Part shown: positions 1 to 64,000 of the stretch, in pieces | How positions within the stretch are numbered: the stretch's first letter is position 1 | How the letters are laid out: each line of letters opens with the position of its first letter | Source of the DNA: an uncultured virus (IMG/VR IMGVR_UViG_3300030117_002316) | Taxonomy: Duplodnaviria > Heunggongvirae > Uroviricota > Caudoviricetes | Direction: 5' to 3' (one strand) | IMG/VR virus record: IMGVR_UViG_3300030117_002316 | Location: 1 to 64,000 of that record | Length of the DNA stretch: 64,000 nt | Notes under the pieces: generated by a model | Told to the model about the DNA's origin: nothing | Seen by the model: the letters and a program-made list of their open reading frames with translations, nothing else | Database searches by the model: none | Position numbers and translations under genes: made by a program

Positions 1-1159
1 GAGAGGTATCATCTGTGGGGATACTAGTTGGCCGATCTCCTCTGCTCAGCTTGAGCAGTGGGGCAGTGATCTTGGTGAAGATCTCGGTCTTGATGACCAC
101 GGTATGGAACGACTGACACAAGGCAAGAACCCTATCAGGTTCCTTGAGAGTGGTGGTGATTGGCTTCTCTTCTGTGAGGCCAAGAAGTACCTTCAAGCAA
201 AGAGGACGGGACGCACCGATGCGTTCTGTTACATCGATGCTGCTGCGTCAGGTATTACCCTGAAGGAGCTGTCTACCGGCTTCCCCAACGCAGTTCTCAA
301 TGCTGACAGTCGTCATCCAGATTGGAATCACCCTTATGCTCGCTACTCCGCTGATCTCTTGGCACGCCATGAGATCAAGCAGGCTATCCGTGGGTATGCT
401 GGTATTCCACTCCCGGTTCTCATCGAACAGGTTCGACAAGCGATGAAGCCGGGTATTGTCGCTGGTGGCTACGGAGCCAGCGGTAACAGGATGGCGATGA
501 GTGTACTCGGAAACCCTGTCGATGACGAGTGTCCTGCTACCCCTGAAGAAGTGACTCTGGCTTTGCCTGAGCCATTCAATCGGTGGGTTCCGAAGGATCC
601 TAAGAAAGACTGGGTGGAACAGTTCAGGAAAGACTTCAGAAAGCCCTTCAAGGCTTCGATGAATAAAGTCTTCCCAGCAGATACGAAGCTGAGTAACCAT
701 CTCCAGAAATTCTGGACTGGTCATGTTGGCAAGGACTACCTGTCCGACCCACCTGCATGGGTGATTGATGGTTTCGTGCATCAACCCAAGAGGATTCGTC
801 GTAACCGTGATGAGCATACTGCTCTTCACTACCCCTGTCCCATCACTGGGAAGACTACGACGATCCAACGGAACGTGCTCGAGATTAACCGGGGAACAGA
901 ACTGCTCCCCAACCTTACCCACGCTATGGATGCGTTGATCATGCAGATCTGCGTACTCCTGATGAAGATGGAAGGCATTCCTGTGATTGCCATTCATGAC
1001 TCCGTGGGCGTTCCTTACCCATTCCTGAGGCGAGCTAACCAGCTCTACGTCGAGGCCGTCAACTATGTGATGTCCTTGAACGTCTGGGCTCAGTTCGGAT
1101 TCAAGGGCTACGGCCCTATCCCAGTGCTCGATCCTGACACTGGCCTCCTGCGTCGTTGA
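1..1159 (+). CDS. Divergent T7-family single-subunit RNA polymerase, C-terminal catalytic part (5' truncated by window edge)
   Basis: Frame is open from base 2. Motif A-like YIDAAASG (~230-253), motif B RQAMKPGIVAGGYG (Rx3Kx7YG, 434-475), PNLTHAMDA and motif C IHDS (992-1003), in T7 RNAP order. Confidence 0.85.
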   Translation, partial: RGIICGDTSWPISSAQLEQWGSDLGEDLGLDDHGMERLTQGKNPIRFLESGGDWLLFCEAKKYLQAKRTGRTDAFCYIDAAASGITLKELSTGFPNAVLNADSRHPDWNHPYARYSADLLARHEIKQAIRGYAGIPLPVLIEQVRQAMKPGIVAGGYGASGNRMAMSVLGNPVDDECPATPEEVTLALPEPFNRWVPKDPKKDWVEQFRKDFRKPFKASMNKVFPADTKLSNHLQKFWTGHVGKDYLSDPPAWVIDGFVHQPKRIRRNRDEHTALHYPCPITGKTTTIQRNVLEINRGTELLPNLTHAMDALIMQICVLLMKMEGIPVIAIHDSVGVPYPFLRRANQLYVEAVNYVMSLNVWAQFGFKGYGPIPVLDPDTGLLRR

Positions 1160-1178
1160 TTTGTTTGTTACCTCTAAC

Positions 1179-1210
1179 GGAGGGGCTGGCGTAAAGCCTG
1201 CCCCTCCTTT
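1179..1210 (+). terminator. Stem-loop after early RNAP gene (terminator-like)
   Basis: GGAGGGGCTGGC-GTAAA-GCCTGCCCCTCC followed by TTT. Confidence 0.55.
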
Positions 1211-1283
1211 CACCGAGAGTCAGGTGACTCTCACACTTGGGGAATGTGTTTATTCCCTGTTACCTCTTTTAAGGAGACTCCAA

Positions 1284-1961
1284 ATGGCAGAGTCTTTCTC
1301 AGTTGTCCAAGGCAGTGTGAACTGCGGACATGTCGTGACGTTGGAAAAGAACGTGCTGACAGCTACGATGTCTGGAATCGAGTACTTGATTCTTCGGATC
1401 AAGAACACGAAGACTGGCATGTACAGCCTTCGGTACTTCCCACACCGAGACCGTGACGACTTCTTCGACAAGGGTATGTGGTTCAACCCACGTATGCATG
1501 CTCGGGAAGTTAAGATCAGGCTCGGTCACTTCTCCGATGTCCAAGCCCTTCCATTTGATCGGCTGAACCCGATGCATCTGGCACGTAACTGGGCTAACAT
1601 GTATGTCCTCGGCGGACCAGAGACTCCTATCTTCCGGGGTGATGACTCCGGCAAGTACTTCCAAGTGCTTGAGCTGTGGGTTCCAGCAACAGGCTGGATC
1701 TTCAAGTGGGAGACACCGAAGTCGGAGACACTGGAACATCTGGCTGAAAAGACACGGAACAGATTCCGTGTTCACTTCAACGGGTGCTTCTACCGCTTCA
1801 ATGACACGGACTCGGAATGCCCTCACAAGGGCAAGGTTCCTTGGCATCTCGCCGAGGGATACTCCGCGTCCCTGCATGAGACGGATCCTTCCGATCCCGG
1901 TCCTCTCACTGATGCCGAAGACCCAGACGACGAAGGAATGAAGGAGGCACTCTTCAGCTGA
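1284..1961 (+). CDS. Hypothetical early protein
   Basis: AAGGAG RBS before ATG at 1284; acidic C-terminus; codon usage like the neighbouring early gene. Confidence 0.75.
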   Translation: MAESFSVVQGSVNCGHVVTLEKNVLTATMSGIEYLILRIKNTKTGMYSLRYFPHRDRDDFFDKGMWFNPRMHAREVKIRLGHFSDVQALPFDRLNPMHLARNWANMYVLGGPETPIFRGDDSGKYFQVLELWVPATGWIFKWETPKSETLEHLAEKTRNRFRVHFNGCFYRFNDTDSECPHKGKVPWHLAEGYSASLHETDPSDPGPLTDAEDPDDEGMKEALFS

Positions 1962-1973
1962 TCCTTCGCCCCG

Positions 1974-2005
1974 GTCCTTGTGCCGTAAAGGCACAGGGAC
2001 TCTTT
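1974..2005 (+). terminator. Stem-loop after ORF (terminator-like)
   Basis: GTCCTTGTGCC-GTAAA-GGCACAGGGAC followed by TCTTT. Confidence 0.55.
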
Positions 2006-2064
2006 ATATGCTGGCCGCATGGCCCACCAACGACTTAACTCGTTGACGGGTGGCAATTATTTCG

Positions 2065-2315
2065 GGGCTGCCGCCCTATATATGATGTATGTAGTATACC
2101 TAGTCATCTACCATATGTAGTATGACGGTATAGTTGGGTTTATAGATATATCCCACCATAGTCTTCCTTAGTCTGTATCCTCTATAGTCTGTCTAACTTG
2201 GGGGTATGGATTTAGGATTTAATCATGATGATTTATAACCAGACTTAAAGACTTATGTCAGACCAGAGGGGGCTACCGCCCCTGTCGAGCCATCGGATGC
2301 TCGGGCTGCCGCCCT
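2065..2315. repeat. Three copies of GGGCTRCCGCCC mini-hairpin (2065-2076, 2269-2282, 2303-2314)
   Basis: Direct repeats, each an inverted repeat with a 4-nt loop, in non-coding DNA. Confidence 0.8.
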
Positions 2316-2362
2316 CGCTCCAATGGAGGGCAGCCGATTCGAACGGCTAACTGGAGGTACGT

Positions 2363-2602
2363 ATGGCGAAATCCACGCCGCCTATCGTGATCGACTGCTC
2401 TGAGATCCCTCAGGGTGGGAAGATCAAGGTCCGGAAGGTGACCTCAGCGTCTATCCGCAAGCGGTTCCTTGCAGAGGGGAAGGAAATTCTCCGTCGAAAG
2501 GGAACCGAGATGCAGTATAGCGATGAGGCCGTCGACCGATTCATCGTACGGGCTAAGGAAGCGGGAGTTTCCTTCTCGGATACTAAGGTATTCCGTGCAT
2601 AG
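2363..2602 (+). CDS. Hypothetical early protein
   Basis: GGAGGT RBS, 79-aa ORF. Confidence 0.7.
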   Translation: MAKSTPPIVIDCSEIPQGGKIKVRKVTSASIRKRFLAEGKEILRRKGTEMQYSDEAVDRFIVRAKEAGVSFSDTKVFRA

Positions 2603-2628
2603 ACCCGTCTGCTCTTTTCCAAGCCCCT

Positions 2629-2719
2629 GAACAGAGGGTGCTACCCCGGTCCCTTATGTAGGACGGGGACACCCCTGTTCGTACTGGGCACACGCATGGT
2701 GTGTGCCTAGTACGAACAG
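2629..2719. promoter_or_regulatory. Two overlapping long hairpins
   Basis: Compound hairpin 2629-2680 and a 19-bp stem 2675-2693/2701-2719 share nt 2675-2680. Confidence 0.6.
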
Positions 2720-3345
2720 ACACTGATGGCTCTAGATTGAGCAATCAAAACTTCCGTAGTTGAGCGGCTCTCACTGAGAGTAGGAAAATGCTCTGGGATC
2801 TACGGCATAGACTGACAAATCCCGGGCAGTTAAAGATCTGCCTAAGCAAACTTGGTGGTAGATTGAAACCACCCACCCCCGTGAGCTTCGTTGATGTAGC
2901 TTCATGTCGTAGCGGGATCAGGTGAAGTAGACATGAGATAAGCATCGACCGTGAGTATGTCTGGGAGACGCAGGTGCAAGTCCTGACTGCGATGTATAGC
3001 AGTCCTGTCGGATCCAACGGGCCTGTCCCTGACTGGGGCAGTAGTAGAAGAATAGTATCTACACCCAGACCTCTACTCCACCTGATTGTCCCTACTGAGG
3101 TATCAGGGCTACGCATTCGTCTACGTGTGGATCGCTTCCACCAATGCGTAGTTGTGACTGAATATACCTTGGACTACTAGGGGGTAAAGGTGTTGTGAAG
3201 CAACGTGAGCACCCAGCTAGGGCGGAACAATGCGGATCAGCTGTCAGACGGCAGGTTGAAACCAACTTACTAGCAGGCATAGCCTGTCGTTATGGCATGT
3301 AGGAATAGTTTGCCTACCAACCTTGGCTCTGGTATCTCAGTAGTT
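2720..3345 (+). ncRNA. Candidate large structured non-coding RNA
   Basis: No credible RBS-led ORF. Many helices, including long-range 2917-2931/3072-3086 and 3092-3110/3325-3343 (with G-U pairs); T-loop-like CAGGTGCAAGTCCTG at 2971-2985. Boundaries approximate. Confidence 0.55.
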
Positions 3346-3363
3346 ACACTCAGGAGAACTAAA

Positions 3364-3537
3364 ATGACAGAAGATATGACAATGTACTATGAATTCCTTG
3401 ACAACCTCAGGGAAAGCGGGTATACTAACATGTTCGGAGCTGGTCCCTACCTCATGGACAACTTCGGAATCACCAAGTATGAGGCCAACCGCATCCTGAC
3501 ATCATGGATGCAGACCTATGGAGAACGTCATGGGTAA
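3364..3537 (+). CDS. Small phage hypothetical protein (LRESGxxNMFGAxPYL type)
   Basis: AGGAG RBS; motif recalled from small phage early proteins. Confidence 0.7.
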   Translation: MTEDMTMYYEFLDNLRESGYTNMFGAGPYLMDNFGITKYEANRILTSWMQTYGERHG

Positions 3538-3739
3538 CTCAAGTGCGGCACGCAAGTCCCGCCGTCAGGCCAGCTGGCAGAGATGCCACGGCCCCAATGG
3601 AAAGAAAGATATGAGGGTATTCAAATCCTCGAATGGTAAGTTCGGCAGCGTAGCCGAGCTTGAGGCACATCGTATTTCCAAAGAGAAGGAAGTGCCTCGA
3701 AAAGAAAAATCCTTCGCTCAACTTTGTAAAGGAAGCTGA
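3530..3739 (+). CDS. Hypothetical basic early protein
   Basis: GGAG RBS, overlaps the previous stop. Confidence 0.55.
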   Translation: MGNSSAARKSRRQASWQRCHGPNGKKDMRVFKSSNGKFGSVAELEAHRISKEKEVPRKEKSFAQLCKGS

Positions 3740-3740
3740 C

Positions 3741-4190
3741 ATGGGTATGGACGTATATGGAATTGAACCCCGCAATGCTGACGGGCAATACTTCCGGGCC
3801 AACTGCTGGTCTTGGAGGCCCATCTGTGTGGCACTGGAAAAGAGTGGTGCTATTGACCACATCCCCGCACACCAACAGCAACTGATTGCTGAGAACTCTG
3901 GTGGCGGAGCCCGCAGCCGAACCGCCTGCCTGCTCATGGCCCGTGATCTGGACAGCTGGATCAAGGAAGCCAAGCACGCTAGAGGCAAGCCGGTAAGATA
4001 CTCACCCACTGAGCTGGATGATATCTGTCGCATCGCACAAGAACCCTCTGAACACGGAGGCTATGCCTTTGTTGAGGAAGAGGATTGGGATAATGTCCCC
4101 ACACAATCTGCATATCAGGTTGAATGGGAACACCTCGAAGAGTTTGTTACCTTCCTCCGTAACTGCGGGGATGGCTTCGAGGTCTGGTAA
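3741..4190 (+). CDS. Hypothetical early protein (MGMDVYG...FRANCWSWRP...GFEVW)
   Basis: AAGGA RBS before ATG 3741; typical phage hypothetical. Confidence 0.7.
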   Translation: MGMDVYGIEPRNADGQYFRANCWSWRPICVALEKSGAIDHIPAHQQQLIAENSGGGARSRTACLLMARDLDSWIKEAKHARGKPVRYSPTELDDICRIAQEPSEHGGYAFVEEEDWDNVPTQSAYQVEWEHLEEFVTFLRNCGDGFEVW

Positions 4191-4280
4191 ACTAGTTAGA
4201 CAATCCTAGACTGTGGGTAAGGTGTAAGAAGGCTAGGATGAGGCGGTAAGGATAGCCAAGAGTAGAAATCATCCCAACTT

Positions 4281-4592
4281 ATGGAGAATCAAATGCTACA
4301 AGAGTTCTACAAGAACAACCCCAACCCAAATCTTTTGGGTAAAGTTACGGATCCACCCTTGACAGACCTGCAAAAATCTGTTAATGTATACGAACCTATC
4401 GAGGCGTATACAGAAAAGTGGACACACAAAGAGAACAGGAAGACTGGAGAATTCCTTGGTGCTGAACCTGTACCGGGGACACGTAAACGAAATGATTTGC
4501 CACCGCTTTACATCCAATGGAAAGAGGACTGGAAAACTCGATTGGATGCTATGAACAGACGCGGTGGTCCTAATGAGAAACAAGGACAATAA
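4281..4592 (+). CDS. Hypothetical protein
   Basis: ORF in tightly packed early cluster. Confidence 0.55.
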   Translation: MENQMLQEFYKNNPNPNLLGKVTDPPLTDLQKSVNVYEPIEAYTEKWTHKENRKTGEFLGAEPVPGTRKRNDLPPLYIQWKEDWKTRLDAMNRRGGPNEKQGQ

Positions 4593-4733
4593 ATACTTGC
4601 AAGCCTTTGCATTGCTAAGAAAGTATTCTGAGAAAAACAAATGGACCACTGATAAAAGACTGAAGTGGATATCTGATAACAACAAGAATGGTATGTTTAT
4701 TTCTAAAGTAAACCAACTGATTGGAGAAATGTA

Positions 4734-5075
4734 ATGGTACAATGTGGATATCATGCTGTATGTGGTAGCTTCAACTTCTACCTTGACAACGACAAGATTT
4801 GTGTTGATGGTAAGGGTGGTGTTGATGGTACTTGCTACTTTGAAAAGTGGACTTGGGAATGCCCCGGCCATGAGGATCATGAGCTGGATGTAGAAACACT
4901 GTGGATTGAAGGCCACGTATCTACAGCAGAGAATGACTTCGAGGATTGTCAGAGGCTTTCCCTCTGTGGTATGGAAGCGTGGAAATTCCTGACTGAGAAC
5001 GGTTGGGATGAAGACGAAATCGAATGGGACGTAGATGATAGTTACGATGAGGAGTATCACGATGACTACGATTGA
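4734..5075 (+). CDS. Hypothetical acidic protein
   Basis: GGAG RBS, TAATG coupling to an upstream small ORF. Confidence 0.65.
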   Translation: MVQCGYHAVCGSFNFYLDNDKICVDGKGGVDGTCYFEKWTWECPGHEDHELDVETLWIEGHVSTAENDFEDCQRLSLCGMEAWKFLTENGWDEDEIEWDVDDSYDEEYHDDYD

Positions 5076-5406
5076 AGCAACCCTAGTTAAAACGAAGGTT
5101 GAAACACAAGAAAAGACACAGCGTCTGTTCAAGATGAGCAGCCCTGTATACTATGAAGATTGGGATTTCGACACGGATGATGTATCTGAAATGTCTACCG
5201 ACTTCATCCTCGTATCCCGAGTTGTTGCAAGGGATCATGGAGATTGGGAAACTCTAATCTTTCCTGCCGATGAGGACGGAGAAGTACTTGATTGGATGGA
5301 ACTCTGGGGTGTCCGTGGATGGGAACACATTGGAACTACCCTTAATAATTTCTTGGAGGCTAGGAATGCCACACGATTACAAGCTAGCATTGATAGCTTG
5401 GACTGA
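5062..5406 (+). CDS. Hypothetical protein
   Basis: GAGGAG RBS before ATG 5062. Confidence 0.65.
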   Translation: MTTIEATLVKTKVETQEKTQRLFKMSSPVYYEDWDFDTDDVSEMSTDFILVSRVVARDHGDWETLIFPADEDGEVLDWMELWGVRGWEHIGTTLNNFLEARNATRLQASIDSLD

Positions 5407-5626
5407 TGCCGAAACATATGGCGACAGTTCTTGGATGGGCCTCGAAGAAGCCATAGAACAAGCGAACACTGCCCCACCTACCATGCGTAGCGTGGGCTGG
5501 GTTCTCTATAGAGATGAAAAGTATGTGGCTTTAACTTCTGACCTTGGGCCGGAAGAGTGTGGTCACATTACTAAGATACCTGTGTCAATGATTACTACTA
5601 TGAAATGGATTGACAATGAAACCTGA
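5366..5626 (+). CDS. Hypothetical protein (W-x-DA...SVGW type)
   Basis: GGAGG RBS; start approximate. Confidence 0.55.
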   Translation: MPHDYKLALIAWTDAETYGDSSWMGLEEAIEQANTAPPTMRSVGWVLYRDEKYVALTSDLGPEECGHITKIPVSMITTMKWIDNET

Positions 5627-6809
5627 TTTCTTTAAAGAGATTGATATGTGGGGCAGGGCAAGTGACAACCCTGACTTTGGTATCATCCCTAATAACGATG
5701 AGTACTGGGTGGCACGCAAGCACCCACACTTTAGAGAAGAGATCTACTGGCTTGAGCGTGAGGCAGAGTTCTGGCACACACTGGCTGATAGCTTCTTCTA
5801 TGGTTGTGAAAACGGTGACACTGAATGGATAGAAATGTGTATCACAAAGTATGGTTCTTATTTTCAGGAAGAAGATAACTTAGGTGTAGATTTCTACAAG
5901 GAGTATGTCGATGGGAAGAGTTAAGAGTACGGCTTACCACTGCTGGGAGCTGGCCCAAGGGGTAGAAGAACCTGATTGGGATTACATCGCAGAAGAGACT
6001 GGCCTACCTGATGGCAAGACTGCCAAGGAATGGGCAGAAGAATGGGATAAACTTGAACAACAGGAGTATTACGGTGGCAAAGAAAGTTTTTGAAGTCAGA
6101 GTTAATTATGTCGAGCTAGTCTACGGTAGCTGCTACGTCCACGTAGAGGCTGAGACTAAGGTAGAAGCAGAAGAATTGTTTGGAAGCGATCCCTACGCCT
6201 ATGATTGGGATGGCTGGGAACAGCATGACTCTGAGATGCAAGGCTGGGAAATTGATGATGTAGAGTATGATGAGTTCATGACTAAGAGACTGCAAGAAAA
6301 AGAGCAGTTGGATAACATCACTAACAAAATGACCCACGAGGACATGGATGACTAAGTATGGTATCTATGTGTCTGGCCCTGACCACAAGGGCACATGGAT
6401 GAGTGACTCTTGGCACAAGAGAAGCAACGGGGACTGGTATGCTAAGCCAGCCCTGTATACTACCATGACTGAGGCAAAGGCTGATGCAAGACTTTTCCAG
6501 AAGGATAGTAAGTATCAGTATGTGGCAAAAAAATACAAATAAGTCCTTGACACCCAAGGATATTTACGTTACAATACACAGGATGATAAGATGTTTAAAG
6601 CATACGTACCTGCAAAGATCAGCATACAAGCTATGGATGCACTCCTTAACAACAACTACATACAAGACTATACTGACGATGGCACTGTCTACAACAGAGG
6701 TAGCTGGATGCCGGTCGGAGATGTCTTGGAGTATCTAATACTTTCGGAGGATGTTAATGAGGAGAAAACAGAGGGACAAGAAGATCAAGTCAGATCAAGT
6801 ACGTCCTAA
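5610..6809 (+). other. Run of five small, mostly acidic, hypothetical early ORFs (5610-5924, 5905-6093, ~6070-6355, 6348-6542, 6591-6809)
   Basis: Overlapping or coupled + strand ORFs, most with RBS; no recognisable domains. Confidence 0.6.
6547..6575 (+). promoter_or_regulatory. Host sigma70-type promoter
   Basis: TTGACA-17 nt-TACAAT in an intergenic gap, with an A-rich UP-like tract upstream. Confidence 0.8.
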
Positions 6810-6913
6810 AAAGAAAAGACAATACCCAACCCGTCAAAGAGCTAAGGATACCCTGCGTAATTGGGAATCAACGGATTGGGAAGATTTAACTAGTGATAAT
6901 ATAGAAGGAACTT

Positions 6914-7900
6914 TTGATGCACGAGATGACTCAGAATGACTCTGCTGCTTATTTCAAAACTCCCGCTTGGCATGGCCTCGGCAATGTCATTGAAGACCCA
7001 ATTGATATTTGGGATGGGATGTATCAGGCCGGTCTCAACTGGACTGTCCGCAAAGAAGAAGGTATTACTGTAGGTAATCCTTACTCAGGTCAGGTGTACT
7101 CACCCGACTACCATGCTATTGTTCGTGATGATACTAAGACTGTACTTGGTGTCGTCAGTAAACAATACAAGATCATTCAGAACGAAGAGATCTTCCGGCT
7201 CGCTGAATGCTTTGGCTCTGATGCCAAGGTAGAAAGTGCTGGCTCTATTCAGGATGGTCGCAAGCTGTACCTGTTGCTGCGAGGCACGCCCTTCGAGGCT
7301 GTGCAAGGTGACACCGTACAACGATACATGGCTTTGATGTGGGGCCACGACGGTACGCTGTCTGGTCACATGTTCCCAACGTCTGTTCGTGTTGTGTGTA
7401 AGAACACTATGGACATGGCACTGGGAGAGTCAGGTAGGAAGGTTGTGATCAAGCACTCAGGAGACATCTACGAGAAGCTTGAGTTCGCTAGAGATGCAAT
7501 CGCTAGGTTCAAGCAGACGGGTAACCTGTTTGCTCAGACCACACAGGATCTCGCTAGAGTTCCTACTGACACTGCTACTATTAATAAGTTCTTCTGGAAC
7601 ATCTTCGAGAGTATGCACGGAGCAATCCCTGTTAATCCTACGAATGAGAAGGAAGAAACACAGAAGGTAAAAGCTGTAACTACTATGTCCAAGTGGGTAG
7701 AAACCCTTGAGGAAGAAGCCAAGGACTTTGGCGTAAACCTTTGGATTGCAGCAAACGCCGTGACGAATGACATCCAACACACAGCTGGATCCCGTGGACG
7801 CAAGAAGACCCCCGCTTCTGCTGCATACGGTAACCTCGCTGGTAAGGGTGCTAAGGATTCGTCCAAGGTGCTTGCCGCAGCTATTCAAATGGCGAAGTAA
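6914..7900 (+). CDS. DUF932 / TIGR03299-like phage-plasmid protein
   Basis: PAWHGLG, LGVVSKQYKIIQN, GHDG, TSVRVVCKNT motifs; true start may be a few codons downstream. Confidence 0.85.
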   Translation: MMHEMTQNDSAAYFKTPAWHGLGNVIEDPIDIWDGMYQAGLNWTVRKEEGITVGNPYSGQVYSPDYHAIVRDDTKTVLGVVSKQYKIIQNEEIFRLAECFGSDAKVESAGSIQDGRKLYLLLRGTPFEAVQGDTVQRYMALMWGHDGTLSGHMFPTSVRVVCKNTMDMALGESGRKVVIKHSGDIYEKLEFARDAIARFKQTGNLFAQTTQDLARVPTDTATINKFFWNIFESMHGAIPVNPTNEKEETQKVKAVTTMSKWVETLEEEAKDFGVNLWIAANAVTNDIQHTAGSRGRKKTPASAAYGNLAGKGAKDSSKVLAAAIQMAK

Positions 7901-7918
7901 ACAACAGCTAATCGAACG

Positions 7919-7951
7919 GGGGGTGGGACGCTGAGCTGCTCCCACCCCCTT
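7919..7951 (+). terminator. GC-rich stem-loop
   Basis: GGGGGTGGGA...TCCCACCCCC, weak U-tail. Confidence 0.5.
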
Positions 7952-7970
7952 AGTAGATAAAGGAGGAACT

Positions 7971-8285
7971 ATGGCTAAGAAGAAACCCAGCCTATCTATT
8001 GACGGACATGATCAAGGATACGGCGGAACTTTTAACGCACACAAACATTGGAAGAAACTCCGAGAGAAACATAGACGCGATGATGCACACCGAGCAAGAG
8101 GTGGCAGTAGAATATGGAAGCCTGAAGTATATAGATCAAAGGGTGCTGGTAAGGGTGATCAGGAACGTCAATCACAAGTACCAAAAGAACTGTACGATTT
8201 AAACTTTGACCTTGCCTTTGGTAATATTACAAAGGAAGAGTACGAAATAAAACTAAAGGAACTCACTAGTGAAGACTTGGAATAG
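7971..8285 (+). CDS. Hypothetical basic protein
   Basis: Strong AAGGAGG RBS; GAGKGD motif. Confidence 0.7.
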   Translation: MAKKKPSLSIDGHDQGYGGTFNAHKHWKKLREKHRRDDAHRARGGSRIWKPEVYRSKGAGKGDQERQSQVPKELYDLNFDLAFGNITKEEYEIKLKELTSEDLE

Positions 8286-10713
8286 TTTATCTGACCAGCA
8301 GCAGCTGGCCCGAAGAGAAACACAATACGACTACGAACGTCAGATGTTAGACTACGGGCGTGAGCGTTACTGGAAAGATTACAACCGAGCACCAGACGAG
8401 GGCATACCTGAACAGGAGCTAATCGATTCTTCTGTTGTTGAACTTGAATCTGTGTACCAAGAGTGGATTGATAATGTGTGTCAGTCTACCAAGTCACCGC
8501 AGTGGTTGTATCCTTTGCTTGAGCTAGGTGCTCGCAAGATGGCGGACATAACCATGCGTGCTGTCGTTCGCAGCTGGTTCTCTAGTGGATTCTGGGGATA
8601 CAGGTGGAACGAAGAACAACACACCCCACCGCTCGCTCAGTCTGTTGCTACTCAGATAGCACAAGATGCTTGTGACATCATGGGATTCCAACGTGCTAAA
8701 GAAAACAAACGAGAAGACTGGATGCGTCAGTCCAAGTTCATAAAGAACTGGACTACCAAAAGATGTAAAGCATTTGCATTAAAGATGGGTGAGAATATTA
8801 ACCTGTCTATTAAACAGAAGCATGACTTCGGACACCACATGCTACGCATTGCTGCGTGCTCTAACATTATCTTACTTAATCCTAAAACAATTAAGAAGGG
8901 TAGGATGTTTAAGAAGTACACCTTTGTAGAGATACATACAACTGTACTTAAAGAGTTACATAAACGCCATCACTTACTCGAGACATCTTCATTGGTTTAC
9001 AGGCCAATGCTTGCGCCGCCTGAGCCTCATACTCTTGTTGAGTCTGGTGGCTACCAAACAATAACTATCCGTAAACCTGTAGTTCAGGGATACCGATCCA
9101 ACTTCTTTGGTGAGTACCCAAAGTCACAAAAGTTTTCCGAGCCCTCTCAATTAGTTCTCGATGGGCTCAACGCAAAGATGAAAACCGAGTGGTCCATCAA
9201 TGAGCAGGTGCTTGAGGTGATGGAGACCATGTTCGAAAACAACAGCGGACTCGCTAACCTACCCTATTATTCCTTTGATGAGTTCATGTTTAACGAGCCC
9301 TACCCTAAAGATGGGTCAAAAGAAGAGCAGGCTATCTGGTGCCAGAAACGTGAGGAGGCATGGGGGGAATGGTACAAGCAAGAGCAGGGCCGTGGCCGTA
9401 TGCTGGTCAGGCTCAAGCTAGCCAAGGATCTAATACCTCACAAATTCTTTTACCAAGTCTACACCCTAGACTTTAGAGGTAGATCATATACAGCATGTGA
9501 ACTTCTGTCCCCTCAGTCTTCTGATTTAGATAGAGGATTAATCATGTTAAGGAACGGACAGAAGCTAACTGATCGTGGCCGTTACTGGCAGATGGTTAAC
9601 CTAGCTAATCTGTTTGATCAAGATAAACTTCCGTTTGATAAACGTGTTGCTTGGGTAGAAGATAATTGGTGCATGATTCAAAGGGTAGCTAGAGATCCAT
9701 ATAGAAACAAGGAGTGGATAGATGACGCAAAGAAAAAGAACAAATCTTTTCAGCGCCTTGCTGCTATCTTTGACATATGTAGGGACGACGGCTATAGCTA
9801 TATCCCTACTAACTTAGACGGTAAGTGTAACGGAAACCAACATCTCAGTGCAATCATGGGTGACCCTGTTATTGCCAAGCTGACTGGTGTTACGCCTTCA
9901 GACAACCCTGAAGATCTGTATCAGTATGTTGCTGATGTCACTACCTTATACTGCACTGAGCATCAAGAAGAAAATGATTGGCATAAAGAATTCCTCAGTC
10001 ATTGGGAGGAAGAGATTCCTCGTAAGGTAACTAAAAGATCTACTATGTGTGACGCATATGGACTTACGTTCTACGGCATACAGAAATACCTAAAGATAGA
10101 AGGACATCTTGATTGGGTTGAAAGAGAAAGAGCTGGTGGTGCTATTGTAGAATTGTCTAGAGCAATACAAGCCAGCCTCAATAGATCTTTGGTTGAACCC
10201 AACAAAGCCAAGGCTTACCTTAAAGAAGTTACAGGCAAGGCTAACGAATTAAACAAGCACCTGTCTTGGACTACACCTAGTGGCTTCAAAGTTGTACACT
10301 ACTATAACCAAGTACAGACAAGAAGATCACTAGCTAAATTGTTTAACAACAAAGAGTTAACCTTCTTTGTCAGGACATCAGACGTAGACTCAAGAGGTGC
10401 AGTTCAGGCTATCTCACCCAACTATGTGCACTCACTAGATGCCGCACATATGTTTCTAACAATTAACAGAATGGCCTTGACAGGCATCGAAGATTTTTGT
10501 ATGATACACGATTCATTCGGCTGTCATCCTAACCAAGTAGATGATATGCTGATAATAATCAAAGAAGAATTCCTAAGGATACACAAGGACAACCAGCTGG
10601 AGAAGTTTAAGATAGAGATAGAACGTCAGCTAGGAGTCCAGCTGCCCCCAATCCCTGAGAGGGGAGATTTAGATTTGTCAGGGGTTTTAGAATCCCAATA
10701 CTTCTTCGCATAA
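8269..10713 (+). CDS. T7-type DNA-directed RNA polymerase (gp1-like)
   Basis: DFRGR, motif A DGKCNGNQH, motif B RKVTKRSTMCDAYG, PNYVHSLDAAH, motif C IHDSFG, C-terminal YFFA. Confidence 0.98.
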   Translation: MKTWNSLSDQQQLARRETQYDYERQMLDYGRERYWKDYNRAPDEGIPEQELIDSSVVELESVYQEWIDNVCQSTKSPQWLYPLLELGARKMADITMRAVVRSWFSSGFWGYRWNEEQHTPPLAQSVATQIAQDACDIMGFQRAKENKREDWMRQSKFIKNWTTKRCKAFALKMGENINLSIKQKHDFGHHMLRIAACSNIILLNPKTIKKGRMFKKYTFVEIHTTVLKELHKRHHLLETSSLVYRPMLAPPEPHTLVESGGYQTITIRKPVVQGYRSNFFGEYPKSQKFSEPSQLVLDGLNAKMKTEWSINEQVLEVMETMFENNSGLANLPYYSFDEFMFNEPYPKDGSKEEQAIWCQKREEAWGEWYKQEQGRGRMLVRLKLAKDLIPHKFFYQVYTLDFRGRSYTACELLSPQSSDLDRGLIMLRNGQKLTDRGRYWQMVNLANLFDQDKLPFDKRVAWVEDNWCMIQRVARDPYRNKEWIDDAKKKNKSFQRLAAIFDICRDDGYSYIPTNLDGKCNGNQHLSAIMGDPVIAKLTGVTPSDNPEDLYQYVADVTTLYCTEHQEENDWHKEFLSHWEEEIPRKVTKRSTMCDAYGLTFYGIQKYLKIEGHLDWVERERAGGAIVELSRAIQASLNRSLVEPNKAKAYLKEVTGKANELNKHLSWTTPSGFKVVHYYNQVQTRRSLAKLFNNKELTFFVRTSDVDSRGAVQAISPNYVHSLDAAHMFLTINRMALTGIEDFCMIHDSFGCHPNQVDDMLIIIKEEFLRIHKDNQLEKFKIEIERQLGVQLPPIPERGDLDLSGVLESQYFFA

Positions 10714-10723
10714 GGAGAAAGAC

Positions 10724-10957
10724 ATGACGCATTTGATTGTAGATAGTGAAGGCGAACTTGAATTAGGAATAGGTATAGCAGTAGAGTTAGCACAAACAAG
10801 TGAAGACCCTATAGAATTAGAATTAACTTTCCCTAGTGTTGGGCTGATGAAAATCTTCTCAACTAATTTAGTAAGATCTTTTGTAAATAACAACGTACCA
10901 AAAGAGAACAAGTTACAGCTTGTCTTTAATGTACCGGAAGAGGATGATGAATACTGA
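10724..10957 (+). CDS. Hypothetical protein, paralog 1 (SEGELELGI)
   Basis: AAGGAG RBS; similar to 11017-11238. Confidence 0.7.
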   Translation: MTHLIVDSEGELELGIGIAVELAQTSEDPIELELTFPSVGLMKIFSTNLVRSFVNNNVPKENKLQLVFNVPEEDDEY

Positions 10958-11016
10958 TCCTGAATATATTTATGTAGAGATAGAAATAGGAGACGGTATC
11001 TTAATAGATAGACCAG

Positions 11017-11238
11017 ATGAATATGATGAAGATGGGAATTAATAGTGAAGGTGACTTAGAGCTTGGTATAAAAACCATGCTTAAGCTTGCTGCAATGGAC
11101 GGCAGGAAAACTATTATGATATCCTTCCCTAGTAAAACCATGTGTGACATATTCTTTGAGAATCTTTTGTATACCTTTGAGTATATGAATATACAAGAGC
11201 CCGTAAACATAGACGCTATTCTGGTACTGCCAGAATGA
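11017..11238 (+). CDS. Hypothetical protein, paralog 2 (SEGDLELGI)
   Basis: Similar to 10724-10957. Confidence 0.65.
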   Translation: MNMMKMGINSEGDLELGIKTMLKLAAMDGRKTIMISFPSKTMCDIFFENLLYTFEYMNIQEPVNIDAILVLPE

Positions 11239-11248
11239 GGAGTTAATA

Positions 11249-11911
11249 ATGAGTAAAGTGTTAGTAATAGGTGACCTCCACCTACCAGCAGAACTTCCAA
11301 ACTATCTTGAGTTCTGTAAGAGTGTTAAGAAGAAGTACAAAACTAATGAAGTAGTATTCATTGGTGATGTGTTTGACTTCCATGCAATCTCATTCCACCA
11401 AAAGAATCCTGAGGCTGACTCAGCTGTTGCAGAGTACCACAGATCTATGGAAAGAATGAAGGATTGGAAGAAGGCATTCCCAAATGCAAAGGTATGTATT
11501 GGAAACCACGACGAAAGAGTGCAAAGACTTTCTGCCAATGCAGGAATACCAGCCATGTATCTTAAGGATTATGCTGATGTATTCGACACACCTAATTGGG
11601 AGTGGAAATATGAGTGGGAGATAGATGATGTAGCCTATACGCACGGTACTGGTACTTCATCTGGCGTTACACCTGCGTTTAACGCAGCCAAGTGCAGAGC
11701 ACAGAGCACAGTTAGTGGACACGTTCACTCTAGTGCTGGCATCAATTGGATGAGTGGCCCAAAGGGACAAAAGATTTTTGGATTTAATGTACCCTGTGGG
11801 GTTGACATGCATCACCAACTGATGTATTATAGTAAGAACTTTCTAAAGAAGCCAGTCAACGGGGCTGGCGTAGTAATTGATGGGCATCCTTATATGGAGA
11901 TAATGGACTGA
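11249..11911 (+). CDS. Calcineurin-like metallophosphoesterase
   Basis: GDLH, GDVFD, GNHD, HG and GHVH motifs. Confidence 0.92.
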   Translation: MSKVLVIGDLHLPAELPNYLEFCKSVKKKYKTNEVVFIGDVFDFHAISFHQKNPEADSAVAEYHRSMERMKDWKKAFPNAKVCIGNHDERVQRLSANAGIPAMYLKDYADVFDTPNWEWKYEWEIDDVAYTHGTGTSSGVTPAFNAAKCRAQSTVSGHVHSSAGINWMSGPKGQKIFGFNVPCGVDMHHQLMYYSKNFLKKPVNGAGVVIDGHPYMEIMD

Positions 11912-11912
11912 T

Positions 11913-12101
11913 ATGGATGAAACCAACACACAAGTTGCGGACCCGAACGCTGTTTGGATTCCGCTCGAAGAAGTAGAGAAGTTTGTTGCACACATTCGCA
12001 ACATGCTTGTAATGACAATCGAAAGTATTGATGGCTCAATGGAAGCCGTAAAGAATCATGTCAACAATGAAGGAGAAAACAATGATGACAACCAAGATTA
12101 A
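11913..12101 (+). CDS. Hypothetical protein
   Basis: ORF fills the gap between adjacent genes. Confidence 0.55.
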   Translation: MDETNTQVADPNAVWIPLEEVEKFVAHIRNMLVMTIESIDGSMEAVKNHVNNEGENNDDNQD

Positions 12102-12600
12102 TCCCTTTACTACAGATACTGTACAAGTTAAGTGGGCTCACCTCCACGCTCCGGACGATAAGTTCGGTGCAGATTCCGCTAATCACAACATCACTATTGT
12201 TGTTGATGATGAGCTTCAGAAGAAGCTGGATCAGCTGGTTCAGGAGAACGGAGCAACCAAGGTCAACGGTCTTCGTACTGACGAAGATGGCTTGACTACA
12301 CTCAAGGCAAAGTCAAAGACCTTTGTCAAGAAGGACGTTCGCGTCTTTCCTTGCCGGGATGCTGGTGCTAATCGTACCGAAGCTGTCCCGTTCGGAGGTG
12401 ATGAAGTTCGTCTTCGTCTCGCTCCTGCTGTACTGACTCGTGATAACTCCATGAGTCTGTATCTCAACGGTGTTCAGATCATTACGAAGAATGCCTATGA
12501 TGAGAGTGGCTTTGAAGCAACAGAAGGCTTCGACGGATCTAACTTCATTCCTCCTACTGAGAAGAACGAAGAAGCATCCGAAGATGACATGCCGTTCTGA
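12082..12600 (+). CDS. Single-stranded DNA-binding protein (T7 gp2.5-like)
   Basis: WAHLHAPDDKF, SLYLNGVQII, acidic tail ending DDMPF. Confidence 0.85.
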   Translation: MMTTKINPFTTDTVQVKWAHLHAPDDKFGADSANHNITIVVDDELQKKLDQLVQENGATKVNGLRTDEDGLTTLKAKSKTFVKKDVRVFPCRDAGANRTEAVPFGGDEVRLRLAPAVLTRDNSMSLYLNGVQIITKNAYDESGFEATEGFDGSNFIPPTEKNEEASEDDMPF

Positions 12601-12983
12601 TGCCTGAATGGTTATTCCCCATTAGTCCTGTAGCTGCAAGTAGGCCCCGTGTTTCACGGCACGGGGCTTACTTCGCAGGCCCATATAAAAACTTCAGGTC
12701 TGAATGTGCGGAAGTTATTTCTATGGTTCTTGGGAATTCATTTGAACCATATGATGAACCTATCAAGGTTGATGTAGAAATATTTGTCAAGCAACCCAAG
12801 AAAACTAAACTACTCGCTCCCAAAGCAGACATAGATAACTATCTTAAAGCTATCTTTGATTGTCTTAATGGTAAGTTATGGAGGGATGATACTATTATCC
12901 ACGAAGTATATGCTATTAAAAGCTGGGCCGAAAAGGGAAACGATGGTTACTTCACGGTTGGCGTTGACTGTCTAGGCCAGTAG
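12600..12983 (+). CDS. rusA: RusA-family Holliday junction resolvase
   Basis: PVAASRPR, DIDNYLKAIFDCLNG, WRDD motifs. Confidence 0.85.
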   Translation: MPEWLFPISPVAASRPRVSRHGAYFAGPYKNFRSECAEVISMVLGNSFEPYDEPIKVDVEIFVKQPKKTKLLAPKADIDNYLKAIFDCLNGKLWRDDTIIHEVYAIKSWAEKGNDGYFTVGVDCLGQ

Positions 12984-13046
12984 CTCAGCGGTCAGAGCAA
13001 GCGGCTCATAATCGCTTGGTCCCCGGTTCGAATCCGGGCTGGCCTA
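12974..13046 (+). tRNA. tRNA with CAT anticodon, probably Ile2 (lysidine type, reads ATA); Met not excluded
   Basis: Cloverleaf AGGCCAG/CTGGCCT; anticodon arm AGCGG-CTCATAA-TCGCT resembles bacterial ileX; no encoded CCA. Confidence 0.9.
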
Positions 13047-13049
13047 TCT

Positions 13050-13122
<73 letters not shown>

Positions 13123-13126
13123 CGTT

Positions 13127-13199
13127 GGCTCCGTAGCCCAACGGCAGAGGCAGTGGACTTAAAATCCATACAGTGTGGGTTCGAATCCCACCGGAGCTA
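13127..13199 (+). tRNA. tRNA-Leu(TAA), short variable loop
   Basis: Cloverleaf; anticodon loop CTTAAAA; T-arm GGTTCGAATCC. Confidence 0.9.
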
Positions 13200-13212
13200 T
13201 TAAGGAGAAAAG

Positions 13213-13611
13213 ATGATTAAGTACTTGACAACCATGCTTATGTGTGGTACACTACACGGATGCATGAGCAGCCCGAAAATAATGAACACTTCCGCAACAG
13301 ACGGAGTAATCACAAGCATGACCGCCGCAACAACAGAGGGAGATTGCTCTCCGATGTTAAGTTGGTTAGGTGGAATATGCATTCTAGCAGGGATGGCTCT
13401 GTTAGTTATTTCGCGGGGAACGATGGGTTGGAGGCCGCTTGTTGGAGGAATAGTATTCCTTCTGATTAACTATGCGATATCTCTATATGCGCATTGGTTC
13501 TTCTTACCAGTTGCAATAAGTACTGGGGCATTGAGCCTCGCTTGGGCTGGTAAGGTTGTATGGAAAATTGTCAATGATGACGATATTAAACTTAAGGAGT
13601 TTAAGGTATGA
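13213..13611 (+). CDS. Membrane protein (possible lipoprotein signal plus ~3 TM helices)
   Basis: AAGGAG RBS; LHGC lipobox-like sequence; hydrophobic segments. Confidence 0.7.
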   Translation: MIKYLTTMLMCGTLHGCMSSPKIMNTSATDGVITSMTAATTEGDCSPMLSWLGGICILAGMALLVISRGTMGWRPLVGGIVFLLINYAISLYAHWFFLPVAISTGALSLAWAGKVVWKIVNDDDIKLKEFKV

Positions 13612-13745
13612 TTGAATGGATGGATTCAGCTTTGGGTACTACGTTTTATAGTATTGTAGTATTCATGGCAGGTGCTATGATTGGTCCCCACCTCTGGTGC
13701 TGGGCAAAGAAGAAGTGTCCCTTTATGTGCAAGGATTGTAACTAG
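13608..13745 (+). CDS. Small single-TM protein with Cys/Lys-rich tail
   Basis: AAGGAG RBS, ATGA overlap; MIEWMDSALGTTFYSIVVFMAGAMIGPHLWCWAKKKCPFMCKDCN (hand-translated). Confidence 0.6.
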   Translation: MIEWMDSALGTTFYSIVVFMAGAMIGPHLWCWAKKKCPFMCKDCN

Positions 13746-13753
13746 GAGTTGTA

Positions 13754-15475
13754 ATGTCAAATGTAATCGACCGAGAACAGTGTCCTGTCTGCGCATCCCG
13801 TGGACAGGACACTTCTCGTGATAACCTAGCTGTATATGACGATGGTCATAAATATTGTTATTCATGTAGTCACTATGAACATGGGAAAACTAAACAAATG
13901 ATTGATGAGAAACCGCAAACAACAAGTAATGGTCTTCGTTTCCTGTCGGGAAGTATCTCGGCTATCGGAGAACGCAAGATCAACGAGAAGACCGCTCGGT
14001 TCTATGATTACCAAGTGCTTTCTTCTAACGGTAAACGAGTAGAGATTGCTTCGTTCTATCGAGATGGTAGTATTGTTTCACAGAAACTGCGAGGACCGAA
14101 CAAGGTATTCCAGTGGCGTGGCGAAACTTCCAAGAGTCCTCTGTGGGGACAACATAAATGGAAGAGTAGGAAAGGTAAGCGTCTTGTTATTACTGAAGGT
14201 GAGTATGATTGCATGACAGTCAGTCAGCTTCTCGATAACAAGTGGCCTGTAGTTAGCTTGCCTAACGGTGCGGCTGGTGCTGAACGTGCCATCCGTGACA
14301 ACTTGGAGTTCGTCAGTAGCTATGAAGAAGTAGTTCTGATGTTCGATGAAGATGATGCTGGTCAGGATGCAGCCAAGAAGGTTGCAGAGTTGCTGCCTCC
14401 GGGCAAGTGCAAGATCGCTTCGCTGCCCTACAAGGATGCTAACGAATGCTTGCTTAAGAATGATGGCAAGTCTGTTGTGCAAGCCATGTGGGAAGCACAG
14501 CAATACTCTCCTGATGAAATTCTTCATGTATCCAAGGTAACTAATACTGAAGCAATGGATAATGTACAGGTGTATCCATTCCCATTCGACAACCTCTCAA
14601 ACTTCCTGCTCGGTCAGCGTAGTGGAGAGATCACATTATGGGCTTCAGGCACAGGTAGTGGTAAGTCTACTATCTTGCGTGAGATTATCCACCACCACCT
14701 TGAAGAAGGTCGTAGTGTTGGTGCTATCATGCTTGAGGAATCACCACAAGAAACTGTCGATGATATTGTATCATTGATCCTGAACAAACCTGTTCGTGCT
14801 ATCAGAGCTAAGAAGATTATGAATGATCTTCGAGTGAAGCTTGGTAAGGATCCGATTGAGATTGATGTTATTGACGACCTAACTGATGAAGAATATGCAG
14901 ATGCTAGGAAACAGCTTGAGCGTTCCTCGCTGTATGTATATGATCACCTCGGTAACAATGGACTACAGAATCTATGTGCTCGTATCGAGTTCATGGCTGT
15001 ATCTCTTGGTGTAGATGTTATTGTCATTGACCACATCACAGCTGCGGCTGCTGGTCTACTCACTACAGACAATGACTTCGATGGTGGATCGTCTGAGCGA
15101 TTGCTGATTGACAACATTATGAAAGAACTGAGAGCATTGGTATCTCGTACTGGTGTTCGTATTGATGTTGTGTCTCAGCTCAAGAAAACCAACAAGGCTT
15201 ATGAAGAAGGAGATAGGATTACCCTACAAGATCTTCGTGGCTCTGGTTCTCTTGCTTCTGTACCTAACACTGTCATTGCTCTTGAGCGTGACAGACAGAA
15301 CCCCGACCCCCGAATCTCTAATACAACAACGGTTCGTGTTCTAAAGAACAGACTAACAGGCAAGTCAGGTATTGCTACATGTCTGTTCTTCGATCACGGT
15401 ACTGGTCGTATGCGAGAACTTGACTTCGCCATTGATGACGAGGGCAAAGTCGTAAACGATTGGTCGCAACCGTGA
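13754..15475 (+). CDS. DNA primase-helicase (T7 gp4-like)
   Basis: CPVC...CYSC zinc finger, TOPRIM EGEYD and FDEDDAG, Walker A GTGSGKS, DLRGSG, KNRLTG. Confidence 0.97.
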   Translation: MSNVIDREQCPVCASRGQDTSRDNLAVYDDGHKYCYSCSHYEHGKTKQMIDEKPQTTSNGLRFLSGSISAIGERKINEKTARFYDYQVLSSNGKRVEIASFYRDGSIVSQKLRGPNKVFQWRGETSKSPLWGQHKWKSRKGKRLVITEGEYDCMTVSQLLDNKWPVVSLPNGAAGAERAIRDNLEFVSSYEEVVLMFDEDDAGQDAAKKVAELLPPGKCKIASLPYKDANECLLKNDGKSVVQAMWEAQQYSPDEILHVSKVTNTEAMDNVQVYPFPFDNLSNFLLGQRSGEITLWASGTGSGKSTILREIIHHHLEEGRSVGAIMLEESPQETVDDIVSLILNKPVRAIRAKKIMNDLRVKLGKDPIEIDVIDDLTDEEYADARKQLERSSLYVYDHLGNNGLQNLCARIEFMAVSLGVDVIVIDHITAAAAGLLTTDNDFDGGSSERLLIDNIMKELRALVSRTGVRIDVVSQLKKTNKAYEEGDRITLQDLRGSGSLASVPNTVIALERDRQNPDPRISNTTTVRVLKNRLTGKSGIATCLFFDHGTGRMRELDFAIDDEGKVVNDWSQP

Positions 15476-16119
15476 TCGTTGTAACTGGAGCAGGCAGGTG
15501 CGGGTCTAGCCTTATGATGCAGACCCTGCACCTGCTTGGGGTTCCTATGATTGAAGATCCAGAGAATGACAGAGGTAGAAATACTTTGATGGATGCTGAT
15601 GACACCGGAAAAATTGCTGAAAAAATTATTGCTGCTAATCCTAAAGGGTATTGGGAACTCCCTATCAAAGATGTATATCATAAAATAAATCATGGGTTTG
15701 GTGAACATAACGGTAGAGCTATAAAAATAATTGGCTCTATCTTTACTGAGGTAGCACCAGCAAAGGTTGAGAAGGTTATTCTTTGCTTAAGGAAAAGTTC
15801 TTACGAACAGGCCGAAGGATTACTGAACCTAGCTAAGCTTGACTTAGAGATTAGGGATAAGAACCCCAACACCATGCCGTATATAGAATGGTTTCGTGGT
15901 AGAGATGTGAACGATGTACTAATGCTACAACGCACTCAACTAAACCACATATACAATAACGTAACAGAAAACAAAATACCTTTGTTAGAAATTATGTTTG
16001 ATGATATTGTAACCAATCCCCAACCGGAGATTGAAAAGGTAGTCCGCTTCCTTGGATTGGATGTGGATATTTCAAAGGCTGTAGAAAATGTGGATGTAAG
16101 AAATGAGACTAGCGTTTGA
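15460..16119 (+). CDS. Sulfotransferase-like P-loop protein
   Basis: VTGAGRCGSSLMMQ (PAPS-binding-like), NPKGYWE, FDDIVTNP...EKVVRFLG. Confidence 0.7.
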   Translation: MVATVIVVTGAGRCGSSLMMQTLHLLGVPMIEDPENDRGRNTLMDADDTGKIAEKIIAANPKGYWELPIKDVYHKINHGFGEHNGRAIKIIGSIFTEVAPAKVEKVILCLRKSSYEQAEGLLNLAKLDLEIRDKNPNTMPYIEWFRGRDVNDVLMLQRTQLNHIYNNVTENKIPLLEIMFDDIVTNPQPEIEKVVRFLGLDVDISKAVENVDVRNETSV

Positions 16120-17800
16120 TATTGAATCTAATGGATTGAGCGAAGTTACGATTGATAAGAAGGGTAATGCAGTGCCTGAAGGTACTAAGGTCTGGTGTCT
16201 TGTTGCCCAAGACATTGACACAGGAAACGTCTGGGCGTTTACTGAAAACGATATTGCTATGGGTGTAGAACTCCTACGAACTGCAAGTCTTATCGTTGGA
16301 CATAACATTGTCATGTTTGATATCCCCTTTCTTGAAAGACTTTATGGACCTATCAATACTCCGGTAATGGATACACTGATTGTATCTAAGCTGATGTATC
16401 CTGATAGACAAGACCATCCACTGGGTGGCAACTCTCTTGAGTGCTGGGGCAAGCACCTTGGCGTAGAAAAGATAGACTTCTCTGATGGTTGGGATATCTT
16501 TACTGAAGACATGCTTACTTACTGCAAGCAGGATGTCAAAGTTAATGTAGATATCTTTAAGGCACAAGAAGAATTTGTAGAGAAGTATCCTAAGTCGGTA
16601 AAGCTGGAGCATATGGTATCACGTATCATCTCAGATCAAATCTGCAATGGTATTGGGTTTGATATAGAAGCTGCTGACAAACTCGAACAAGATCTCTTTA
16701 TGGAAAAGGTGTTAATTGAAGATGAGATGTCACAGATATTTCCGCCTATTGTTGAAGAGCGGTGGTCGGAGAAGACTGGAAAGAAACTTAAGGACAAGGT
16801 TACTCACTTCAACCCTTCTTCACGACAGCAGATTGCCAGCAGGCTTAAGGCAAAGTATAGTTGGAATCCTCCAAGAACCGAAAAGGGAAACCCTAAAGTC
16901 GATGCTGCTGTCCTTAAAGAACTTCCGTATCCAGAAGCTAAATCTCTGGTTAGATACTTTGATATACAAAAGCTTCTGGGTATGGTTTCAGATTGGATTA
17001 ATCGTGCTCGTACTTCTCGCGACGGCAGAATACATGGCTCAGTAAATCCTCAAGGTACTGTCACTGGTAGGATGACCGCATCCCAACCCAACCTACAACA
17101 AGTAAGCAGCGATCCCAGATCTCGTGAACTATTTGTACCTCGTGAGGGATGGGTTCAGGTAGGGATTGATGCTTCAGGTCTCGAGGCTAGGCTACTAGCT
17201 AATCGTATGGCCCCGTGGGACGAAGGTGCTTATGGAAAGGCTGTTGTCGAAGGAGATATCCATGCAACAAACATGGAAGCTACAGGTATTGAAGAACGTG
17301 CTGTAGTTAAAACATTCTTCTACGGGTTTATCTATGGTGCTGGAGATGCCAAGGTCGGTAAGATCATTGGCAAGAACGCTAAAGCAGGTAAAGAACTAAA
17401 GGAAAAGTTCTTGACTAGTATGCCTGCCCTTAAAGAATTGATTGAGAATGTAAAGTTTCAAGTAGCTAAGAAAGGAACTATCACTTTGTTGGACCAACGT
17501 GAAGTTCCCTGTCGTGCTGCTCACAAAGCTTTGAATGTTCAACTGCAAGGTGACGGAGCAATCTTAATGAAGCTTGCACAATGCCTATTCAATTCTGAAT
17601 TAAACAAAAGGTTTAAGGGAAGGTTTGCTTTTATGGCTACGGTTCACGATGAGTGGCAAGTAGAGTGTGATCCTACTATTGCAAAAGAAGTAGGAGAACT
17701 AGGCAAACAATGTATTACTGAATCAGGTAAAAGACTTAGCTGTCTTGTACCAATGGACGGGGATTATAGAATAGGAAGGAACTGGTCAGAATGTCATTAG
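16103..17800 (+). CDS. DNA polymerase family A (T7 gp5-like)
   Basis: Exonuclease DIESNGL and GHN...FD; polymerase DASGLEAR, KTFFYGFIYG, VHDEWQ. Confidence 0.97.
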   Translation: MRLAFDIESNGLSEVTIDKKGNAVPEGTKVWCLVAQDIDTGNVWAFTENDIAMGVELLRTASLIVGHNIVMFDIPFLERLYGPINTPVMDTLIVSKLMYPDRQDHPLGGNSLECWGKHLGVEKIDFSDGWDIFTEDMLTYCKQDVKVNVDIFKAQEEFVEKYPKSVKLEHMVSRIISDQICNGIGFDIEAADKLEQDLFMEKVLIEDEMSQIFPPIVEERWSEKTGKKLKDKVTHFNPSSRQQIASRLKAKYSWNPPRTEKGNPKVDAAVLKELPYPEAKSLVRYFDIQKLLGMVSDWINRARTSRDGRIHGSVNPQGTVTGRMTASQPNLQQVSSDPRSRELFVPREGWVQVGIDASGLEARLLANRMAPWDEGAYGKAVVEGDIHATNMEATGIEERAVVKTFFYGFIYGAGDAKVGKIIGKNAKAGKELKEKFLTSMPALKELIENVKFQVAKKGTITLLDQREVPCRAAHKALNVQLQGDGAILMKLAQCLFNSELNKRFKGRFAFMATVHDEWQVECDPTIAKEVGELGKQCITESGKRLSCLVPMDGDYRIGRNWSECH

Positions 17801-18126
17801 TAAAGAGAACACTGAGAGTATATATCGCTGGTCCCATGAGAGGATATGAAAATAATAATCACGCAGCTTTTGATGAGGCTGAGAAATCTTTATTGGCTAA
17901 GAAATTCTGGGATCCTGTCAATCCTGCCCGAGTAGATCGACAAGCAGGTGTGGATCCTTCAGACGATATGTCTAAGTTAGAACTCAAAGAAGCACTGAAG
18001 AGGGATGTAGATCTTATCTTTGGTTGTGATTGTATCTATATGTTAAGAGGATGGGAAAAGAGTGAAGGAGCTAGGATGGAGCATGCACTTGCTACATCTT
18101 TAGGTTTGGGTATCCATTATCAATGA
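17791..18126 (+). CDS. DUF4406 / nucleoside-deoxyribosyltransferase-like protein
   Basis: VYIAGPMRG, NPA, GWEKSEGARME motifs. Confidence 0.8.
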   Translation: MSLVKRTLRVYIAGPMRGYENNNHAAFDEAEKSLLAKKFWDPVNPARVDRQAGVDPSDDMSKLELKEALKRDVDLIFGCDCIYMLRGWEKSEGARMEHALATSLGLGIHYQ

Positions 18127-18662
18127 TAAAAAATACTTCAAAAAAATATATCTTTCAAGAGACTGAAGTGTCTGTTGTGTTTTACAATATGTCGGAGTAC
18201 AATAGATCTCCTGATGCAATCAAGGAACCGTTATGGATTCGTATAGGATATTACATAATTTCCATAGTTAACTTGACAAGGATGCATCACTGTGGTATAA
18301 TTTTCTCTAGGGGAAACGAGTCTATTGCATCGGTAACTCCTAAAACACGACGAGCAAAATTTATAGATGAAAACATTCTTCATAAAATATATTACAAGCC
18401 AAGTAAAACAATTAATTTAGGTAAGGCATATGTTTCTTTACAACAAATGAATGACTATATTAAAACGCCCTATGTGGGGAACTTACCCAGTGTAATGTTA
18501 TGGTATTTTATTACCAAACCTTTCTTGGTTTTTAAACCATTACAACCAAAGACTTGTTCTTTGTTAATTTCAAATATGTTAAGACTATGTGGTTATAATG
18601 TAACCGACTGTGTTACACCAAAGAGACTACATAAGGAGTTAAATAAATTATGCAGATCATAG
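18123..18662 (+). CDS. Hypothetical protein, possible permuted papain-like (His before Cys) hydrolase
   Basis: HHCGI ... KTCSLLI ... TPKRL pattern; AT-rich. Confidence 0.5.
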   Translation: MIKNTSKKYIFQETEVSVVFYNMSEYNRSPDAIKEPLWIRIGYYIISIVNLTRMHHCGIIFSRGNESIASVTPKTRRAKFIDENILHKIYYKPSKTINLGKAYVSLQQMNDYIKTPYVGNLPSVMLWYFITKPFLVFKPLQPKTCSLLISNMLRLCGYNVTDCVTPKRLHKELNKLCRS

Positions 18663-19375
18663 TAATTGCTGGACAGGCTGGAGTAGGGAAGACAACACTC
18701 GCAAACTACATTGCTGAGTATGCTTTCAACTTTGGACTGATACCTAAGATAATGTCGTTTGCTGGTCCCCTTAAGGAAGAGGCTGCCGCAAAGGGATACG
18801 ATAAAGAAACCCACCCAAAAGAATACAGAGAGTATTGTCAAACAGTAGGATTGCAGAAGAGGGAGGATGACCCTGATTACTGGGTAGAAAAATTTGAAGA
18901 TCAGTTAGAAGAACTGGCGATCCAAGAAACAAAAGATCTTAGAGCTGGTAAATCTTATTGGGAAAAGTGTGTCATCGTAGATGATTGTAGGTTTTTAAAC
19001 GAACTAAACATGGGCTGTAAGTGGAACGCTAGGCTTATATTCATGTGCTATGGTGAGCGAGAGATGCAAGATCCTAATGGTGAATGGAGAACTCACGAGT
19101 CAGAGCAGCTTGCAAATAAGGTTGTTGAAGGTGACGAAGAGTATAGAAATAAGTTTACACATATTCTAATCAATAATAAAACCGAAAAGGAACTTAGGGA
19201 AAAGACTGAGTTTATGGCTCCAATTTGGTGTGGTGTTGAGCATGAGTCAGGTACAGATGAAAAGCCAACGCTCTCCGATTACATAGAGGAAATACTTGAT
19301 GTACTTATGATGGAGGACATAGATGAAGAAGCGGAAGAAGAAGCCAGCGAAGATCAGCAGTACGATTCCGACTAA
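18650..19375 (+). CDS. Deoxynucleoside monophosphate kinase-like protein
   Basis: GQAGVGKT, SFAGPLK, DDCRFLNE, HESE motifs. Confidence 0.85.
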   Translation: MQIIVIAGQAGVGKTTLANYIAEYAFNFGLIPKIMSFAGPLKEEAAAKGYDKETHPKEYREYCQTVGLQKREDDPDYWVEKFEDQLEELAIQETKDLRAGKSYWEKCVIVDDCRFLNELNMGCKWNARLIFMCYGEREMQDPNGEWRTHESEQLANKVVEGDEEYRNKFTHILINNKTEKELREKTEFMAPIWCGVEHESGTDEKPTLSDYIEEILDVLMMEDIDEEAEEEASEDQQYDSD

Positions 19376-20108
19376 GGCTTATCTCGATGGAGATATATTA
19401 CTATACAAAGCAGCGTTCTGGGCTGACTCAGAGGATCCTGATAGAATACCAGAGAAGGTTGCTAAGGATATAAAGAAGTGGACACCTGATGGAACATCTG
19501 ATATTTATATTATGCTGTCTTGTAGCCGCGACAATAACTTTAGACGAACTATTTGGCCTAAGTACAAACTGTTTAGGGACGATCTCTATAGGCCTGAGTA
19601 TCTTGATACTGTTCGTGAGCATATACTGGACAATTACAAATGCAAGCAATATGATACTATTGAAGCTGATGATCTTATGGGAGTATATGCGTCTTCTGGA
19701 AGAGGTATTGCAGTAACTATTGATAAAGATTTGAAGGGTGTGACAGGCTGGCATTACAATCCAGACAAGGACTCCAAGCCAAGATATGTTTCCCCCGAAG
19801 AGGCTGAAAGATTCTTCTGTCAGCAGTGGCTTACTGGCGACAGCACTGATGGCATCCCCGGACTATGGCGAGTCGGCCCGAAAAAGGCAGACAAGTTCTT
19901 AGATGAGTGGGAAGAAGAAGGACTAGATTGGCATGAGCAGATTATGGCTATGTATGAGATAGAGAAGTATCAGCCCAAGGATACCTGTGGATTGGATCCC
20001 AAAGAGCTGGCGGTGGTCATGGGGCAGTGTGTTAGAATACTGTCAAATGAAAATTTCAATTTAAAAACAAAGGAATTAACCCTTTGGACCCCTAAAGTTG
20101 GGGTATAA
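19323..20108 (+). CDS. 5'-3' exonuclease (T7 gp6-like)
   Basis: LDGD, EADD, DKD, GDSTDGIPG motifs. Confidence 0.93.
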   Translation: MKKRKKKPAKISSTIPTKAYLDGDILLYKAAFWADSEDPDRIPEKVAKDIKKWTPDGTSDIYIMLSCSRDNNFRRTIWPKYKLFRDDLYRPEYLDTVREHILDNYKCKQYDTIEADDLMGVYASSGRGIAVTIDKDLKGVTGWHYNPDKDSKPRYVSPEEAERFFCQQWLTGDSTDGIPGLWRVGPKKADKFLDEWEEEGLDWHEQIMAMYEIEKYQPKDTCGLDPKELAVVMGQCVRILSNENFNLKTKELTLWTPKVGV

Positions 20109-20129
20109 AGTATAAAGGAGAGAGGTTAC

Positions 20130-22040
20130 ATGGATAACTTCGAGCAGTTTATTGTAAAGAGTAGGTATTGTAAGTGGCTTCCTGAGCATAATAGACGGGA
20201 AGACTGGTCTGAAACGGTAAGTAGATACATGAGATATATGATGAACCGTTTTAGTCTCGACTGCACTGACAACGATATCCTAGATATCTGGAGTGCTGTT
20301 GAAAACAGAGAGGTTTTCCCCTCTATGAGAGCCTTGATGACCGCTGGTCCTGCTGCTGACGTTGATGATGTGTGTTTGTATAACTGCTCTTATGTTGCTG
20401 TAAACGAGATCCGTTCTTTTAGCGACATCATGTATATCCTGTGCTGTGGTACGGGCGTAGGCTTCTCTTGTGAATCTGAAAATACAGACCAGCTTCCAGA
20501 AATCCCAGATGAAATTGTCAGGGATATGGGTACTACTATTGAAGTACCTGATTCTAGAGTTGGGTGGGCTGATTCTTTTAAGGAGTTGATTACTTTACTC
20601 TACGAAGGGACTCACCCAACGTGGGATACCTCAAAGATACGCCCTGCTGGAGCTAGGCTCAAGACCTTTGGCGGCAGGGCTAGTGGACCAGAGCCACTGG
20701 AACGTCTCTTCAGGTACACAGTCAAGGCTTTCATGAATGCCCGAGGCCGTAAGCTTACCTCTCTTGAAGTACACGATATCGTATGCTTGACTGGTGAGAT
20801 TGTTATTGCTGGTGCTGTTAGACGGTCGGCTTTGATTTCTCTTAGCGATCTTCACGACAGAGACATGGCAACTGCCAAGTCTGGTCCGTGGTGGGAAGCA
20901 TCCGGTCATCGTAGTCTTGCAAATAACTCTGCCGTCTACGATAAGAAGCCATCACTTAGTGAGTTCATGAACGAGTGGGCTACCATGTATGAATCTCGAA
21001 GTGGAGAGCGTGGTATTTGTAACCGACAATCATTGTCTTGGCTTGCTGAAAGAAGTGGAAGACGTACTGAAGATATTAGCTTTGGTACTAATCCGTGTAG
21101 TGAGATTATCTTACGGCCCAAGCAATTCTGTAATCTTACTGAAGTAGTTGTTAAGCCAGAAGATACACTAGAAACTCTCTCAGAGAAGGTTAGATATGCT
21201 ACAGTTCTTGGTACAATCCAGTCTGGATGTACTAAGTTCTCATATCTTGATAATGACTGGAAAGAAAACTGTGAGGAAGAGCGTCTACTAGGTGTGTCTT
21301 TTACCGGCATCTTTGATAACAAGCTCATGTCAGGTCAGCGTGGTTATCCAAAGCTTAGGTATGCACTGAAGAAGCTTAAAGAAGTTGCTGAGGAAACCAA
21401 TTTAATATGGGCTGATCGCCTTGGTATTACGCCAAGCAAGGCTATTACTTGCTGTAAGCCAAGCGGAACTACCTCCTGCGTGGCCGGTACTTCCTCAGGT
21501 ATGCATCCAAGATACAGCGAATTCTATATTCGTAGAGTTAGAGTAGATACCAAGGATCCTATCTGTCAGTTTATGATGGATCGTGGTATTCCACATGAGC
21601 CTTGTTCTGCAAGAGCTGAAGCTACTATGGTATTCAGCTTCCCAATGCAGTCACCAACTGGCTCAATTACTCAAGGTGACTTGGATCCTATTGATCATTT
21701 GGAGTTGTGGTTGGAGTACCAAAAGAACTGGTGCGATCACAAACCATCTATTACTGTATCGTATACCGATGACTCCTTCCTTAAGGTAGGTCAGTGGGTA
21801 TGGGAAAACTGGGACTATGTAAGTGGGATCTCTTTCCTTCCTTATAGCGATCATGTTTATGAGCAAGCTCCGTTTGAACCTATTGGTGCTCGAGATTTTA
21901 ATATGATGAAGAGTGAAATGCCAAAGGATATTGATTGGTCAGAGCTTACAACTTATGAAACAGAAGATACAACAATTCAAACCCAGACTTTAGCTTGTAC
22001 CGGGGGCTCATGCGAAGTCGTAGATTTAGTGGAGTCTTAA
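20130..22040 (+). CDS. nrdJ: Class II (B12-dependent) ribonucleotide reductase
   Basis: PSMR, NCS, GTNPCSEI, KPSGT, C-terminal CTGGSCE; no small-subunit gene seen. Confidence 0.93.
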   Translation: MDNFEQFIVKSRYCKWLPEHNRREDWSETVSRYMRYMMNRFSLDCTDNDILDIWSAVENREVFPSMRALMTAGPAADVDDVCLYNCSYVAVNEIRSFSDIMYILCCGTGVGFSCESENTDQLPEIPDEIVRDMGTTIEVPDSRVGWADSFKELITLLYEGTHPTWDTSKIRPAGARLKTFGGRASGPEPLERLFRYTVKAFMNARGRKLTSLEVHDIVCLTGEIVIAGAVRRSALISLSDLHDRDMATAKSGPWWEASGHRSLANNSAVYDKKPSLSEFMNEWATMYESRSGERGICNRQSLSWLAERSGRRTEDISFGTNPCSEIILRPKQFCNLTEVVVKPEDTLETLSEKVRYATVLGTIQSGCTKFSYLDNDWKENCEEERLLGVSFTGIFDNKLMSGQRGYPKLRYALKKLKEVAEETNLIWADRLGITPSKAITCCKPSGTTSCVAGTSSGMHPRYSEFYIRRVRVDTKDPICQFMMDRGIPHEPCSARAEATMVFSFPMQSPTGSITQGDLDPIDHLELWLEYQKNWCDHKPSITVSYTDDSFLKVGQWVWENWDYVSGISFLPYSDHVYEQAPFEPIGARDFNMMKSEMPKDIDWSELTTYETEDTTIQTQTLACTGGSCEVVDLVES

Positions 22041-22271
22041 ATGCAACACACAGTACAAACTATTCAAAGAAAACTTCATCTTAATGCCCAGATAAGTCCT
22101 TCAGAAGTTCTTATTGTTCTTAAGGATATTATCAGTAGGATTGATAAGTTAGAAAAGGAAATAACTAGTGAAGAAACTAGAACAGAGACAACTAAGCCTC
22201 ATAGACGAAAATCTAGTAAGGTATCTGAGGGAGAAGTATCCCCCGATAGTTTACCGACAGGATCAGAATAG
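22041..22271 (+). CDS. Hypothetical protein
   Basis: ORF abutting the RNR stop. Confidence 0.55.
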   Translation: MQHTVQTIQRKLHLNAQISPSEVLIVLKDIISRIDKLEKEITSEETRTETTKPHRRKSSKVSEGEVSPDSLPTGSE

Positions 22272-22365
22272 CTCTGACTTCTTGAACGAGTCCATCTTCC
22301 GTGCTGGACAGATTGATGTCATAGAAAAAATAGAGGCAATTTATAAGTCACAACGAAAGGGGTAA
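22168..22365 (+). CDS. T7 gp6.5-like small protein
   Basis: LVRYLREKYP...FRAGQIDVIE pattern and position before virion genes. Confidence 0.6.
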   Translation: MKKLEQRQLSLIDENLVRYLREKYPPIVYRQDQNSSDFLNESIFRAGQIDVIEKIEAIYKSQRKG

Positions 22366-22368
22366 CAC

Positions 22369-22908
22369 ATGGGATTTTTCAGTGATTTATTTGGTGGAAG
22401 CAAGAGAAAGAGTAAAGAAAGAGACTATTGGAAGGCAGAAGCTACTCGAATGACGACATATGCTCATGGTCTTGCTGCTGAAAACCAAGCTAGAATAAAG
22501 ATGGCTGATGCAAATGCTAGAGCTAGAGCAGCCGAAAGAAGAAATTATGAGACGCAGGCTAGGAAATCTAATCAACAGCTGCAAAGAATGAGAGCACAAC
22601 ATAATGCTACAGTTAGGCGAGCTAACCAAAGAATGGAACAACAAAGAGCTACCTTTACAAGACAAGCTAAAGAAGCAAGAATTGCTAGAGAGAAATTTGC
22701 TTTTGCTCAATCAGCAGTAGAAGACCGTAAGGTTAAAACAGCTAAACTTCAATCTAAAAGAGAACAGGTCGTTACACCCAGTGTTACTGGACAACAAAGA
22801 AAGCAACAAGGTTCTCTTTTAGCACAAAGGACAAAGCCTCGTAGAAGAGTAGTTGGAAGTAAAAGAAAGAGGGGATACGGCGGTACTAATACTCGCCGTC
22901 CTCGTTAG
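22369..22908 (+). CDS. Putative virion/assembly protein
   Basis: MGFFSDLFGG start, basic coiled-coil, position upstream of portal. Confidence 0.55.
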   Translation: MGFFSDLFGGSKRKSKERDYWKAEATRMTTYAHGLAAENQARIKMADANARARAAERRNYETQARKSNQQLQRMRAQHNATVRRANQRMEQQRATFTRQAKEARIAREKFAFAQSAVEDRKVKTAKLQSKREQVVTPSVTGQQRKQQGSLLAQRTKPRRRVVGSKRKRGYGGTNTRRPR

Positions 22909-22919
22909 GAGATACCGGT

Positions 22920-23321
22920 ATGGGAACAAAAGTAGGAGGAGGAATGCCTGCCCCTCAAGCATCAGAAGATAAATATGGGTATGAACCAATGACCTTTGAG
23001 CAACACTCTTTGTTGTTAGAAAAAGAAGCAGAACTTGCAGCTGCTCGAGATGAAAGTCAAAGAGAGTTTATGTTAGAGCAAGAAGAGATGAGAATACAAT
23101 TAGAGGAAACTGAAAGACTTCAAGTGGTTCAAGAAGAGCAGGCTATTGAGCGTGAGCAAATGAGACAGGAACAAGAGGCTGCTGGAGAACCTGTTACTGC
23201 TGACACCATACAAGAAATAGAAGGTGACGTTGACGATGTTGTTGCTAATATGTTCGAAGCTCTTCTGGGTGGTGTCGAAGCCAGTGGTGAAGAGGACTAT
23301 TCAGAGCCTCAACCTGAATAA
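22920..23321 (+). CDS. Putative virion/assembly protein (acidic coiled-coil)
   Basis: MGTKVGGG start, position upstream of portal. Confidence 0.55.
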   Translation: MGTKVGGGMPAPQASEDKYGYEPMTFEQHSLLLEKEAELAAARDESQREFMLEQEEMRIQLEETERLQVVQEEQAIEREQMRQEQEAAGEPVTADTIQEIEGDVDDVVANMFEALLGGVEASGEEDYSEPQPE

Positions 23322-23332
23322 GGGAAAATCAA

Positions 23333-24928
23333 ATGGAAAATATTGCAGACAGATTTAAGATACTTGATTCTTTGAGAGATAGTAAACTCCAAAGAGCAAG
23401 ATACTGTGCATCCTTGACAGTACCCTCAATTTTACCGCCAGAAAATTGGACAGAACAGGACCAGTTACCCCAACCTTTCAGTTCAGTTTCTGCAAGAGGA
23501 GTCACTGCAATGGCTAGTCGAATGCTATCTGCATTACTTCCTTTAAACGACATGCCTTTCTTTAAGTTTGATTTAGCTTCGGGTGTTACAGCTGAGCCTG
23601 AGATTAATGACTACTTAGAAAACCTTAGTTTTCAAGTATACAATAAACTATCAAGCAACAACATTAGAGAATCTATTTATCAAGCACTTCAGCATTTAAT
23701 TGTTGTTGGTGATGTCATGTTAATCATGGGCGATGATATGTCCTTTAGATTAATTAGATTAGATAGATTTGTTTGTCGCCGGGATGTATACGGAAACTTA
23801 GAAGAAGTAATCTATATTGAATATGAAACTCTTCCTGAAGTTGTAAACGATAACATGACTCTACATACAGGCCAATCAATAGGCGAGCATGATCGTAAAG
23901 GTTACCGTGCAATTTATACTGCTGCATGGAAAGAAGGGGATGTCTGGAAAGTTCTAAAGCAGGATGGAGATAACAACACTATAGAGACAGGGGAGTACAC
24001 TGTTCCTCCGTTTGTTGTTCTTAGGTGGTCTGGAATACCCGGTGAAAACTATGGTCGCTCTCATTGTGAAGATGTGATTGGAGATATCAAAACACTGGAA
24101 GGATTTACTGAGGGACTGATACAAGGTATTACCGCCTCCTCTATATTCTGGATAGGTGTTGACCCTACGGGCATGGCTGAGATAGATGACATAGCTCACT
24201 CTGCTACAGGTAATTTTGTTTCTGCACGGCCTAACGAAATACATACAGTATCTCCTGCGACTACTATGAATCCTCAAATTGGATCGGTTCAAACTGGCGT
24301 TGAGATTCTTAGGGGAGAAATAGGTAGGGCTTTCCTACTTAACTCTTCTTCCATGCCTCAAGGAGAAAGGGTTACAGCTACCGCTGTCAGAATGATTGGA
24401 CAAGAATTGGAAAACGTTCTTGGTGGTGCTTTCTCTGCCATCGCTAGAGATCTAATGAAGCCAGTCGTTGCTCGTACTGTCTTTATTATGACTACTAATG
24501 GAGACATAGATGCGAGAGTTAGAGAATTATTTATGACTGAAGAGGGAGTCTTAAACGTAGAAATCGTTACAGGTCTTCAGGCATTGAGTAGAGACAGCGA
24601 TCTCCAAAAGCTTATGCAAATGGGAGAGATGGTTAGGAACTTGCCTGAGCCAGCCGTCGCTACGTTTAGGTGGGATGCTTATGGTAAAGCTTTAATCACA
24701 TCTCTTGGGTTTGATTCAAGTCATTGGATTAAATCAGAAGAGGATGTACAAGCAGAGCAAATGAAAGCTGCACAGCAGCGTGCTCAGATTGAAGGACACC
24801 AGCAGTCTCAAGCTATGGGGCAGCAGGCTGTTACTCAGTTTATGCAGGCTGCGGCTATGAAAGACTTAGATGAAACTGGTGGAGAAGAAGTAGCTGCTGC
24901 TATACAACAGATGGGAGGCATGGCATGA
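23333..24928 (+). CDS. Portal (head-tail connector, T7 gp8-like)
   Basis: SVSARGV, GENYGR, ERVTATAVR, ELENVLGG, TGLQALSR motifs. Confidence 0.96.
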   Translation: MENIADRFKILDSLRDSKLQRARYCASLTVPSILPPENWTEQDQLPQPFSSVSARGVTAMASRMLSALLPLNDMPFFKFDLASGVTAEPEINDYLENLSFQVYNKLSSNNIRESIYQALQHLIVVGDVMLIMGDDMSFRLIRLDRFVCRRDVYGNLEEVIYIEYETLPEVVNDNMTLHTGQSIGEHDRKGYRAIYTAAWKEGDVWKVLKQDGDNNTIETGEYTVPPFVVLRWSGIPGENYGRSHCEDVIGDIKTLEGFTEGLIQGITASSIFWIGVDPTGMAEIDDIAHSATGNFVSARPNEIHTVSPATTMNPQIGSVQTGVEILRGEIGRAFLLNSSSMPQGERVTATAVRMIGQELENVLGGAFSAIARDLMKPVVARTVFIMTTNGDIDARVRELFMTEEGVLNVEIVTGLQALSRDSDLQKLMQMGEMVRNLPEPAVATFRWDAYGKALITSLGFDSSHWIKSEEDVQAEQMKAAQQRAQIEGHQQSQAMGQQAVTQFMQAAAMKDLDETGGEEVAAAIQQMGGMA

Positions 24929-25350
24929 GTATTGAAAAACAACCCAATCAGTTTGTAACAAGATCCCAAGGAGCAATAGCAGCTGTAAGCTCTACCAATA
25001 CCTCGTCCGCATTAGCGGGAGCTACCAACAGCATTAGAAGTAATACAATAACAGATAATTTAAATGGTAAGACTTTACATCTGTGTGTTGATATTACTAC
25101 AGCTTTCAACTCTGCTTCAAATGTTGCAGTATCTGTAGAAGGATCTTTAAACGATGAGGATTATGTAGTTCTTGCTACGCCAGAAACTAACATTGGACCT
25201 AATGTTGTTGGTCCGAGATTCTATAGTATAGATCTAACAAAAATAAATGGAATACCTTACTTCACTGTACATTTCAATGGTGGTGTAGGTATCTCTTCAG
25301 CATCAATTGGAACATCGGGAAAGCTTACTATCTCGTATTACACTACTTAA
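24925..25350 (+). CDS. Beta-rich putative virion accessory protein, paralog 1
   Basis: Aligns with next ORF (NLxGK, EGS, PNV, DLT, IPYF.xHFN). Confidence 0.6.
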   Translation: MSIEKQPNQFVTRSQGAIAAVSSTNTSSALAGATNSIRSNTITDNLNGKTLHLCVDITTAFNSASNVAVSVEGSLNDEDYVVLATPETNIGPNVVGPRFYSIDLTKINGIPYFTVHFNGGVGISSASIGTSGKLTISYYTT

Positions 25351-25361
25351 GGAGCTAGATA

Positions 25362-25775
25362 ATGGCAGTCGTGCAAATTTCAGATACTACTTGGACTAGT
25401 AGTACAGTCAATAGTCAAACATTATATACGTCGGCAACGTCTCAGGCTGTAACTAGTACTAATAGTCTCGTGTCTGGAAATATTACTAGCAATTTATCAG
25501 GTAAGAAAGTTCTTATTTCTCATACAATTGCTACTGGGTATGCTGATGTTGCTGCTACTTTAACTTTAGAGGGCTCTTTTGACGGAACTAACTGGGGAAC
25601 TTTAGTTACTCTAGATTCTGATACCCAGCCTAATGTTGCAGCCACAGAAGTATATGTAGCAGACTTAACAGACTACACTTCTATTCCTTATTTCAGGATT
25701 CATTTTAATGCAGGTGCTGCTAACTTAGGTAGTACTAGTGCAACTTCAACATTTAAGTACGCATACACTGCTTGA
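25362..25775 (+). CDS. Beta-rich putative virion accessory protein, paralog 2
   Basis: AAGGAG RBS; paralog of the previous ORF. Confidence 0.6.
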   Translation: MAVVQISDTTWTSSTVNSQTLYTSATSQAVTSTNSLVSGNITSNLSGKKVLISHTIATGYADVAATLTLEGSFDGTNWGTLVTLDSDTQPNVAATEVYVADLTDYTSIPYFRIHFNAGAANLGSTSATSTFKYAYTA

Positions 25776-25785
25776 TAGGTGACCT

Positions 25786-27372
25786 ATGGGTACATATACT
25801 CCTACTAAACAACTGGCTTCTACCGCAGCAGTAAGAGCAAAGGAATGGACTTTAGATGATCCTTTAGTTAGGTTGGAGATTTCTGGAAGTATTCCCGATC
25901 CTATTACATATACTGAGGACAATACAACACATACTGTAACAGCCGGAAACTCTGCCACTACTACTTCAGTTGGAAATGGTTGGATTGAATCGGGTAAAAC
26001 TTATTTGTTATTAGTTACTCTAAGGTATCAAATCAATGATATTAATGATACAATTAAAATAAGGATGTTAGAACGAAGTACAGGTAGTAATGTTGAAATG
26101 AGTGGTAGTATGTTAGTACATCAAAGAAGAGCTTCTGCTCCAGACGCAAACCATTATATGACATATAACTATGTTACAAAGTTTACTGCCAGTTCTAGTA
26201 GTACAAACGGTCCCATTGCTGAGTTAGAACAAGCAAGCGGAACCGCTGATGTTACTCAAGGATATGCTCAGATGATTCTATTTGATTTAACTAATCTAAA
26301 AGAAGGTAATGACTACTTCTTTGAAGAAGACGCGACAGACAGTGAGAACGGGACATCAGCTGCGCTTAAGGAATCCTGTACTCTCAACCTTACCGCAGAC
26401 AATAAAGGTGCTTGGTTATTAGGATCTAGCTTACAATACAAAGCTGGTCATTCTACTTGCGGCAGCTATAACTTTTCAACAATTATTTCTGACCAAGACG
26501 GGAATGTTTTTAATTCAGAAGCCATTCTTCACGATCCCAGATGGCCTGATGAAGAAAATGTTTTAAACTTTATGACTGTTGTAAATAATGATTTAAGCGA
26601 TTCCTCTTGGACAATAAACATGTATTCGTCAGATGAAAATACTGCTATTGGAAGAGGAGCAAGTCAAAACATTACCCAACACAGCAAGGCTTGGGGTATT
26701 CGTTTAGATAGGTTTGTTAGTACTACTTTTAGTTCAGACATTTCTGCAAATACAAGCACTGCTAATGATACAAAGACTACTGCTATTGAACTTACTTCTG
26801 TTCCTGTTAAGTATGCTTCTCCTAAGTTTTTAGTTTTTCAGGGAGGGGTTGCAAATCTTCCGGACACGGGTACTTGGAGAGACAAGCAACGACTTCTTAC
26901 TGATGTCCAGTGGAAGATAAACGGTGGAACTTATGCTCGGTTTGGAGACGCAGACCAGTACAATATCAGTACTATGAGGTGGAAGGGTGATACAACCTTA
27001 AGTGCTGACTTTGATAATAACGTTGGTTGGTATTCTTTTGTTCCCCCTCCTACGTTAAGTAGTGTTTCTGCTGGAGATACTCTTAGTTTTAAATTAGAAC
27101 TAGCTAAGACAGACGTAACTGCTGACGAAGAAGAAGCTGTCGAATGTACTGATATGTTTTTAGCTGTTGTAGAGTTACCTACTAATACAAATAGAGAAGC
27201 CGATCAACTAGACCAATATAGTTTAAAGGCCAATCACGAAGAACTTATTGTCGGTCCCACTACCTTGCAAAGATGTATTGATACTAGAAATAAAATGCTG
27301 AACGTTCGGGGCTTTCGTTTTCCAGAGAGGTGGGACACACTCTGGACTATAGATACCTCAGAAAAATTATAG
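25786..27372 (+). CDS. Putative virion structural protein (S/T-rich, beta-rich)
   Basis: 528-aa ORF in head module. Confidence 0.55.
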   Translation: MGTYTPTKQLASTAAVRAKEWTLDDPLVRLEISGSIPDPITYTEDNTTHTVTAGNSATTTSVGNGWIESGKTYLLLVTLRYQINDINDTIKIRMLERSTGSNVEMSGSMLVHQRRASAPDANHYMTYNYVTKFTASSSSTNGPIAELEQASGTADVTQGYAQMILFDLTNLKEGNDYFFEEDATDSENGTSAALKESCTLNLTADNKGAWLLGSSLQYKAGHSTCGSYNFSTIISDQDGNVFNSEAILHDPRWPDEENVLNFMTVVNNDLSDSSWTINMYSSDENTAIGRGASQNITQHSKAWGIRLDRFVSTTFSSDISANTSTANDTKTTAIELTSVPVKYASPKFLVFQGGVANLPDTGTWRDKQRLLTDVQWKINGGTYARFGDADQYNISTMRWKGDTTLSADFDNNVGWYSFVPPPTLSSVSAGDTLSFKLELAKTDVTADEEEAVECTDMFLAVVELPTNTNREADQLDQYSLKANHEELIVGPTTLQRCIDTRNKMLNVRGFRFPERWDTLWTIDTSEKL

Positions 27373-27382
27373 GGAGGGGAGA

Positions 27383-27586
27383 ATGGACGCCAACGGTTGG
27401 GATCAATATAAAAAGCTGGTTATCCACGAGCTAGAACGTAACAATAATAGACTAGAAAAACTTGACCAAAGGTTAGCGAGTATTGAACACAGGCTCGCCG
27501 TACTACATACGAAGATGTATGTCGCTGCCTTTGCGGCAAGTTGTATTTTAACCGCAGGATTAAACTTTATCTTTGCGGCACTTTAG
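27383..27586 (+). CDS. Small coiled-coil protein with C-terminal TM helix
   Basis: GGAGG RBS; hydrophobic C-terminus. Confidence 0.6.
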   Translation: MDANGWDQYKKLVIHELERNNNRLEKLDQRLASIEHRLAVLHTKMYVAAFAASCILTAGLNFIFAAL

Positions 27587-27629
27587 AAATCAGACTCTCG
27601 ACGGGGGAATAATCTGATAGGAGATTTTA

Positions 27630-28589
27630 ATGACCGAACAAACAAACGACTACGTGACTCCTCATTCCGAGGCTCAACCTGATCAATTACAGGAACAGAT
27701 TAACGAACAGGAACAATCACTAATTAACAATCCTGAAGACCTAGCTCAGCTGAAGGAGAGACAAGCCTTTGAAACATATGTTCAATCGTCTGGTAATAAG
27801 ATTCCGGAAAACTTTAAGGATGCTGGGGCATGGTTCGACAGCCTCAAGGAAGCGCAGAAGCAGTATACACAATCTCGACAGGAGATTGCGGACCTTAAGT
27901 CGCAGTATGCTCAGAACGGAATCCAGAATCCTGCTTACACAGAACAACCTCAACAGGAAGCACCTGCCCCCAAGGCAGAAGAAGCTCCTGTCACTGATGA
28001 ACTACGCATCCCCCCCGAGGTTCAGCAGGCTGCGGAAGAAGGAGCCAAGGTCAAGGGCGTCCCAGAAGAAGAGTATATGAGGTGGGGACGGGAGCTTGCT
28101 ACTACTGGTAGTTTGTCACCTGAAACAAGAACATCAATTAAACAATATACTGGCTTTACTGACGGTATGATTAATGATTATGAGAACGCCCAACATGCGA
28201 GGCTAAAGGCTAGATTTGATGAAGCCTCTACTGTTGTGGGTGGTCGAAAAGAATTAGATAAGATATTCAAGTGGGCAACCACTAGTTTAAGTAGAGAAGA
28301 AAGAGATTCGATTAATGCTGGATTGTCCTCTGCTCAGTATGATATTACTCTGAGAGGATTGGCTGCTAAGTATAACGAAGCGGTTGGGGCTCCAAAGGCC
28401 AAGGAACCCACCACAACCCCTAAGAACTTAGCATCTGTACCGGCCAGTGAAGCTGGCTATATTGGGTACAAAACTCAACGAGAGTTTAAGGCTGACAGAA
28501 ACAATCCGAGATATGCTACTGATATGAAATTCCGTGCTGCGGTTGAAGAACGAATGGTTCGAACCGACTGGAATACTCTACCTCAGTAG
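27630..28589 (+). CDS. Capsid scaffolding protein (T7 gp9-like)
   Basis: KIPENFK, VVGG...FKWA, C-terminal PRYATDMKFRAAVEER; position before capsid gene. Confidence 0.9.
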   Translation: MTEQTNDYVTPHSEAQPDQLQEQINEQEQSLINNPEDLAQLKERQAFETYVQSSGNKIPENFKDAGAWFDSLKEAQKQYTQSRQEIADLKSQYAQNGIQNPAYTEQPQQEAPAPKAEEAPVTDELRIPPEVQQAAEEGAKVKGVPEEEYMRWGRELATTGSLSPETRTSIKQYTGFTDGMINDYENAQHARLKARFDEASTVVGGRKELDKIFKWATTSLSREERDSINAGLSSAQYDITLRGLAAKYNEAVGAPKAKEPTTTPKNLASVPASEAGYIGYKTQREFKADRNNPRYATDMKFRAAVEERMVRTDWNTLPQ

Positions 28590-28778
28590 TAGGGGAAGAC
28601 GGACCCCAATTTGGAGATTGTGTTAACAGGTTGTAATCCCTCCTAGTGGATACTGGGACAATGGATGCTACCGCTCTATGCAAATCCGCCTCAGAGAAGG
28701 ACTCCTTTGGAAAAATCCTAACTGTTGAATCGTAATCCGTGACAATAGTTTTATTTTATTTTAAAAAGGAGAACAGCA

Positions 28779-30041
28779 ATGACTACACCTGCTGATCTTG
28801 TACAAAATCAATTAGCCTACAGAGAAAATGTAGGCGCAGCCACCTCTGGTGCTGCATATAGTGACGGCGTAACCGCCGGTAAGCTTTGGCTTCCGATTTG
28901 GTCGGGAGAAGTCATCAATGCGTATGACGAATTTAATATGTTTGAGCAGTTGGTTACTTCCAGAGTTATTCCTAGCGGAACAACGATGGAATTCCCCATC
29001 ACAGGAACCGTGGCTTTAGAGCCTAGCTGGGATGCTGGTCAGGAACTGATCGGTGGATCCGATGCTAAAACCTCGACGTTCGCAGTCAGCTTAGATAAGC
29101 GACCAATGGCCGCTCACTTCGAAATTGACAACGTTGACCTTATGCTGACTCAGTGGGAGTTCCGTAACGAGCTGGCAAGACAGGCCGCTATGACTCTGGC
29201 TAACACCAGAGACAAGCAGCTCTATTCTTACCTTGTTCGTGCGGCTGTTACTAGTCAGATCGCTAACGATCCTCGTCCTGCTTTGAACTTGGATAGTGCG
29301 TTATATGGCGATGATGGCACTGGTTCATTAAAGCTTTCTTCATGGGGTACTGCTGGAGCAACTGCTGCTCACCGAGCAACTGGTGCTCTTTCAGCTCTTG
29401 AGAAGGTTGAGAAGTACATCGTATTCCTTCAGGAAAACAACATCCCATACGATCAGTTATTCATGGCTGTGAGCCCACAGTGCTTCATGGATATCCGTTC
29501 ACTGGGTGTTGCTAGAACTAATGATAACTTAAGTTCTGGTGGCCGTCAGCTGTACTTCGGTGGCAACACTGAGGGTGGTTACGGTACTGGTCTTGGTAAC
29601 CATCTGACTGATAGCTATGGTCAGCTCCATGATACTCTTGAGTATATGGGTTGTACTATTATCAAGACGAACCACGGTGCGGATCAGCTCAGAGATATCT
29701 CTGGTGCTACTACGATTGGCGAAGCTAAGTACAATCTTGACTTCTTGATGGGTATGACAGACACCAGTACAGAAACTACTGGTGTTCGTGCTGTCATGTT
29801 CACGCCTGATGCAGTTGCTTCCCTTAGACTTCAGGGTCTTAAGGTTGACACTGTTGATGACGTTCGTCGAAACACGACCTTCACGGTCGCTTCGATGATG
29901 CAGGGTACGGGCGTTCTTCGTCCCGAGTGTGCTGCAATTATCCACGCGGGTAATGCGTCGCACGCCGACAACGACACAAGGTTAGATCTTCGAGGAGCTG
30001 CTAAGCTTGATGTTGATGCTGACGGTTACGTTCAGCAGTGA
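28779..30041 (+). CDS. Major capsid protein (T7 gp10-like)
   Basis: LWLPIWSGEV, GTTMEFPITG, GTGVLRPECA motifs. Confidence 0.95.
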   Translation: MTTPADLVQNQLAYRENVGAATSGAAYSDGVTAGKLWLPIWSGEVINAYDEFNMFEQLVTSRVIPSGTTMEFPITGTVALEPSWDAGQELIGGSDAKTSTFAVSLDKRPMAAHFEIDNVDLMLTQWEFRNELARQAAMTLANTRDKQLYSYLVRAAVTSQIANDPRPALNLDSALYGDDGTGSLKLSSWGTAGATAAHRATGALSALEKVEKYIVFLQENNIPYDQLFMAVSPQCFMDIRSLGVARTNDNLSSGGRQLYFGGNTEGGYGTGLGNHLTDSYGQLHDTLEYMGCTIIKTNHGADQLRDISGATTIGEAKYNLDFLMGMTDTSTETTGVRAVMFTPDAVASLRLQGLKVDTVDDVRRNTTFTVASMMQGTGVLRPECAAIIHAGNASHADNDTRLDLRGAAKLDVDADGYVQQ

Positions 30042-30078
30042 TTGAACTAGTGTAACATTAGTTACGCTATTTGATACA

Positions 30079-30117
30079 TCCCCCGCTGCCCCACGTTGGG
30101 TGGCGGGGGACTTTTTT
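30079..30117 (+). terminator. Intrinsic terminator after capsid gene (T-phi-like position)
   Basis: TCCCCCGCTGCCC/GGGTGGCGGGGGA stem followed by CTTTTTT. Confidence 0.9.
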
Positions 30118-30131
30118 ATAAGGAGATTCTC

Positions 30132-30788
30132 ATGGGTGTTATATCTAGACTTGATGCTGTAAATCATATGTTGTTGATGGCAGGAGAATCTCTTGTGTCC
30201 GACCTAGAGGGCAACAGCGGTATGGATACTGAGGTAGCTGAGTTTGTATTAGATCAGTTTGTTCAGGACTTCCAACTCCGTGGGATTGCAAACAATAGTT
30301 TTCTTAGAAAGGAAAACTTAACCGAAGACGGGAGAATTAGACTCCCGGCTAATACTTTATCTGCTGAGCTAACCTCATACCATACTAACGATGATGGATG
30401 GAAGATAGTAGGATTAGCGAAGGGAGATCCTGATAAGTATTTATTTAATGTTACTGAACAAACATATGAATGGGATAAGAATAAAGATTACTACATTGAA
30501 ATAATCCACTCAATTACATGGAACGATATGGATACTCCTGTACAACGAGGTATATTATCTGCTGCTGCAAGACAGTATCAAATGGTAACTCAAGGTGACG
30601 GGGATGCAGACATTTACTTACAGGGACTTGAAGAACTCTATGTCACAGGAGCTAAGGCTTCTATTCTCGATGACAAGAGAAGAAATATATTTAATTCTGG
30701 TACTGGAAAACTTCAGGCTATTCTTAACAGAAGACTTGGAACTAATGATCCAGCAAGATTTAGATTCTGGCGAACAGTAGGAGACTGA
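30132..30788 (+). CDS. Tail tubular protein A (T7 gp11-like)
   Basis: LDAVNHMLLMAGE; AGGAG RBS before ATG 30132. Confidence 0.9.
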   Translation: MGVISRLDAVNHMLLMAGESLVSDLEGNSGMDTEVAEFVLDQFVQDFQLRGIANNSFLRKENLTEDGRIRLPANTLSAELTSYHTNDDGWKIVGLAKGDPDKYLFNVTEQTYEWDKNKDYYIEIIHSITWNDMDTPVQRGILSAAARQYQMVTQGDGDADIYLQGLEELYVTGAKASILDDKRRNIFNSGTGKLQAILNRRLGTNDPARFRFWRTVGD

Positions 30789-30791
30789 TGA

Positions 30792-33524
30792 ATGGCTCAA
30801 TCACCGCAACCGGGTAGAAATAAAAGATCGTCATACTTCCCAGTAAAACTACCAGTCAATACTCTTAGTGGGGGAGTAGGAAGACAGGCTCCAAGTAAAA
30901 GACTTCCGTCAGAAGCAGAAGAGCTTGAGAATCTATTCTGCACTAACGAAAGATCAATAGATAAGAGATCTGGGTTTAGACCTTTAGCTGATAATTTTTA
31001 TAGTTTTTTAAACATTGAGGATCCCGCTGCAAAAGACTTATGGTACTATTGGTTTGAGGTAAATGAGGATGCTAATTATTTAATTGTTATAGATTACAAA
31101 GCAAGAGAAATTGATTCAAAGTTGATGTGGGTTTTTAAAGTAAGTAATACTTCTTTTAATACTCAAGCTGTTGAGACAGGTGCTGATATAAATGAAGACT
31201 GCCGTAAGTATATAACATACGGTTCGGAGTTAGCACAAAATAGGGCTAAGGATGTTCTTCGAGCGGTAAGTATTGGTTCTACTATTGTTATCTTAAATAC
31301 TTTAGTTAAAGCTGGATTTAGTTCTGATGGTAAAGAAAGACAAGTAGGTGGGGAAAGCGGACATTGGTTACATAATCTAGATGGCACTGTCTCTACCACT
31401 TCTTCAGACATAGACTGGAAGGGCCGACCTGTTGAGTATCAGACAGCCGCTCCTGTAGATCCAAATGGAGTTGCAGAGTACTGGACAACTGCGGACAATT
31501 ATGTTTGGGGGGAAGAAGTTATAGATGGTACTGACGCTGGTAATGATAGGATATTTGAAGTAAAGCCGGGCGTTGCCAATAATGAGTTACCGGGACCATA
31601 CAATACCGATACTACTGCACCTAGTGGTAATGGAACTGATTGGCAATTAGTCGATCCTCCTCGAAGTGCTAAATATATACCCGTTGAAGAGTTCCTTTAC
31701 CCCGATCCAGATAAACAATATCTCGGACAGTCTGTAGCGAGGTTCAGTGACCTTAGGTTTCCTCCTGAAGGAGACGGTACAGTTGCGTCCTTAGGTGACA
31801 GCTATAAACATAACGGAGACGTACATGTTAGAAACATGTTAAAACTGTTATATCCTTTAGATGGTCCTCTTGAAGATGAGTATAGAGGGAAGGGGAAAAT
31901 ATACTACTTATCACAAGCATATCTTTCAAGTTCTCCGGGTTGGTATAGAGTCATTAATGAAGTATCAAAACCATATTTAAAAAAGGTAAGAACCCCTGAC
32001 AAGATGTCTTTGTTGGATGACAGACGAATGCCAATGCAGGTATACATTTCAGGAATACCTTCTGATAACTTACCAAACGGCGGGTGGCGGATAAGGAAAA
32101 TTGGTTGGGATCCAAGAACATCTGGCACAGGTAATAGTAACCCCGGTCCTTCTCCTTTTAAAGACGAGAACGGAAACGCGGTACAAAAGGCTCTTAAGGC
32201 AATTGCGTTTTATAGGGATAGGCTTTTCCTTTCTACTGATGACACCCTGTTTTCTAGTAGGCTAGGAGATTTTGATAACTTTTTTATTTCCGATCCAGCT
32301 ACCGTAGAGTTTAGAGACCCAATTGATTTGAAAGTATCGTCTAATAAATACACACCCATTACTTATCTACTCCCATATAGAGACTTCCTATTCTTAGCTA
32401 CATCAGGTGAAACACAGTATGAGTTGATGGGTTCTGAGAACCAGATCTCTCCACTATCAGCAGAGATTGCTCCTACTTCCTTTTATCCAATGAGTTCAAA
32501 AATAGCTCCTATTGTTTTGAATAACAACTTATTCTTTTACGCAAACAATAGGCTGTATATTTATTTCGGTAGTACGACCGACTCACCTCAGCAGGCGTAT
32601 GAGGTATCTAGACCTGCTCCTAATTACCTACCGACTGAGTTTTATGATGTGACTGCTTCTGCTGCACACAATACTCTGTTTGTTGTAGAGGAAAGAGACG
32701 AAAAGCCTACGAATAATATATTCTGTTTTAGAAATGTTATTTCACAGGAGTCGATTCTCCAAAACGCTTTCTTTAAATATACTACATCAACCGGAGATAT
32801 TGAATCTATAAACGCAATAGGAGACTATTTATTTATAGTGACACAGGAAGAAGAAAATGGGGAGTTCAAATTAGCCGTACAAAAAATGTATCTATATCCA
32901 GATGAAAAAGAAATCCCTAGATTAGACAGACTACAGTTAAAATCATTTGAGTGCTCTTTTGATAATGAATTAAACGAGAGTATTTTTACTTTTGACTCGG
33001 GAGTACCAGACTGGAATCAAGGTGTAATATATTCTGGAAACAGAAAGGGAGATATTGTATCTTTAGATTTTGCAGGATACAAAGAAGGAACTGGCAGTCC
33101 TCAGTTTAAAGGTAAAGGAGACTGGACTAACACCTCGTCTATGTGGATAGGAACTTCGTACACAGCTAAGGCTGTTCTATCTCCTTTATACCTCAGAGAT
33201 GAACAAAACAATGTTATACCGGGATCCTTTAACTTAAGATATGGAGTATTTAGGCACTTTAATACTGGAAAATATGATGTAAGTATTGTAAGAAAGAAGA
33301 GAGATCCTGTTATATATACTTTTAACCCAAGAATTTTAGGCTCTGTTGACGCAGAATACGGTTCCCCTGTTACCGAGGAAAACGGGACATTTAAGTTTAG
33401 TATATTAGGATTCACAGATGATATTAAAATTGAATTATTATCTGATTATCCGCATGCAATGAACATTACCAATATGGAATTTACTGGAAAGTTTAAGAGG
33501 ACTCCGCACTTCTTAACTTCATAG
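30792..33524 (+). CDS. Tail tubular protein B (T7 gp12-like)
   Basis: LSGGVGRQA, IDKRSG, FYRDRLF, DPID motifs. Confidence 0.9.
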   Translation: MAQSPQPGRNKRSSYFPVKLPVNTLSGGVGRQAPSKRLPSEAEELENLFCTNERSIDKRSGFRPLADNFYSFLNIEDPAAKDLWYYWFEVNEDANYLIVIDYKAREIDSKLMWVFKVSNTSFNTQAVETGADINEDCRKYITYGSELAQNRAKDVLRAVSIGSTIVILNTLVKAGFSSDGKERQVGGESGHWLHNLDGTVSTTSSDIDWKGRPVEYQTAAPVDPNGVAEYWTTADNYVWGEEVIDGTDAGNDRIFEVKPGVANNELPGPYNTDTTAPSGNGTDWQLVDPPRSAKYIPVEEFLYPDPDKQYLGQSVARFSDLRFPPEGDGTVASLGDSYKHNGDVHVRNMLKLLYPLDGPLEDEYRGKGKIYYLSQAYLSSSPGWYRVINEVSKPYLKKVRTPDKMSLLDDRRMPMQVYISGIPSDNLPNGGWRIRKIGWDPRTSGTGNSNPGPSPFKDENGNAVQKALKAIAFYRDRLFLSTDDTLFSSRLGDFDNFFISDPATVEFRDPIDLKVSSNKYTPITYLLPYRDFLFLATSGETQYELMGSENQISPLSAEIAPTSFYPMSSKIAPIVLNNNLFFYANNRLYIYFGSTTDSPQQAYEVSRPAPNYLPTEFYDVTASAAHNTLFVVEERDEKPTNNIFCFRNVISQESILQNAFFKYTTSTGDIESINAIGDYLFIVTQEEENGEFKLAVQKMYLYPDEKEIPRLDRLQLKSFECSFDNELNESIFTFDSGVPDWNQGVIYSGNRKGDIVSLDFAGYKEGTGSPQFKGKGDWTNTSSMWIGTSYTAKAVLSPLYLRDEQNNVIPGSFNLRYGVFRHFNTGKYDVSIVRKKRDPVIYTFNPRILGSVDAEYGSPVTEENGTFKFSILGFTDDIKIELLSDYPHAMNITNMEFTGKFKRTPHFLTS

Positions 33525-33537
33525 AGGAGATCAACTC

Positions 33538-36500
33538 GTGGCGTACAATAATAACTCAAATAAGTCTACCTTTATAAAATTAACTGGTCAGGCTGTAATA
33601 GACAATAGTTATAAAATAGATTACAGTAGCTTAATAGATCCAACTGATAGACTAAGCTCTTCTATTAATGACCAAGATGAGTTGGTAGTCGTTAGAAAGT
33701 TTGATGCAAGCACAATAGATGATAGTGATTATACTCATGCTTCCAGTCCTATTCTTGCAAGCGAGGCTTGGTCAGCTTGGACATTACCAAATTCGAATGA
33801 CAGTGGTAGTTCTATGTACACAGTTGATAGTGTGTCAAAAGAAATTGTGTTTAAAACAACAACTGCTTCTGGAGAGTATGATTGGACTACGCCACAAAGC
33901 GGAAGGACCGCTACAATTTCTCTTCCAACTATATCCTCCTCTGATACAATATATGTTTTGCGGAAAACATACGGACTTACAAAACTTGTAGAGTTTACCA
34001 GTGGCTCTAGAATAAACGCCGACAACCTAAATTACATCATAGACCAGTTGCTTTTCCTTGTTCAAGAAGGAACGGACATGATGTACAATCTCCAAGAGTG
34101 GAGCCCAATGATTGGTCAGCCAAACGGTTTGGTTACGTTAGATGCTACCGGAGCTATTCCAAATTCATATACAAACGTATCAACCGAAGATGGTGTTCAG
34201 GGTACAGGAGTTACTGGAGACAAGGTTAGACTAAACCTGTCTGATGATTCCTTAGTAATTTCAGGAGAAGCTGTTAAAGTAAATACTGTGGATAGTCTTG
34301 TTAGTGAATCCACAACTCAGCCTTTATCTGCAAAACAAGGCAAAGAACTTAAAACTAGTGTTGATGCTCTTAGTGCTGGTGTTGTATATAGGGGAACTAT
34401 TGATTTACATCCTAACGGAGCAAGTACAGCAGCTCCTACTAGCCCAGCTGCTGGTGATACCTATGATATTATTAGATCAAGTGGTAGCGGTGCATTTACT
34501 ATGACCAACTTCAATAACCTAAGCTTAGAAGCTGGGGATATTATTAGATACTCTGGGTCTGCTTGGGTTGAAACGGCACAAGCTTCTACTCTTAGATCTG
34601 ACGGTAGTGTTGGATTATCGGCTGACTGGAACGCTGGCACACACTCTATCACAGCTAAGACAGAAGCAGCTACAGATAATAGTACTAAGCTAGCTAGTAC
34701 AGCTTTTGTTAAGAGTGTGGATCTTGCTGACTTTGCTGATGTTACTGATTATGGAGCAGGTACAAATAATCATGTACTGAAAAGAGTATCAGGTGCATGG
34801 GTAAGCGTTAGTCCCGGTGATTCAACTAACGGCTTCTCCCTTCACGATCTTAAAGATGTACACACTGCCGCTTCTGATGGACAGTTCCTTAAATGGAACG
34901 GTACAGATAGTAGATGGGAAGGAGCGTCGACAGGTGCTTCTGCTAAGATTGCAGAACCCGCAACGGGAAATGCTGATGGTACAACAGATGATCAATCTAC
35001 TCTTTCTGATTTACTTACAGGAGTAGGTATAGCAGGTGGAGCAGTATCTACAGCTAGTGTATACGGCTCCGCAGATTTATTAGGAAGGCATTTCGGTGTT
35101 AACAGTAAAATAGAAATGTTTACTAAGAATGATGTTCAAGTAAGACATGGTAAATTAAACTGGACAAAAAAAGATTCAGACGGAACTACTGCTAATGGTA
35201 CTATGATAACGTGTCCTACAGAAACTAATGTTTCTACTTTCTTATCCTCGGCAAGTGTGTCAACGGGAGACCAGACAATAGAAGTAGACAGTGGTACAAA
35301 CCTACTTGCAGGCGATCTGATTCAAATATATACTACAAGTGACAGCAGTAGTAATAACATTTTAGGTATTAGGGAAGGTAACGTGCATCAGTTTGAGTTA
35401 CACTATATTGAAAGTATAACAGGAGGCTCGATAAGATTAAGGGATCCTCTTCTCCATGACTATGTTCATGGAAGCGATGCTACACACACTACGGTTAAAA
35501 AGCTAGGAAGTACTACAAACGCAGCACAACAACCCCATGATATTATTTTTGAAGACATGGTTTTTGAAGATACCTTACATGCTTGGGATACTATAGCTAA
35601 TAGTGCTGTTACTTTTAATCAAGCTACTTATGGTAATCAAGTTCTCAGAATAGGTTGGTCAGATACTGGGCTAAATGACGACGCAAAGGCAACGTTCTCA
35701 GGTCTTATGATAGATGCTTCTCCAGCAGACGCAAATAACAAATGGGCTACAGCACCATCCTATGGATGGATAAATAACAAGACTATGCCCGTATCTTTCG
35801 ATCAAGCTACGGTTAATTTAACATGTACTGATGGAGATGGAAACGTTACAACAGGTGCTGTAGGAACTACTTCTGATCAAATTACTCTTATTTCCACAGA
35901 CGGAACAGAAAAAGTTTACTTCATTACCGATACCGCCGCTAGTGGTGCTGCTACGGGTACAATACTGGCTGCGGATACAGTTATAGGTGGTGGAACTACT
36001 CAGGCTGGAGCAGGTAACGTAGGTAAGATTGCTGTAGGTATTAATACTACTGGTACGCCAGCAAACCAGAATGCTTTATTGGTTCAGCTTAAGGCTGCAA
36101 TTGAACACACAAACGGTCATAACGGTAAGATTGCAGTTGGAAGTGTTCCTGTCGCAGCAGATGGTAACCAGTCGATTACCCTTACTCAAGTTGAAGGAGG
36201 ATCCGCAGGCAATACTTCTATTACTGAAACCTTGGATGATGTTGCCCCATCTGCTGGTGCTTTTAGTGGTGGTAGTGCAAGTACGTTTAATGTTAGCTTT
36301 GCTGGAGATGGTGCGGGTAATTTTGAATCTGGAACATCCGGATCTGCCGACAGTACCGACACAATTCTAGGAATGATAGGTGGTAGTGTTGGAATCCATA
36401 TTGAAAATGGTTATCGTATAGTATTTAGAAGATGTAGGTTTAAGGGGTTTAGTTTCGGACAAGTTAAACTTACTGGATGTAGAGATGTTACGTTTGATGA

Positions 36501-38427
36501 TTGTATGTTTGAAGACATGAAGTGGACGGGCTCTGAAGGAAATGCGGTTGTTTTAAAGAAATGTTCAGACATTACTTTTAGAGGATGTACCTTTAGAAAC
36601 GTAAGTCATGGCATTGCTTATGACGGAGCAGGAGGATACACCGCAGTATCTGGGCTGACTATTGAAAACTGTAAGTTTAAGAGCGTGACATCTGGTGTAA
36701 GAGATATTAATAATGGAGTTGCTTGGGATGTGAATGTAAGTAACACTACTGTAGATTGCGTCTCCTTTAACCCATACCGTAACTACCCAATAGCTGATGA
36801 AACTATTTCGTATCCTTCTACAGGAATGAAGTTAGTTGGTCTAAACTTTAATATAGATAACTTTAGATGTAATAATCATAGCAAGTGGACAGAAGTAACT
36901 CCTACAGAAACCAGTGCATCGGAACAGCTTACAGACTATTACGGCACAGGAAAGGGATGGTCTACGAGATGGACCTCAAACAGTTATAACAACTTTGCAG
37001 GAAACTCTATCTCAGGACGAAGACATCCTATAGCGGCGTTTGGTTTAAAGATTGTAACCTTTGGTAGATTTGATTTGATCACTAAAGAAGGCGAAGAAAA
37101 GTGGTCAAATTGGGATGATGTAAGCCCAGAATTAAATGCTTGTCAGGCGTTGAAAATAACAAACAGTGTTATAGATGCTTGGCTGTGCGGTATTCATATA
37201 AGTACAGAGATAGGTAAGGGGGCTAGTGCTACTGATTATGCTAATCAGAACATTACGCAAGGTATTCAAATCTCCGATAATAAAATACAAAGTATGTGTA
37301 ACGGTCTGACTATATATGGAGGAAAGAATAATAACGCTGGCATGGAAAACGTACATGTTTCTTCCAATGTTATTGAAATGTGTAAATCAGGTACTTTAGC
37401 TCGGTTCCCCGGTGTAAGAAAATTACAGGCATTAACAGGAACCAGTAGAGATGGGCTAGTAGTTAATTGCGACAGTGCTTCTGAGTTTGCAGAAGGACCG
37501 GCTTTACCTCAATTTGCACATTGTGTAAGAGTATGGTGTGATATTAAAGGTAATTTTAACGAACCTACTCAAGGGGATGCTAGGTTAGTTAGAAACCAGA
37601 ACATACGTTTTGATAATAATACAATGTCGTCTTGGGGTATTAATGCTCATACAATGAGAACGGCGGGGTATGAAACTGGTTTTGTACATATGCATGAGCT
37701 TCCTTATACTTCTACTAGTATCACTAATACTAGAGAGCTATTGGACTCGCAGCAAGGTTTGTTTATTATCTGGGGATGTAAAACAGGAGGTGAAATATGG
37801 GCCAGAGGTAAGGAATTCCCGGCCGCACCCCAGTGGACTAGTCATCGAAAGAAAACACAAAACACAAATAACCTACAAATTGAGGGTAATACATTTAATG
37901 CAAAGGGTTGGGGATTACAACGACATATTACCAGCTGTATTCTCCAACAATACGGCCCTCATATCATTGGAATGACTATGAATAGAGACGATTGGCAAAT
38001 TAATACATCCTATAGGCAGTCTACACACTATGTTGCTATAGGTAACTCTCTTATCTATCACAATACTACGTTGGGTTATAAGTGTTATTATGGCAATGAC
38101 GCGGTTGATGGTTATTACTCGGGTAACGAAGTTGTACTGTCAATTGGCGCTGGTAAAACTGTTTATCTAAACACCTTCGGACAGGTAAACTCTGCAAATC
38201 CTCAAGATGGTGGGTATGCTGCTCAGGCTGTTGGATGGGCGTACACCAGAGGAGGAGACGGCAGTACTTCGTATAACGGATACTACGGTTCTTATACAGG
38301 AGCGAAGGATTATTATCATCACAATTGGTGTGGAAGCAATAATGTAGTAACAACAGAAGCATATCTCAGTTATCACTCAGAAAATGCGTATTACCACGCT
38401 CACGATAAGCAGGTTCCAATAGATTAG
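33538..38427 (+). CDS. Tail fiber / tailspike with probable parallel beta-helix domain
   Basis: T7 gp17-like N-terminal adaptor (VLRKT...FTSGSRI.ADNLN...QLLFLVQE); beta-helix-like repeats (FRRCRF, DVTFDDCMF, DITFRGCTF, IENCKF). Confidence 0.85.
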   Translation: MAYNNNSNKSTFIKLTGQAVIDNSYKIDYSSLIDPTDRLSSSINDQDELVVVRKFDASTIDDSDYTHASSPILASEAWSAWTLPNSNDSGSSMYTVDSVSKEIVFKTTTASGEYDWTTPQSGRTATISLPTISSSDTIYVLRKTYGLTKLVEFTSGSRINADNLNYIIDQLLFLVQEGTDMMYNLQEWSPMIGQPNGLVTLDATGAIPNSYTNVSTEDGVQGTGVTGDKVRLNLSDDSLVISGEAVKVNTVDSLVSESTTQPLSAKQGKELKTSVDALSAGVVYRGTIDLHPNGASTAAPTSPAAGDTYDIIRSSGSGAFTMTNFNNLSLEAGDIIRYSGSAWVETAQASTLRSDGSVGLSADWNAGTHSITAKTEAATDNSTKLASTAFVKSVDLADFADVTDYGAGTNNHVLKRVSGAWVSVSPGDSTNGFSLHDLKDVHTAASDGQFLKWNGTDSRWEGASTGASAKIAEPATGNADGTTDDQSTLSDLLTGVGIAGGAVSTASVYGSADLLGRHFGVNSKIEMFTKNDVQVRHGKLNWTKKDSDGTTANGTMITCPTETNVSTFLSSASVSTGDQTIEVDSGTNLLAGDLIQIYTTSDSSSNNILGIREGNVHQFELHYIESITGGSIRLRDPLLHDYVHGSDATHTTVKKLGSTTNAAQQPHDIIFEDMVFEDTLHAWDTIANSAVTFNQATYGNQVLRIGWSDTGLNDDAKATFSGLMIDASPADANNKWATAPSYGWINNKTMPVSFDQATVNLTCTDGDGNVTTGAVGTTSDQITLISTDGTEKVYFITDTAASGAATGTILAADTVIGGGTTQAGAGNVGKIAVGINTTGTPANQNALLVQLKAAIEHTNGHNGKIAVGSVPVAADGNQSITLTQVEGGSAGNTSITETLDDVAPSAGAFSGGSASTFNVSFAGDGAGNFESGTSGSADSTDTILGMIGGSVGIHIENGYRIVFRRCRFKGFSFGQVKLTGCRDVTFDDCMFEDMKWTGSEGNAVVLKKCSDITFRGCTFRNVSHGIAYDGAGGYTAVSGLTIENCKFKSVTSGVRDINNGVAWDVNVSNTTVDCVSFNPYRNYPIADETISYPSTGMKLVGLNFNIDNFRCNNHSKWTEVTPTETSASEQLTDYYGTGKGWSTRWTSNSYNNFAGNSISGRRHPIAAFGLKIVTFGRFDLITKEGEEKWSNWDDVSPELNACQALKITNSVIDAWLCGIHISTEIGKGASATDYANQNITQGIQISDNKIQSMCNGLTIYGGKNNNAGMENVHVSSNVIEMCKSGTLARFPGVRKLQALTGTSRDGLVVNCDSASEFAEGPALPQFAHCVRVWCDIKGNFNEPTQGDARLVRNQNIRFDNNTMSSWGINAHTMRTAGYETGFVHMHELPYTSTSITNTRELLDSQQGLFIIWGCKTGGEIWARGKEFPAAPQWTSHRKKTQNTNNLQIEGNTFNAKGWGLQRHITSCILQQYGPHIIGMTMNRDDWQINTSYRQSTHYVAIGNSLIYHNTTLGYKCYYGNDAVDGYYSGNEVVLSIGAGKTVYLNTFGQVNSANPQDGGYAAQAVGWAYTRGGDGSTSYNGYYGSYTGAKDYYHHNWCGSNNVVTTEAYLSYHSENAYYHAHDKQVPID

Positions 38428-38443
38428 AAAGTGAATTCATACA

Positions 38444-38662
38444 ATGAACGAAACAAAACTAAACAAACTAAACGAGTTTCTGTTAGACTCTTTATTAGCA
38501 GATCTCAACGACCCCCAGAAATGCACGCCCGGATTATACCAAGTAATCCGTGGTTATTTAAATGATAACATTGGATTACTAGACACTATTCCTAAAGAAA
38601 CTTTAGATTCTTTAGAGTATAAATTAGCGGACAGTATTCCCTTTAAGAAGGAGGCCTCATAG
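38444..38662 (+). CDS. Probable terminase small subunit (T7 gp18-like)
   Basis: TPGLYQVIRGYLNDNI and LADSIPF pattern; upstream of large terminase. Confidence 0.7.
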   Translation: MNETKLNKLNEFLLDSLLADLNDPQKCTPGLYQVIRGYLNDNIGLLDTIPKETLDSLEYKLADSIPFKKEAS

Positions 38663-38778
38663 TGGCTGCAAATAAACGATATGCAAACGAATCGAAGAAG
38701 GCCTTTAACGATAGAAAGGCTAAAAAGGGAGCAGCACGTAAGGCTGCTAATAAAAGAGCAAAGAAAAAATATAAGTAA
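38662..38778 (+). CDS. 38-aa Lys/Ala-rich peptide
   Basis: AAGGAGG RBS, GTG start; MAANKRYANESKKAFNDRKAKKGAARKAANKRAKKKYK (hand-translated). Confidence 0.55.
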   Translation: MAANKRYANESKKAFNDRKAKKGAARKAANKRAKKKYK

Positions 38779-38799
38779 ACCTGAAAGGTGGTGATCATT

Positions 38800-39042
38800 A
38801 TGGCTAAAGGAAAAGGAAGCGGCGGAGCTGGAGTAGGCGGTAAGTATAATGGTAAGAAGAAGGGTTCTGGCTCCGGAGGAGGAGGCTCTCGTGGTGGAGG
38901 CGGCGCTAAGATTTCTCGTCGTAAGATGAGTGGTCACAGCTGCCCTCCTTCCCATGCAAGCAGAAGTGGCGGAGGTAGTGGCGGTGCTACTACAAAGCCG
39001 GGTAAGAAGGTAGTAAAGCCAAAGACTAGGCGACCCAAATGA
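38800..39042 (+). CDS. Gly/Lys-rich basic peptide
   Basis: AGGTGG RBS; low-complexity ORF. Confidence 0.55.
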   Translation: MAKGKGSGGAGVGGKYNGKKKGSGSGGGGSRGGGGAKISRRKMSGHSCPPSHASRSGGGSGGATTKPGKKVVKPKTRRPK

Positions 39043-39236
39043 GTTATCGCAACCAACAAACTTACACAAACAACGATAATCTGAGGCCTGCAAATAGACA
39101 AGAGCAGTTTAGTAAACAACAGTTTAATCAAAGCTATCTTAGTCAGGTTCCTAGACCTATGCAATACAGCACTACGCAGCCCAATAATTTAAACCCAACA
39201 AGAATAGGAGTAAGTAACAATGGCTTACAGCGTTAA
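39039..39236 (+). CDS. Gln/Asn-rich peptide
   Basis: ATGA overlap with previous ORF. Confidence 0.4.
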   Translation: MSYRNQQTYTNNDNLRPANRQEQFSKQQFNQSYLSQVPRPMQYSTTQPNNLNPTRIGVSNNGLQR

Positions 39237-39615
39237 TAGAATGGGGATGGGAGGCCGTCGGTTTCCGTGGATGAGACCCAGAGGTGGAGTAGCAAATCGT
39301 AGAAGAACCCCAACCCATCAAGCTTGGAAAACCAGAACAGGTGCTCGGATGGGTCCACGGAGGGCTGCTAAAATAGCTGCTCGTAGAGATGCTAAAAGAG
39401 CCACTGGCCTTGTTGCTAGAAATGCCCGTGCATTCGCTGCATCGAAGGGGCAAAGAACTGGTTCGCGAGTTATGCGGCACTTTGGTCCGAATAAAAGTGC
39501 TCCTGTAAGTACCATGAAACACTGGGGAAACAGGAAATATACAAACCCCCGTGTAAAATCAGGCATCCGCCGACCCGGTGAAACAAACTATTACTGGTTA
39601 AAGACCAGAAGATAG
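39220..39615 (+). CDS. Arg-rich basic protein
   Basis: AGGAG RBS; very high R/K content. Confidence 0.55.
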   Translation: MAYSVNRMGMGGRRFPWMRPRGGVANRRRTPTHQAWKTRTGARMGPRRAAKIAARRDAKRATGLVARNARAFAASKGQRTGSRVMRHFGPNKSAPVSTMKHWGNRKYTNPRVKSGIRRPGETNYYWLKTRR

Positions 39616-39653
39616 GGGCTCTGGATTAATTTAGTTACGTAAGGGGGAATTAA

Positions 39654-39941
39654 ATGGAGGATGTTAATCAGGTTTTTCATATGATAGAAACTTTAGGATT
39701 CCCTATTTTTATGAGCGGGTTATTGGTAGGGGTTCTATATCTAATGCTTCGTTGGATGATGAATGTTCTCTTGCACAAAATACAAGCGTTGTGGGATATG
39801 GTTGTTAAATTAATTGATAGAGTACGAGCTTTAGATAACAGTTTGGTTAGATTAGAAACTATGATACGCCTTATGAAGGAGATCGATCCAGACTGGGAAA
39901 GACTTGGTAAACTAGATCCTGAAGATAGGAGAAAAGATTAG
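39654..39941 (+). CDS. Membrane protein, holin-like candidate
   Basis: N-terminal TM (ETLGFPIF...), coiled coil, charged C-terminus. Confidence 0.55.
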   Translation: MEDVNQVFHMIETLGFPIFMSGLLVGVLYLMLRWMMNVLLHKIQALWDMVVKLIDRVRALDNSLVRLETMIRLMKEIDPDWERLGKLDPEDRRKD

Positions 39942-39942
39942 T

Positions 39943-41637
39943 ATGAATATACCCCAAGAAATGGTTGATGATTTTCGTAATCATCTATGGGCTTGTTTCA
40001 AGTACCTTGGTTTGGGGGAACCAACTGCTGCTCAATATGCAATGGCAGAAGCTCTTCAGGACGGTCCTACAGATATGCAGCTACAGGCTGGACGAGGTTT
40101 TGGTAAGTCTGTTATTACAGCCTGCCTTGCTTCATGGTTTTTACTTAAGGATCCGAATACAACTATCATGGTTGTTTCGGCTACAGGCAACAAAGCAACA
40201 GAGTTTATCTCCATGACTAGAAAAATCCTTGACTTAGTACCTTATTGTGAGCACCTCCGACCGGGAGATCACACAACAGATAATGCCTTTGCATTTAATG
40301 TCGAAGCTAGGACTAAAATAGGTCAGGATAAATCTTGCTATGCCCGAGGCATTACTTCACAGATAACTGGGTCGCACGCTGATTATGTAATAGGTGATGA
40401 TATAGAGATTGAAGGTAACTGCGAAACTGCAAATGCTAGGGATAAGCTTATGAGCAAAGTTGCAGAGTTTGAACAGATACGAAACGTTGGTGGTCGTGTT
40501 ATCTTTTTAGGTACACCACAAATTAAAGACTCTATTTACAACCAACTAAAGTCGGGTTATAAAGTAACAAAGTTTCCCGCAGTAATACCAGACAAAACTG
40601 TTGCTTCTGAATGTGAGGATGTAAATGAGTGGGTGTTACAATTAACGGGAGAGCCGGGAGAGCCTACACAACCAGAAAGATTTCCAATGGAAGTTTTAAT
40701 GGAACGTATGGCTAAGATTGGTCCTAAACTATTTGCACTTCACTATAAACTGGATACTTCCCTTGCTGACTTTGAAAAGTTCCCATTAAGATTGTCAGAT
40801 TTAATTGTCATGGATATTCATCCAGACATATGTCCCGAGAAAATTGTTTGGGCACAGTCACAACCTATGAAAGGTATTCCTTTGTTTGGATTATCTGGGG
40901 ATTTAATCTATAATCCTATGTGGATATCTGAAGAGTATACTCCTTACAAGGGTAGGGTGATGTACATAGATCCATCGGGGCGAGGTGAAGATGAAACGGC
41001 TGTCTGTATTGCCTCTTTCGCTAATGGGTATGTTTTTATTCATGAATTGATTGGATATCCCGGCGGCTATGAAAAGGGTGTGCTAAAAAAGATTGCTAGA
41101 ATGGCACGGGAATACGATGTAAACCATATAAGAGTTGAAAGTAACTTCGGTGATGCTATGTATTGCCAGCTTTTAGCTCCTGTTGTATATGATATGTGTG
41201 GTAAAGTATTGATAGAAGACTATAGAGTAAGCGGACGCAAGGAAGCAAGGATGATCGAAGCCTTGGAACCTGTAATGTCTTCGCATAGGTTAGTTTTTGA
41301 TCGTCGAGCTATATCGCAAGAACAAACTCAGAAGCAAATTACCAGATTATTTGATAAACGAGGAGCCCTGCCTCACGATGACCGTGTAGATGTACTGTCT
41401 GCCGCTGTAAGTCATTGGGAAGACCTTCTTTCTACAGATGTAGATCAAGTTATAGCCAGTAACAGGGAAGCAGAAAGACAAGAATTAGTTAAAACATGGT
41501 TACAAGACGACCGAAGGATGGGACTCTGGTCCAACATGACCTCGGGAGCTTGTGTAAATATATCAAACCACAAACCACCAGACCCGCATAAGTCAAAGTG
41601 GGGTGTAAAGAAGTCTAGCAAGAGGCATTGGGGCTGA
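39943..41637 (+). CDS. Terminase large subunit (T7 gp19-like)
   Basis: QAGRGFGKS, ITGSHADYVIGDDIE, IDPSGRGEDET, ESNFGD, HDDRVD motifs. Confidence 0.97.
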   Translation: MNIPQEMVDDFRNHLWACFKYLGLGEPTAAQYAMAEALQDGPTDMQLQAGRGFGKSVITACLASWFLLKDPNTTIMVVSATGNKATEFISMTRKILDLVPYCEHLRPGDHTTDNAFAFNVEARTKIGQDKSCYARGITSQITGSHADYVIGDDIEIEGNCETANARDKLMSKVAEFEQIRNVGGRVIFLGTPQIKDSIYNQLKSGYKVTKFPAVIPDKTVASECEDVNEWVLQLTGEPGEPTQPERFPMEVLMERMAKIGPKLFALHYKLDTSLADFEKFPLRLSDLIVMDIHPDICPEKIVWAQSQPMKGIPLFGLSGDLIYNPMWISEEYTPYKGRVMYIDPSGRGEDETAVCIASFANGYVFIHELIGYPGGYEKGVLKKIARMAREYDVNHIRVESNFGDAMYCQLLAPVVYDMCGKVLIEDYRVSGRKEARMIEALEPVMSSHRLVFDRRAISQEQTQKQITRLFDKRGALPHDDRVDVLSAAVSHWEDLLSTDVDQVIASNREAERQELVKTWLQDDRRMGLWSNMTSGACVNISNHKPPDPHKSKWGVKKSSKRHWG

Positions 41638-41734
41638 GAGGCCCTAGGATCCCTTGTAAGGGCGTTGTATTTTTAGTATAGTAGGGTACTTGTAAACCCT
41701 TAGAGTGGCTCAGACGGGCTGTAAGGAGGCTTAA

Positions 41735-42472
41735 ATGCCAGCATTATGGTTAGGTTTAGGAATGGGAGCTTTGCAGGGAGGTATGGCCTTATTTGGTGGG
41801 TCAAACGAAGCAGAAGCAAATGCAGCAGCAGCCTTTCAACAAGCCGAAGCAGCAAACCACGAAGCGTGGAAGAATAAACGACAGTGGGAGCACGGCGAAT
41901 TCTTAAGCAAAATGCAGAATCAGATCAAGAATAGAGAAACTTCTAAGGTAAATGCTCAGAGGTGGATGAAGAATCAAAAGATTGCTGAGGCAGCAAACCA
42001 AAATAGAGCCGAAGAAGAGTTCTGGATTCGTTGGAATTTCGATAACGATGCAGAACGTATCTCTAAAAAGCATCAACAGGTAAATAATGAGTTGGTAAAA
42101 TCTCTCGATAAAAGAAATATAAACATGAGAAGCGGTAACGCAAGAGCTTTACTTAGAGCGACGTTGGATACGAGTACGGATCAGATGGCTCAACGTAGGG
42201 TGTCAGCTAAGAATCAATTACGAAGTGCTGAAAGAAAACAACTTGCCGCACTCTCTCAAAGAGATTTTGGATACAATTCACATACCGTACATATCCCCGG
42301 ACTGTATCTTGCCGGTGCTCCAGTAGATGCCCAAGCTGCTTATGATAGTGCTTACTCTACTGGAATGACTAGTGCTTTAGTTAGTGGAATAAGTGGAGCT
42401 GCTCAAGGTGCGTTTCAGGGTGTACAAATGGGTCATTCATTAAAAAAAATGTATCCCGAAACATTTAAATAG
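41735..42472 (+). CDS. Putative internal virion (ejection) protein, gp14-like
   Basis: Gly/Ala hydrophobic N- and C-termini flanking a coiled coil; AAGGAGG RBS. Confidence 0.6.
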   Translation: MPALWLGLGMGALQGGMALFGGSNEAEANAAAAFQQAEAANHEAWKNKRQWEHGEFLSKMQNQIKNRETSKVNAQRWMKNQKIAEAANQNRAEEEFWIRWNFDNDAERISKKHQQVNNELVKSLDKRNINMRSGNARALLRATLDTSTDQMAQRRVSAKNQLRSAERKQLAALSQRDFGYNSHTVHIPGLYLAGAPVDAQAAYDSAYSTGMTSALVSGISGAAQGAFQGVQMGHSLKKMYPETFK

Positions 42473-42483
42473 AAAGGAGTATT

Positions 42484-43524
42484 ATGAGCTATCAACCACC
42501 AGACTTAAGTCTATTACGTGAAATTGTAGGCAGTCAAAATGCTCCTATCGAAGTTAGAGGAGACCCTAAGGATGCTGTCGGAGAGGGTGCTATTACTCTT
42601 TCTGAATTATGGTTAGAGGAAAATAAACACCTTACTCCAGTCGCAAAGTACAGTAGATGGAAAACAGAAGTAAGAGCAGGCGCAAGAGTTACTCCTAATA
42701 ATAAAGATTATATGTGGGAAACAGAAGCTAAGCTTCATCCAAAGGGAGCTAAGTTTGCTACTGAAGATAAACTAAATATAATTAGGGAAAGACTGACGGG
42801 ATTAGACGATACCCAAAAAGAAAACTACTTACAAGACATAGCTAGAGAAGCACCTCCCCCTATTCTGAATGCTTTGCTTTTAGATAAAACCATACTAAGT
42901 TCTAGGTCAGCATCTAAAACACAAGAAAGAAGTAGGTTAGCAAACATTCATTCGTTTGATAAGAAGGCTAGGGAATTAGGACAGCAGATTTTTGCTGGGA
43001 ATTCTTCGGGACTTAATCCAGAAGTATCTATTAACTCGCATGCAGAAGACTTTGTTAAGGCGTGGAGTTTTAATAGAGATGATGTTTTTGTAGATGGCGA
43101 TGGTAGAATTGCTGTAACTTCTGAAGAGGGAGAAATAGTTCCGGTATGGTCTTTGGAAGACTCCGCTCTTACTTGGGAAGAACAGGCGATAAATTACCAT
43201 GATCTTACCCCGGTTGCAAAACGAGGTCTTAAACCTATGTTAAACTATAGTCGTCAAAACGCAAGACTTATAGATCGAACAGCTACTTTAGAATTAGGTA
43301 AGAGTGTTGAGATGCAGCCAAGAGAATTTCAATCAAGTATTATTGTAGATGCTGCTTTGTTAGCCGAAGATCCTATGAACTACACCAAGGAGGCAGTCTA
43401 CAAAACAGTCAATGCTAGTATTGAGAGAGGTGAGAAAAGATCTTTGCGAGATGTCACTAGAGACTTTACTTCTAGATGGGAAGATATAAGAAAAACAACT
43501 GCCGACCGAGCCGGAGGCAATTGA
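42484..43524 (+). CDS. Putative internal virion protein
   Basis: ORF with RBS in ejection-protein cluster. Confidence 0.5.
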   Translation: MSYQPPDLSLLREIVGSQNAPIEVRGDPKDAVGEGAITLSELWLEENKHLTPVAKYSRWKTEVRAGARVTPNNKDYMWETEAKLHPKGAKFATEDKLNIIRERLTGLDDTQKENYLQDIAREAPPPILNALLLDKTILSSRSASKTQERSRLANIHSFDKKARELGQQIFAGNSSGLNPEVSINSHAEDFVKAWSFNRDDVFVDGDGRIAVTSEEGEIVPVWSLEDSALTWEEQAINYHDLTPVAKRGLKPMLNYSRQNARLIDRTATLELGKSVEMQPREFQSSIIVDAALLAEDPMNYTKEAVYKTVNASIERGEKRSLRDVTRDFTSRWEDIRKTTADRAGGN

Positions 43525-43547
43525 TGTTAAATAAAAGGAGCCTATGA

Positions 43548-44189
43548 ATGTCCAGTGGAATGAGTTTCCCTACAAACATATCGGTTAATACCCCTAACAC
43601 CATGATCCAAGAAGGTGGGATTTCTGCTGGGGCTATGTCGATACAGAGTTTAAATACTACAGCCATAATGCAGATGTATGAGAATACTGCTGATATGTGG
43701 AGAAACATTACCCGCTTTGGTCAGGAGATGCTTGATCTTTCCCATAAATGGGTTATGTGGGAGTATAAAATGCATAGGCAAGAAGAAGAAGATAAACTTC
43801 GCGGATTAGGTAATTGGGCCTCGCAACCGGGTTCTAGAGAAAAGTTAGTAGAAGAGGTTATAGAAGAAGCTGATAAAAGGCTAAGGGCCTCAGGAAGACA
43901 AGAACCACCAGTAGACGATGGTACTGAAATAAGTAGTCACCAATCTAGAGAAGATGATTCATCAGAGGGCTCATGGTCTATAGATAAGGGAGGCATATGG
44001 CGTTCAGATAAAAATCTGTGGAAAGATGGTGTAAGAAACCCGAACGCAGATTATCGAGGCGGGGCAACAAGTCCTAAACCTGATTGGGTAAAAACCGAAG
44101 AGGTTATGGAAGAACATCAGGAGTATGACGTAGATCCCGATCTTGAGCGGCACGACTACGATATGGAAATGCAGATAGGAGGTAGGTGA
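43548..44189 (+). CDS. Putative internal virion protein
   Basis: AAGGAG RBS; ORF in ejection-protein cluster. Confidence 0.5.
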   Translation: MSSGMSFPTNISVNTPNTMIQEGGISAGAMSIQSLNTTAIMQMYENTADMWRNITRFGQEMLDLSHKWVMWEYKMHRQEEEDKLRGLGNWASQPGSREKLVEEVIEEADKRLRASGRQEPPVDDGTEISSHQSREDDSSEGSWSIDKGGIWRSDKNLWKDGVRNPNADYRGGATSPKPDWVKTEEVMEEHQEYDVDPDLERHDYDMEMQIGGR

Positions 44190-47100
44190 TGACTAGTAAT
44201 TCTGATTTCTGGGAAATAGCTGAAAGAGTTTCTCAACCTGCTATCGATCAAAGACTACAAGAAGGGATGAGTGGGATTGCTAAAAACTCAGAGCTTCTTA
44301 AAAGAGTAAAAGAAAGCGAAACAGTACAGGCAATTGATCAGAGTATAAAAGACGCTGGTTCTGCTGTAGTAGGAGCATTTGAGACAGGTCTTCCAGATCC
44401 TGAAATAGATTATACCTTAGATATAAAAACAAAGATGAGTAAAATTGTTGATAGACCCGGAGGTATTTTATGGAGGGCCAAGCAAAATCGATTACAAAGA
44501 GAGGCAGAAGCTAAGAAACAAGCCCAAGAACAAGACCGACAAGAGGAGCTTACTCAATCTACCTTGATGGGTAGGGAAGGTAAAAAGCTAGCACAAGAAA
44601 GAGAAAAACAAGAGCCACTAAATAAAAAAATAGCAGAGTATCAAAGGATCGTAGAGAACTCTATATCTCCTCACCGTAGAGAATGGGCAAGAGGGAAAAT
44701 AGAAGAACTAACTTCAGAGGTCAAAGGTTTTGTTGGGCCTCCTCAGACTATTGTGCTTAGTGCAGACCTAGATCCTGATAAACAAAACTATCAGGCAGGA
44801 TTTCCAGACCATTGGAGAGAAGAAGGGCTATTAGGCCTTGTAACAAATCCAAGCATGTGGGATGTTATAGGTGAATCCTATGATAAGTTTATGGTGTGGG
44901 CTAGCAATAAAAAGGCAGCCGTAGAAACAAAGGCAGGAGAAGCTGCTTTCAATGAACTTGTTTCTAGAGTAGGCGAAATAGGGAAACAGTTTAAGGGAAT
45001 GTTTGAATTCAATATCGAGAGTCCCTCCTTTTTAGAAGCTGTAGCAGAATCTTTCCCTGCACCTGTAGTCGATCTTGTTTCTGTAATTATGGAGCGCGGT
45101 CCTGAAAATCCAGAAGAAGAAGACCTTATGAATCTTATTATGAATTGGGGTCAGATAGAGCATGACGGCGTTAGTCCAGAACTTATGGAAAATACCAGAA
45201 GAGAAGCACAGATTAGAACACAGAATGTATCTCGTTCTAATGCACGAAGAAAGATTGACGAATGGAAGGGATCTTTCCAGACCAGAACCATCCTGAATGA
45301 AGATGGGAGTATAGACAGAAGAGCACTTAGAAATGCGTCTATGGATTTACTGAAAGGTTTTGTAGATGTTTTACAGGAAGATCAGCTTGAAGATGGATTT
45401 GCCCCACTTTTGGAGTGGGCTTTTAGTAATACCGAAGAATGGGTAAACCAATATGGAAGAGCTTTGGCAAACATAGATCCGGAATTAGCTGAAAATGCGA
45501 TAGTAGAAATAATAGCAAGACAGTTTGCTGAAAGTGTTGAAGGATCCTTCAATGAGCAAGTTGAACGCAGGAATGGATTAATCAGCGCAGAAGCACAACC
45601 GGCTCCTGATATTTACAGAGTAATGGAAACGATGTTTAATGAAATCTATGGGGGGACTTACGAAGGAGAGTTAGTACAAACTCCATTCGATGATACAACT
45701 ATACCCTATAAACCAAATGGATGGGAATTGTTATCCGAAGAGGCTCAATCTTCTATTACAGCTCAAGTTATAAGAGAGAAGGCCCCACAGCCAGCTCTCC
45801 CTATGTGGGGATTAAAGGGTCTACAGGCTAGAGATCTTCAAAGGGAAGGGTTAGATAAGTTATTAGATGCTTATGACAGACGAAGACAAATAGCTGGAAC
45901 AGGTGTGGAAAGAATAACGAATGAGTACTTCCTAACAGACCAAACTAAAAATGTAGTTGATCAAGCTTTGGCTGAACTAAAGTCAGGAGAGCTTTCTCCA
46001 GAAACGGATTATCAATACATAGCATTAGTATTAAATAAAATGGGGTTAGCAAATATAGATACTACCGTTCCTTTTGGTGCAGGAGATGTGGAAGGATATA
46101 TTACCGCCCTCACTAAGGCACAAAGCGTTCTTGATAAAGAGTTTAGTATACTGGAAGATACCTACTATAATTTAGTCGACCCTAGATTTATGTACAATAA
46201 ATTAATGATGGATGCTATGGGTGACAAGTTAAGAATGAAGTTTAATAATATTGAAGAGGTTAATGCTTTAGTCTACGATGTTATAAAAAACCCAGATAAC
46301 TATGATCGAGGTTCGAGAATGGGGATCCTTACAACTTATAACCTAGCCAATAATCTTTTTTCAGATCTCGAAACAGAAGAGGAAGAAGACACGAAATGGA
46401 GAATAGAATTAGGGGACTTAAGAACCAGTGCTTTAGGTACTAAGGGTAACTTAACAAAACTAGGTAGGACTCCAATGGGTGTTTTGTTTGATTCAAGTGC
46501 TGAGTTAAGAAGAGCGGTAATGGATGACGAACATCCGGTAGCTGTACAAATGCAAGAAGAAGCGTTTATGTATTTTGAAGAAAAGTTTGCTGAAAATTAC
46601 GCAGGCATAATGGAAGCAACCGATCCCGAGTGGACTCCTGAGAAAAACGGGATGCCTACTTTCAGGCAGGTATTAGGTCCAAATTTTGTTATTGGAGGTA
46701 CTGTAAACTGGCAGGGAATGCCTCAACATACAAGAGCTGCATTAGCTTCTACTTTTATAAAATCACACGTAGATACAAGTCCAGATAAAATGTCTTCTGC
46801 TCTTAAGGGATTGCAAGCTCATATGATAAAAAACATAGGCAGGGTACAAAGCGGAGACGAGTTAGTAAACATGCCAAAAGAAGACCAAGTAGAAGCTTTT
46901 GCTACGTTTAATATGGCACATTGGTTACTGCAAGATACAAAACGATTTGGTTTAAATACTAAATCTAGAGCACTTATTAAAGAACTTCTCGTAGGAGAAG
47001 GACCAAACAAGCACCAAAAATTCTTAGCTATGAAAGCTTGGTCTACTGTTGCAAGTAAGTTAGCTGGTCCAGATACATTAGTAGAACTTATAGATGTCGG

Positions 47101-48831
47101 TGCATTAATGGCAGCAGAAGATCCTGCTGAAATGCAGCTTATACTAAACGATAGATTAAACCTTCCAAAAAGAACTGCAAATATTTTATATAATTATATC
47201 GGCAAAACTTACACTGCTCCAGAGGAGACCGCAAATCTTGCATCAGGCGCGAATTCTTTCTATAACGTAAATAGAAAAACTTTAGACATCACGAAATGGG
47301 ATGATGAATTAAAAAGATGTAATCTTGCAATTCCTTCGGAAGATGATGATAATGCAGAAGAAGATATTAGAAATATGTATTATGAGTTAAAGGCTATATG
47401 TAGACTTCCTGAAGACGTTGCTAAGGAGATTGAAGAAACCACTTGGATGTGGATAAGTGTTGACCCCGGATATAATGAATATAAAGAGGGGATTAGGAAA
47501 ATCATCTATCAGCAAACAGAAAATGCAGCAACTCGTAGATTACTAGGAACCCTTAACTCTGCTTGGGTTACTTCAATGCCGCCAAGTATGAAATTAAGTC
47601 CTGTTGAGTTATTTGAGTTAGCTGATGTGCATACTACCAATGAGGGATATGTCCCAACAAACAAAGGACATTACATTACAGCTGGAAGAAACGGAGACCA
47701 AGACGGCTTAATTGACGCAATGGAGAGGTCTGATACTATTCCGCGTCCCGCTACTATTACTCCAAAACAGTGGGAAGATACAGACCCCTCAGAAAGACTA
47801 ACCATGTCTTTTAATAATTTTGCAGGAAATACAGATCCTACCAAAAGACCAATACATTGGGAAAAGTCTTTAGGTCAGGCGAATGAAGCAATGTGGAGAG
47901 CGACTTTTCCTGATGAAGAGTATACTTACTCAGAAGCTAGGAATTCAGAATTTGCATCTATCCGAAATAAAGCAATTGCTTTTGAAAAGAATGTAGCAAA
48001 AGACAGCGGGTATACGATAATGGATAATTCGTGGATGAAATCCCCTCAAGTAAGGGCTACTTTAAAAACTAATTTTAATCCCACTCAGTTAAAGCATATT
48101 CAAGCGGCNNNNNNNNNNCTTTAATAGAAGCTTCTCCTAGAGGAACAACCGAAGCAGAAGTTCAAGTTATATTCGACGAACTTATAGATGGGGTAATAAG
48201 AGACTACTCCAGTGGAGAGACAAGTGCGGCCCAGCTTAGATTGGCAAGAAGAGATAGATTAAGTTTAGAAGGAAGTATTAAAGCATACAAGCCTACTTTA
48301 CTTGATCTTCATTGTGAAGTATATGCTAGACTACATGAAAGAATCTTAGAACTACGTCCGGGCTCACGAGGAATCATAGCAAACGCTACTAGTCTGGGGG
48401 GAGAAGTACTGGAAGGAACAAAGATTAGAAAATATCGTACTGCTAAAATAGATTTTAGACAAGTAAACATGGGTGATCCGTCTATCATGTCCCCAGATAC
48501 GGAAATGAGTATAGTACTTACTTCAACAAGTGCAGATAAAGGAGTACCTAATGCAAGTTTAGAGCTTGCATGGGTATTGCCTTATCAGTTATTTGGACTA
48601 AGAGATGATAAGGGCAGAATGTATAGAGGATTAGGAGACGCAGGTCCAGCAAGCAGTAAATACCCAATTTCTGATCACGGAGACGGCCTTACTAGAACAG
48701 GTGTCGGTCAATACAATAAGCCTGAGGCAGCATTAGCATCACCTATTGTACCTATGGGAGATCCTCAATTAACTTATCCGGGGGATCAAATGGGTAGAAC
48801 CCCAGAACAACGTACAGTACCTCAACATTAA
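44186..48831 (+). CDS. Large putative internal virion protein, interrupted by an assembly gap (N at 48109-48118)
   Basis: Frame open up to the gap, and the frame of the 48241-48831 ORF is open from 48121, so likely one gene of about 1500 aa or more. Confidence 0.7.
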
Positions 48832-48852
48832 TTCTTAAAGGAGACACTTTAG

Positions 48853-51800
48853 ATGAGTGACAACACTTGGGCTTATACGCCCATTCCGCTGACTACAGGA
48901 AGTATAGTAGAAGAGGAAATGTTAAGAGAGCGAAGAGATAAAGCTCTTCGGACAGTAGAAAAAATCCCCTTCTATAAAGATACACCTGATTATGCAGCAG
49001 CATTTGAATCTCCCCTTATCTTCCAAGATATAGATTCAGGAGAAATTGTCAGGGGCATGATGCATACAGCAGAAGCTTCTAGGCAACAAATGAAAACTGA
49101 ACTCACTAGAGGTTTTACTTCCAGAGATAAGGGTTTCCAGCAAATGGTTTCCCAGCAAGCAGTAGGTGGTAGAGACTTAGAAAAATATGAAAACACTATT
49201 TTGGATTTAACCGACGCACAAGAAGAAATCTTAACGTCAGGTGCTGAAGGTCCGCAATGGAATCTTGAGTTTTGGAATTATTCGGTAGATGATATTCCAA
49301 TTTATGATTTAGCTGTAGGTGGACCAGAAGATATACTAAACGATGAGCCACCAGAGGGATGGAGTGTAGACTCAGCTATAGAAGTCTTTAAGGAATCAGA
49401 TCCGGAATTATACAATATTATGTCTCTATCTTTAGGTGGAGATTCTGGTATTGCTGAAATTGTTAAGGATGCTAGAAACCCTATGGAGTTCTTTGTTAAG
49501 CTTCAGCAAAGACAACAGCTCCTTGCTATTACTGAAAGTCAACAAGAGTTTGATAGAAGAAGCGGATGGTTCGGAAGACAATACGAATGGGGTAAAAACT
49601 TTATTGTAAATGGTATTTTAGATGATCCAGATATGGCAGGATCTATCGCTCTTTCTCTAGGTTTATTAGTTACAACAGGTGGTATTGGAACAGTAGGAGC
49701 TATAGCTGCTAAGGTAGGACAGACAGCCTTGAGAGGATATAAGTTCGCAAAGGCAGGCAGAGCTGCCAGAGTAGCGGGTAGAGCTTTAGCAACTAGTGCA
49801 AAATACGGACGACAGGCCCAACATTGGATGCCAGAAAACTTAGGACCAACTTTAGTTAAGAGCGTCTTATTTAAGAATAGGTATCAAAGCTGGAGCGGAT
49901 TAAAAAGATTTTCTGTAAATAGACTAGCTGACTCGGCTGAAGGTACAATTAGTGGTGGTATTGCAGAGTTCTTTAACCAGAATAGAATGAAGGGACTTGG
50001 GATTACTGATGATATCAGTTACACCTCAGTCTTAGCAGAAGCAGCAGTAGAAGCTATGGTGTCTCCTATGATTAACCCCGGTATGGGCCAAGCTATGAAA
50101 TTAGTTGGAGCCGTCTCTGCTGTACCCGGAACACTGGGAGCGATGGCTTGGGAAGGAACTATAGGAAAAACTGAACTAGGAGAATTCTTAGGAACTCTTG
50201 GAGAGAAAACTATAAGTATGTGGAATCCTGATTCTGTTATTACTTCTATGGATGCCTACGATAAGAAAGAAGAAATCTTTGCATCTATGAATTCACTATT
50301 AGTAGAAGGTGAATCTGTAGGAAAGTCTTTAGATGAAAATGAATTATTAGCAGGTCTTTTAGAGACCCTCAAAGTAACTACAGAACTAGATGATCTTACT
50401 TTTCTTGATAAGATAAACGGTGCTTTAGGAGAGCTAATCCTAGCTAGAGATAATGCAACGGGTACTCAAAAGAAAATGACTGGTCTTGAACTCGCTATTG
50501 GGTTAGCTAATCAGTTGGCTACTAAAGATCAAGACATCAAGGCAGCTATGCAGGGAGATAACTATACTGAGTTTATGTCGGTCTTAGGAACCCAAGTAAC
50601 TATAGCACAGAATGCTAGAAGAGAAAACAAAACTATAGATGAGTATTTAGATGATGTGAATGAAAAAGGAAACTATTTCGATCTTCTTCCCGATGTTCTA
50701 AAGGAACGGGTTTATAAAGAAAACGGCGGCAAAGCGGTAGTAGATAAACTTACTGATAAAGCAAAGAGAGAAAAGGCAGCCGAGATACAGCTTGAGATTG
50801 TGAAGAAAACTAGAGAAGTTCACAACAATTTCCAAGATAGAACAGACGAACAGACAAATAAAATTGAAAAGATTGAAAGCGACGCTAAGAAAGTTGCTAG
50901 GAAGCATAAGGTAAACCCTCCTGTTATTACCGTTGTTGAAGAGAAAACAGATACAGACTTAACAGATACAGACTTAGCTGATACAGAAGAAGAAGCCATA
51001 GTAGAAAAAGAACCTTCTTCTGGAATGATGCAGCACCAAGAAAACATGGACAAAATTAAAAAGGGTAGAGCAGAGTTAAGAAGGGTAAAAGAAGAACTTA
51101 AGAAGAAACATGATAATGCTTCCGATGCTGACGCGAAAGAAGCTCTTGAAACAGACATTAAAGAAATTGATAACCTTTTGTCAGAAATGGCCGAACTAAG
51201 TAGGAAAGCTACTGAATCAATGAATGTTTATTTAAGAGAATCGGGGCAGGACAAGAAGCTGATTGAATTAGGTAGGACTCTTTCTACAATTGTAGCAGAT
51301 GTTAAAAAGTTTGAAACAGATAAAGTTAAGCCTTGGGAACAAAAAATGCATAAATTCGCTAAACCAAGGCTGGGGATACAGCAAATACAAATTAGGTTTA
51401 TGCGTGAAAACTTTAAAGAAGAATATCCAGATGGTCTTCGCTATTCAGATTTAAACTCGGATGAACAAGCAGCTATAAATGATGCTATAGAAGTTCTTGA
51501 GGGTAGGGGAAGTAAGTATTTAGAAAGAGTTAGGGACGGCGAGAAGATAAGCATTAAACAATTGAAGCAAGTTGTCGAAAGAATTGGCAATAGAATGAAA
51601 AAAATCCACGATGATTTTGAAAAATCCTCAGAAGGACGAGAGTGGGCTGATCATGTAGAAAAACAGAATAGAGCATTAGCAGATTACCAAGTTGCTTTCG
51701 CACAATACCAACAAGAGAACATGGTTAGTGAAGTTATCCGCATGGCGCAAGTCAGGGGCATTGCTGAAACACAAAAACTTAGAAGAGCAAAAGAAGCTCA

Positions 51801-54800
51801 GCTAAAAGGAATGAGAAAAACCGTAGATCAATTTATTAGTGAACATGTTGCTGCTAATCCAGATACCCCCATTTCTGCTAAACAAGTTATAGATAGACTG
51901 CCTAGATGGTCAAAGTTAAGAAAGAAACTTGAGAGTAACAGAAACAAGGGTGAGTCTTCTATTAATGTTGCTGAATTAAAAACTATGATTGATGAAGATT
52001 TTGCCGACATGAAAAAGAATATTCGAGTAGGAAAGCAAGACCCTAGATACAGAAGATTTAAAAGATCAGACGCTGTTAAAGATAGATATAAAGGTCGGTT
52101 TGCTAATGAAGTTTCTGATAGTGAGATTCTTGATGTGGACTATGATCAAGATTGGTTGGTTCAGAATATTGAAATAGGATCTCCTGTTAAGAGTGGAGCT
52201 TTATTTTCTATAGAACAAGACTCCAAAGCGTTTGCAGAGTTTAAAGCAAACCTATCTGATTTGTCAAATACGGTTGGAGCAATAGACAATGAAGGAACTA
52301 TTTCTGCTTGGAGACTTACTACAAATATGCCTGAGTATTTCTGGGACTTAGGTCTTCCGCTTCACCTTATATTCAGAGAAGCAATGATTGATCCAGAGGG
52401 AACTGAGGGAGCGAGTAAAAAAGGAATTGCTACATATTGGTCAGGCAACGAGGAATTCTCCCACGCTAGGTTTGACTATGCTACGGTAATGAAAATTCTA
52501 AACACATGGCAACAGATTACTAAATCCAGATTGGAAGGAATAGTAGCAGATCACGGTAAGAACATCGCATCAGAACTATTAGAAGAACTTTTAGAAGAAG
52601 GAAGCTCTTCTAATTTACCAAACTTACACAGAACAGTAGAGTTTTTAAATAACGTAATAGAAGCTGATAGAATATTTAACAAAGAACGATTTGAAGCAGA
52701 CGGATTCATTTTAACAGTTGATGAAGAAACTGGATTCCCTGCATCATTTGCTAAACAAACTGACGGCCATAGATTTGTAGGTGCTGTTAAAAAAGCTATC
52801 CACCAAAGAGTTGAAGTTTTAATGGGACGGAGAAAATATCGAGAAGCTCTTCGTGGGTTAATAGGCCTCGATCCAAAGAAAAAATTTGAGCGCGAATCTC
52901 CGGAAGCATTGAATAGTAGAATAGCTCAGGAAACAGCCGACATTACAAGTTATATTATGTCAGAACTTTCAGATCTTTTAAATACAGTGGGACCAGAACA
53001 TCTTAATTATATAGAATATACTATTGAAGGATTTGGTAACGGAGAGATTTCGTGGTCCTCTCCTAAACAAGCGGGGGATGGGATTGTTGATACCATTATT
53101 GGAAAGCTTGTTCCTGAGAAGAGCAGGCTTTCAGGAGTAGGAGAAGTACCAGATATCCCAACTACAGAATCTAGAGTAATAGGACAATCTGTCAGAACTG
53201 CTGCTCCTTTAGAGGCAGATACAAATGCAGCGGCTCCTGTACCTACTTGGGAAATTAGAAGAGCAGTAGAAAATCATAAGTTCAGATTACGGGTTAGGGA
53301 AGTTTTAAAAAGAGCTGAATCAGGTAAACCTTTAACCCAAGCTGAAAAAGATATCTTATATAACAAAGCACACGCTGAATATAAAGAATCTAGACTTAAG
53401 GATAAGATGGATCCAGTAGCTGACGAAATGGATGTATATGTCGTCCCTCAGATTATAGGAGGCCATCTTCAGGAAAGGATAATGACAAGAGGAGAAGCTA
53501 AGGAATTCATGTTAGAGATTTTCTTAGATATGGCTCATGTTAGTTACTCCTTCATTCAAGATGCTCAGACTATTGCTAACGGTGGAACTCTTAGATTTAA
53601 GAATACTGCTGAGAATCCACAGCCACTGGCAATAGCCGGACTAAATGTAGGATACGATAATATTGTTCCTTGGGGACGTTTAGGAGAAACCCTTGCTCTG
53701 GAAGAGATGTCTCCCAATTTAAAGGGGATGACTGAAACAGTAGCTACTGCTCACTTAGCTTGGTTGGCCGAACGTAAAGAAAAATGGTTAGCTAATAATC
53801 CGGGCAAGGAATGGAATATAAATGAAATCCTAAGTGACTCAAATCAAATTGACCAAGTAGGTAGTGGACTCCAGATTACTACATTACTTTCCCGTATAGG
53901 TGATGAGGGGGTTGCTAGACAGCTTGGTGAAATAGAAGCACTATTAGCTGGCGACAATGAAAACAGGTATGAGTTTTTAGATGAGAATGGAGATGCTAAA
54001 GTAGATGAAGACGGAAACTTTATTAGCTTAGCTTTAGAAGATATATACGTTAATAGTGGCTTGGGTGCTGTCGCTGCCATGAGAGGGAAGCATTCTGATA
54101 ATGAGTTTATTCAGGGCTCTGGTCAGTGGAATACCGTAGTATTTAAATGGCTGGCAGACAATAATATCAATACCGCAGAAGATTTTAGAAATGCTCTTGC
54201 TACTATGGAAGGTCAAGAATTAAAGAAGGCTAAGGCTTGTAGAGAATTCTTTAAGATTCCTGTCTTGCGTCGTTTATATGGTGGTGGTCTTGATTCTTGG
54301 AAATTAGAGTTTATTGGGGCAAACCCTAGATCTCGTGAAAAGATAAAAGATTTAGAGGCAGCTTTTGCAGATGAGAATTTAAAGTTTACTGACGAAGAAT
54401 TATTAAACTTAGGTAAGTCTTGGTTAGGCCACGCTGGTAAAACTGTAGGCCATATCCTTGATGCTGCTATGGGCTTTGAGGGCACGATGAGAAAGAAGGC
54501 AATGTCTTTCTATACTCAAGGCAGAAGCTCACAAATGCTTTCTGAGGCGTGGAGAGATATTGTACAATCAACTACGATTCCTGCTAGGGATAGCGAGACT
54601 GCTCAGGGGGCACAGGAGTTGGTAGGTGAGGACGGCGGAATTCATGTTATGGACCGCATCGAGCGTGTTAAGAGAGACTTAGATGCTAAATTAGATTGGT
54701 TGGCTGAGAGAATGCCCGGAGATCCTGATAAAAATAGAATTGAATTAGAAGAAAAGTATCAGGATAGATGGGGTAAAGCAAGAGAGTTTATAGAAGAAGT

Positions 54801-57800
54801 AGAACGCAAGGGTGAGAATTTAAATGACGGCAGCCCTAACTGGGAACGTTTACAGGAAATACTTCACGGTAATACTATGAGTTGGGAAAACATTCGACTG
54901 TTTAGAGCTACGAATATTCTAAACGCAAGTGCATATAGTTTGAATATGCAACGAATGAAGCAAGTAGCTAACGATTTTGGATTCCCTGATTTTGATCCTG
55001 AAGACTGGATGGGACTTGAAAACCAACTATTATTCCACTTAAACCTCCCAACACAACGTTCTCCAAGATCCTATAGTGTAGGTGGATTAGATACTCACGG
55101 TATCTTTGCAAATAGAGTAGCAGTAAATCCTGAAAAGTTTACTGCTTTCATGCAAGAAGCTAAAGAAAGAGTATTGCGAGAAGAGGGACGAGAGTTTACA
55201 AGAGAAGATTTTGAAGAAGCTCTTGGAGACTGGTTAGAAAATAGAGATCCAGATGCTATGGGTATGTTTGATATGAAGGATAATATCTTTAAGGGAGAAA
55301 CTCGAGAAGATGTGGATGCCGAATTAGATAGGCTAATGGATATCGATCAGCTTCTTTATATGGCAGGAGAAGATACTTTAGATCCTAAACTATTCCCAGA
55401 CTACCATGCAGAAAGCAGTGAGATAGCAGTAATAGATAGTTTAAATAGGATGTGGTATGAGCATAATGAAAAAAGATTCCGTACTCCAGAAGGAGAAACT
55501 GATAGGACTATAGCAAGCGAAATAGAGTTTGAGGAAAGAATGTTAGCTAGCGGAGAACACGGCAGGGCTATCTTACTCAACAGAGCTAAAATTCTTGGTG
55601 GTTATAGAAGCTCTAAAGTTGCTAAGGCTATGGGCGGAGCTAAGGTTGAATACCACAGACGAGAATACAGTGCTTCTGAAGCTATTGGAACTAAAGAAGA
55701 ACATGATTTATATATGTCTACCGTAGCTCCTCAGGGTCCGTTGTCTTTAACTCCCAAGTATAAACGAATGTCTTATTTCAATAGAGGAATCCCCGCTCTT
55801 CAAAGAGAAGGAGTTCAGAGACAGATAAACGAAGTAATGGCTCCTATTGCCAGAATTGATCCAACGTTAGCAGATACCGCTATCGATGCAAGAGTAGGAG
55901 ATACTACTAACAAGGGAGTAAGTATCTTTGAAGATCATCCAGCATTGTTAGGATGGAAGCCGCCTTGGAAAAGAGAGAATCTTCCAATGCCAAGACCTAT
56001 CAGGATTGATGAACTGTTAGAGCTTAATATTGATGATGAGATTGGACGCAAGGCTGTTACCATTCTTCAGGATATGAGAGAGTGGGCTTCTCTTAGACCA
56101 GACGTACTTGAAGATTTAGAAAGTCCTGAGGGATTGATATATTGGTACGTTACTAGAGAGATAGAACGTCTTAGAGAATCCCAGCTTAATGATTTGCCCG
56201 CATATGACGATTTTAATACAACGGAAGAAGAAGGGCTTGCTTATGCGAGAAGATATAGAGAGAAGTGGTTGAAGGGCTTACACGATCTTACTCATTTCTC
56301 CAGAGACATTAAATACGGATCAGCTAAGGGATATACTTTGTCTGATAGTGCTAGAGAACTATCGGTCCAAGCTGCAAAGTATGGGGAAGAAAACATTACA
56401 GAGCCAGAATGGTTAGAGCTTTTGACATCTAGAATGTCTGAGAATAATCCTAGAGGTATTGGTTTGTCCTCGCCTACTAGATTAGATAAAGCACTATCGT
56501 TCATTCTTCCTAGAGAAAACGTAATATTAATAAATAAGTTGGGACAGAACGGAGCTAAAATAGAAACAAACGAGTTAAAAATGTTAGCTCAGTTGATACA
56601 GTCTACCGACTTTAATCTCCATCTTTTAAGTGTACTGTATACAAACGAAATACTTCCTAGTGTTTTAAAGGAGTTTACGGTTACTCTTCCAGATGGGAGT
56701 ACAGTTAAACCCTATGCTGATAAGAAGTTTAAAGCCTTAGATAGCGAGGGAAATATACGACGTAACTCTAAGGGTGAAGTAATTGAATTAGCTATGTGGG
56801 AAGATCCTAATCTATGGGAACAATATATAGATCCTAGTCACATCCATGCTATTATCGCTCAAGCTAAAGAGTGGGTAAAGAAGAACGGAAAGGATGACAT
56901 TGTATTTGATACTTTGATTGAGACCCAGATTACAAGTGATCCTAAAGTAGCTGGCGGTAAGATGGAAAAGATGAAAGTACATCTTGCTTCTTCGACTCCT
57001 GATGCTGTTGGTGGCAGGCAAGGATCAAAGCTTATGCCTCACGTAATGGGTGGTAGTGTATTTAGAACTGTCAATACGCAGACCGAAGTTACAGGTAAGG
57101 GAACACTGGCCCTTACTCCAGACAAGGCATTAGAATTATTTGCATACTTAGAATCTATGCCAGTAATTATGAAATCCCGAAGATCTCAGTGGGGGAACAT
57201 TGCACTTGGGTTTGAACGAGATCCGGTAACCGGTCTTCCTAGAGAAGTCCAACCTGTTTCAAGAAGTATTGAAGAAGGTCTTGGACATAGCGAACGAGAG
57301 ATTAGAGAAGCAGAGATTAAACGAAGCAATGCTCTTGAAAGAATCATAGCCACTAAGGAAGAAACAGGAATTAACGTTAGGATGGTTGCAGATGAGACAA
57401 GAACTACTGAGGGTGGTGCTATAGTTCAAGTTGTAGATTTGGATCACTATTCTAAAGGAGACCATGCTGCAAGAATGGGCCGAAGAGATTCTTGGTTTGA
57501 ATCATTCCTTAGTCCGATTGAAAAACAAATTGGATACTTAAAGGCTACAAATATTCATTCAGGAACCTCTCCTGCCTTATTAGCACAACTAGAATCTGTA
57601 GTAGAAGGAGCTAGAGAAGCAAATCTTGCAGACGACGTAGACGGAGATTTAAATGCAGCTGTAGCAATGTGGTTAGGTATTATGCTTCAGTTAGATGATT
57701 GGAATAAGTTTATACAATTAAAATCATACGGACCAATCTTTAAAACTTTCATTGGTCAGGATAGGTTCTCTAAAGCAACCAATGCTGAAGCTTTTGCTCA

Positions 57801-60800
57801 AGCTAAAAAATTAGCCCGACAAATTAGACAGGTTGCGGGAATAGACTGGCGTGGTGGAGGACTTACTGGACAAAGGCATACGAATTTAATAAACGCAATA
57901 AGAGAATGGGCTTCGCATGCCGCAGAGGAAGAGGGATTAAATGCAGAACTTTCTCCATCAGAAAACTTTAAACAGTGGGTAGCAGAAAATAGAAACACTG
58001 TGAGAAAGAGTCTAGGGATAGATGTTGTAGATTGGGAATCATTAGGCTTTACTTTAGAAAACGATGAGTTAGTATTTGAAGGTATTGGAGATAGCAGAGA
58101 TCCGGATGTGCCTGCTGAAGAAGAACTTAGATATATTGTAGAATATGCTATAGGCAAAGAATTATTAGATGTTGAACAAGATAGTAATATCACAACATTT
58201 GAAACCGATGAATCAAGATTAAACTCTACGGGTAAAGATTTAATTCGCTTAGTAAAAGATCCTGATGAATTTAGAAAAGCTGTTAACCGTACTGGAGACA
58301 TGAACCTTCGTCGAGTTGCGTCTGATTTAGATGGACTGGAGGGACAAGTATCCCCTCGAAATCTTGAAAGGCTTAGAGCGTTAGTATCCAGAATGTGGGC
58401 AATCAACCCAATGAATCTTCTTGATTTAGAAATAGGCAGAGACTTTGTAGCTAGAGAAGGAAAGCCTAGAGTAAAAAGATCCGAAGATGGTAAGTTTGTA
58501 ATACGGATGGGAAATAAATTAGACACTCCCCTTAATGACCCAAATGTTGCGTTAGTATTTGCGCACGAACTAAGTCATATGGGTAGAATGAAGTGGGTAG
58601 CAGATAATAGTGGAACATGGAGACAGTGGGTAGATCTCTATCACAGTAAGGCAGGAAGAACTCTATTAGCTAAAATTGTTCAAGCTTGGCACGGAGGACA
58701 GTGGACAGCTGTTGCTGAACAGGAATATAATTCCTACTTGAAAGATCCAGAAGAATTTATAGCTGCGTTAACTTCTTATTATTTAGTTAACGATTCCCTT
58801 CCTGCTCTTGAATTAGACGAGAACGAAGGCAGAGTTCTGGGAAGGGCTGATTCTATTATTGATCGTATTTTAGATTTTGTAAGACAGCATTTCTTAAGAG
58901 TAGCTTCAGTCCTTACAAACTTCCACTACGAAGATCCTAAACTTGCAGGACATGTTGAATCCTTAATACAGAAAACACTGGGATGGGATCCTGAAGGAAA
59001 GAAAGCATTCACTGAAATACAAAACGAAGGTACTACTCGTGAAATGTTCTGGGATAAAAGATTTGAAGATCCTGCTAATGATTATATCTATAGCTTAGAT
59101 GAGCTTCAAACAAAAATCAAAGAGCACAGTGACTTGGCTGAATTGGGAGAAGACAGAGACGATGCCCAAGATTCTAGATTTCTTAGATTAGATGAAGAGC
59201 TTAATGATCCAAGATCTGGTGCAGATCACATGCTGGCAGCAGGGCTTTCAAGATATGATTATGAAATAGCCCATGCAGAAAATATGGAAAGATTTGCTGG
59301 TCCTAACGGAACGCTAGACTTATCCGCTATGATGAAATCTATTGATACAAGTAGAGGAGACGCTGTAAACATGACAAGTATGGCGGCTGCTTTACAGTAC
59401 GCTATGACAAAATTAGATGACACATACGGTGCTCAATTCCGTCAGGGTGGTGGCGTTGTTCTTCATAAGATTATGAAGGCGGCAACAATGATGCTATCTA
59501 TGGGACACGGAGATCCTGTTAAGTGGGCTAGAGGATTAGCAGACTTAACCGTAGGTAAAACAGGAGCTAACCATACTTGGAATGGTCCTCATCCTTTTGA
59601 GGCATTATTGACAATGTTAATAAATGATGACATTGCTACAACTATTGGACAGTACACTAATGTACGGGGTACACCGTCTGTTAATCGTAATGTTGTGGGA
59701 ATGATTGCTACATATCAGGAAAGAATCATAGCGTCCCAAACAAAAATCACAAACTTGCTCCAGCCTTGGATGACTAAATTCTTAGGACACGAGGCACACT
59801 TTACAACAAAGGCCAAAGAAAGAAGTGCAAAAATTTGGGATGCTGTTTACTTTGAAATTATGCGCAAGACCGAAAACCCAAACCACGAAGTAGAACTATC
59901 AAAGCTTGTTGAAGATGGCATGGGAGTAGAGTTAGCTGGTAAGATTAAAACAGAAATAGAAAATATTGCTTTATCATTGTCTAAGTTTATGCAGGACTAT
60001 ATGGTTGCGGGCAAAGAACTTGGGGTTATCAGTGAGCACACAGCAGACGATACTCACACCCTTCCCTACAAAATGACAAAACGTTTAAACGAATACGATG
60101 CTAGATCTGGATTTATGAATAACATGGGTACAATGCTTCAAGATAAAATCATAAACACAGAAGAATTAATAGATCCTGTCGTAATGTATTGTGGAGGTCT
60201 TCTTCCTAGATTTGATACTCTTAAAGGTCTTAAGAATGATTTAGAAGAAATAAAGAATGTAGATAACGGAAGCCTATTCCAGATGATTGCTTATAAGGCA
60301 GCAGAAGCTGCTAATAAAGCAGAAGGTAAGGACATAGAAGACAGAGCAATAGTGGCAGGTAGAAAGCAGGCTGTTGTTAATCAGTTATATTCTGCGGATG
60401 ATCACGTTGCTACAAATGCTTTAGAACACTTTAGACAGGGTGTTTTAACAATCATGCGGGAAATGGGACATAAGAGACTTACTGTAAGTGAACTTAAGAA
60501 TGACCATAATATTAATTGGGATGCTTTTAAAGATAGGTATGAAAGAGCTGCTTCTAAAAATCATGTAGTCCAAGGAGACAGAATACAGGCATTAGACAGC
60601 CCAGCATTGGATGCAATAGTTCCAGACTCTATTCACTACTCCCCCGGAAGAACAACCGCAAGAAAACACCATGTAATGAAAATTAGAAACGCAGTAGATC
60701 TTCACTTACATAACTTAATGAATCGTGCGTCCGCAGGTATGTACTATACTTGGGATATGTGGTCTATGCCTACTGTTCTTGAAGCAGCCTCTGATCCAGT

Positions 60801-62880
60801 AATCAGACCTCACCTTATTCTTAGTCCTAGAGATATTATGGATGATATGAAAAAAGGCAGAGGCGATAAGATGTTTGAAAGACAGATGATGGTAGATGAG
60901 TTTAATATCTTTGGAGATGTATCTGATCTTCTGAATTTATTCGAAACGGTAGCTAGTAGAGGACCGGGAGAAACCTTCTATAACTACGACGGAACTCCCG
61001 TTTCTAGAGAAACCCAAAACCACATGGTTAAGTCTGCTCAGGTTCTTAGGGGTAAGCACGATGTTACAAGAGGAATTAAGCACTCAGCTGAAGGACCAAG
61101 TAGTACTGAAAATATCTTTATGCAAATGGCTCCGGGCATTACTAGAACAGTATTCGGAGGAAACCTTGCAATGGCAACTGCTACTGTTGAAGGAATGATG
61201 AACGTCCTTCAGGAAGCTTTGGGCAAGGGTAACATTGTAAACGCACTGCGTGGAATCTTTGCTCCTATCTTAGGTCTTAGTCGAGAGGGACAGGAAAGAG
61301 TTGCTAGAGATCTTGTCCATACCGTAGAGGCTTTAACTAAGGGACACCTTCCTGATCACGAAATGCCAGCTAATGCAATACAACAGAATTGGGCAGTAAA
61401 GGCTGTAAACTTTACGGGTAGACAGGCAATGCGACCTGCCCAGCATATGTTGAAAACTATTGCAATGTCTAGAGCTGTATCAGCTAGAAACTTTATTACA
61501 GACAATCTTTTACATAAGACAACTAAGGGTAAAGACGGATCCCGTGTTCCCCGTCTTGAAAGATTGGCTCAGTTAATTAGGGACGAACCTTTAGGGGACG
61601 ATCCCAAAGCATTAAGAGATAGAATGCGTAAGGCAGGATTTGGTACGATATTAGCAGGAGACCTCCCCCTTATTTCATATATGTTAAGAGCGGGAGTTTT
61701 AAATCTTGAGGACGGATCCTTTGATAACCTTCAGTCTATGGTTAAAGAAGGAACACAAGAACACAGGTACTACAGTCCGGGTGAGATGTTAGGTAAGTTA
61801 CACAGGAGTGGTCTTGAAGTAACCGATCCCGAATATCAATCAAGAAAGAAGATTATCTCTGGTCTTAGGTTTATTGAGAAGGGCTATATCGAAGAAGTGC
61901 TGGTGGCTCCTAATGCCTTTGATATCTTTACCCCAATGGTCAGTAAGACAGGAGAGGTATCTGGTGTGGGTGCAATGGATACCTTGTTTGAAATCTTCCG
62001 GCGATACCCCATGCTCTTCGTTAGTCAGCATATTTATCGTAAGGCCAATCGTCTTGATTTTACTCGGTTTGCTTTTGGTGCAGCTAGTATGATTATGTTA
62101 GATATGGTTTACATGCTTGCATTGAGATTAGCTATGGGTGCTTATCCTGAAGACATCTGGGATGAGTTTGAGAAAAACCCTGTACAGTTTACAATGCTGT
62201 ATGCCAGTAGGCTGCCTATCCTTGGTCGATACATGGGATTCTTAGCAGAAGCTACAGCTCAGGTTACAAGCATGGCTCAAGGTAGAACCACCAGACAGCC
62301 CGGTGGATTTGTCCCAACGGCAGCAGTATTCACAGCCTTGGGTGGAGGATTAAAAGCAGGACAGTCTTGGTTAGACGACGAACCCCATAAGTGGCAGGAC
62401 ACGATTAATGCTGCTAGGGTTGTTCCCCTGCTGGGCGAGGGTATCCTTCGCTTAGGGATCTACACAGCAGCCGGAGACAGCATTACAAGACGTAAGCACA
62501 GCTCAGGTGGAGGAGGGTCCGGCTCAGGCTCAGGAGCCCCTATACACTACGGAGTGACCTCTCACGCTCTCAATCAGGGATATAATGTAGAATTACGTAA
62601 GCTTCTAGAGGAGTTCTCTGGGCAGCAGCTTAGGTGGCCTCAGTATGAGGCTCAGCGAAACATGAGTATTCCATTTAGGGATACTACTGTGCCTGAGGTT
62701 CCAAAGGAAATGGAAGGAATGACTCCTCCACCAAGGATGCCCTCCACCTCTGTCCCAGAGCCCGCCCCAGCCCCCGCCTCGCCTCCCGTCCCCGCGCCGA
62801 CTTCAGTTGAGCCCGATATGGTAGATCGCCTTAGAGGGCAACAGGGGACATCTGGTAAACTAGCAGACGCACTGGGGTAA
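48853..62880 (+). CDS. Giant (4675 aa) putative internal virion protein with RNAP-like domain and zincin motif (candidate virion RNA polymerase)
   Basis: Motif A-like DQVGSGLQ (D1667), EDIY, motif B REFFKIPVLRRLYG (R1797), AHELSH (H3238) followed by EEFIA; N-terminal hydrophobic/Gly-rich segment like ejection proteins. Confidence 0.75.
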   Translation: MSDNTWAYTPIPLTTGSIVEEEMLRERRDKALRTVEKIPFYKDTPDYAAAFESPLIFQDIDSGEIVRGMMHTAEASRQQMKTELTRGFTSRDKGFQQMVSQQAVGGRDLEKYENTILDLTDAQEEILTSGAEGPQWNLEFWNYSVDDIPIYDLAVGGPEDILNDEPPEGWSVDSAIEVFKESDPELYNIMSLSLGGDSGIAEIVKDARNPMEFFVKLQQRQQLLAITESQQEFDRRSGWFGRQYEWGKNFIVNGILDDPDMAGSIALSLGLLVTTGGIGTVGAIAAKVGQTALRGYKFAKAGRAARVAGRALATSAKYGRQAQHWMPENLGPTLVKSVLFKNRYQSWSGLKRFSVNRLADSAEGTISGGIAEFFNQNRMKGLGITDDISYTSVLAEAAVEAMVSPMINPGMGQAMKLVGAVSAVPGTLGAMAWEGTIGKTELGEFLGTLGEKTISMWNPDSVITSMDAYDKKEEIFASMNSLLVEGESVGKSLDENELLAGLLETLKVTTELDDLTFLDKINGALGELILARDNATGTQKKMTGLELAIGLANQLATKDQDIKAAMQGDNYTEFMSVLGTQVTIAQNARRENKTIDEYLDDVNEKGNYFDLLPDVLKERVYKENGGKAVVDKLTDKAKREKAAEIQLEIVKKTREVHNNFQDRTDEQTNKIEKIESDAKKVARKHKVNPPVITVVEEKTDTDLTDTDLADTEEEAIVEKEPSSGMMQHQENMDKIKKGRAELRRVKEELKKKHDNASDADAKEALETDIKEIDNLLSEMAELSRKATESMNVYLRESGQDKKLIELGRTLSTIVADVKKFETDKVKPWEQKMHKFAKPRLGIQQIQIRFMRENFKEEYPDGLRYSDLNSDEQAAINDAIEVLEGRGSKYLERVRDGEKISIKQLKQVVERIGNRMKKIHDDFEKSSEGREWADHVEKQNRALADYQVAFAQYQQENMVSEVIRMAQVRGIAETQKLRRAKEAQLKGMRKTVDQFISEHVAANPDTPISAKQVIDRLPRWSKLRKKLESNRNKGESSINVAELKTMIDEDFADMKKNIRVGKQDPRYRRFKRSDAVKDRYKGRFANEVSDSEILDVDYDQDWLVQNIEIGSPVKSGALFSIEQDSKAFAEFKANLSDLSNTVGAIDNEGTISAWRLTTNMPEYFWDLGLPLHLIFREAMIDPEGTEGASKKGIATYWSGNEEFSHARFDYATVMKILNTWQQITKSRLEGIVADHGKNIASELLEELLEEGSSSNLPNLHRTVEFLNNVIEADRIFNKERFEADGFILTVDEETGFPASFAKQTDGHRFVGAVKKAIHQRVEVLMGRRKYREALRGLIGLDPKKKFERESPEALNSRIAQETADITSYIMSELSDLLNTVGPEHLNYIEYTIEGFGNGEISWSSPKQAGDGIVDTIIGKLVPEKSRLSGVGEVPDIPTTESRVIGQSVRTAAPLEADTNAAAPVPTWEIRRAVENHKFRLRVREVLKRAESGKPLTQAEKDILYNKAHAEYKESRLKDKMDPVADEMDVYVVPQIIGGHLQERIMTRGEAKEFMLEIFLDMAHVSYSFIQDAQTIANGGTLRFKNTAENPQPLAIAGLNVGYDNIVPWGRLGETLALEEMSPNLKGMTETVATAHLAWLAERKEKWLANNPGKEWNINEILSDSNQIDQVGSGLQITTLLSRIGDEGVARQLGEIEALLAGDNENRYEFLDENGDAKVDEDGNFISLALEDIYVNSGLGAVAAMRGKHSDNEFIQGSGQWNTVVFKWLADNNINTAEDFRNALATMEGQELKKAKACREFFKIPVLRRLYGGGLDSWKLEFIGANPRSREKIKDLEAAFADENLKFTDEELLNLGKSWLGHAGKTVGHILDAAMGFEGTMRKKAMSFYTQGRSSQMLSEAWRDIVQSTTIPARDSETAQGAQELVGEDGGIHVMDRIERVKRDLDAKLDWLAERMPGDPDKNRIELEEKYQDRWGKAREFIEEVERKGENLNDGSPNWERLQEILHGNTMSWENIRLFRATNILNASAYSLNMQRMKQVANDFGFPDFDPEDWMGLENQLLFHLNLPTQRSPRSYSVGGLDTHGIFANRVAVNPEKFTAFMQEAKERVLREEGREFTREDFEEALGDWLENRDPDAMGMFDMKDNIFKGETREDVDAELDRLMDIDQLLYMAGEDTLDPKLFPDYHAESSEIAVIDSLNRMWYEHNEKRFRTPEGETDRTIASEIEFEERMLASGEHGRAILLNRAKILGGYRSSKVAKAMGGAKVEYHRREYSASEAIGTKEEHDLYMSTVAPQGPLSLTPKYKRMSYFNRGIPALQREGVQRQINEVMAPIARIDPTLADTAIDARVGDTTNKGVSIFEDHPALLGWKPPWKRENLPMPRPIRIDELLELNIDDEIGRKAVTILQDMREWASLRPDVLEDLESPEGLIYWYVTREIERLRESQLNDLPAYDDFNTTEEEGLAYARRYREKWLKGLHDLTHFSRDIKYGSAKGYTLSDSARELSVQAAKYGEENITEPEWLELLTSRMSENNPRGIGLSSPTRLDKALSFILPRENVILINKLGQNGAKIETNELKMLAQLIQSTDFNLHLLSVLYTNEILPSVLKEFTVTLPDGSTVKPYADKKFKALDSEGNIRRNSKGEVIELAMWEDPNLWEQYIDPSHIHAIIAQAKEWVKKNGKDDIVFDTLIETQITSDPKVAGGKMEKMKVHLASSTPDAVGGRQGSKLMPHVMGGSVFRTVNTQTEVTGKGTLALTPDKALELFAYLESMPVIMKSRRSQWGNIALGFERDPVTGLPREVQPVSRSIEEGLGHSEREIREAEIKRSNALERIIATKEETGINVRMVADETRTTEGGAIVQVVDLDHYSKGDHAARMGRRDSWFESFLSPIEKQIGYLKATNIHSGTSPALLAQLESVVEGAREANLADDVDGDLNAAVAMWLGIMLQLDDWNKFIQLKSYGPIFKTFIGQDRFSKATNAEAFAQAKKLARQIRQVAGIDWRGGGLTGQRHTNLINAIREWASHAAEEEGLNAELSPSENFKQWVAENRNTVRKSLGIDVVDWESLGFTLENDELVFEGIGDSRDPDVPAEEELRYIVEYAIGKELLDVEQDSNITTFETDESRLNSTGKDLIRLVKDPDEFRKAVNRTGDMNLRRVASDLDGLEGQVSPRNLERLRALVSRMWAINPMNLLDLEIGRDFVAREGKPRVKRSEDGKFVIRMGNKLDTPLNDPNVALVFAHELSHMGRMKWVADNSGTWRQWVDLYHSKAGRTLLAKIVQAWHGGQWTAVAEQEYNSYLKDPEEFIAALTSYYLVNDSLPALELDENEGRVLGRADSIIDRILDFVRQHFLRVASVLTNFHYEDPKLAGHVESLIQKTLGWDPEGKKAFTEIQNEGTTREMFWDKRFEDPANDYIYSLDELQTKIKEHSDLAELGEDRDDAQDSRFLRLDEELNDPRSGADHMLAAGLSRYDYEIAHAENMERFAGPNGTLDLSAMMKSIDTSRGDAVNMTSMAAALQYAMTKLDDTYGAQFRQGGGVVLHKIMKAATMMLSMGHGDPVKWARGLADLTVGKTGANHTWNGPHPFEALLTMLINDDIATTIGQYTNVRGTPSVNRNVVGMIATYQERIIASQTKITNLLQPWMTKFLGHEAHFTTKAKERSAKIWDAVYFEIMRKTENPNHEVELSKLVEDGMGVELAGKIKTEIENIALSLSKFMQDYMVAGKELGVISEHTADDTHTLPYKMTKRLNEYDARSGFMNNMGTMLQDKIINTEELIDPVVMYCGGLLPRFDTLKGLKNDLEEIKNVDNGSLFQMIAYKAAEAANKAEGKDIEDRAIVAGRKQAVVNQLYSADDHVATNALEHFRQGVLTIMREMGHKRLTVSELKNDHNINWDAFKDRYERAASKNHVVQGDRIQALDSPALDAIVPDSIHYSPGRTTARKHHVMKIRNAVDLHLHNLMNRASAGMYYTWDMWSMPTVLEAASDPVIRPHLILSPRDIMDDMKKGRGDKMFERQMMVDEFNIFGDVSDLLNLFETVASRGPGETFYNYDGTPVSRETQNHMVKSAQVLRGKHDVTRGIKHSAEGPSSTENIFMQMAPGITRTVFGGNLAMATATVEGMMNVLQEALGKGNIVNALRGIFAPILGLSREGQERVARDLVHTVEALTKGHLPDHEMPANAIQQNWAVKAVNFTGRQAMRPAQHMLKTIAMSRAVSARNFITDNLLHKTTKGKDGSRVPRLERLAQLIRDEPLGDDPKALRDRMRKAGFGTILAGDLPLISYMLRAGVLNLEDGSFDNLQSMVKEGTQEHRYYSPGEMLGKLHRSGLEVTDPEYQSRKKIISGLRFIEKGYIEEVLVAPNAFDIFTPMVSKTGEVSGVGAMDTLFEIFRRYPMLFVSQHIYRKANRLDFTRFAFGAASMIMLDMVYMLALRLAMGAYPEDIWDEFEKNPVQFTMLYASRLPILGRYMGFLAEATAQVTSMAQGRTTRQPGGFVPTAAVFTALGGGLKAGQSWLDDEPHKWQDTINAARVVPLLGEGILRLGIYTAAGDSITRRKHSSGGGGSGSGSGAPIHYGVTSHALNQGYNVELRKLLEEFSGQQLRWPQYEAQRNMSIPFRDTTVPEVPKEMEGMTPPPRMPSTSVPEPAPAPASPPVPAPTSVEPDMVDRLRGQQGTSGKLADALG

Positions 62881-62972
62881 ATCGACTAGGGGGTCACGAA
62901 TTTGTCTGGGGGTGTAATGGTTGCATGGAGCAACCTTATCCCCCCTTACCCCCCTTGTCAAAGGAGACAAGA

Positions 62973-63269
62973 ATGAAGAAGACAGTACTCATCGTACTGG
63001 TCGTGGCATTCCTTGTTATTGTACCACAGCGTGCTGTGCGTACAATCAATGAGTGTGTCATTGCCAACCTTGGCACATCCATCTTGGAGTGCCAGAGCGT
63101 TCGAGATGTCGCTGTGCTCGGCGAGTTCCTCGTCGAGAACACAGTCGACGGCTGGATTCCCTACCAGATCGGGTTGGATCTTATCGATCCAAGCTGCTGG
63201 TTTGGTTCGCCATCTCACGAGATGGATGATCCGAACGAGCAGTACGACATGCCTCAGTGGGTGCACTGA
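62973..63269 (+). CDS. Early protein with N-terminal signal/TM segment
   Basis: AAGGAG RBS; MKKTVLIVLVVAFLVIVP. Confidence 0.7.
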   Translation: MKKTVLIVLVVAFLVIVPQRAVRTINECVIANLGTSILECQSVRDVAVLGEFLVENTVDGWIPYQIGLDLIDPSCWFGSPSHEMDDPNEQYDMPQWVH

Positions 63270-63481
63270 TGGCAAAGCGTAGCTTCAAAGTCCACGATGT
63301 TGTGACCCTGCCGCCTCGCGGTGGGGCACAGCATCGTGGACGAGGCATCGTCGTCAAGGTCACGAAGAAGAAGGTAACTGTGTTACCGATCCCCGACCAC
63401 TCGTCGGGGAACCTCACGTTTAAGCCAGACCAGCTCCGGTACTGGCGAAAGGGCAACCGAAACCGGAGAATGCACGAATGA
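63269..63481 (+). CDS. Small basic early protein (possible SH3/KOW-like fold)
   Basis: TGATG coupling; FKVHDVV...GIVVKV pattern. Confidence 0.6.
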   Translation: MAKRSFKVHDVVTLPPRGGAQHRGRGIVVKVTKKKVTVLPIPDHSSGNLTFKPDQLRYWRKGNRNRRMHE

Positions 63482-63484
63482 CCA

Positions 63485-63514
63485 GCCCATGCTGCCTTAA
63501 CGGGTAGCATGGGC
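63485..63514 (+). terminator. Stem-loop between early genes
   Basis: GCCCATGCTGCC-TTAACG-GGTAGCATGGGC. Confidence 0.5.
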
Positions 63515-63537
63515 ATTCTATATAGGAGGCCTGATGG

Positions 63538-64000
63538 ATGATCAACATCAAGGCTATCGCTTGTGTTCTCGCAGCAATTGTCTGCGGGTTCCTGACTATC
63601 GCGTGTGCGTACATGGCATATGATGCTTTCGCACACATGGACTTCATGTTCGGTCCTTTGTTCGTCGCTGCCGCTGCTGGCAGTGCGTGCATGGTCTGGC
63701 TGTTCTCGGGTATTGTGCACCTTGACATCTACAGCACAGCCTACGATGAAGGCTGGGATGACGGCTGGGCACAACGAGACGAGCAGTATTCTTGTCTCCT
63801 CAAGGAAGCGGTCAGCTCCCGGGAGTGGGTACATCCCTACCTCAGGCGGCTGAAGGCTTTGGACCCTCCTCTCATGGTCCAACCTCCCGGGGCGGACAGC
63901 CCAGCCAATCCTTTCTATGTTGGCGAGTTGTGCCGAAGGCAACGGCCTATCGACCCTCTCGTCAAGCTCGGACAGGGCGACTACGAAAGATGCGACAAGG
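63538..64000 (+). CDS. Early membrane protein, 3' truncated by window edge
   Basis: AGGAGG RBS; MINIKAIACVLAAIVCGF... with two hydrophobic helices; open to the window end (hand-translated). Confidence 0.65.
   Translation, partial: MINIKAIACVLAAIVCGFLTIACAYMAYDAFAHMDFMFGPLFVAAAAGSACMVWLFSGIVHLDIYSTAYDEGWDDGWAQRDEQYSCLLKEAVSSREWVHPYLRRLKALDPPLMVQPPGADSPANPFYVGELCRRQRPIDPLVKLGQGDYERCDK

Follow-up and report, generated by a model that had tools for sequence, protein, structure and literature searches.

The window, the whole stretch of 64,000 nucleotides analysed here, belongs to a 65,014-nt contig of an uncultured tailed virus that is circular by a 99-nt overlap. The gene content is that of a T7-like phage, with a polymerase, T7-type replication genes, head-tail adaptor, scaffold, capsid, tail and terminase. 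The region that starts at about 62.5 kb and runs over the join to 4 kb has a GC content of 49–56%, compared with about 40% elsewhere. Three tRNA genes (Met CAT, Arg TCT and Leu TAA) are found at 12973–13200. Three short inverted repeats, HP1–HP3, lie about 0.9 kb downstream of the gene for a minimal T7-type RNA polymerase; after HP3 the order is a 79-aa ORF, the CTGCTCTTTTCC motif, small genes and then the canonical polymerase. The coordinates are collected in Table 1.

Table 1. Features of the hairpin locus and of the polymerase candidates (window coordinates).
Feature	Position	Strand	Remarks
599-aa minimal T7-type RNA polymerase, 3' part	1..1159	+	start at contig position 64275 (to 65014), across the 99-nt overlap
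ORF of about 225 aa	1284..1961	+	between minimal polymerase and junction; a 170–260-aa ORF at the same place in relatives
Terminator-like hairpin	1973..2001	+	closes the last gene before the junction
HP1 mini-hairpin	2065..2076	-	minus strand GGGC-GGCA-GCCC, plus strand GGGC-TGCC-GCCC; left of the AT-rich block
AT-rich short-repeat block	2077..2268		about 191 nt, GC 0.35; conserved core TATAGTTGGG at 2129–2138; putative terminal-repeat flank or boundary
HP2 mini-hairpin	2269..2282	-	minus strand GGGGC-GGTA-GCCCC, plus strand GGGGC-TACC-GCCCC; G at the N4 +1 position
Possible longer stem with HP3 at its tip	2290..2326		arms 2290–2297 and 2319–2326
HP3 mini-hairpin	2303..2314	-	33 nt after HP2; plus strand GGGC-TGCC-GCCC
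79-aa ORF	2363..2602	+	directly after HP2/HP3; 53% to L007, 31% to L016
CTGCTSTTTTCC	2609..2620	+	resembles a class II pause such as the T7 concatemer-junction signal; a similar function is possible
Canonical T7-type RNA polymerase	8269..10713	+	814 aa; 98% coverage, about 28% identity to top cultured matches
4675-aa protein	48853..62880	+	candidate virion polymerase or ejection protein, with 2 cysteines
Motif A-like D1667 and motif B-like R1797-K1801-Y1809 of the 4675-aa protein	53851..54288	+	invariant in 5/5 and 6/6 sequences (overlapping sets)

The earlier note described three repeats at 2065, 2269 and 2303, each followed by T and reading GC-GGYA-GC on the minus strand, and all of them are present at these positions. 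A scan of the complete contig finds the motif GGGCTRCCGCCC three times, all at HP1–HP3, and not once on the other strand; a fourth look-alike at 1105 lies within coding sequence and has a loop that is not GNNA. A three-member hairpin family arises in 0 of 1000 dinucleotide shuffles of 1941–3300. It is the clustering that makes the repeats significant, because whole-genome shuffles give a family of the observed size (four members, including the one at 1105) in 6 of 100 cases. The genome as a whole has 17 C:G-closed GNA/GNNA hairpins with stems of at least 4 bp.

The sequence definition of the GC-GN(1–2)A-GC mini-hairpin fits the minus strand in all three copies, which likely fold as stable single-stranded DNA mini-hairpins. 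GNA and GNNA loops are closed by a sheared G-A pair, and DNA of this type is very stable to heat and to nucleases. ViennaRNA energies do not favour the minus strand for these hairpins. A strain variant, seen in contigs X2, X4 and X9 from three runs, changes HP3 only at the variable loop base 2308 and carries a 1-base insertion after HP3, in its spacer; at 2322 it renders the arms of the long HP3 stem fully complementary. The depth of these contigs is 3–4, so that single differences are weak, yet they recur. The long stem itself is a predicted fold in L007, L016 and L015 and was recognised by eye in the window, where predictions for plus-strand RNA and minus-strand DNA favour other pairings.

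The AT-rich block that follows HP1 is 184–259 nt long, and in eight junctions its GC content is 0.32–0.38; 13-mer matches of the L007 and L012 blocks to T7 right-end repeats are weak (E ~0.06). The motif CTGCTSTTTTCC is present in eight of nine junctions (L009 ends before the site), preceding the small ORF in three and following it in five, and its T7 counterpart is ATCTGTT at T7 nt 161. The T7 concatemer junction, CJ, is classed as a class II pause in 10.64898/2026.02.12.705533. Taken together, the gene order, the terminator, the AT-rich short-repeat block and the class II-like motif point to a terminal-repeat junction: judged by gene order and by the sequence make-up of the contigs, the hairpin site looks like such a junction, and likely the genome end. 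The contig depth is about twofold at 2419–2622 in X4 and not in X2, and contigs L009, X2 and X6 end near HP2 while X4 and X9 cross it; neither depth nor contig ends place the genome ends. There is no excess of sigma-70 sites in 1100–4400 (2 found, 3.0 expected). Family and profile searches with the 79-aa ORF gave no family above the cut-off; a weak match to TelK_N (E=0.006) fell below it and was not accepted.

For the analysis of conservation, nine junctions were compared, namely those of the window, L007, L009, L012, L013, L014, L015, L016 and L021 (the last placed by eye). Left out of the junction counts were L006, which is the same genome (99.96%), L008, which ends before the junction, and L010, a weak short match. 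Further metagenome and contig scans for relatives yielded no additional genome, and contigs L002–L005, from a tandem-motif scan of viral contigs, proved to carry unrelated tandem repeats and were dropped. C:G-closed GNA/GNNA hairpins of at least 4 bp number 15 on the minus strand and 2 on the plus strand, the minus-strand ones being distributed over seven of the nine junctions; 0.66 are expected and the maximum in 500 shuffle sets is 5, although the loci are related to each other and the hairpins are not independent events. The stems (GGGC/GCCC, GGCC/GGCC, GCCC/GGGC, CCGC/GCGG, GACC/GGTC and CCCC/GGGG) are all different with pairing kept, that is, compensatory, and the pattern C-G(N1-2)A-G is constant. 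The 15 minus-strand loops are GGA (5), GAA (6), GGCA (2), GGTA (1) and GGAA (1), so that 11 are of the GGA or GAA type found in N4.

The copies of the window stand apart from those of its relatives. All three have a GGYA tetraloop, whereas 11 of the relatives' 12 hairpins have a loop of 3 nt. Copies within a genome are closer to each other than copies from different genomes (mean edit 1.45 vs 3.47, permutation p=0.0007; p=0.07 when the window is omitted). That the window copies differ jointly from the relatives' form suggests one shared reader, or copying between sites. A syntenic GNA/GNNA counterpart of HP1 is found in L007, L009, L016, L013, L015 and L014. HP2 has counterparts in L007, L013 and L015; L012 keeps its 2-bp core only, and the HP2 site of L014 and L021 has a 6-bp hairpin with an AAA/TTT loop. 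HP3 has counterparts in L007, L016 and L013 and an imperfect one in L015. The L012 junction has no C:G-closed GNA/GNNA hairpin of at least 4 bp, though the giant gene is present, and the L021 junction has no C:G-closed GNA/GNNA hairpin. On conservation in related phages, by which the earlier note would have its proposal judged, the outcome is therefore divided: structure, position and strand are kept in seven of nine junctions and two are devoid of such hairpins. Conserved, strand-biased hairpins with compensatory stems nevertheless indicate a selected, strand-specific structure; the hairpins are real and conserved.

Three T7-type polymerase candidates are encoded in this one T7-like genome. 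The minimal polymerase, more than 200 aa shorter than the canonical enzyme, matches PHROG 414 (E=7e-6) and, below the cut-off, Pfam RNA_pol (E=0.0013). Neither as a single query nor as an alignment did it find a match in viral contigs, and a search of solved structures with its profile gave 0 matches. The same profile collects 74 representatives at E up to 0.001 (P0001–P0084), many of them 550–640 aa long, and by these matches short T7-type polymerases form a sizeable family. The giant 4675-aa protein is a candidate, a virion polymerase predicted from its motifs alone. The residues concerned, which we take to be motifs A and B, are unchanged among relatives 22–54% identical. The giant protein has no Pfam or PHROG match, and motif C was not located. 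With hhalign its domain reached 0.2% against the N4 mini-vRNAP and 0.4% against the polymerase of the phage itself, and solved structures gave only matches with E above 0.2. AlphaFold models reached a pLDDT of 46 and 47; Foldseek with the second found no match, which is uninformative at such quality. Atlas searches gave no usable match.

In 5/5 IMG/VR contigs found via the giant protein (two of them weak matches), the giant gene adjoins the minimal one, and the minimal polymerase gene stands upstream of the junction. Both genes are fast-evolving: identity among relatives is 24–53% for the giant domain and 22–52% for the minimal polymerase, compared with 80–91% for the terminase, 74–96% for the primase and 60–85% for the endonuclease. 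More generally, the ejection-type and terminal genes (41735–64000 and 1–4000) diverge faster (22–74%) than the core genes (60–96%). A repeated T7-type promoter family of at least four members was not found in the intergenic DNA of the whole contig, despite the intact T7-type polymerase.

The promoters of the N4 virion polymerase (vRNAP) are template-strand hairpins with a C:G closing pair and a loop with a 5' G and a 3' A, contacted at -8G, -10G and -11, as set out in PMC4496689; PMC13037366 gives the loops as GGA or GAA. Transcription from them begins beside the hairpin, with a template C at +1 a fixed distance away, and depends on supercoiling and SSB. The window shares with N4 P1–P3 a template-strand hairpin, the C:G closure, the G...A loop, a purine after the first G and the number of sites, three; as in N4, these would lie near the presumed entry end of a genome that encodes a giant, cysteine-poor protein with T7-type motifs. 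It differs in having loops of 4 nt, not the 3-nt GNA of N4 promoters, stems of 4–5 bp, and sites within 250 nt that are not spread before early genes; no copies were found before other early genes. In contrast with Schitoviridae, the phage has a T7-type head, tail and gene order and a one-piece polymerase rather than a split RNAPII, and in contrast with N4 vRNAP its giant protein has no detectable profile match.

At the level of single positions, the closing C:G, the G...A loop and a purine at -11 occur in 15/15 hairpins, the first two being search criteria as well. Template -8G, -10G and -11G, counted from the downstream side, are present in 3/3 window copies, and -8G in 4/15 overall. A G at the N4 +1 position is found in 7/15 hairpins (6/8 for HP2/HP3 and 1/7 for HP1, a split drawn post hoc) and in 1/3 in the window; the terminal-repeat hairpins of T7, T3 and phiKMV have it in 0/3. 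By loop size and by the +1 position the window's hairpins fall outside the definition of a bona fide N4 promoter, and its phage does not belong to Schitoviridae. The proposal of N4-style promoters thus survives in part. It gains from the conservation of structure, position and strand, from the GGA/GAA triloop of the relatives and from the candidate extra polymerases; it loses by the window tetraloops, the +1 position and the two junctions that have no such hairpins. N4 hairpins were seen at nt 90 and 557, presumably P1 and P2, and are 5 edits apart on the within-genome measure used above. The distance of the first from the genome end is about equal to that of the repeat hairpin in T7, T3 and phiKMV.

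Phage LUZ7 provides a second comparison. According to 10.1101/2022.03.18.484859, a small gene of this phage is preceded by a pair of strong early hairpin promoters with a spacing of 33 nt, and its middle promoters, served by a small middle polymerase, have loops of 3–4 nt and stems of at least 6 bp. The window likewise has stems of at least 4 bp, loops of 3–4 nt when relatives are included, and a tandem pair before a small gene; HP2 and HP3 are 33 nt apart in the window, 30 in L007 and 19 in L013. The LUZ7 spacing fits 10/15 hairpins, little above chance for two positions. The LUZ7 starts are mapped, whereas those of the window are predictions, and the 79-aa ORF is similar to no family. The literature covered, which excludes most subscription papers and the original T7 concatemer work with them, describes neither hairpin promoters nor a virion polymerase for any T7-like phage.

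We tentatively favour the view that HP1–HP3 are promoters, hairpins of the template strand read by a phage polymerase that evolves fast, most probably the domain of the giant protein, a reading whose probability we put just short of even. The single-stranded minus-strand C-GGYA-G hairpins would form at the putative junction. If the junction is the genome end, HP2 and HP3 enter the cell first. The hairpin would then extrude, and the polymerase might grip loop and stem as N4 vRNAP does, with a start about 11–14 nt to the right of the hairpin and transcripts that take in the 79-aa ORF and the early region as far as the canonical polymerase. The reader would be the predicted polymerase domain of the 4675-aa protein, injected with the DNA, or alternatively the 599-aa minimal polymerase. 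HP1, on the left of the AT-rich block, may serve transcription across the repeat for packaging, or may be an end-making hairpin; the two functions can both hold, for different copies.

The most serious competitor, which we consider possible but on the whole improbable, is that the hairpins are end-making signals only, as in T7, with no transcription start here. HP1 would be the counterpart of the M-palindrome, and HP2 and HP3 those of the hairpin inside the T7, T3 and phiKMV repeat. In the M-palindrome mechanism, which yields a covalent hairpin end during concatemer processing, the minus-strand 3' end left by a nick folds back on a mini-hairpin and so serves as primer for a second copy of the terminal repeat; end-making requires the same minus polarity. 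The earlier note did not take into account that the site resembles the terminal-repeat junction; T7-like phages that have no virion polymerase carry minus-strand GNA/GNNA hairpins there too. As controls, the right ends (last 700 nt) of 10 cultured T7-like phages were counted; 11 had been fetched, and Caulobacter phage Cd1 was left out, its record ending in genes with no repeat annotated. To our knowledge these phages have one polymerase and no virion polymerase. Their ends contain 12 minus-strand and 3 plus-strand GNA/GNNA hairpins (3.74 expected, 0/300 shuffles; e.g. L025, L029, L031, L033, L035 and L032), four of them C:G-closed against 0.8 expected (1/300). A hairpin stands to the left of the repeat by 195 nt in T7, 189 in T3 and 176 in gh-1, the last with a tetraloop; that of T7, at 39583, we take to be the M-hairpin. 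C-GAA-G hairpins follow at repeat nt 66 (T7), 79 (T3) and 76 (phiKMV). In T7 as in the window, minus-strand GNA/GNNA hairpins flank an AT-rich short-repeat block about 200–270 nt apart (loop spacing 263 in T7 and 269 in T3, 196–241 in the window and relatives), and in T7, T3 and phiKMV a class II-like motif follows. The T7 M-hairpin adjoins gene 19.5 and affects concatemer processing, according to PMC2680503. The persistence of hairpins with other loops at the HP2 site of L014 and L021 also fits end-making. A minus-strand hairpin at this place, even one with a tetraloop, is therefore no proof of a promoter.

Several observations argue against end-making as the sole function. In the controls, the three hairpins to the left of the repeat have a T:A closing pair and a middle base that varies (C, A or T), whereas the copies in the window and its relatives are uniform, C:G-closed and purine-centred. 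The M-position hairpin is dissimilar to the repeat hairpin of the same genome (9 edits in T7, 6 in T3), none of the controls has a tandem C:G-closed pair, and 2/10 have no minus-strand hairpin. Change in the hairpins is not matched by the end-making proteins, which are conserved; with polymerase candidates that diverge fast, this shifts the balance toward the promoters. A counterpoint is that hairpin type does not simply track giant-protein identity, L016 and L015 having one type in common despite giant domains only 22% identical. Much less probable is a role of the hairpins as replication origins or as signals for primers: beside mini-hairpins that resist SSB, the T7-type primase or the 599-aa polymerase would prime DNA replication from the end. 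Hairpins of the type d(GCGNAGC)/d(GCGNNAGC) are known at the G4 origin and RSF1010 ssiA, as PMC13037366 relates. The minus strand of the window is GC-GNNA-GC exactly in 3/3 copies, and both the window and the five IMG/VR contigs have a minimal polymerase gene on the upstream side of the junction. Those signals belong to single-stranded replication, however, and the window to a double-stranded tailed phage; cumulative GC skew has no turning point at the hairpins, and the primase is conserved (74–96%) while the hairpins change.

Slightly less probable again is a role as RNA structures in plus-strand transcripts, such as a leader of the 79-aa ORF or processing or pause sites. At one position of the long HP3 stem of L007 and L016 the plus strand pairs as G-U where the minus strand has a mismatch, and other structured elements lie in the region downstream. 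Every minus-strand loop is nonetheless G...A, and we know of no special stability of the plus-strand loops UCC, UUC, UGCC, UACC and UUCC. A UUCG reading leaves a single closing pair, and Rfam gave no family at gathering level. The chemistry of mini-hairpins (PMC13037366) explains the choice of strand as DNA; an RNA structure could fit the long HP3 stem and not the mini-hairpins. A chance repeat in a GC-richer region deserves hardly any credence. The whole-genome shuffles and the 17 comparable hairpins in the genome leave some room for it, but the local shuffles, the excess in syntenic junctions and the compensatory stems do not, and conservation already refutes it.

The promoter and end-making readings may also be connected by descent. 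In a scenario that we regard as unlikely, though less so than replication or RNA signals, a T7-like lineage turned ancestral terminal-repeat hairpins into promoters for the injected 4675-aa polymerase, which would be unrelated in profile to that of N4, and the lineage of the window re-tuned them to GGYA. If so, an independent hairpin-promoter system would exist outside Schitoviridae, with a three-polymerase cascade in a T7-like genome, and there would be a clue that the first N4 promoter and the T7/T3/phiKMV end hairpin share descent. If HP1–HP3 are promoters at all, virion polymerases that read hairpins occur beyond the N4-like phages, and hairpin recognition can be tested directly with oligonucleotides, using the naturally occurring triloops and tetraloops together with the enzymes that match them. 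Even under end-making alone, the strand bias of GNA/GNNA hairpins at T7-like ends offers a chemical explanation, open to test, of the fold-back priming by which the terminal repeat is duplicated.

Some further elements are found around the locus. A GAGAGTC-N4/6-GACTCTC hairpin at 1215–1258 and the motif next to it follow the minimal polymerase gene and are kept in L007 and L009, and a GAGGCC...TAGGCCTCGTG hairpin upstream of the same gene is common to L007 (2516–2530) and L008 (1393–1415). The stretch 2620–3330 is non-coding with long hairpins and likely contains structured RNAs. It includes a manA-like Rfam match at 3133–3327, which is weak (E=0.015) and below gathering, and a block at about 3150–3240 that, by eye, the window shares with L014, L015 and L021.

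Follow-up and report, generated by a model that had tools for sequence, protein, structure and literature searches.

A giant protein of 4675 amino acids, encoded in a 64,000-nucleotide stretch of DNA from an uncultured virus (hereafter the window), appears, with a probability of about 0.5, to hold a very divergent polymerase module of the Pol-A/single-subunit RNA polymerase (ssRNAP) type and to be packaged, probably, as N4 gp50. The module would span residues ~1545–2345 of this protein, P0001, being clearest at residues 1650–1880, and would represent a divergent T7/N4-type single-subunit RNAP module of the Pol-A superfamily. An earlier note on this DNA had proposed an RNAP-like domain within the giant protein. 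The proposal is upheld in part: it is strengthened by invariant motifs, a helical motif B, the first rank of T7 RNAP in structure comparisons and RNA_pol neighbors in a protein atlas; sequence searches gave no significant match to a polymerase.

The Giant Protein and Its Family

P0001 is encoded at positions 48853..62880 by a single uninterrupted reading frame on the plus strand, which also carries the motifs, segments, and two RNAP genes described below. Its family comprises 53 representatives at E ≤ 1e-3, mostly of 4650–5700 amino acids and otherwise fragments; P0003 is a further member with 53% identity to P0001. The family is restricted to one clade of T7-like phages with genomes of ~58–82 kb, and no papers on it were found in the open-access literature searched. 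P0001 itself had no match in Pfam (E ≤ 1) or the PHROGs (E ≤ 0.01). The limits of phmmer domains against 19 long homologs, together with the alignment, define a conserved central block at residues ~1113–2700 (52189..56952), which holds the polymerase-like motifs. A Kyte-Doolittle scan and the conservation profile place an N-terminal hydrophobic segment at residues 261–283 (49633..49701), within a conserved block at residues ~200–430, and a C-terminal one at residues 4406–4428 (62068..62136), within a conserved block at residues ~3900–4600. No similarity was found between the ends of P0001 and the NTD or CTD of N4 gp50. A second conserved block contains the sequence HELSH (58564..58578), an HExxH motif of the zincin type, whose residues H3238, E3239, and H3242 are each retained by 16 or more of the 17 full-length homologs. 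Matches to SprT-like Pfam families were weak and below the cut-off in two of the 10 homologs scanned (E 0.004 and 0.021), and the block is best described as carrying a candidate zincin-type metallopeptidase motif.

Conserved Polymerase-Like Motifs

T7-like single-subunit RNA polymerases are defined by motifs A, B, C, and DX2GR (PMC4496689). Four strings had been quoted in the earlier note as T7-type motifs, VPWGRL, IDQVGSGLQITTLL, LEDIY, and REFFKIPVLRRLYGGG, and all four lie in frame within the single ORF at 48853–62880. Their conservation was counted over 20 long family members with 22–53% identity, aligned by MAFFT, and the same residue conservation was seen in alignments of 33 and 44 rows. 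D1667, R1797, K1801, and Y1809 are invariant (20/20), D1730 is present in 19 and S1671 in 18 of the 20 sequences; in T7 and N4, the equivalents of the four invariant residues serve in binding of the catalytic metal and of the incoming NTP. The alignment of homologs, which had been suggested as a check, thus bore out both motifs A and B and the D-x-Y block (18–20 of 20), while VPWGRL proved variable.

The motif A-like string IDQVGSGLQITTLL begins at residue 1666 (53848..53889) and includes D1667, the candidate metal-binding Asp, in a family context of D-x3-[SN]-G; its counterparts are EADGVTNGP in N4 and LDGKCNG in the T7-type RNAP that the phage itself encodes (the window RNAP). LEDIY, at residue 1728 (54034..54048), separates the two motifs as a D-x-Y block and corresponds to D-[LM]-Y in N4-like vRNAPs and to EDLY in the window RNAP. 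The motif B-like string REFFKIPVLRRLYGGG begins at residue 1797 (54241..54288) with R1797, followed by K1801 and Y1809, and its R-x3-K-x7-Y-G spacing is common to P0001, N4 (KRGIAKNPLTITIYGSG), and the window RNAP (RKVTKRSTMCDAYG), with K-x-P and Y-G-x-G also as in N4. The spacing of motif A, D-x-Y, and motif B in P0001 likewise agrees with that of the N4 mini-vRNAP and the window RNAP. A combined pattern derived from the N4 vRNAP and the window RNAP (D-x3-[NS]-G, then D-[ILVFY]-Y, then R-x3-K-x7-Y-G, with loose spacers) matched P0001 once, at residues 1667–1810. Among 20,000 shuffled versions of P0001, the combined pattern was found in none, motifs A and B together in 22 and motif B alone in 651, figures that serve as a rough guide, the pattern having been composed after the match was seen. 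Judged by sequence, three of the four quoted strings are genuine conserved features, beyond chance.

Missing and Relaxed Motifs

The fourth string, VPWGRL at residue 1605 (53665..53682), had been proposed as a DxRGR motif. Only P1606 is conserved (20/20); W occurs in one of the 20 sequences and G and R in six each, and since these columns are variable, the string is not a DxRGR motif. Residues 1500–1667 of the 20-member alignment contain no invariant Arg, and DX2GR/TX2GR is absent there. A candidate motif C, GMFDMKDNI, occurs in the canonical position at residues 2137–2145 (55261..55287; compare KIFDGMN in N4), where a β-strand is predicted at high pLDDT. G2137 is conserved in 19 of 20 sequences, D2140 and D2143 in 15 each, and no Asp C-terminal to motif B is invariant in this alignment, these being the best candidates. 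An invariant Asp is found upstream instead: D1570 (20/20) belongs to an “h-h-[HQ]-D” element at residues 1565–1574 (SFIQD...; 53545..53574) and lies at the turn of a predicted β-hairpin, formed by strands 21–24 and 27–30 of model 2 at low pLDDT. D1570 may represent a second catalytic Asp or, alternatively, the D of a degenerate DX2GR. A scan with short-motif HMMs for motif C gave near-zero scores that were divided between the 1570 and 2140 sites.

Predicted Structure

In a ranking of both structural models against 48,161 chains, T7 RNAP came first each time, in a register that agrees with the motifs. The superposition is limited to the fingers region with the O-helix; a fingers-like region at residues 1650–1876 (53800..54480) superposes on T7 RNAP residues 449/540–690. 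The thumb, N-terminal domain, specificity loop, and motif C of T7 RNAP were not recognized in P0001, and the N4 mini-vRNAP was not among the best 50 of either ranking. Foldseek searches with the models, twice against the PDB and once against BFVD, returned nothing at E ≤ 1e-3, and re-ranking of the best 1000 PDB matches revealed no ssRNAPs, just weak matches to Pol gamma and Taq. Of the right-hand (thumb, palm, fingers) fold sought in the earlier note, the models show a fingers-like part, by the first rank of T7 RNAP. Motif B is predicted as a helix in both models (pLDDT ~80), and the motif A stretch that includes D1667 is recognized at the level of the sequence motif only, because its local pLDDT is below 50 in both.

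Sequence and Profile Comparison With Polymerases

Direct sequence searches detected no relationship to polymerases. Residues 1400–2800 of P0001 had no polymerase match by phmmer against the PDB and no match by tblastn against 50,697 phage records; phmmer against the PDB also found no polymerase for residues 1–1399 and 3001–4675 or for the 1312-amino-acid protein encoded nearby. BLASTP of P0001 against the phage's own RNAP gave no significant match, Pfam searches with 10 homologs no polymerase at E ≤ 0.1, and an HMM built from T7-like RNAPs no consistent match to 17 of the giant proteins. Profile-profile comparison by hhalign placed D-x-Y and motif B of the giant family in register with a profile of seven N4-like vRNAP sequences (E 0.044–0.068; 0.044–0.25 for N4 profiles overall). 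The T7-like profile aligned to the same giant-family columns, 560–675, with template columns spanning motifs A to B (E 0.094). Probabilities were 0.2–1.2% for the family against the window RNAP, T7-like, N4, N4-like, and ~600-amino-acid RNAP profiles. Among the controls, N4-like against T7-like profiles reached 83.9% and the ~600-amino-acid family against T7-like 96.4%, and N4-like against the ~600-amino-acid family just 0.8% (E 0.067); the silence of hhalign on the giant family is weak evidence, because these two ssRNAP families are not linked by hhalign either. In a protein atlas, the nearest embedding neighbors were PF00940 RNA_pol and N4 RNAP clusters (0.75 for a 1200-residue query and 0.87 for residues 1560–1900), which serves as a lead and no more.

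Genome Context

The genome is T7-like, with a T7-type portal, capsid, tube, nozzle, terminase, and primase-helicase. It also carries a canonical T7-type single-subunit RNAP of 814 amino acids (8269..10713; PF00940 9.2e-77, phrog_414 1.2e-156), which was found in all five related genomes checked, and the phage's own Pol A gene (16103–17800). A second, divergent ssRNAP of ~599 amino acids is represented by its C-terminal 385 amino acids (2..1159), the N-terminal part being located at genome positions 64275–65012, across the contig junction. Its homologs, of 602–629 amino acids, are encoded directly downstream of the giant gene in the related genomes G001, G002, and G005. The presence of two free-standing RNAPs is counted against the reading preferred here. 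A direct-repeat scan of the window for promoter-like repeats yielded nothing convincing.

The giant gene lies downstream of TerL and five ORFs without assignment, one of 1312 amino acids and thereby similar in size to T7 gp16, and this synteny is conserved. The ORFs at 41735–48831 and P0001 had no match to a structural family in Pfam or PHROG, and comparison of the giant protein and the five upstream ORFs with Pfam, PHROG, and PDB sequences revealed no similarity to the internal virion protein (IVP) families of gp14, gp15, and gp16. Such proteins are known to diverge beyond the reach of these sequence methods (PMC4819975). Gene order suggests that the giant gene may be the last of an internal-virion cluster, as stated in the earlier note, and that P0001 is likely to be virion-delivered.

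Alternative Explanations

The module is probably a homologous Pol-A-type domain and, given homology, probably also catalytically active. It is doubtful that RNA synthesis has been lost from a Pol-A-derived module, its NTP- and nucleic-acid-binding fingers being reused, e.g., for gripping or translocating incoming DNA in the ejection apparatus. Of the four motifs that define ssRNAPs, two, DX2GR and an invariant motif C, are lacking or degenerate, the T7 RNAP superposition covers the fingers region alone, and two further RNAP genes are present in the phage, all of which speak for such a loss, but the metal-binding Asp and the R, K, and Y residues are invariant across 22–53% identity, as in an active site. 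In a module that only binds, drift at D1667 would be expected, and the invariant D1570, in its h-h-[HQ]-D context, could provide a second carboxylate. Even an inactive module would leave a conserved, unannotated core of 1600 residues in a family of roughly 4700-amino-acid proteins. Convergence or chance, in which the region is helical scaffolding within a giant protein for structure or ejection and D, R, K, and Y serve its unrelated function, is not very likely either: the invariant motifs, the structure rankings led twice by an ssRNAP among 48,161 chains and the embedding neighbors, although not fully independent of one another, agree on ~230 residues and their register, and the hhalign silence that might favor chance carries little weight (N4-like vRNAP against the ~600-amino-acid RNAP also gave E 0.067).

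A Pol-A-type DNA polymerase or primer-extension enzyme is very unlikely, and RNA rather than DNA is, with good confidence, the expected product. The best structural matches were RNAPs, although Pol I chains are numerous in the library, the atlas neighbors are RNA_pol families, and the phage already has its separate Pol A gene. In Pol I enzymes, a Glu five residues after the motif A Asp serves as a steric gate; motif A of P0001 is instead of the RNAP type, D-x3-S-G, and lacks this Glu. It is also unlikely that P0001 represents a third, hitherto unrecognized ssRNAP lineage with an active site rearranged in the order C-A-B. The D1570 “h-h-[HQ]-D” hairpin resembles the T7-type motif C (IHDS), yet lies upstream of motif A; D1570 would be the second carboxylate, and the primer-contacting arginine of DX2GR would have been lost. 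The packaged and injected giant protein would then start a three-polymerase cascade, leading to the ~600-amino-acid RNAP and from it to the 814-amino-acid RNAP, and would free the phage from its need for host RNA polymerase.

A Possible Virion-Delivered Polymerase

Under the preferred reading, a very divergent polymerase module in a probably packaged protein, the module would still bind NTP and metal and polymerize RNA, and the whole 4675-amino-acid protein would be packaged and delivered with the DNA in the manner of N4 gp50. The first transcripts would then be independent of host RNA polymerase and could include both free-standing phage RNAP genes, and transcription may also help to pull the genome into the cell. 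Virion-delivered single-subunit RNAPs are known from N4-like phages; none was found for T7-like phages in the open-access literature searched. If the module is active, an entire clade of marine T7-like phages that are abundant and uncultured would use an N4-style injected polymerase besides two free-standing RNAPs, and the ssRNAP family would reach sequences invisible to current profiles. Its new minimal set of conserved residues (motifs A and B retained, no DX2GR, a displaced or relaxed motif C) would then allow ideas on Pol-A catalysis to be tested, and biotechnology would gain a candidate orthogonal polymerase.

Comparison With Known Systems

Polyvalent proteins of phages and conjugative elements, reportedly described by Iyer et al. 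in 2017, resemble P0001 as giant multi-domain proteins with an enzymatic core and a zincin-like HExxH module, and the non-significant BFVD matches by Foldseek include proteins annotated “Large polyvalent protein associated domain.” Unlike them, P0001 has no significant match to their domains, and its family is confined to one T7-like phage clade. The likeness to T7 gp14, gp15, and gp16 lies in the position of the gene in the late/structural half, past five ORFs, and in the hydrophobic segments near both ends, whereas the P0001 cluster is placed after the terminase gene and not after the tail tube genes. IVPs are known to host enzymatic cargo domains (PMC4819975). With T7 RNAP and PF00940 members, P0001 shares the motif A Asp, D-x-Y, and the R, K, and Y of motif B, the fingers and O-helix being the best structural match, but it has no PF00940 match at E ≤ 1, compared with 9e-77 for the phage's 814-amino-acid RNAP.

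The differences from N4 gp50 are considerable: similarity outside the motifs is undetectable (none by tblastn; hhalign E 0.044–0.25), P0001 is without TX2GR or an invariant motif C, is ~1200 amino acids longer and contains the HExxH block, and its genome is T7-like and not of the Schitoviridae. Divergence is strong in the N4 polymerase too, whose similarity is restricted to motif blocks (PMC4496689), and the N4 vRNAP is embedded in an IVP-D homolog (PMC4819975). N4 gp50 (3500 amino acids, with the mini-vRNAP at residues 998–2103) and P0001 have in common a central polymerase-type block with large N- and C-terminal flanks, motif A of the form D-x-V-x-[NS]-G and motif B of the form R-x3-K-x-P-x5-Y-G-x-G, at similar spacing.

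Genome Context and Free-Standing RNA Polymerases

The IMG/VR virus record is 65,014 bp in length, with an estimated completeness of 97%, and the window comprises its bases 1-64000. The record is labelled linear; its last 99 bases (genome 64916-65014) repeat window 1-99 (98/99 identical), and the assembly is therefore either circular, closing on itself, or terminally redundant. Nearly all genes in the window are on the + strand, and 31 ORFs scanned against PHROGs and Pfam revealed a T7-like layout that includes a single-subunit RNAP of 814 aa (8269-10713; PF00940 at 9e-77), a replication module (gp2.5-like SSB, primase-helicase, Pol A, exonuclease, and class II RNR), T7-type structural genes (portal, scaffold, capsid, tube A, and nozzle), a 1629-aa beta-helix fibre, and TerL (39943-41637). 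The early region also encodes a DUF932 protein (PF06067, 5.7e-35; 6914-7900), the ribonucleotide reductase at 20130-22040 is of the class II (B12) type, and three adjacent tRNA genes (Met-CAT, Arg-TCT, and Leu-TAA; 12973-13200) lie between the SSB-like and primase-helicase genes.

Five ORFs without an assigned family (245, 346, 213, 1312, and 196 aa; 41735-48831) separate TerL from the giant ORF, which encodes a 4675-aa protein, P0001 (48853-62880). The five gave no match to Pfam, PHROGs, or PDB sequences; homologs of four of them occur at related loci in unchanged order, and the arrangement o245, o346, o213, o1312, giant is kept wherever the flanks of those loci reach. Judged solely by position and size, these five ORFs are candidate internal virion proteins.

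A canonical PF00940 RNAP was present in all five related genomes tested (58-82 kb). Unexpectedly, the ORF at window 2-1159 (+) proved to encode the C-terminal portion of another, divergent RNAP, containing motif A (YIDAAASG), K-x7-Y-G, and IHDS, and matching the 814-aa RNAP by BLASTP at 1e-4 and phrog_414 at 8e-6. The N-terminal part of this enzyme lies across the contig junction, at genome 64275-65012 (L004:2276-3013), giving a total of ~599 aa. In three related genomes (G001, G002, and G005), the giant gene is followed 1-2 kb downstream by a gene for a homolog of 602-629 aa, and none was found in a fourth (G003); the clade thus has, in addition to the giant protein, two free-standing RNAPs. 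The ~599-aa RNAP gene resides in a G+C-rich segment (52% in window 1-4000 and 47% in 60001-64000, versus ~40% in the remaining genome) together with several unassigned ORFs; those found there on both strands may be spurious.

A Family of Giant Proteins

The giant ORF had no Pfam or PHROG match, no PDB sequence match, and no tblastn match among 50,697 phage records. When aa 1450-2649 were searched exhaustively with HMMER, 53 representatives passed E<=1e-3 and 24 of these E<=1e-30; nearly all are 4650-5700 aa in length or fragments, and no known polymerase was among them. One relative, a protein of 4661 aa, is 53% identical to P0001. Relatives are encoded at seven loci in IMG/VR and nine in metagenomes, homology within the family spans aa ~1113-2700, and the open-access papers searched contained no description of the family.

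Outside the putative polymerase region, three further blocks are conserved. The N-terminal block (aa ~200-430; window 49450-50140) contains a hydrophobic segment (261-283) and many invariant residues, including G254, D258-P259-D260, E363-G364, A371-E372, and N375-Q376, and matched no known family. The second (aa ~3175-3400) contains an HExxH motif (H3238, E3239, and H3242; aa 3238-3242, window 58564-58578) that is conserved across the giants; weak, sub-threshold SprT-like Pfam matches were obtained in two of 10 homologs, and the block is a possible zincin protease or SprT-like domain. The C-terminal block (aa ~3900-4600) has a hydrophobic segment at 4406-4428. A 4994-aa homolog, P0025, matched RNase_H_2 (PF13482) at aa 3013-3115 (E 9.8e-5, slightly above the curated cut-off); P0001 lacks this match, and accessory domains therefore seem to be swapped within the family. 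No similarity was found between the giant and the terminal domains of N4 gp50 or the T7 IVPs. Such proteins are described as diverging past the reach of simple searches, and the vRNAP of N4 is reported to lie inside an IVP-D homolog (PMC4819975).

Conserved Polymerase-Like Motifs

The earlier note had read four strings as T7-type RNAP motifs. All four lie in ORF 48853-62880 at the positions reported for them, and conservation among P0001 and 19 long homologs bore out three. In this 20-sequence alignment, D1667 of motif A and R1797, K1801, and Y1809 of motif B are each invariant (20/20), while D1730 of the middle block is present in 19 and S1671 in 18. Near-invariant residues are sparse across the alignment, and they include exactly those on which the reading in the earlier note depends; the 33- and 44-row alignments made for folding agree. 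The fourth string, VPWGRL, proposed as the DX2GR motif, was rejected, as its W, G, and R are conserved in only one, six, and six of the 20 giants, respectively.

Across the family, the consensus of motif A is D-[RQ]-x-x-S-[GV], that of the middle block D-x-Y, and that of motif B R-x3-K-x-P-x-[ML]-R-x2-Y-x-[GA]-G. The counterparts are EADGVTNGP, NDLY, and KRGIAKNPLTITIYGSG in N4 mini-vRNAP and LDGKCNG, EDLY, and RKVTKRSTMCDAYG in the phage's own 814-aa RNAP. A pattern built from these two enzymes matched P0001 once, at 1667-1810, and matched 0 of 20,000 shuffles, a figure that serves as a rough guide, since the pattern was post hoc.

Structure Prediction and Profile Comparison

Two models were predicted, one of aa 1400-2599 (33 rows; mean pLDDT 65.7, pTM 0.51) and one of aa 1545-2345 (44 rows; mean pLDDT 71.1, pTM 0.62). 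In both, motif B is on a confident helix and the motif A residue falls within a stretch of pLDDT <50. Foldseek returned nothing at E<=1e-3 in PDB or BFVD with these models. VIA-align, which is independent of Foldseek, ranked T7 RNAP (3e2e_A) first for both models among 48,161 representative chains; human mtRNAP followed in positions 6 and 8, and yeast mtRNAP was 47th. If the register of the T7 RNAP match is extrapolated from the starts of the reported ranges, D1667 would align with T7 residue 537, the catalytic Asp of that enzyme. Protein-atlas neighbours, which below a score of 0.9 are leads only, included PF00940 RNA_pol clusters at 0.75 for a 1200-aa query and at 0.87 for aa 1560-1900; for the latter, the N4 RNAP helical clusters and the vRNAP clusters stand further down the list.

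Comparison of the giant-family profile by hhalign with a seven-sequence N4-like vRNAP profile (E 0.044-0.068) and with a T7-like profile (E 0.094) yielded no significant probability. In the top local alignment with the N4-like profile, D-x-Y and motif B are in register, and the best T7-like alignment uses the same giant-family columns. In controls, the N4-like and T7-like profiles matched at 83.9% and the ~600-aa RNAP family matched the T7-like profile at 96.4%; N4-like against the ~600-aa family gave only 0.8% (E 0.067), with polymerase motifs in both, which shows the limit of this test.

Missing Motifs and the Nature of the Probable Module

The ssRNAP family is defined by motifs A, B, and C, DX2GR, and a right-hand fold (PMC4496689). 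In the 20-sequence alignment, DX2GR is absent and no invariant Asp occurs downstream of motif B. The best motif C candidate at the canonical position is G-M-[FWY]-D-x-x-D-N-P (aa 2137-2145), a confidently predicted strand that resembles KIFDGMN of N4 and in which D2140 and D2143 are each conserved in 15 of 20 sequences. Near motif A, just two acidic residues are invariant, D1570 (20/20) and E1617. D1570, in the context h-h-[HQ]-D (e.g., FIHDQ), precedes D1667 by 97 residues and sits at the turn of a hairpin predicted with low confidence; it could represent the Asp of a degenerate DX2GR strand or, more boldly, a motif-C-like element shifted upstream. Motif C HMMs gave scores near zero: the T7 type placed three of six scoring sequences at 1564-1571, and the N4 type three of 10 at 2130-2150.

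The best reading of these data is that the giant contains a very divergent polymerase module of the Pol-A/ssRNAP type within a probably packaged protein, and we put the probability of homology at about 0.75. The proposal of the earlier note, that it is an active, virion-delivered RNA polymerase, is more tentative, with odds that are at best even. A polymerase-derived module that is not an RNAP would fit the variable motif C candidate and the absence of DX2GR; the invariance of the motif A and B residues speaks for the enzyme, and we regard this alternative as unlikely. Convergent or unrelated resemblance, against which the invariant motifs, the first rank of T7 RNAP, and the atlas neighbours speak, appears comparably improbable. 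That the module is a DNA polymerase is less probable still; the best VIA-align matches and the atlas neighbours are RNAPs. On the best reading, this would be an N4-like arrangement within a T7-like phage clade that also encodes two free-standing RNAPs.
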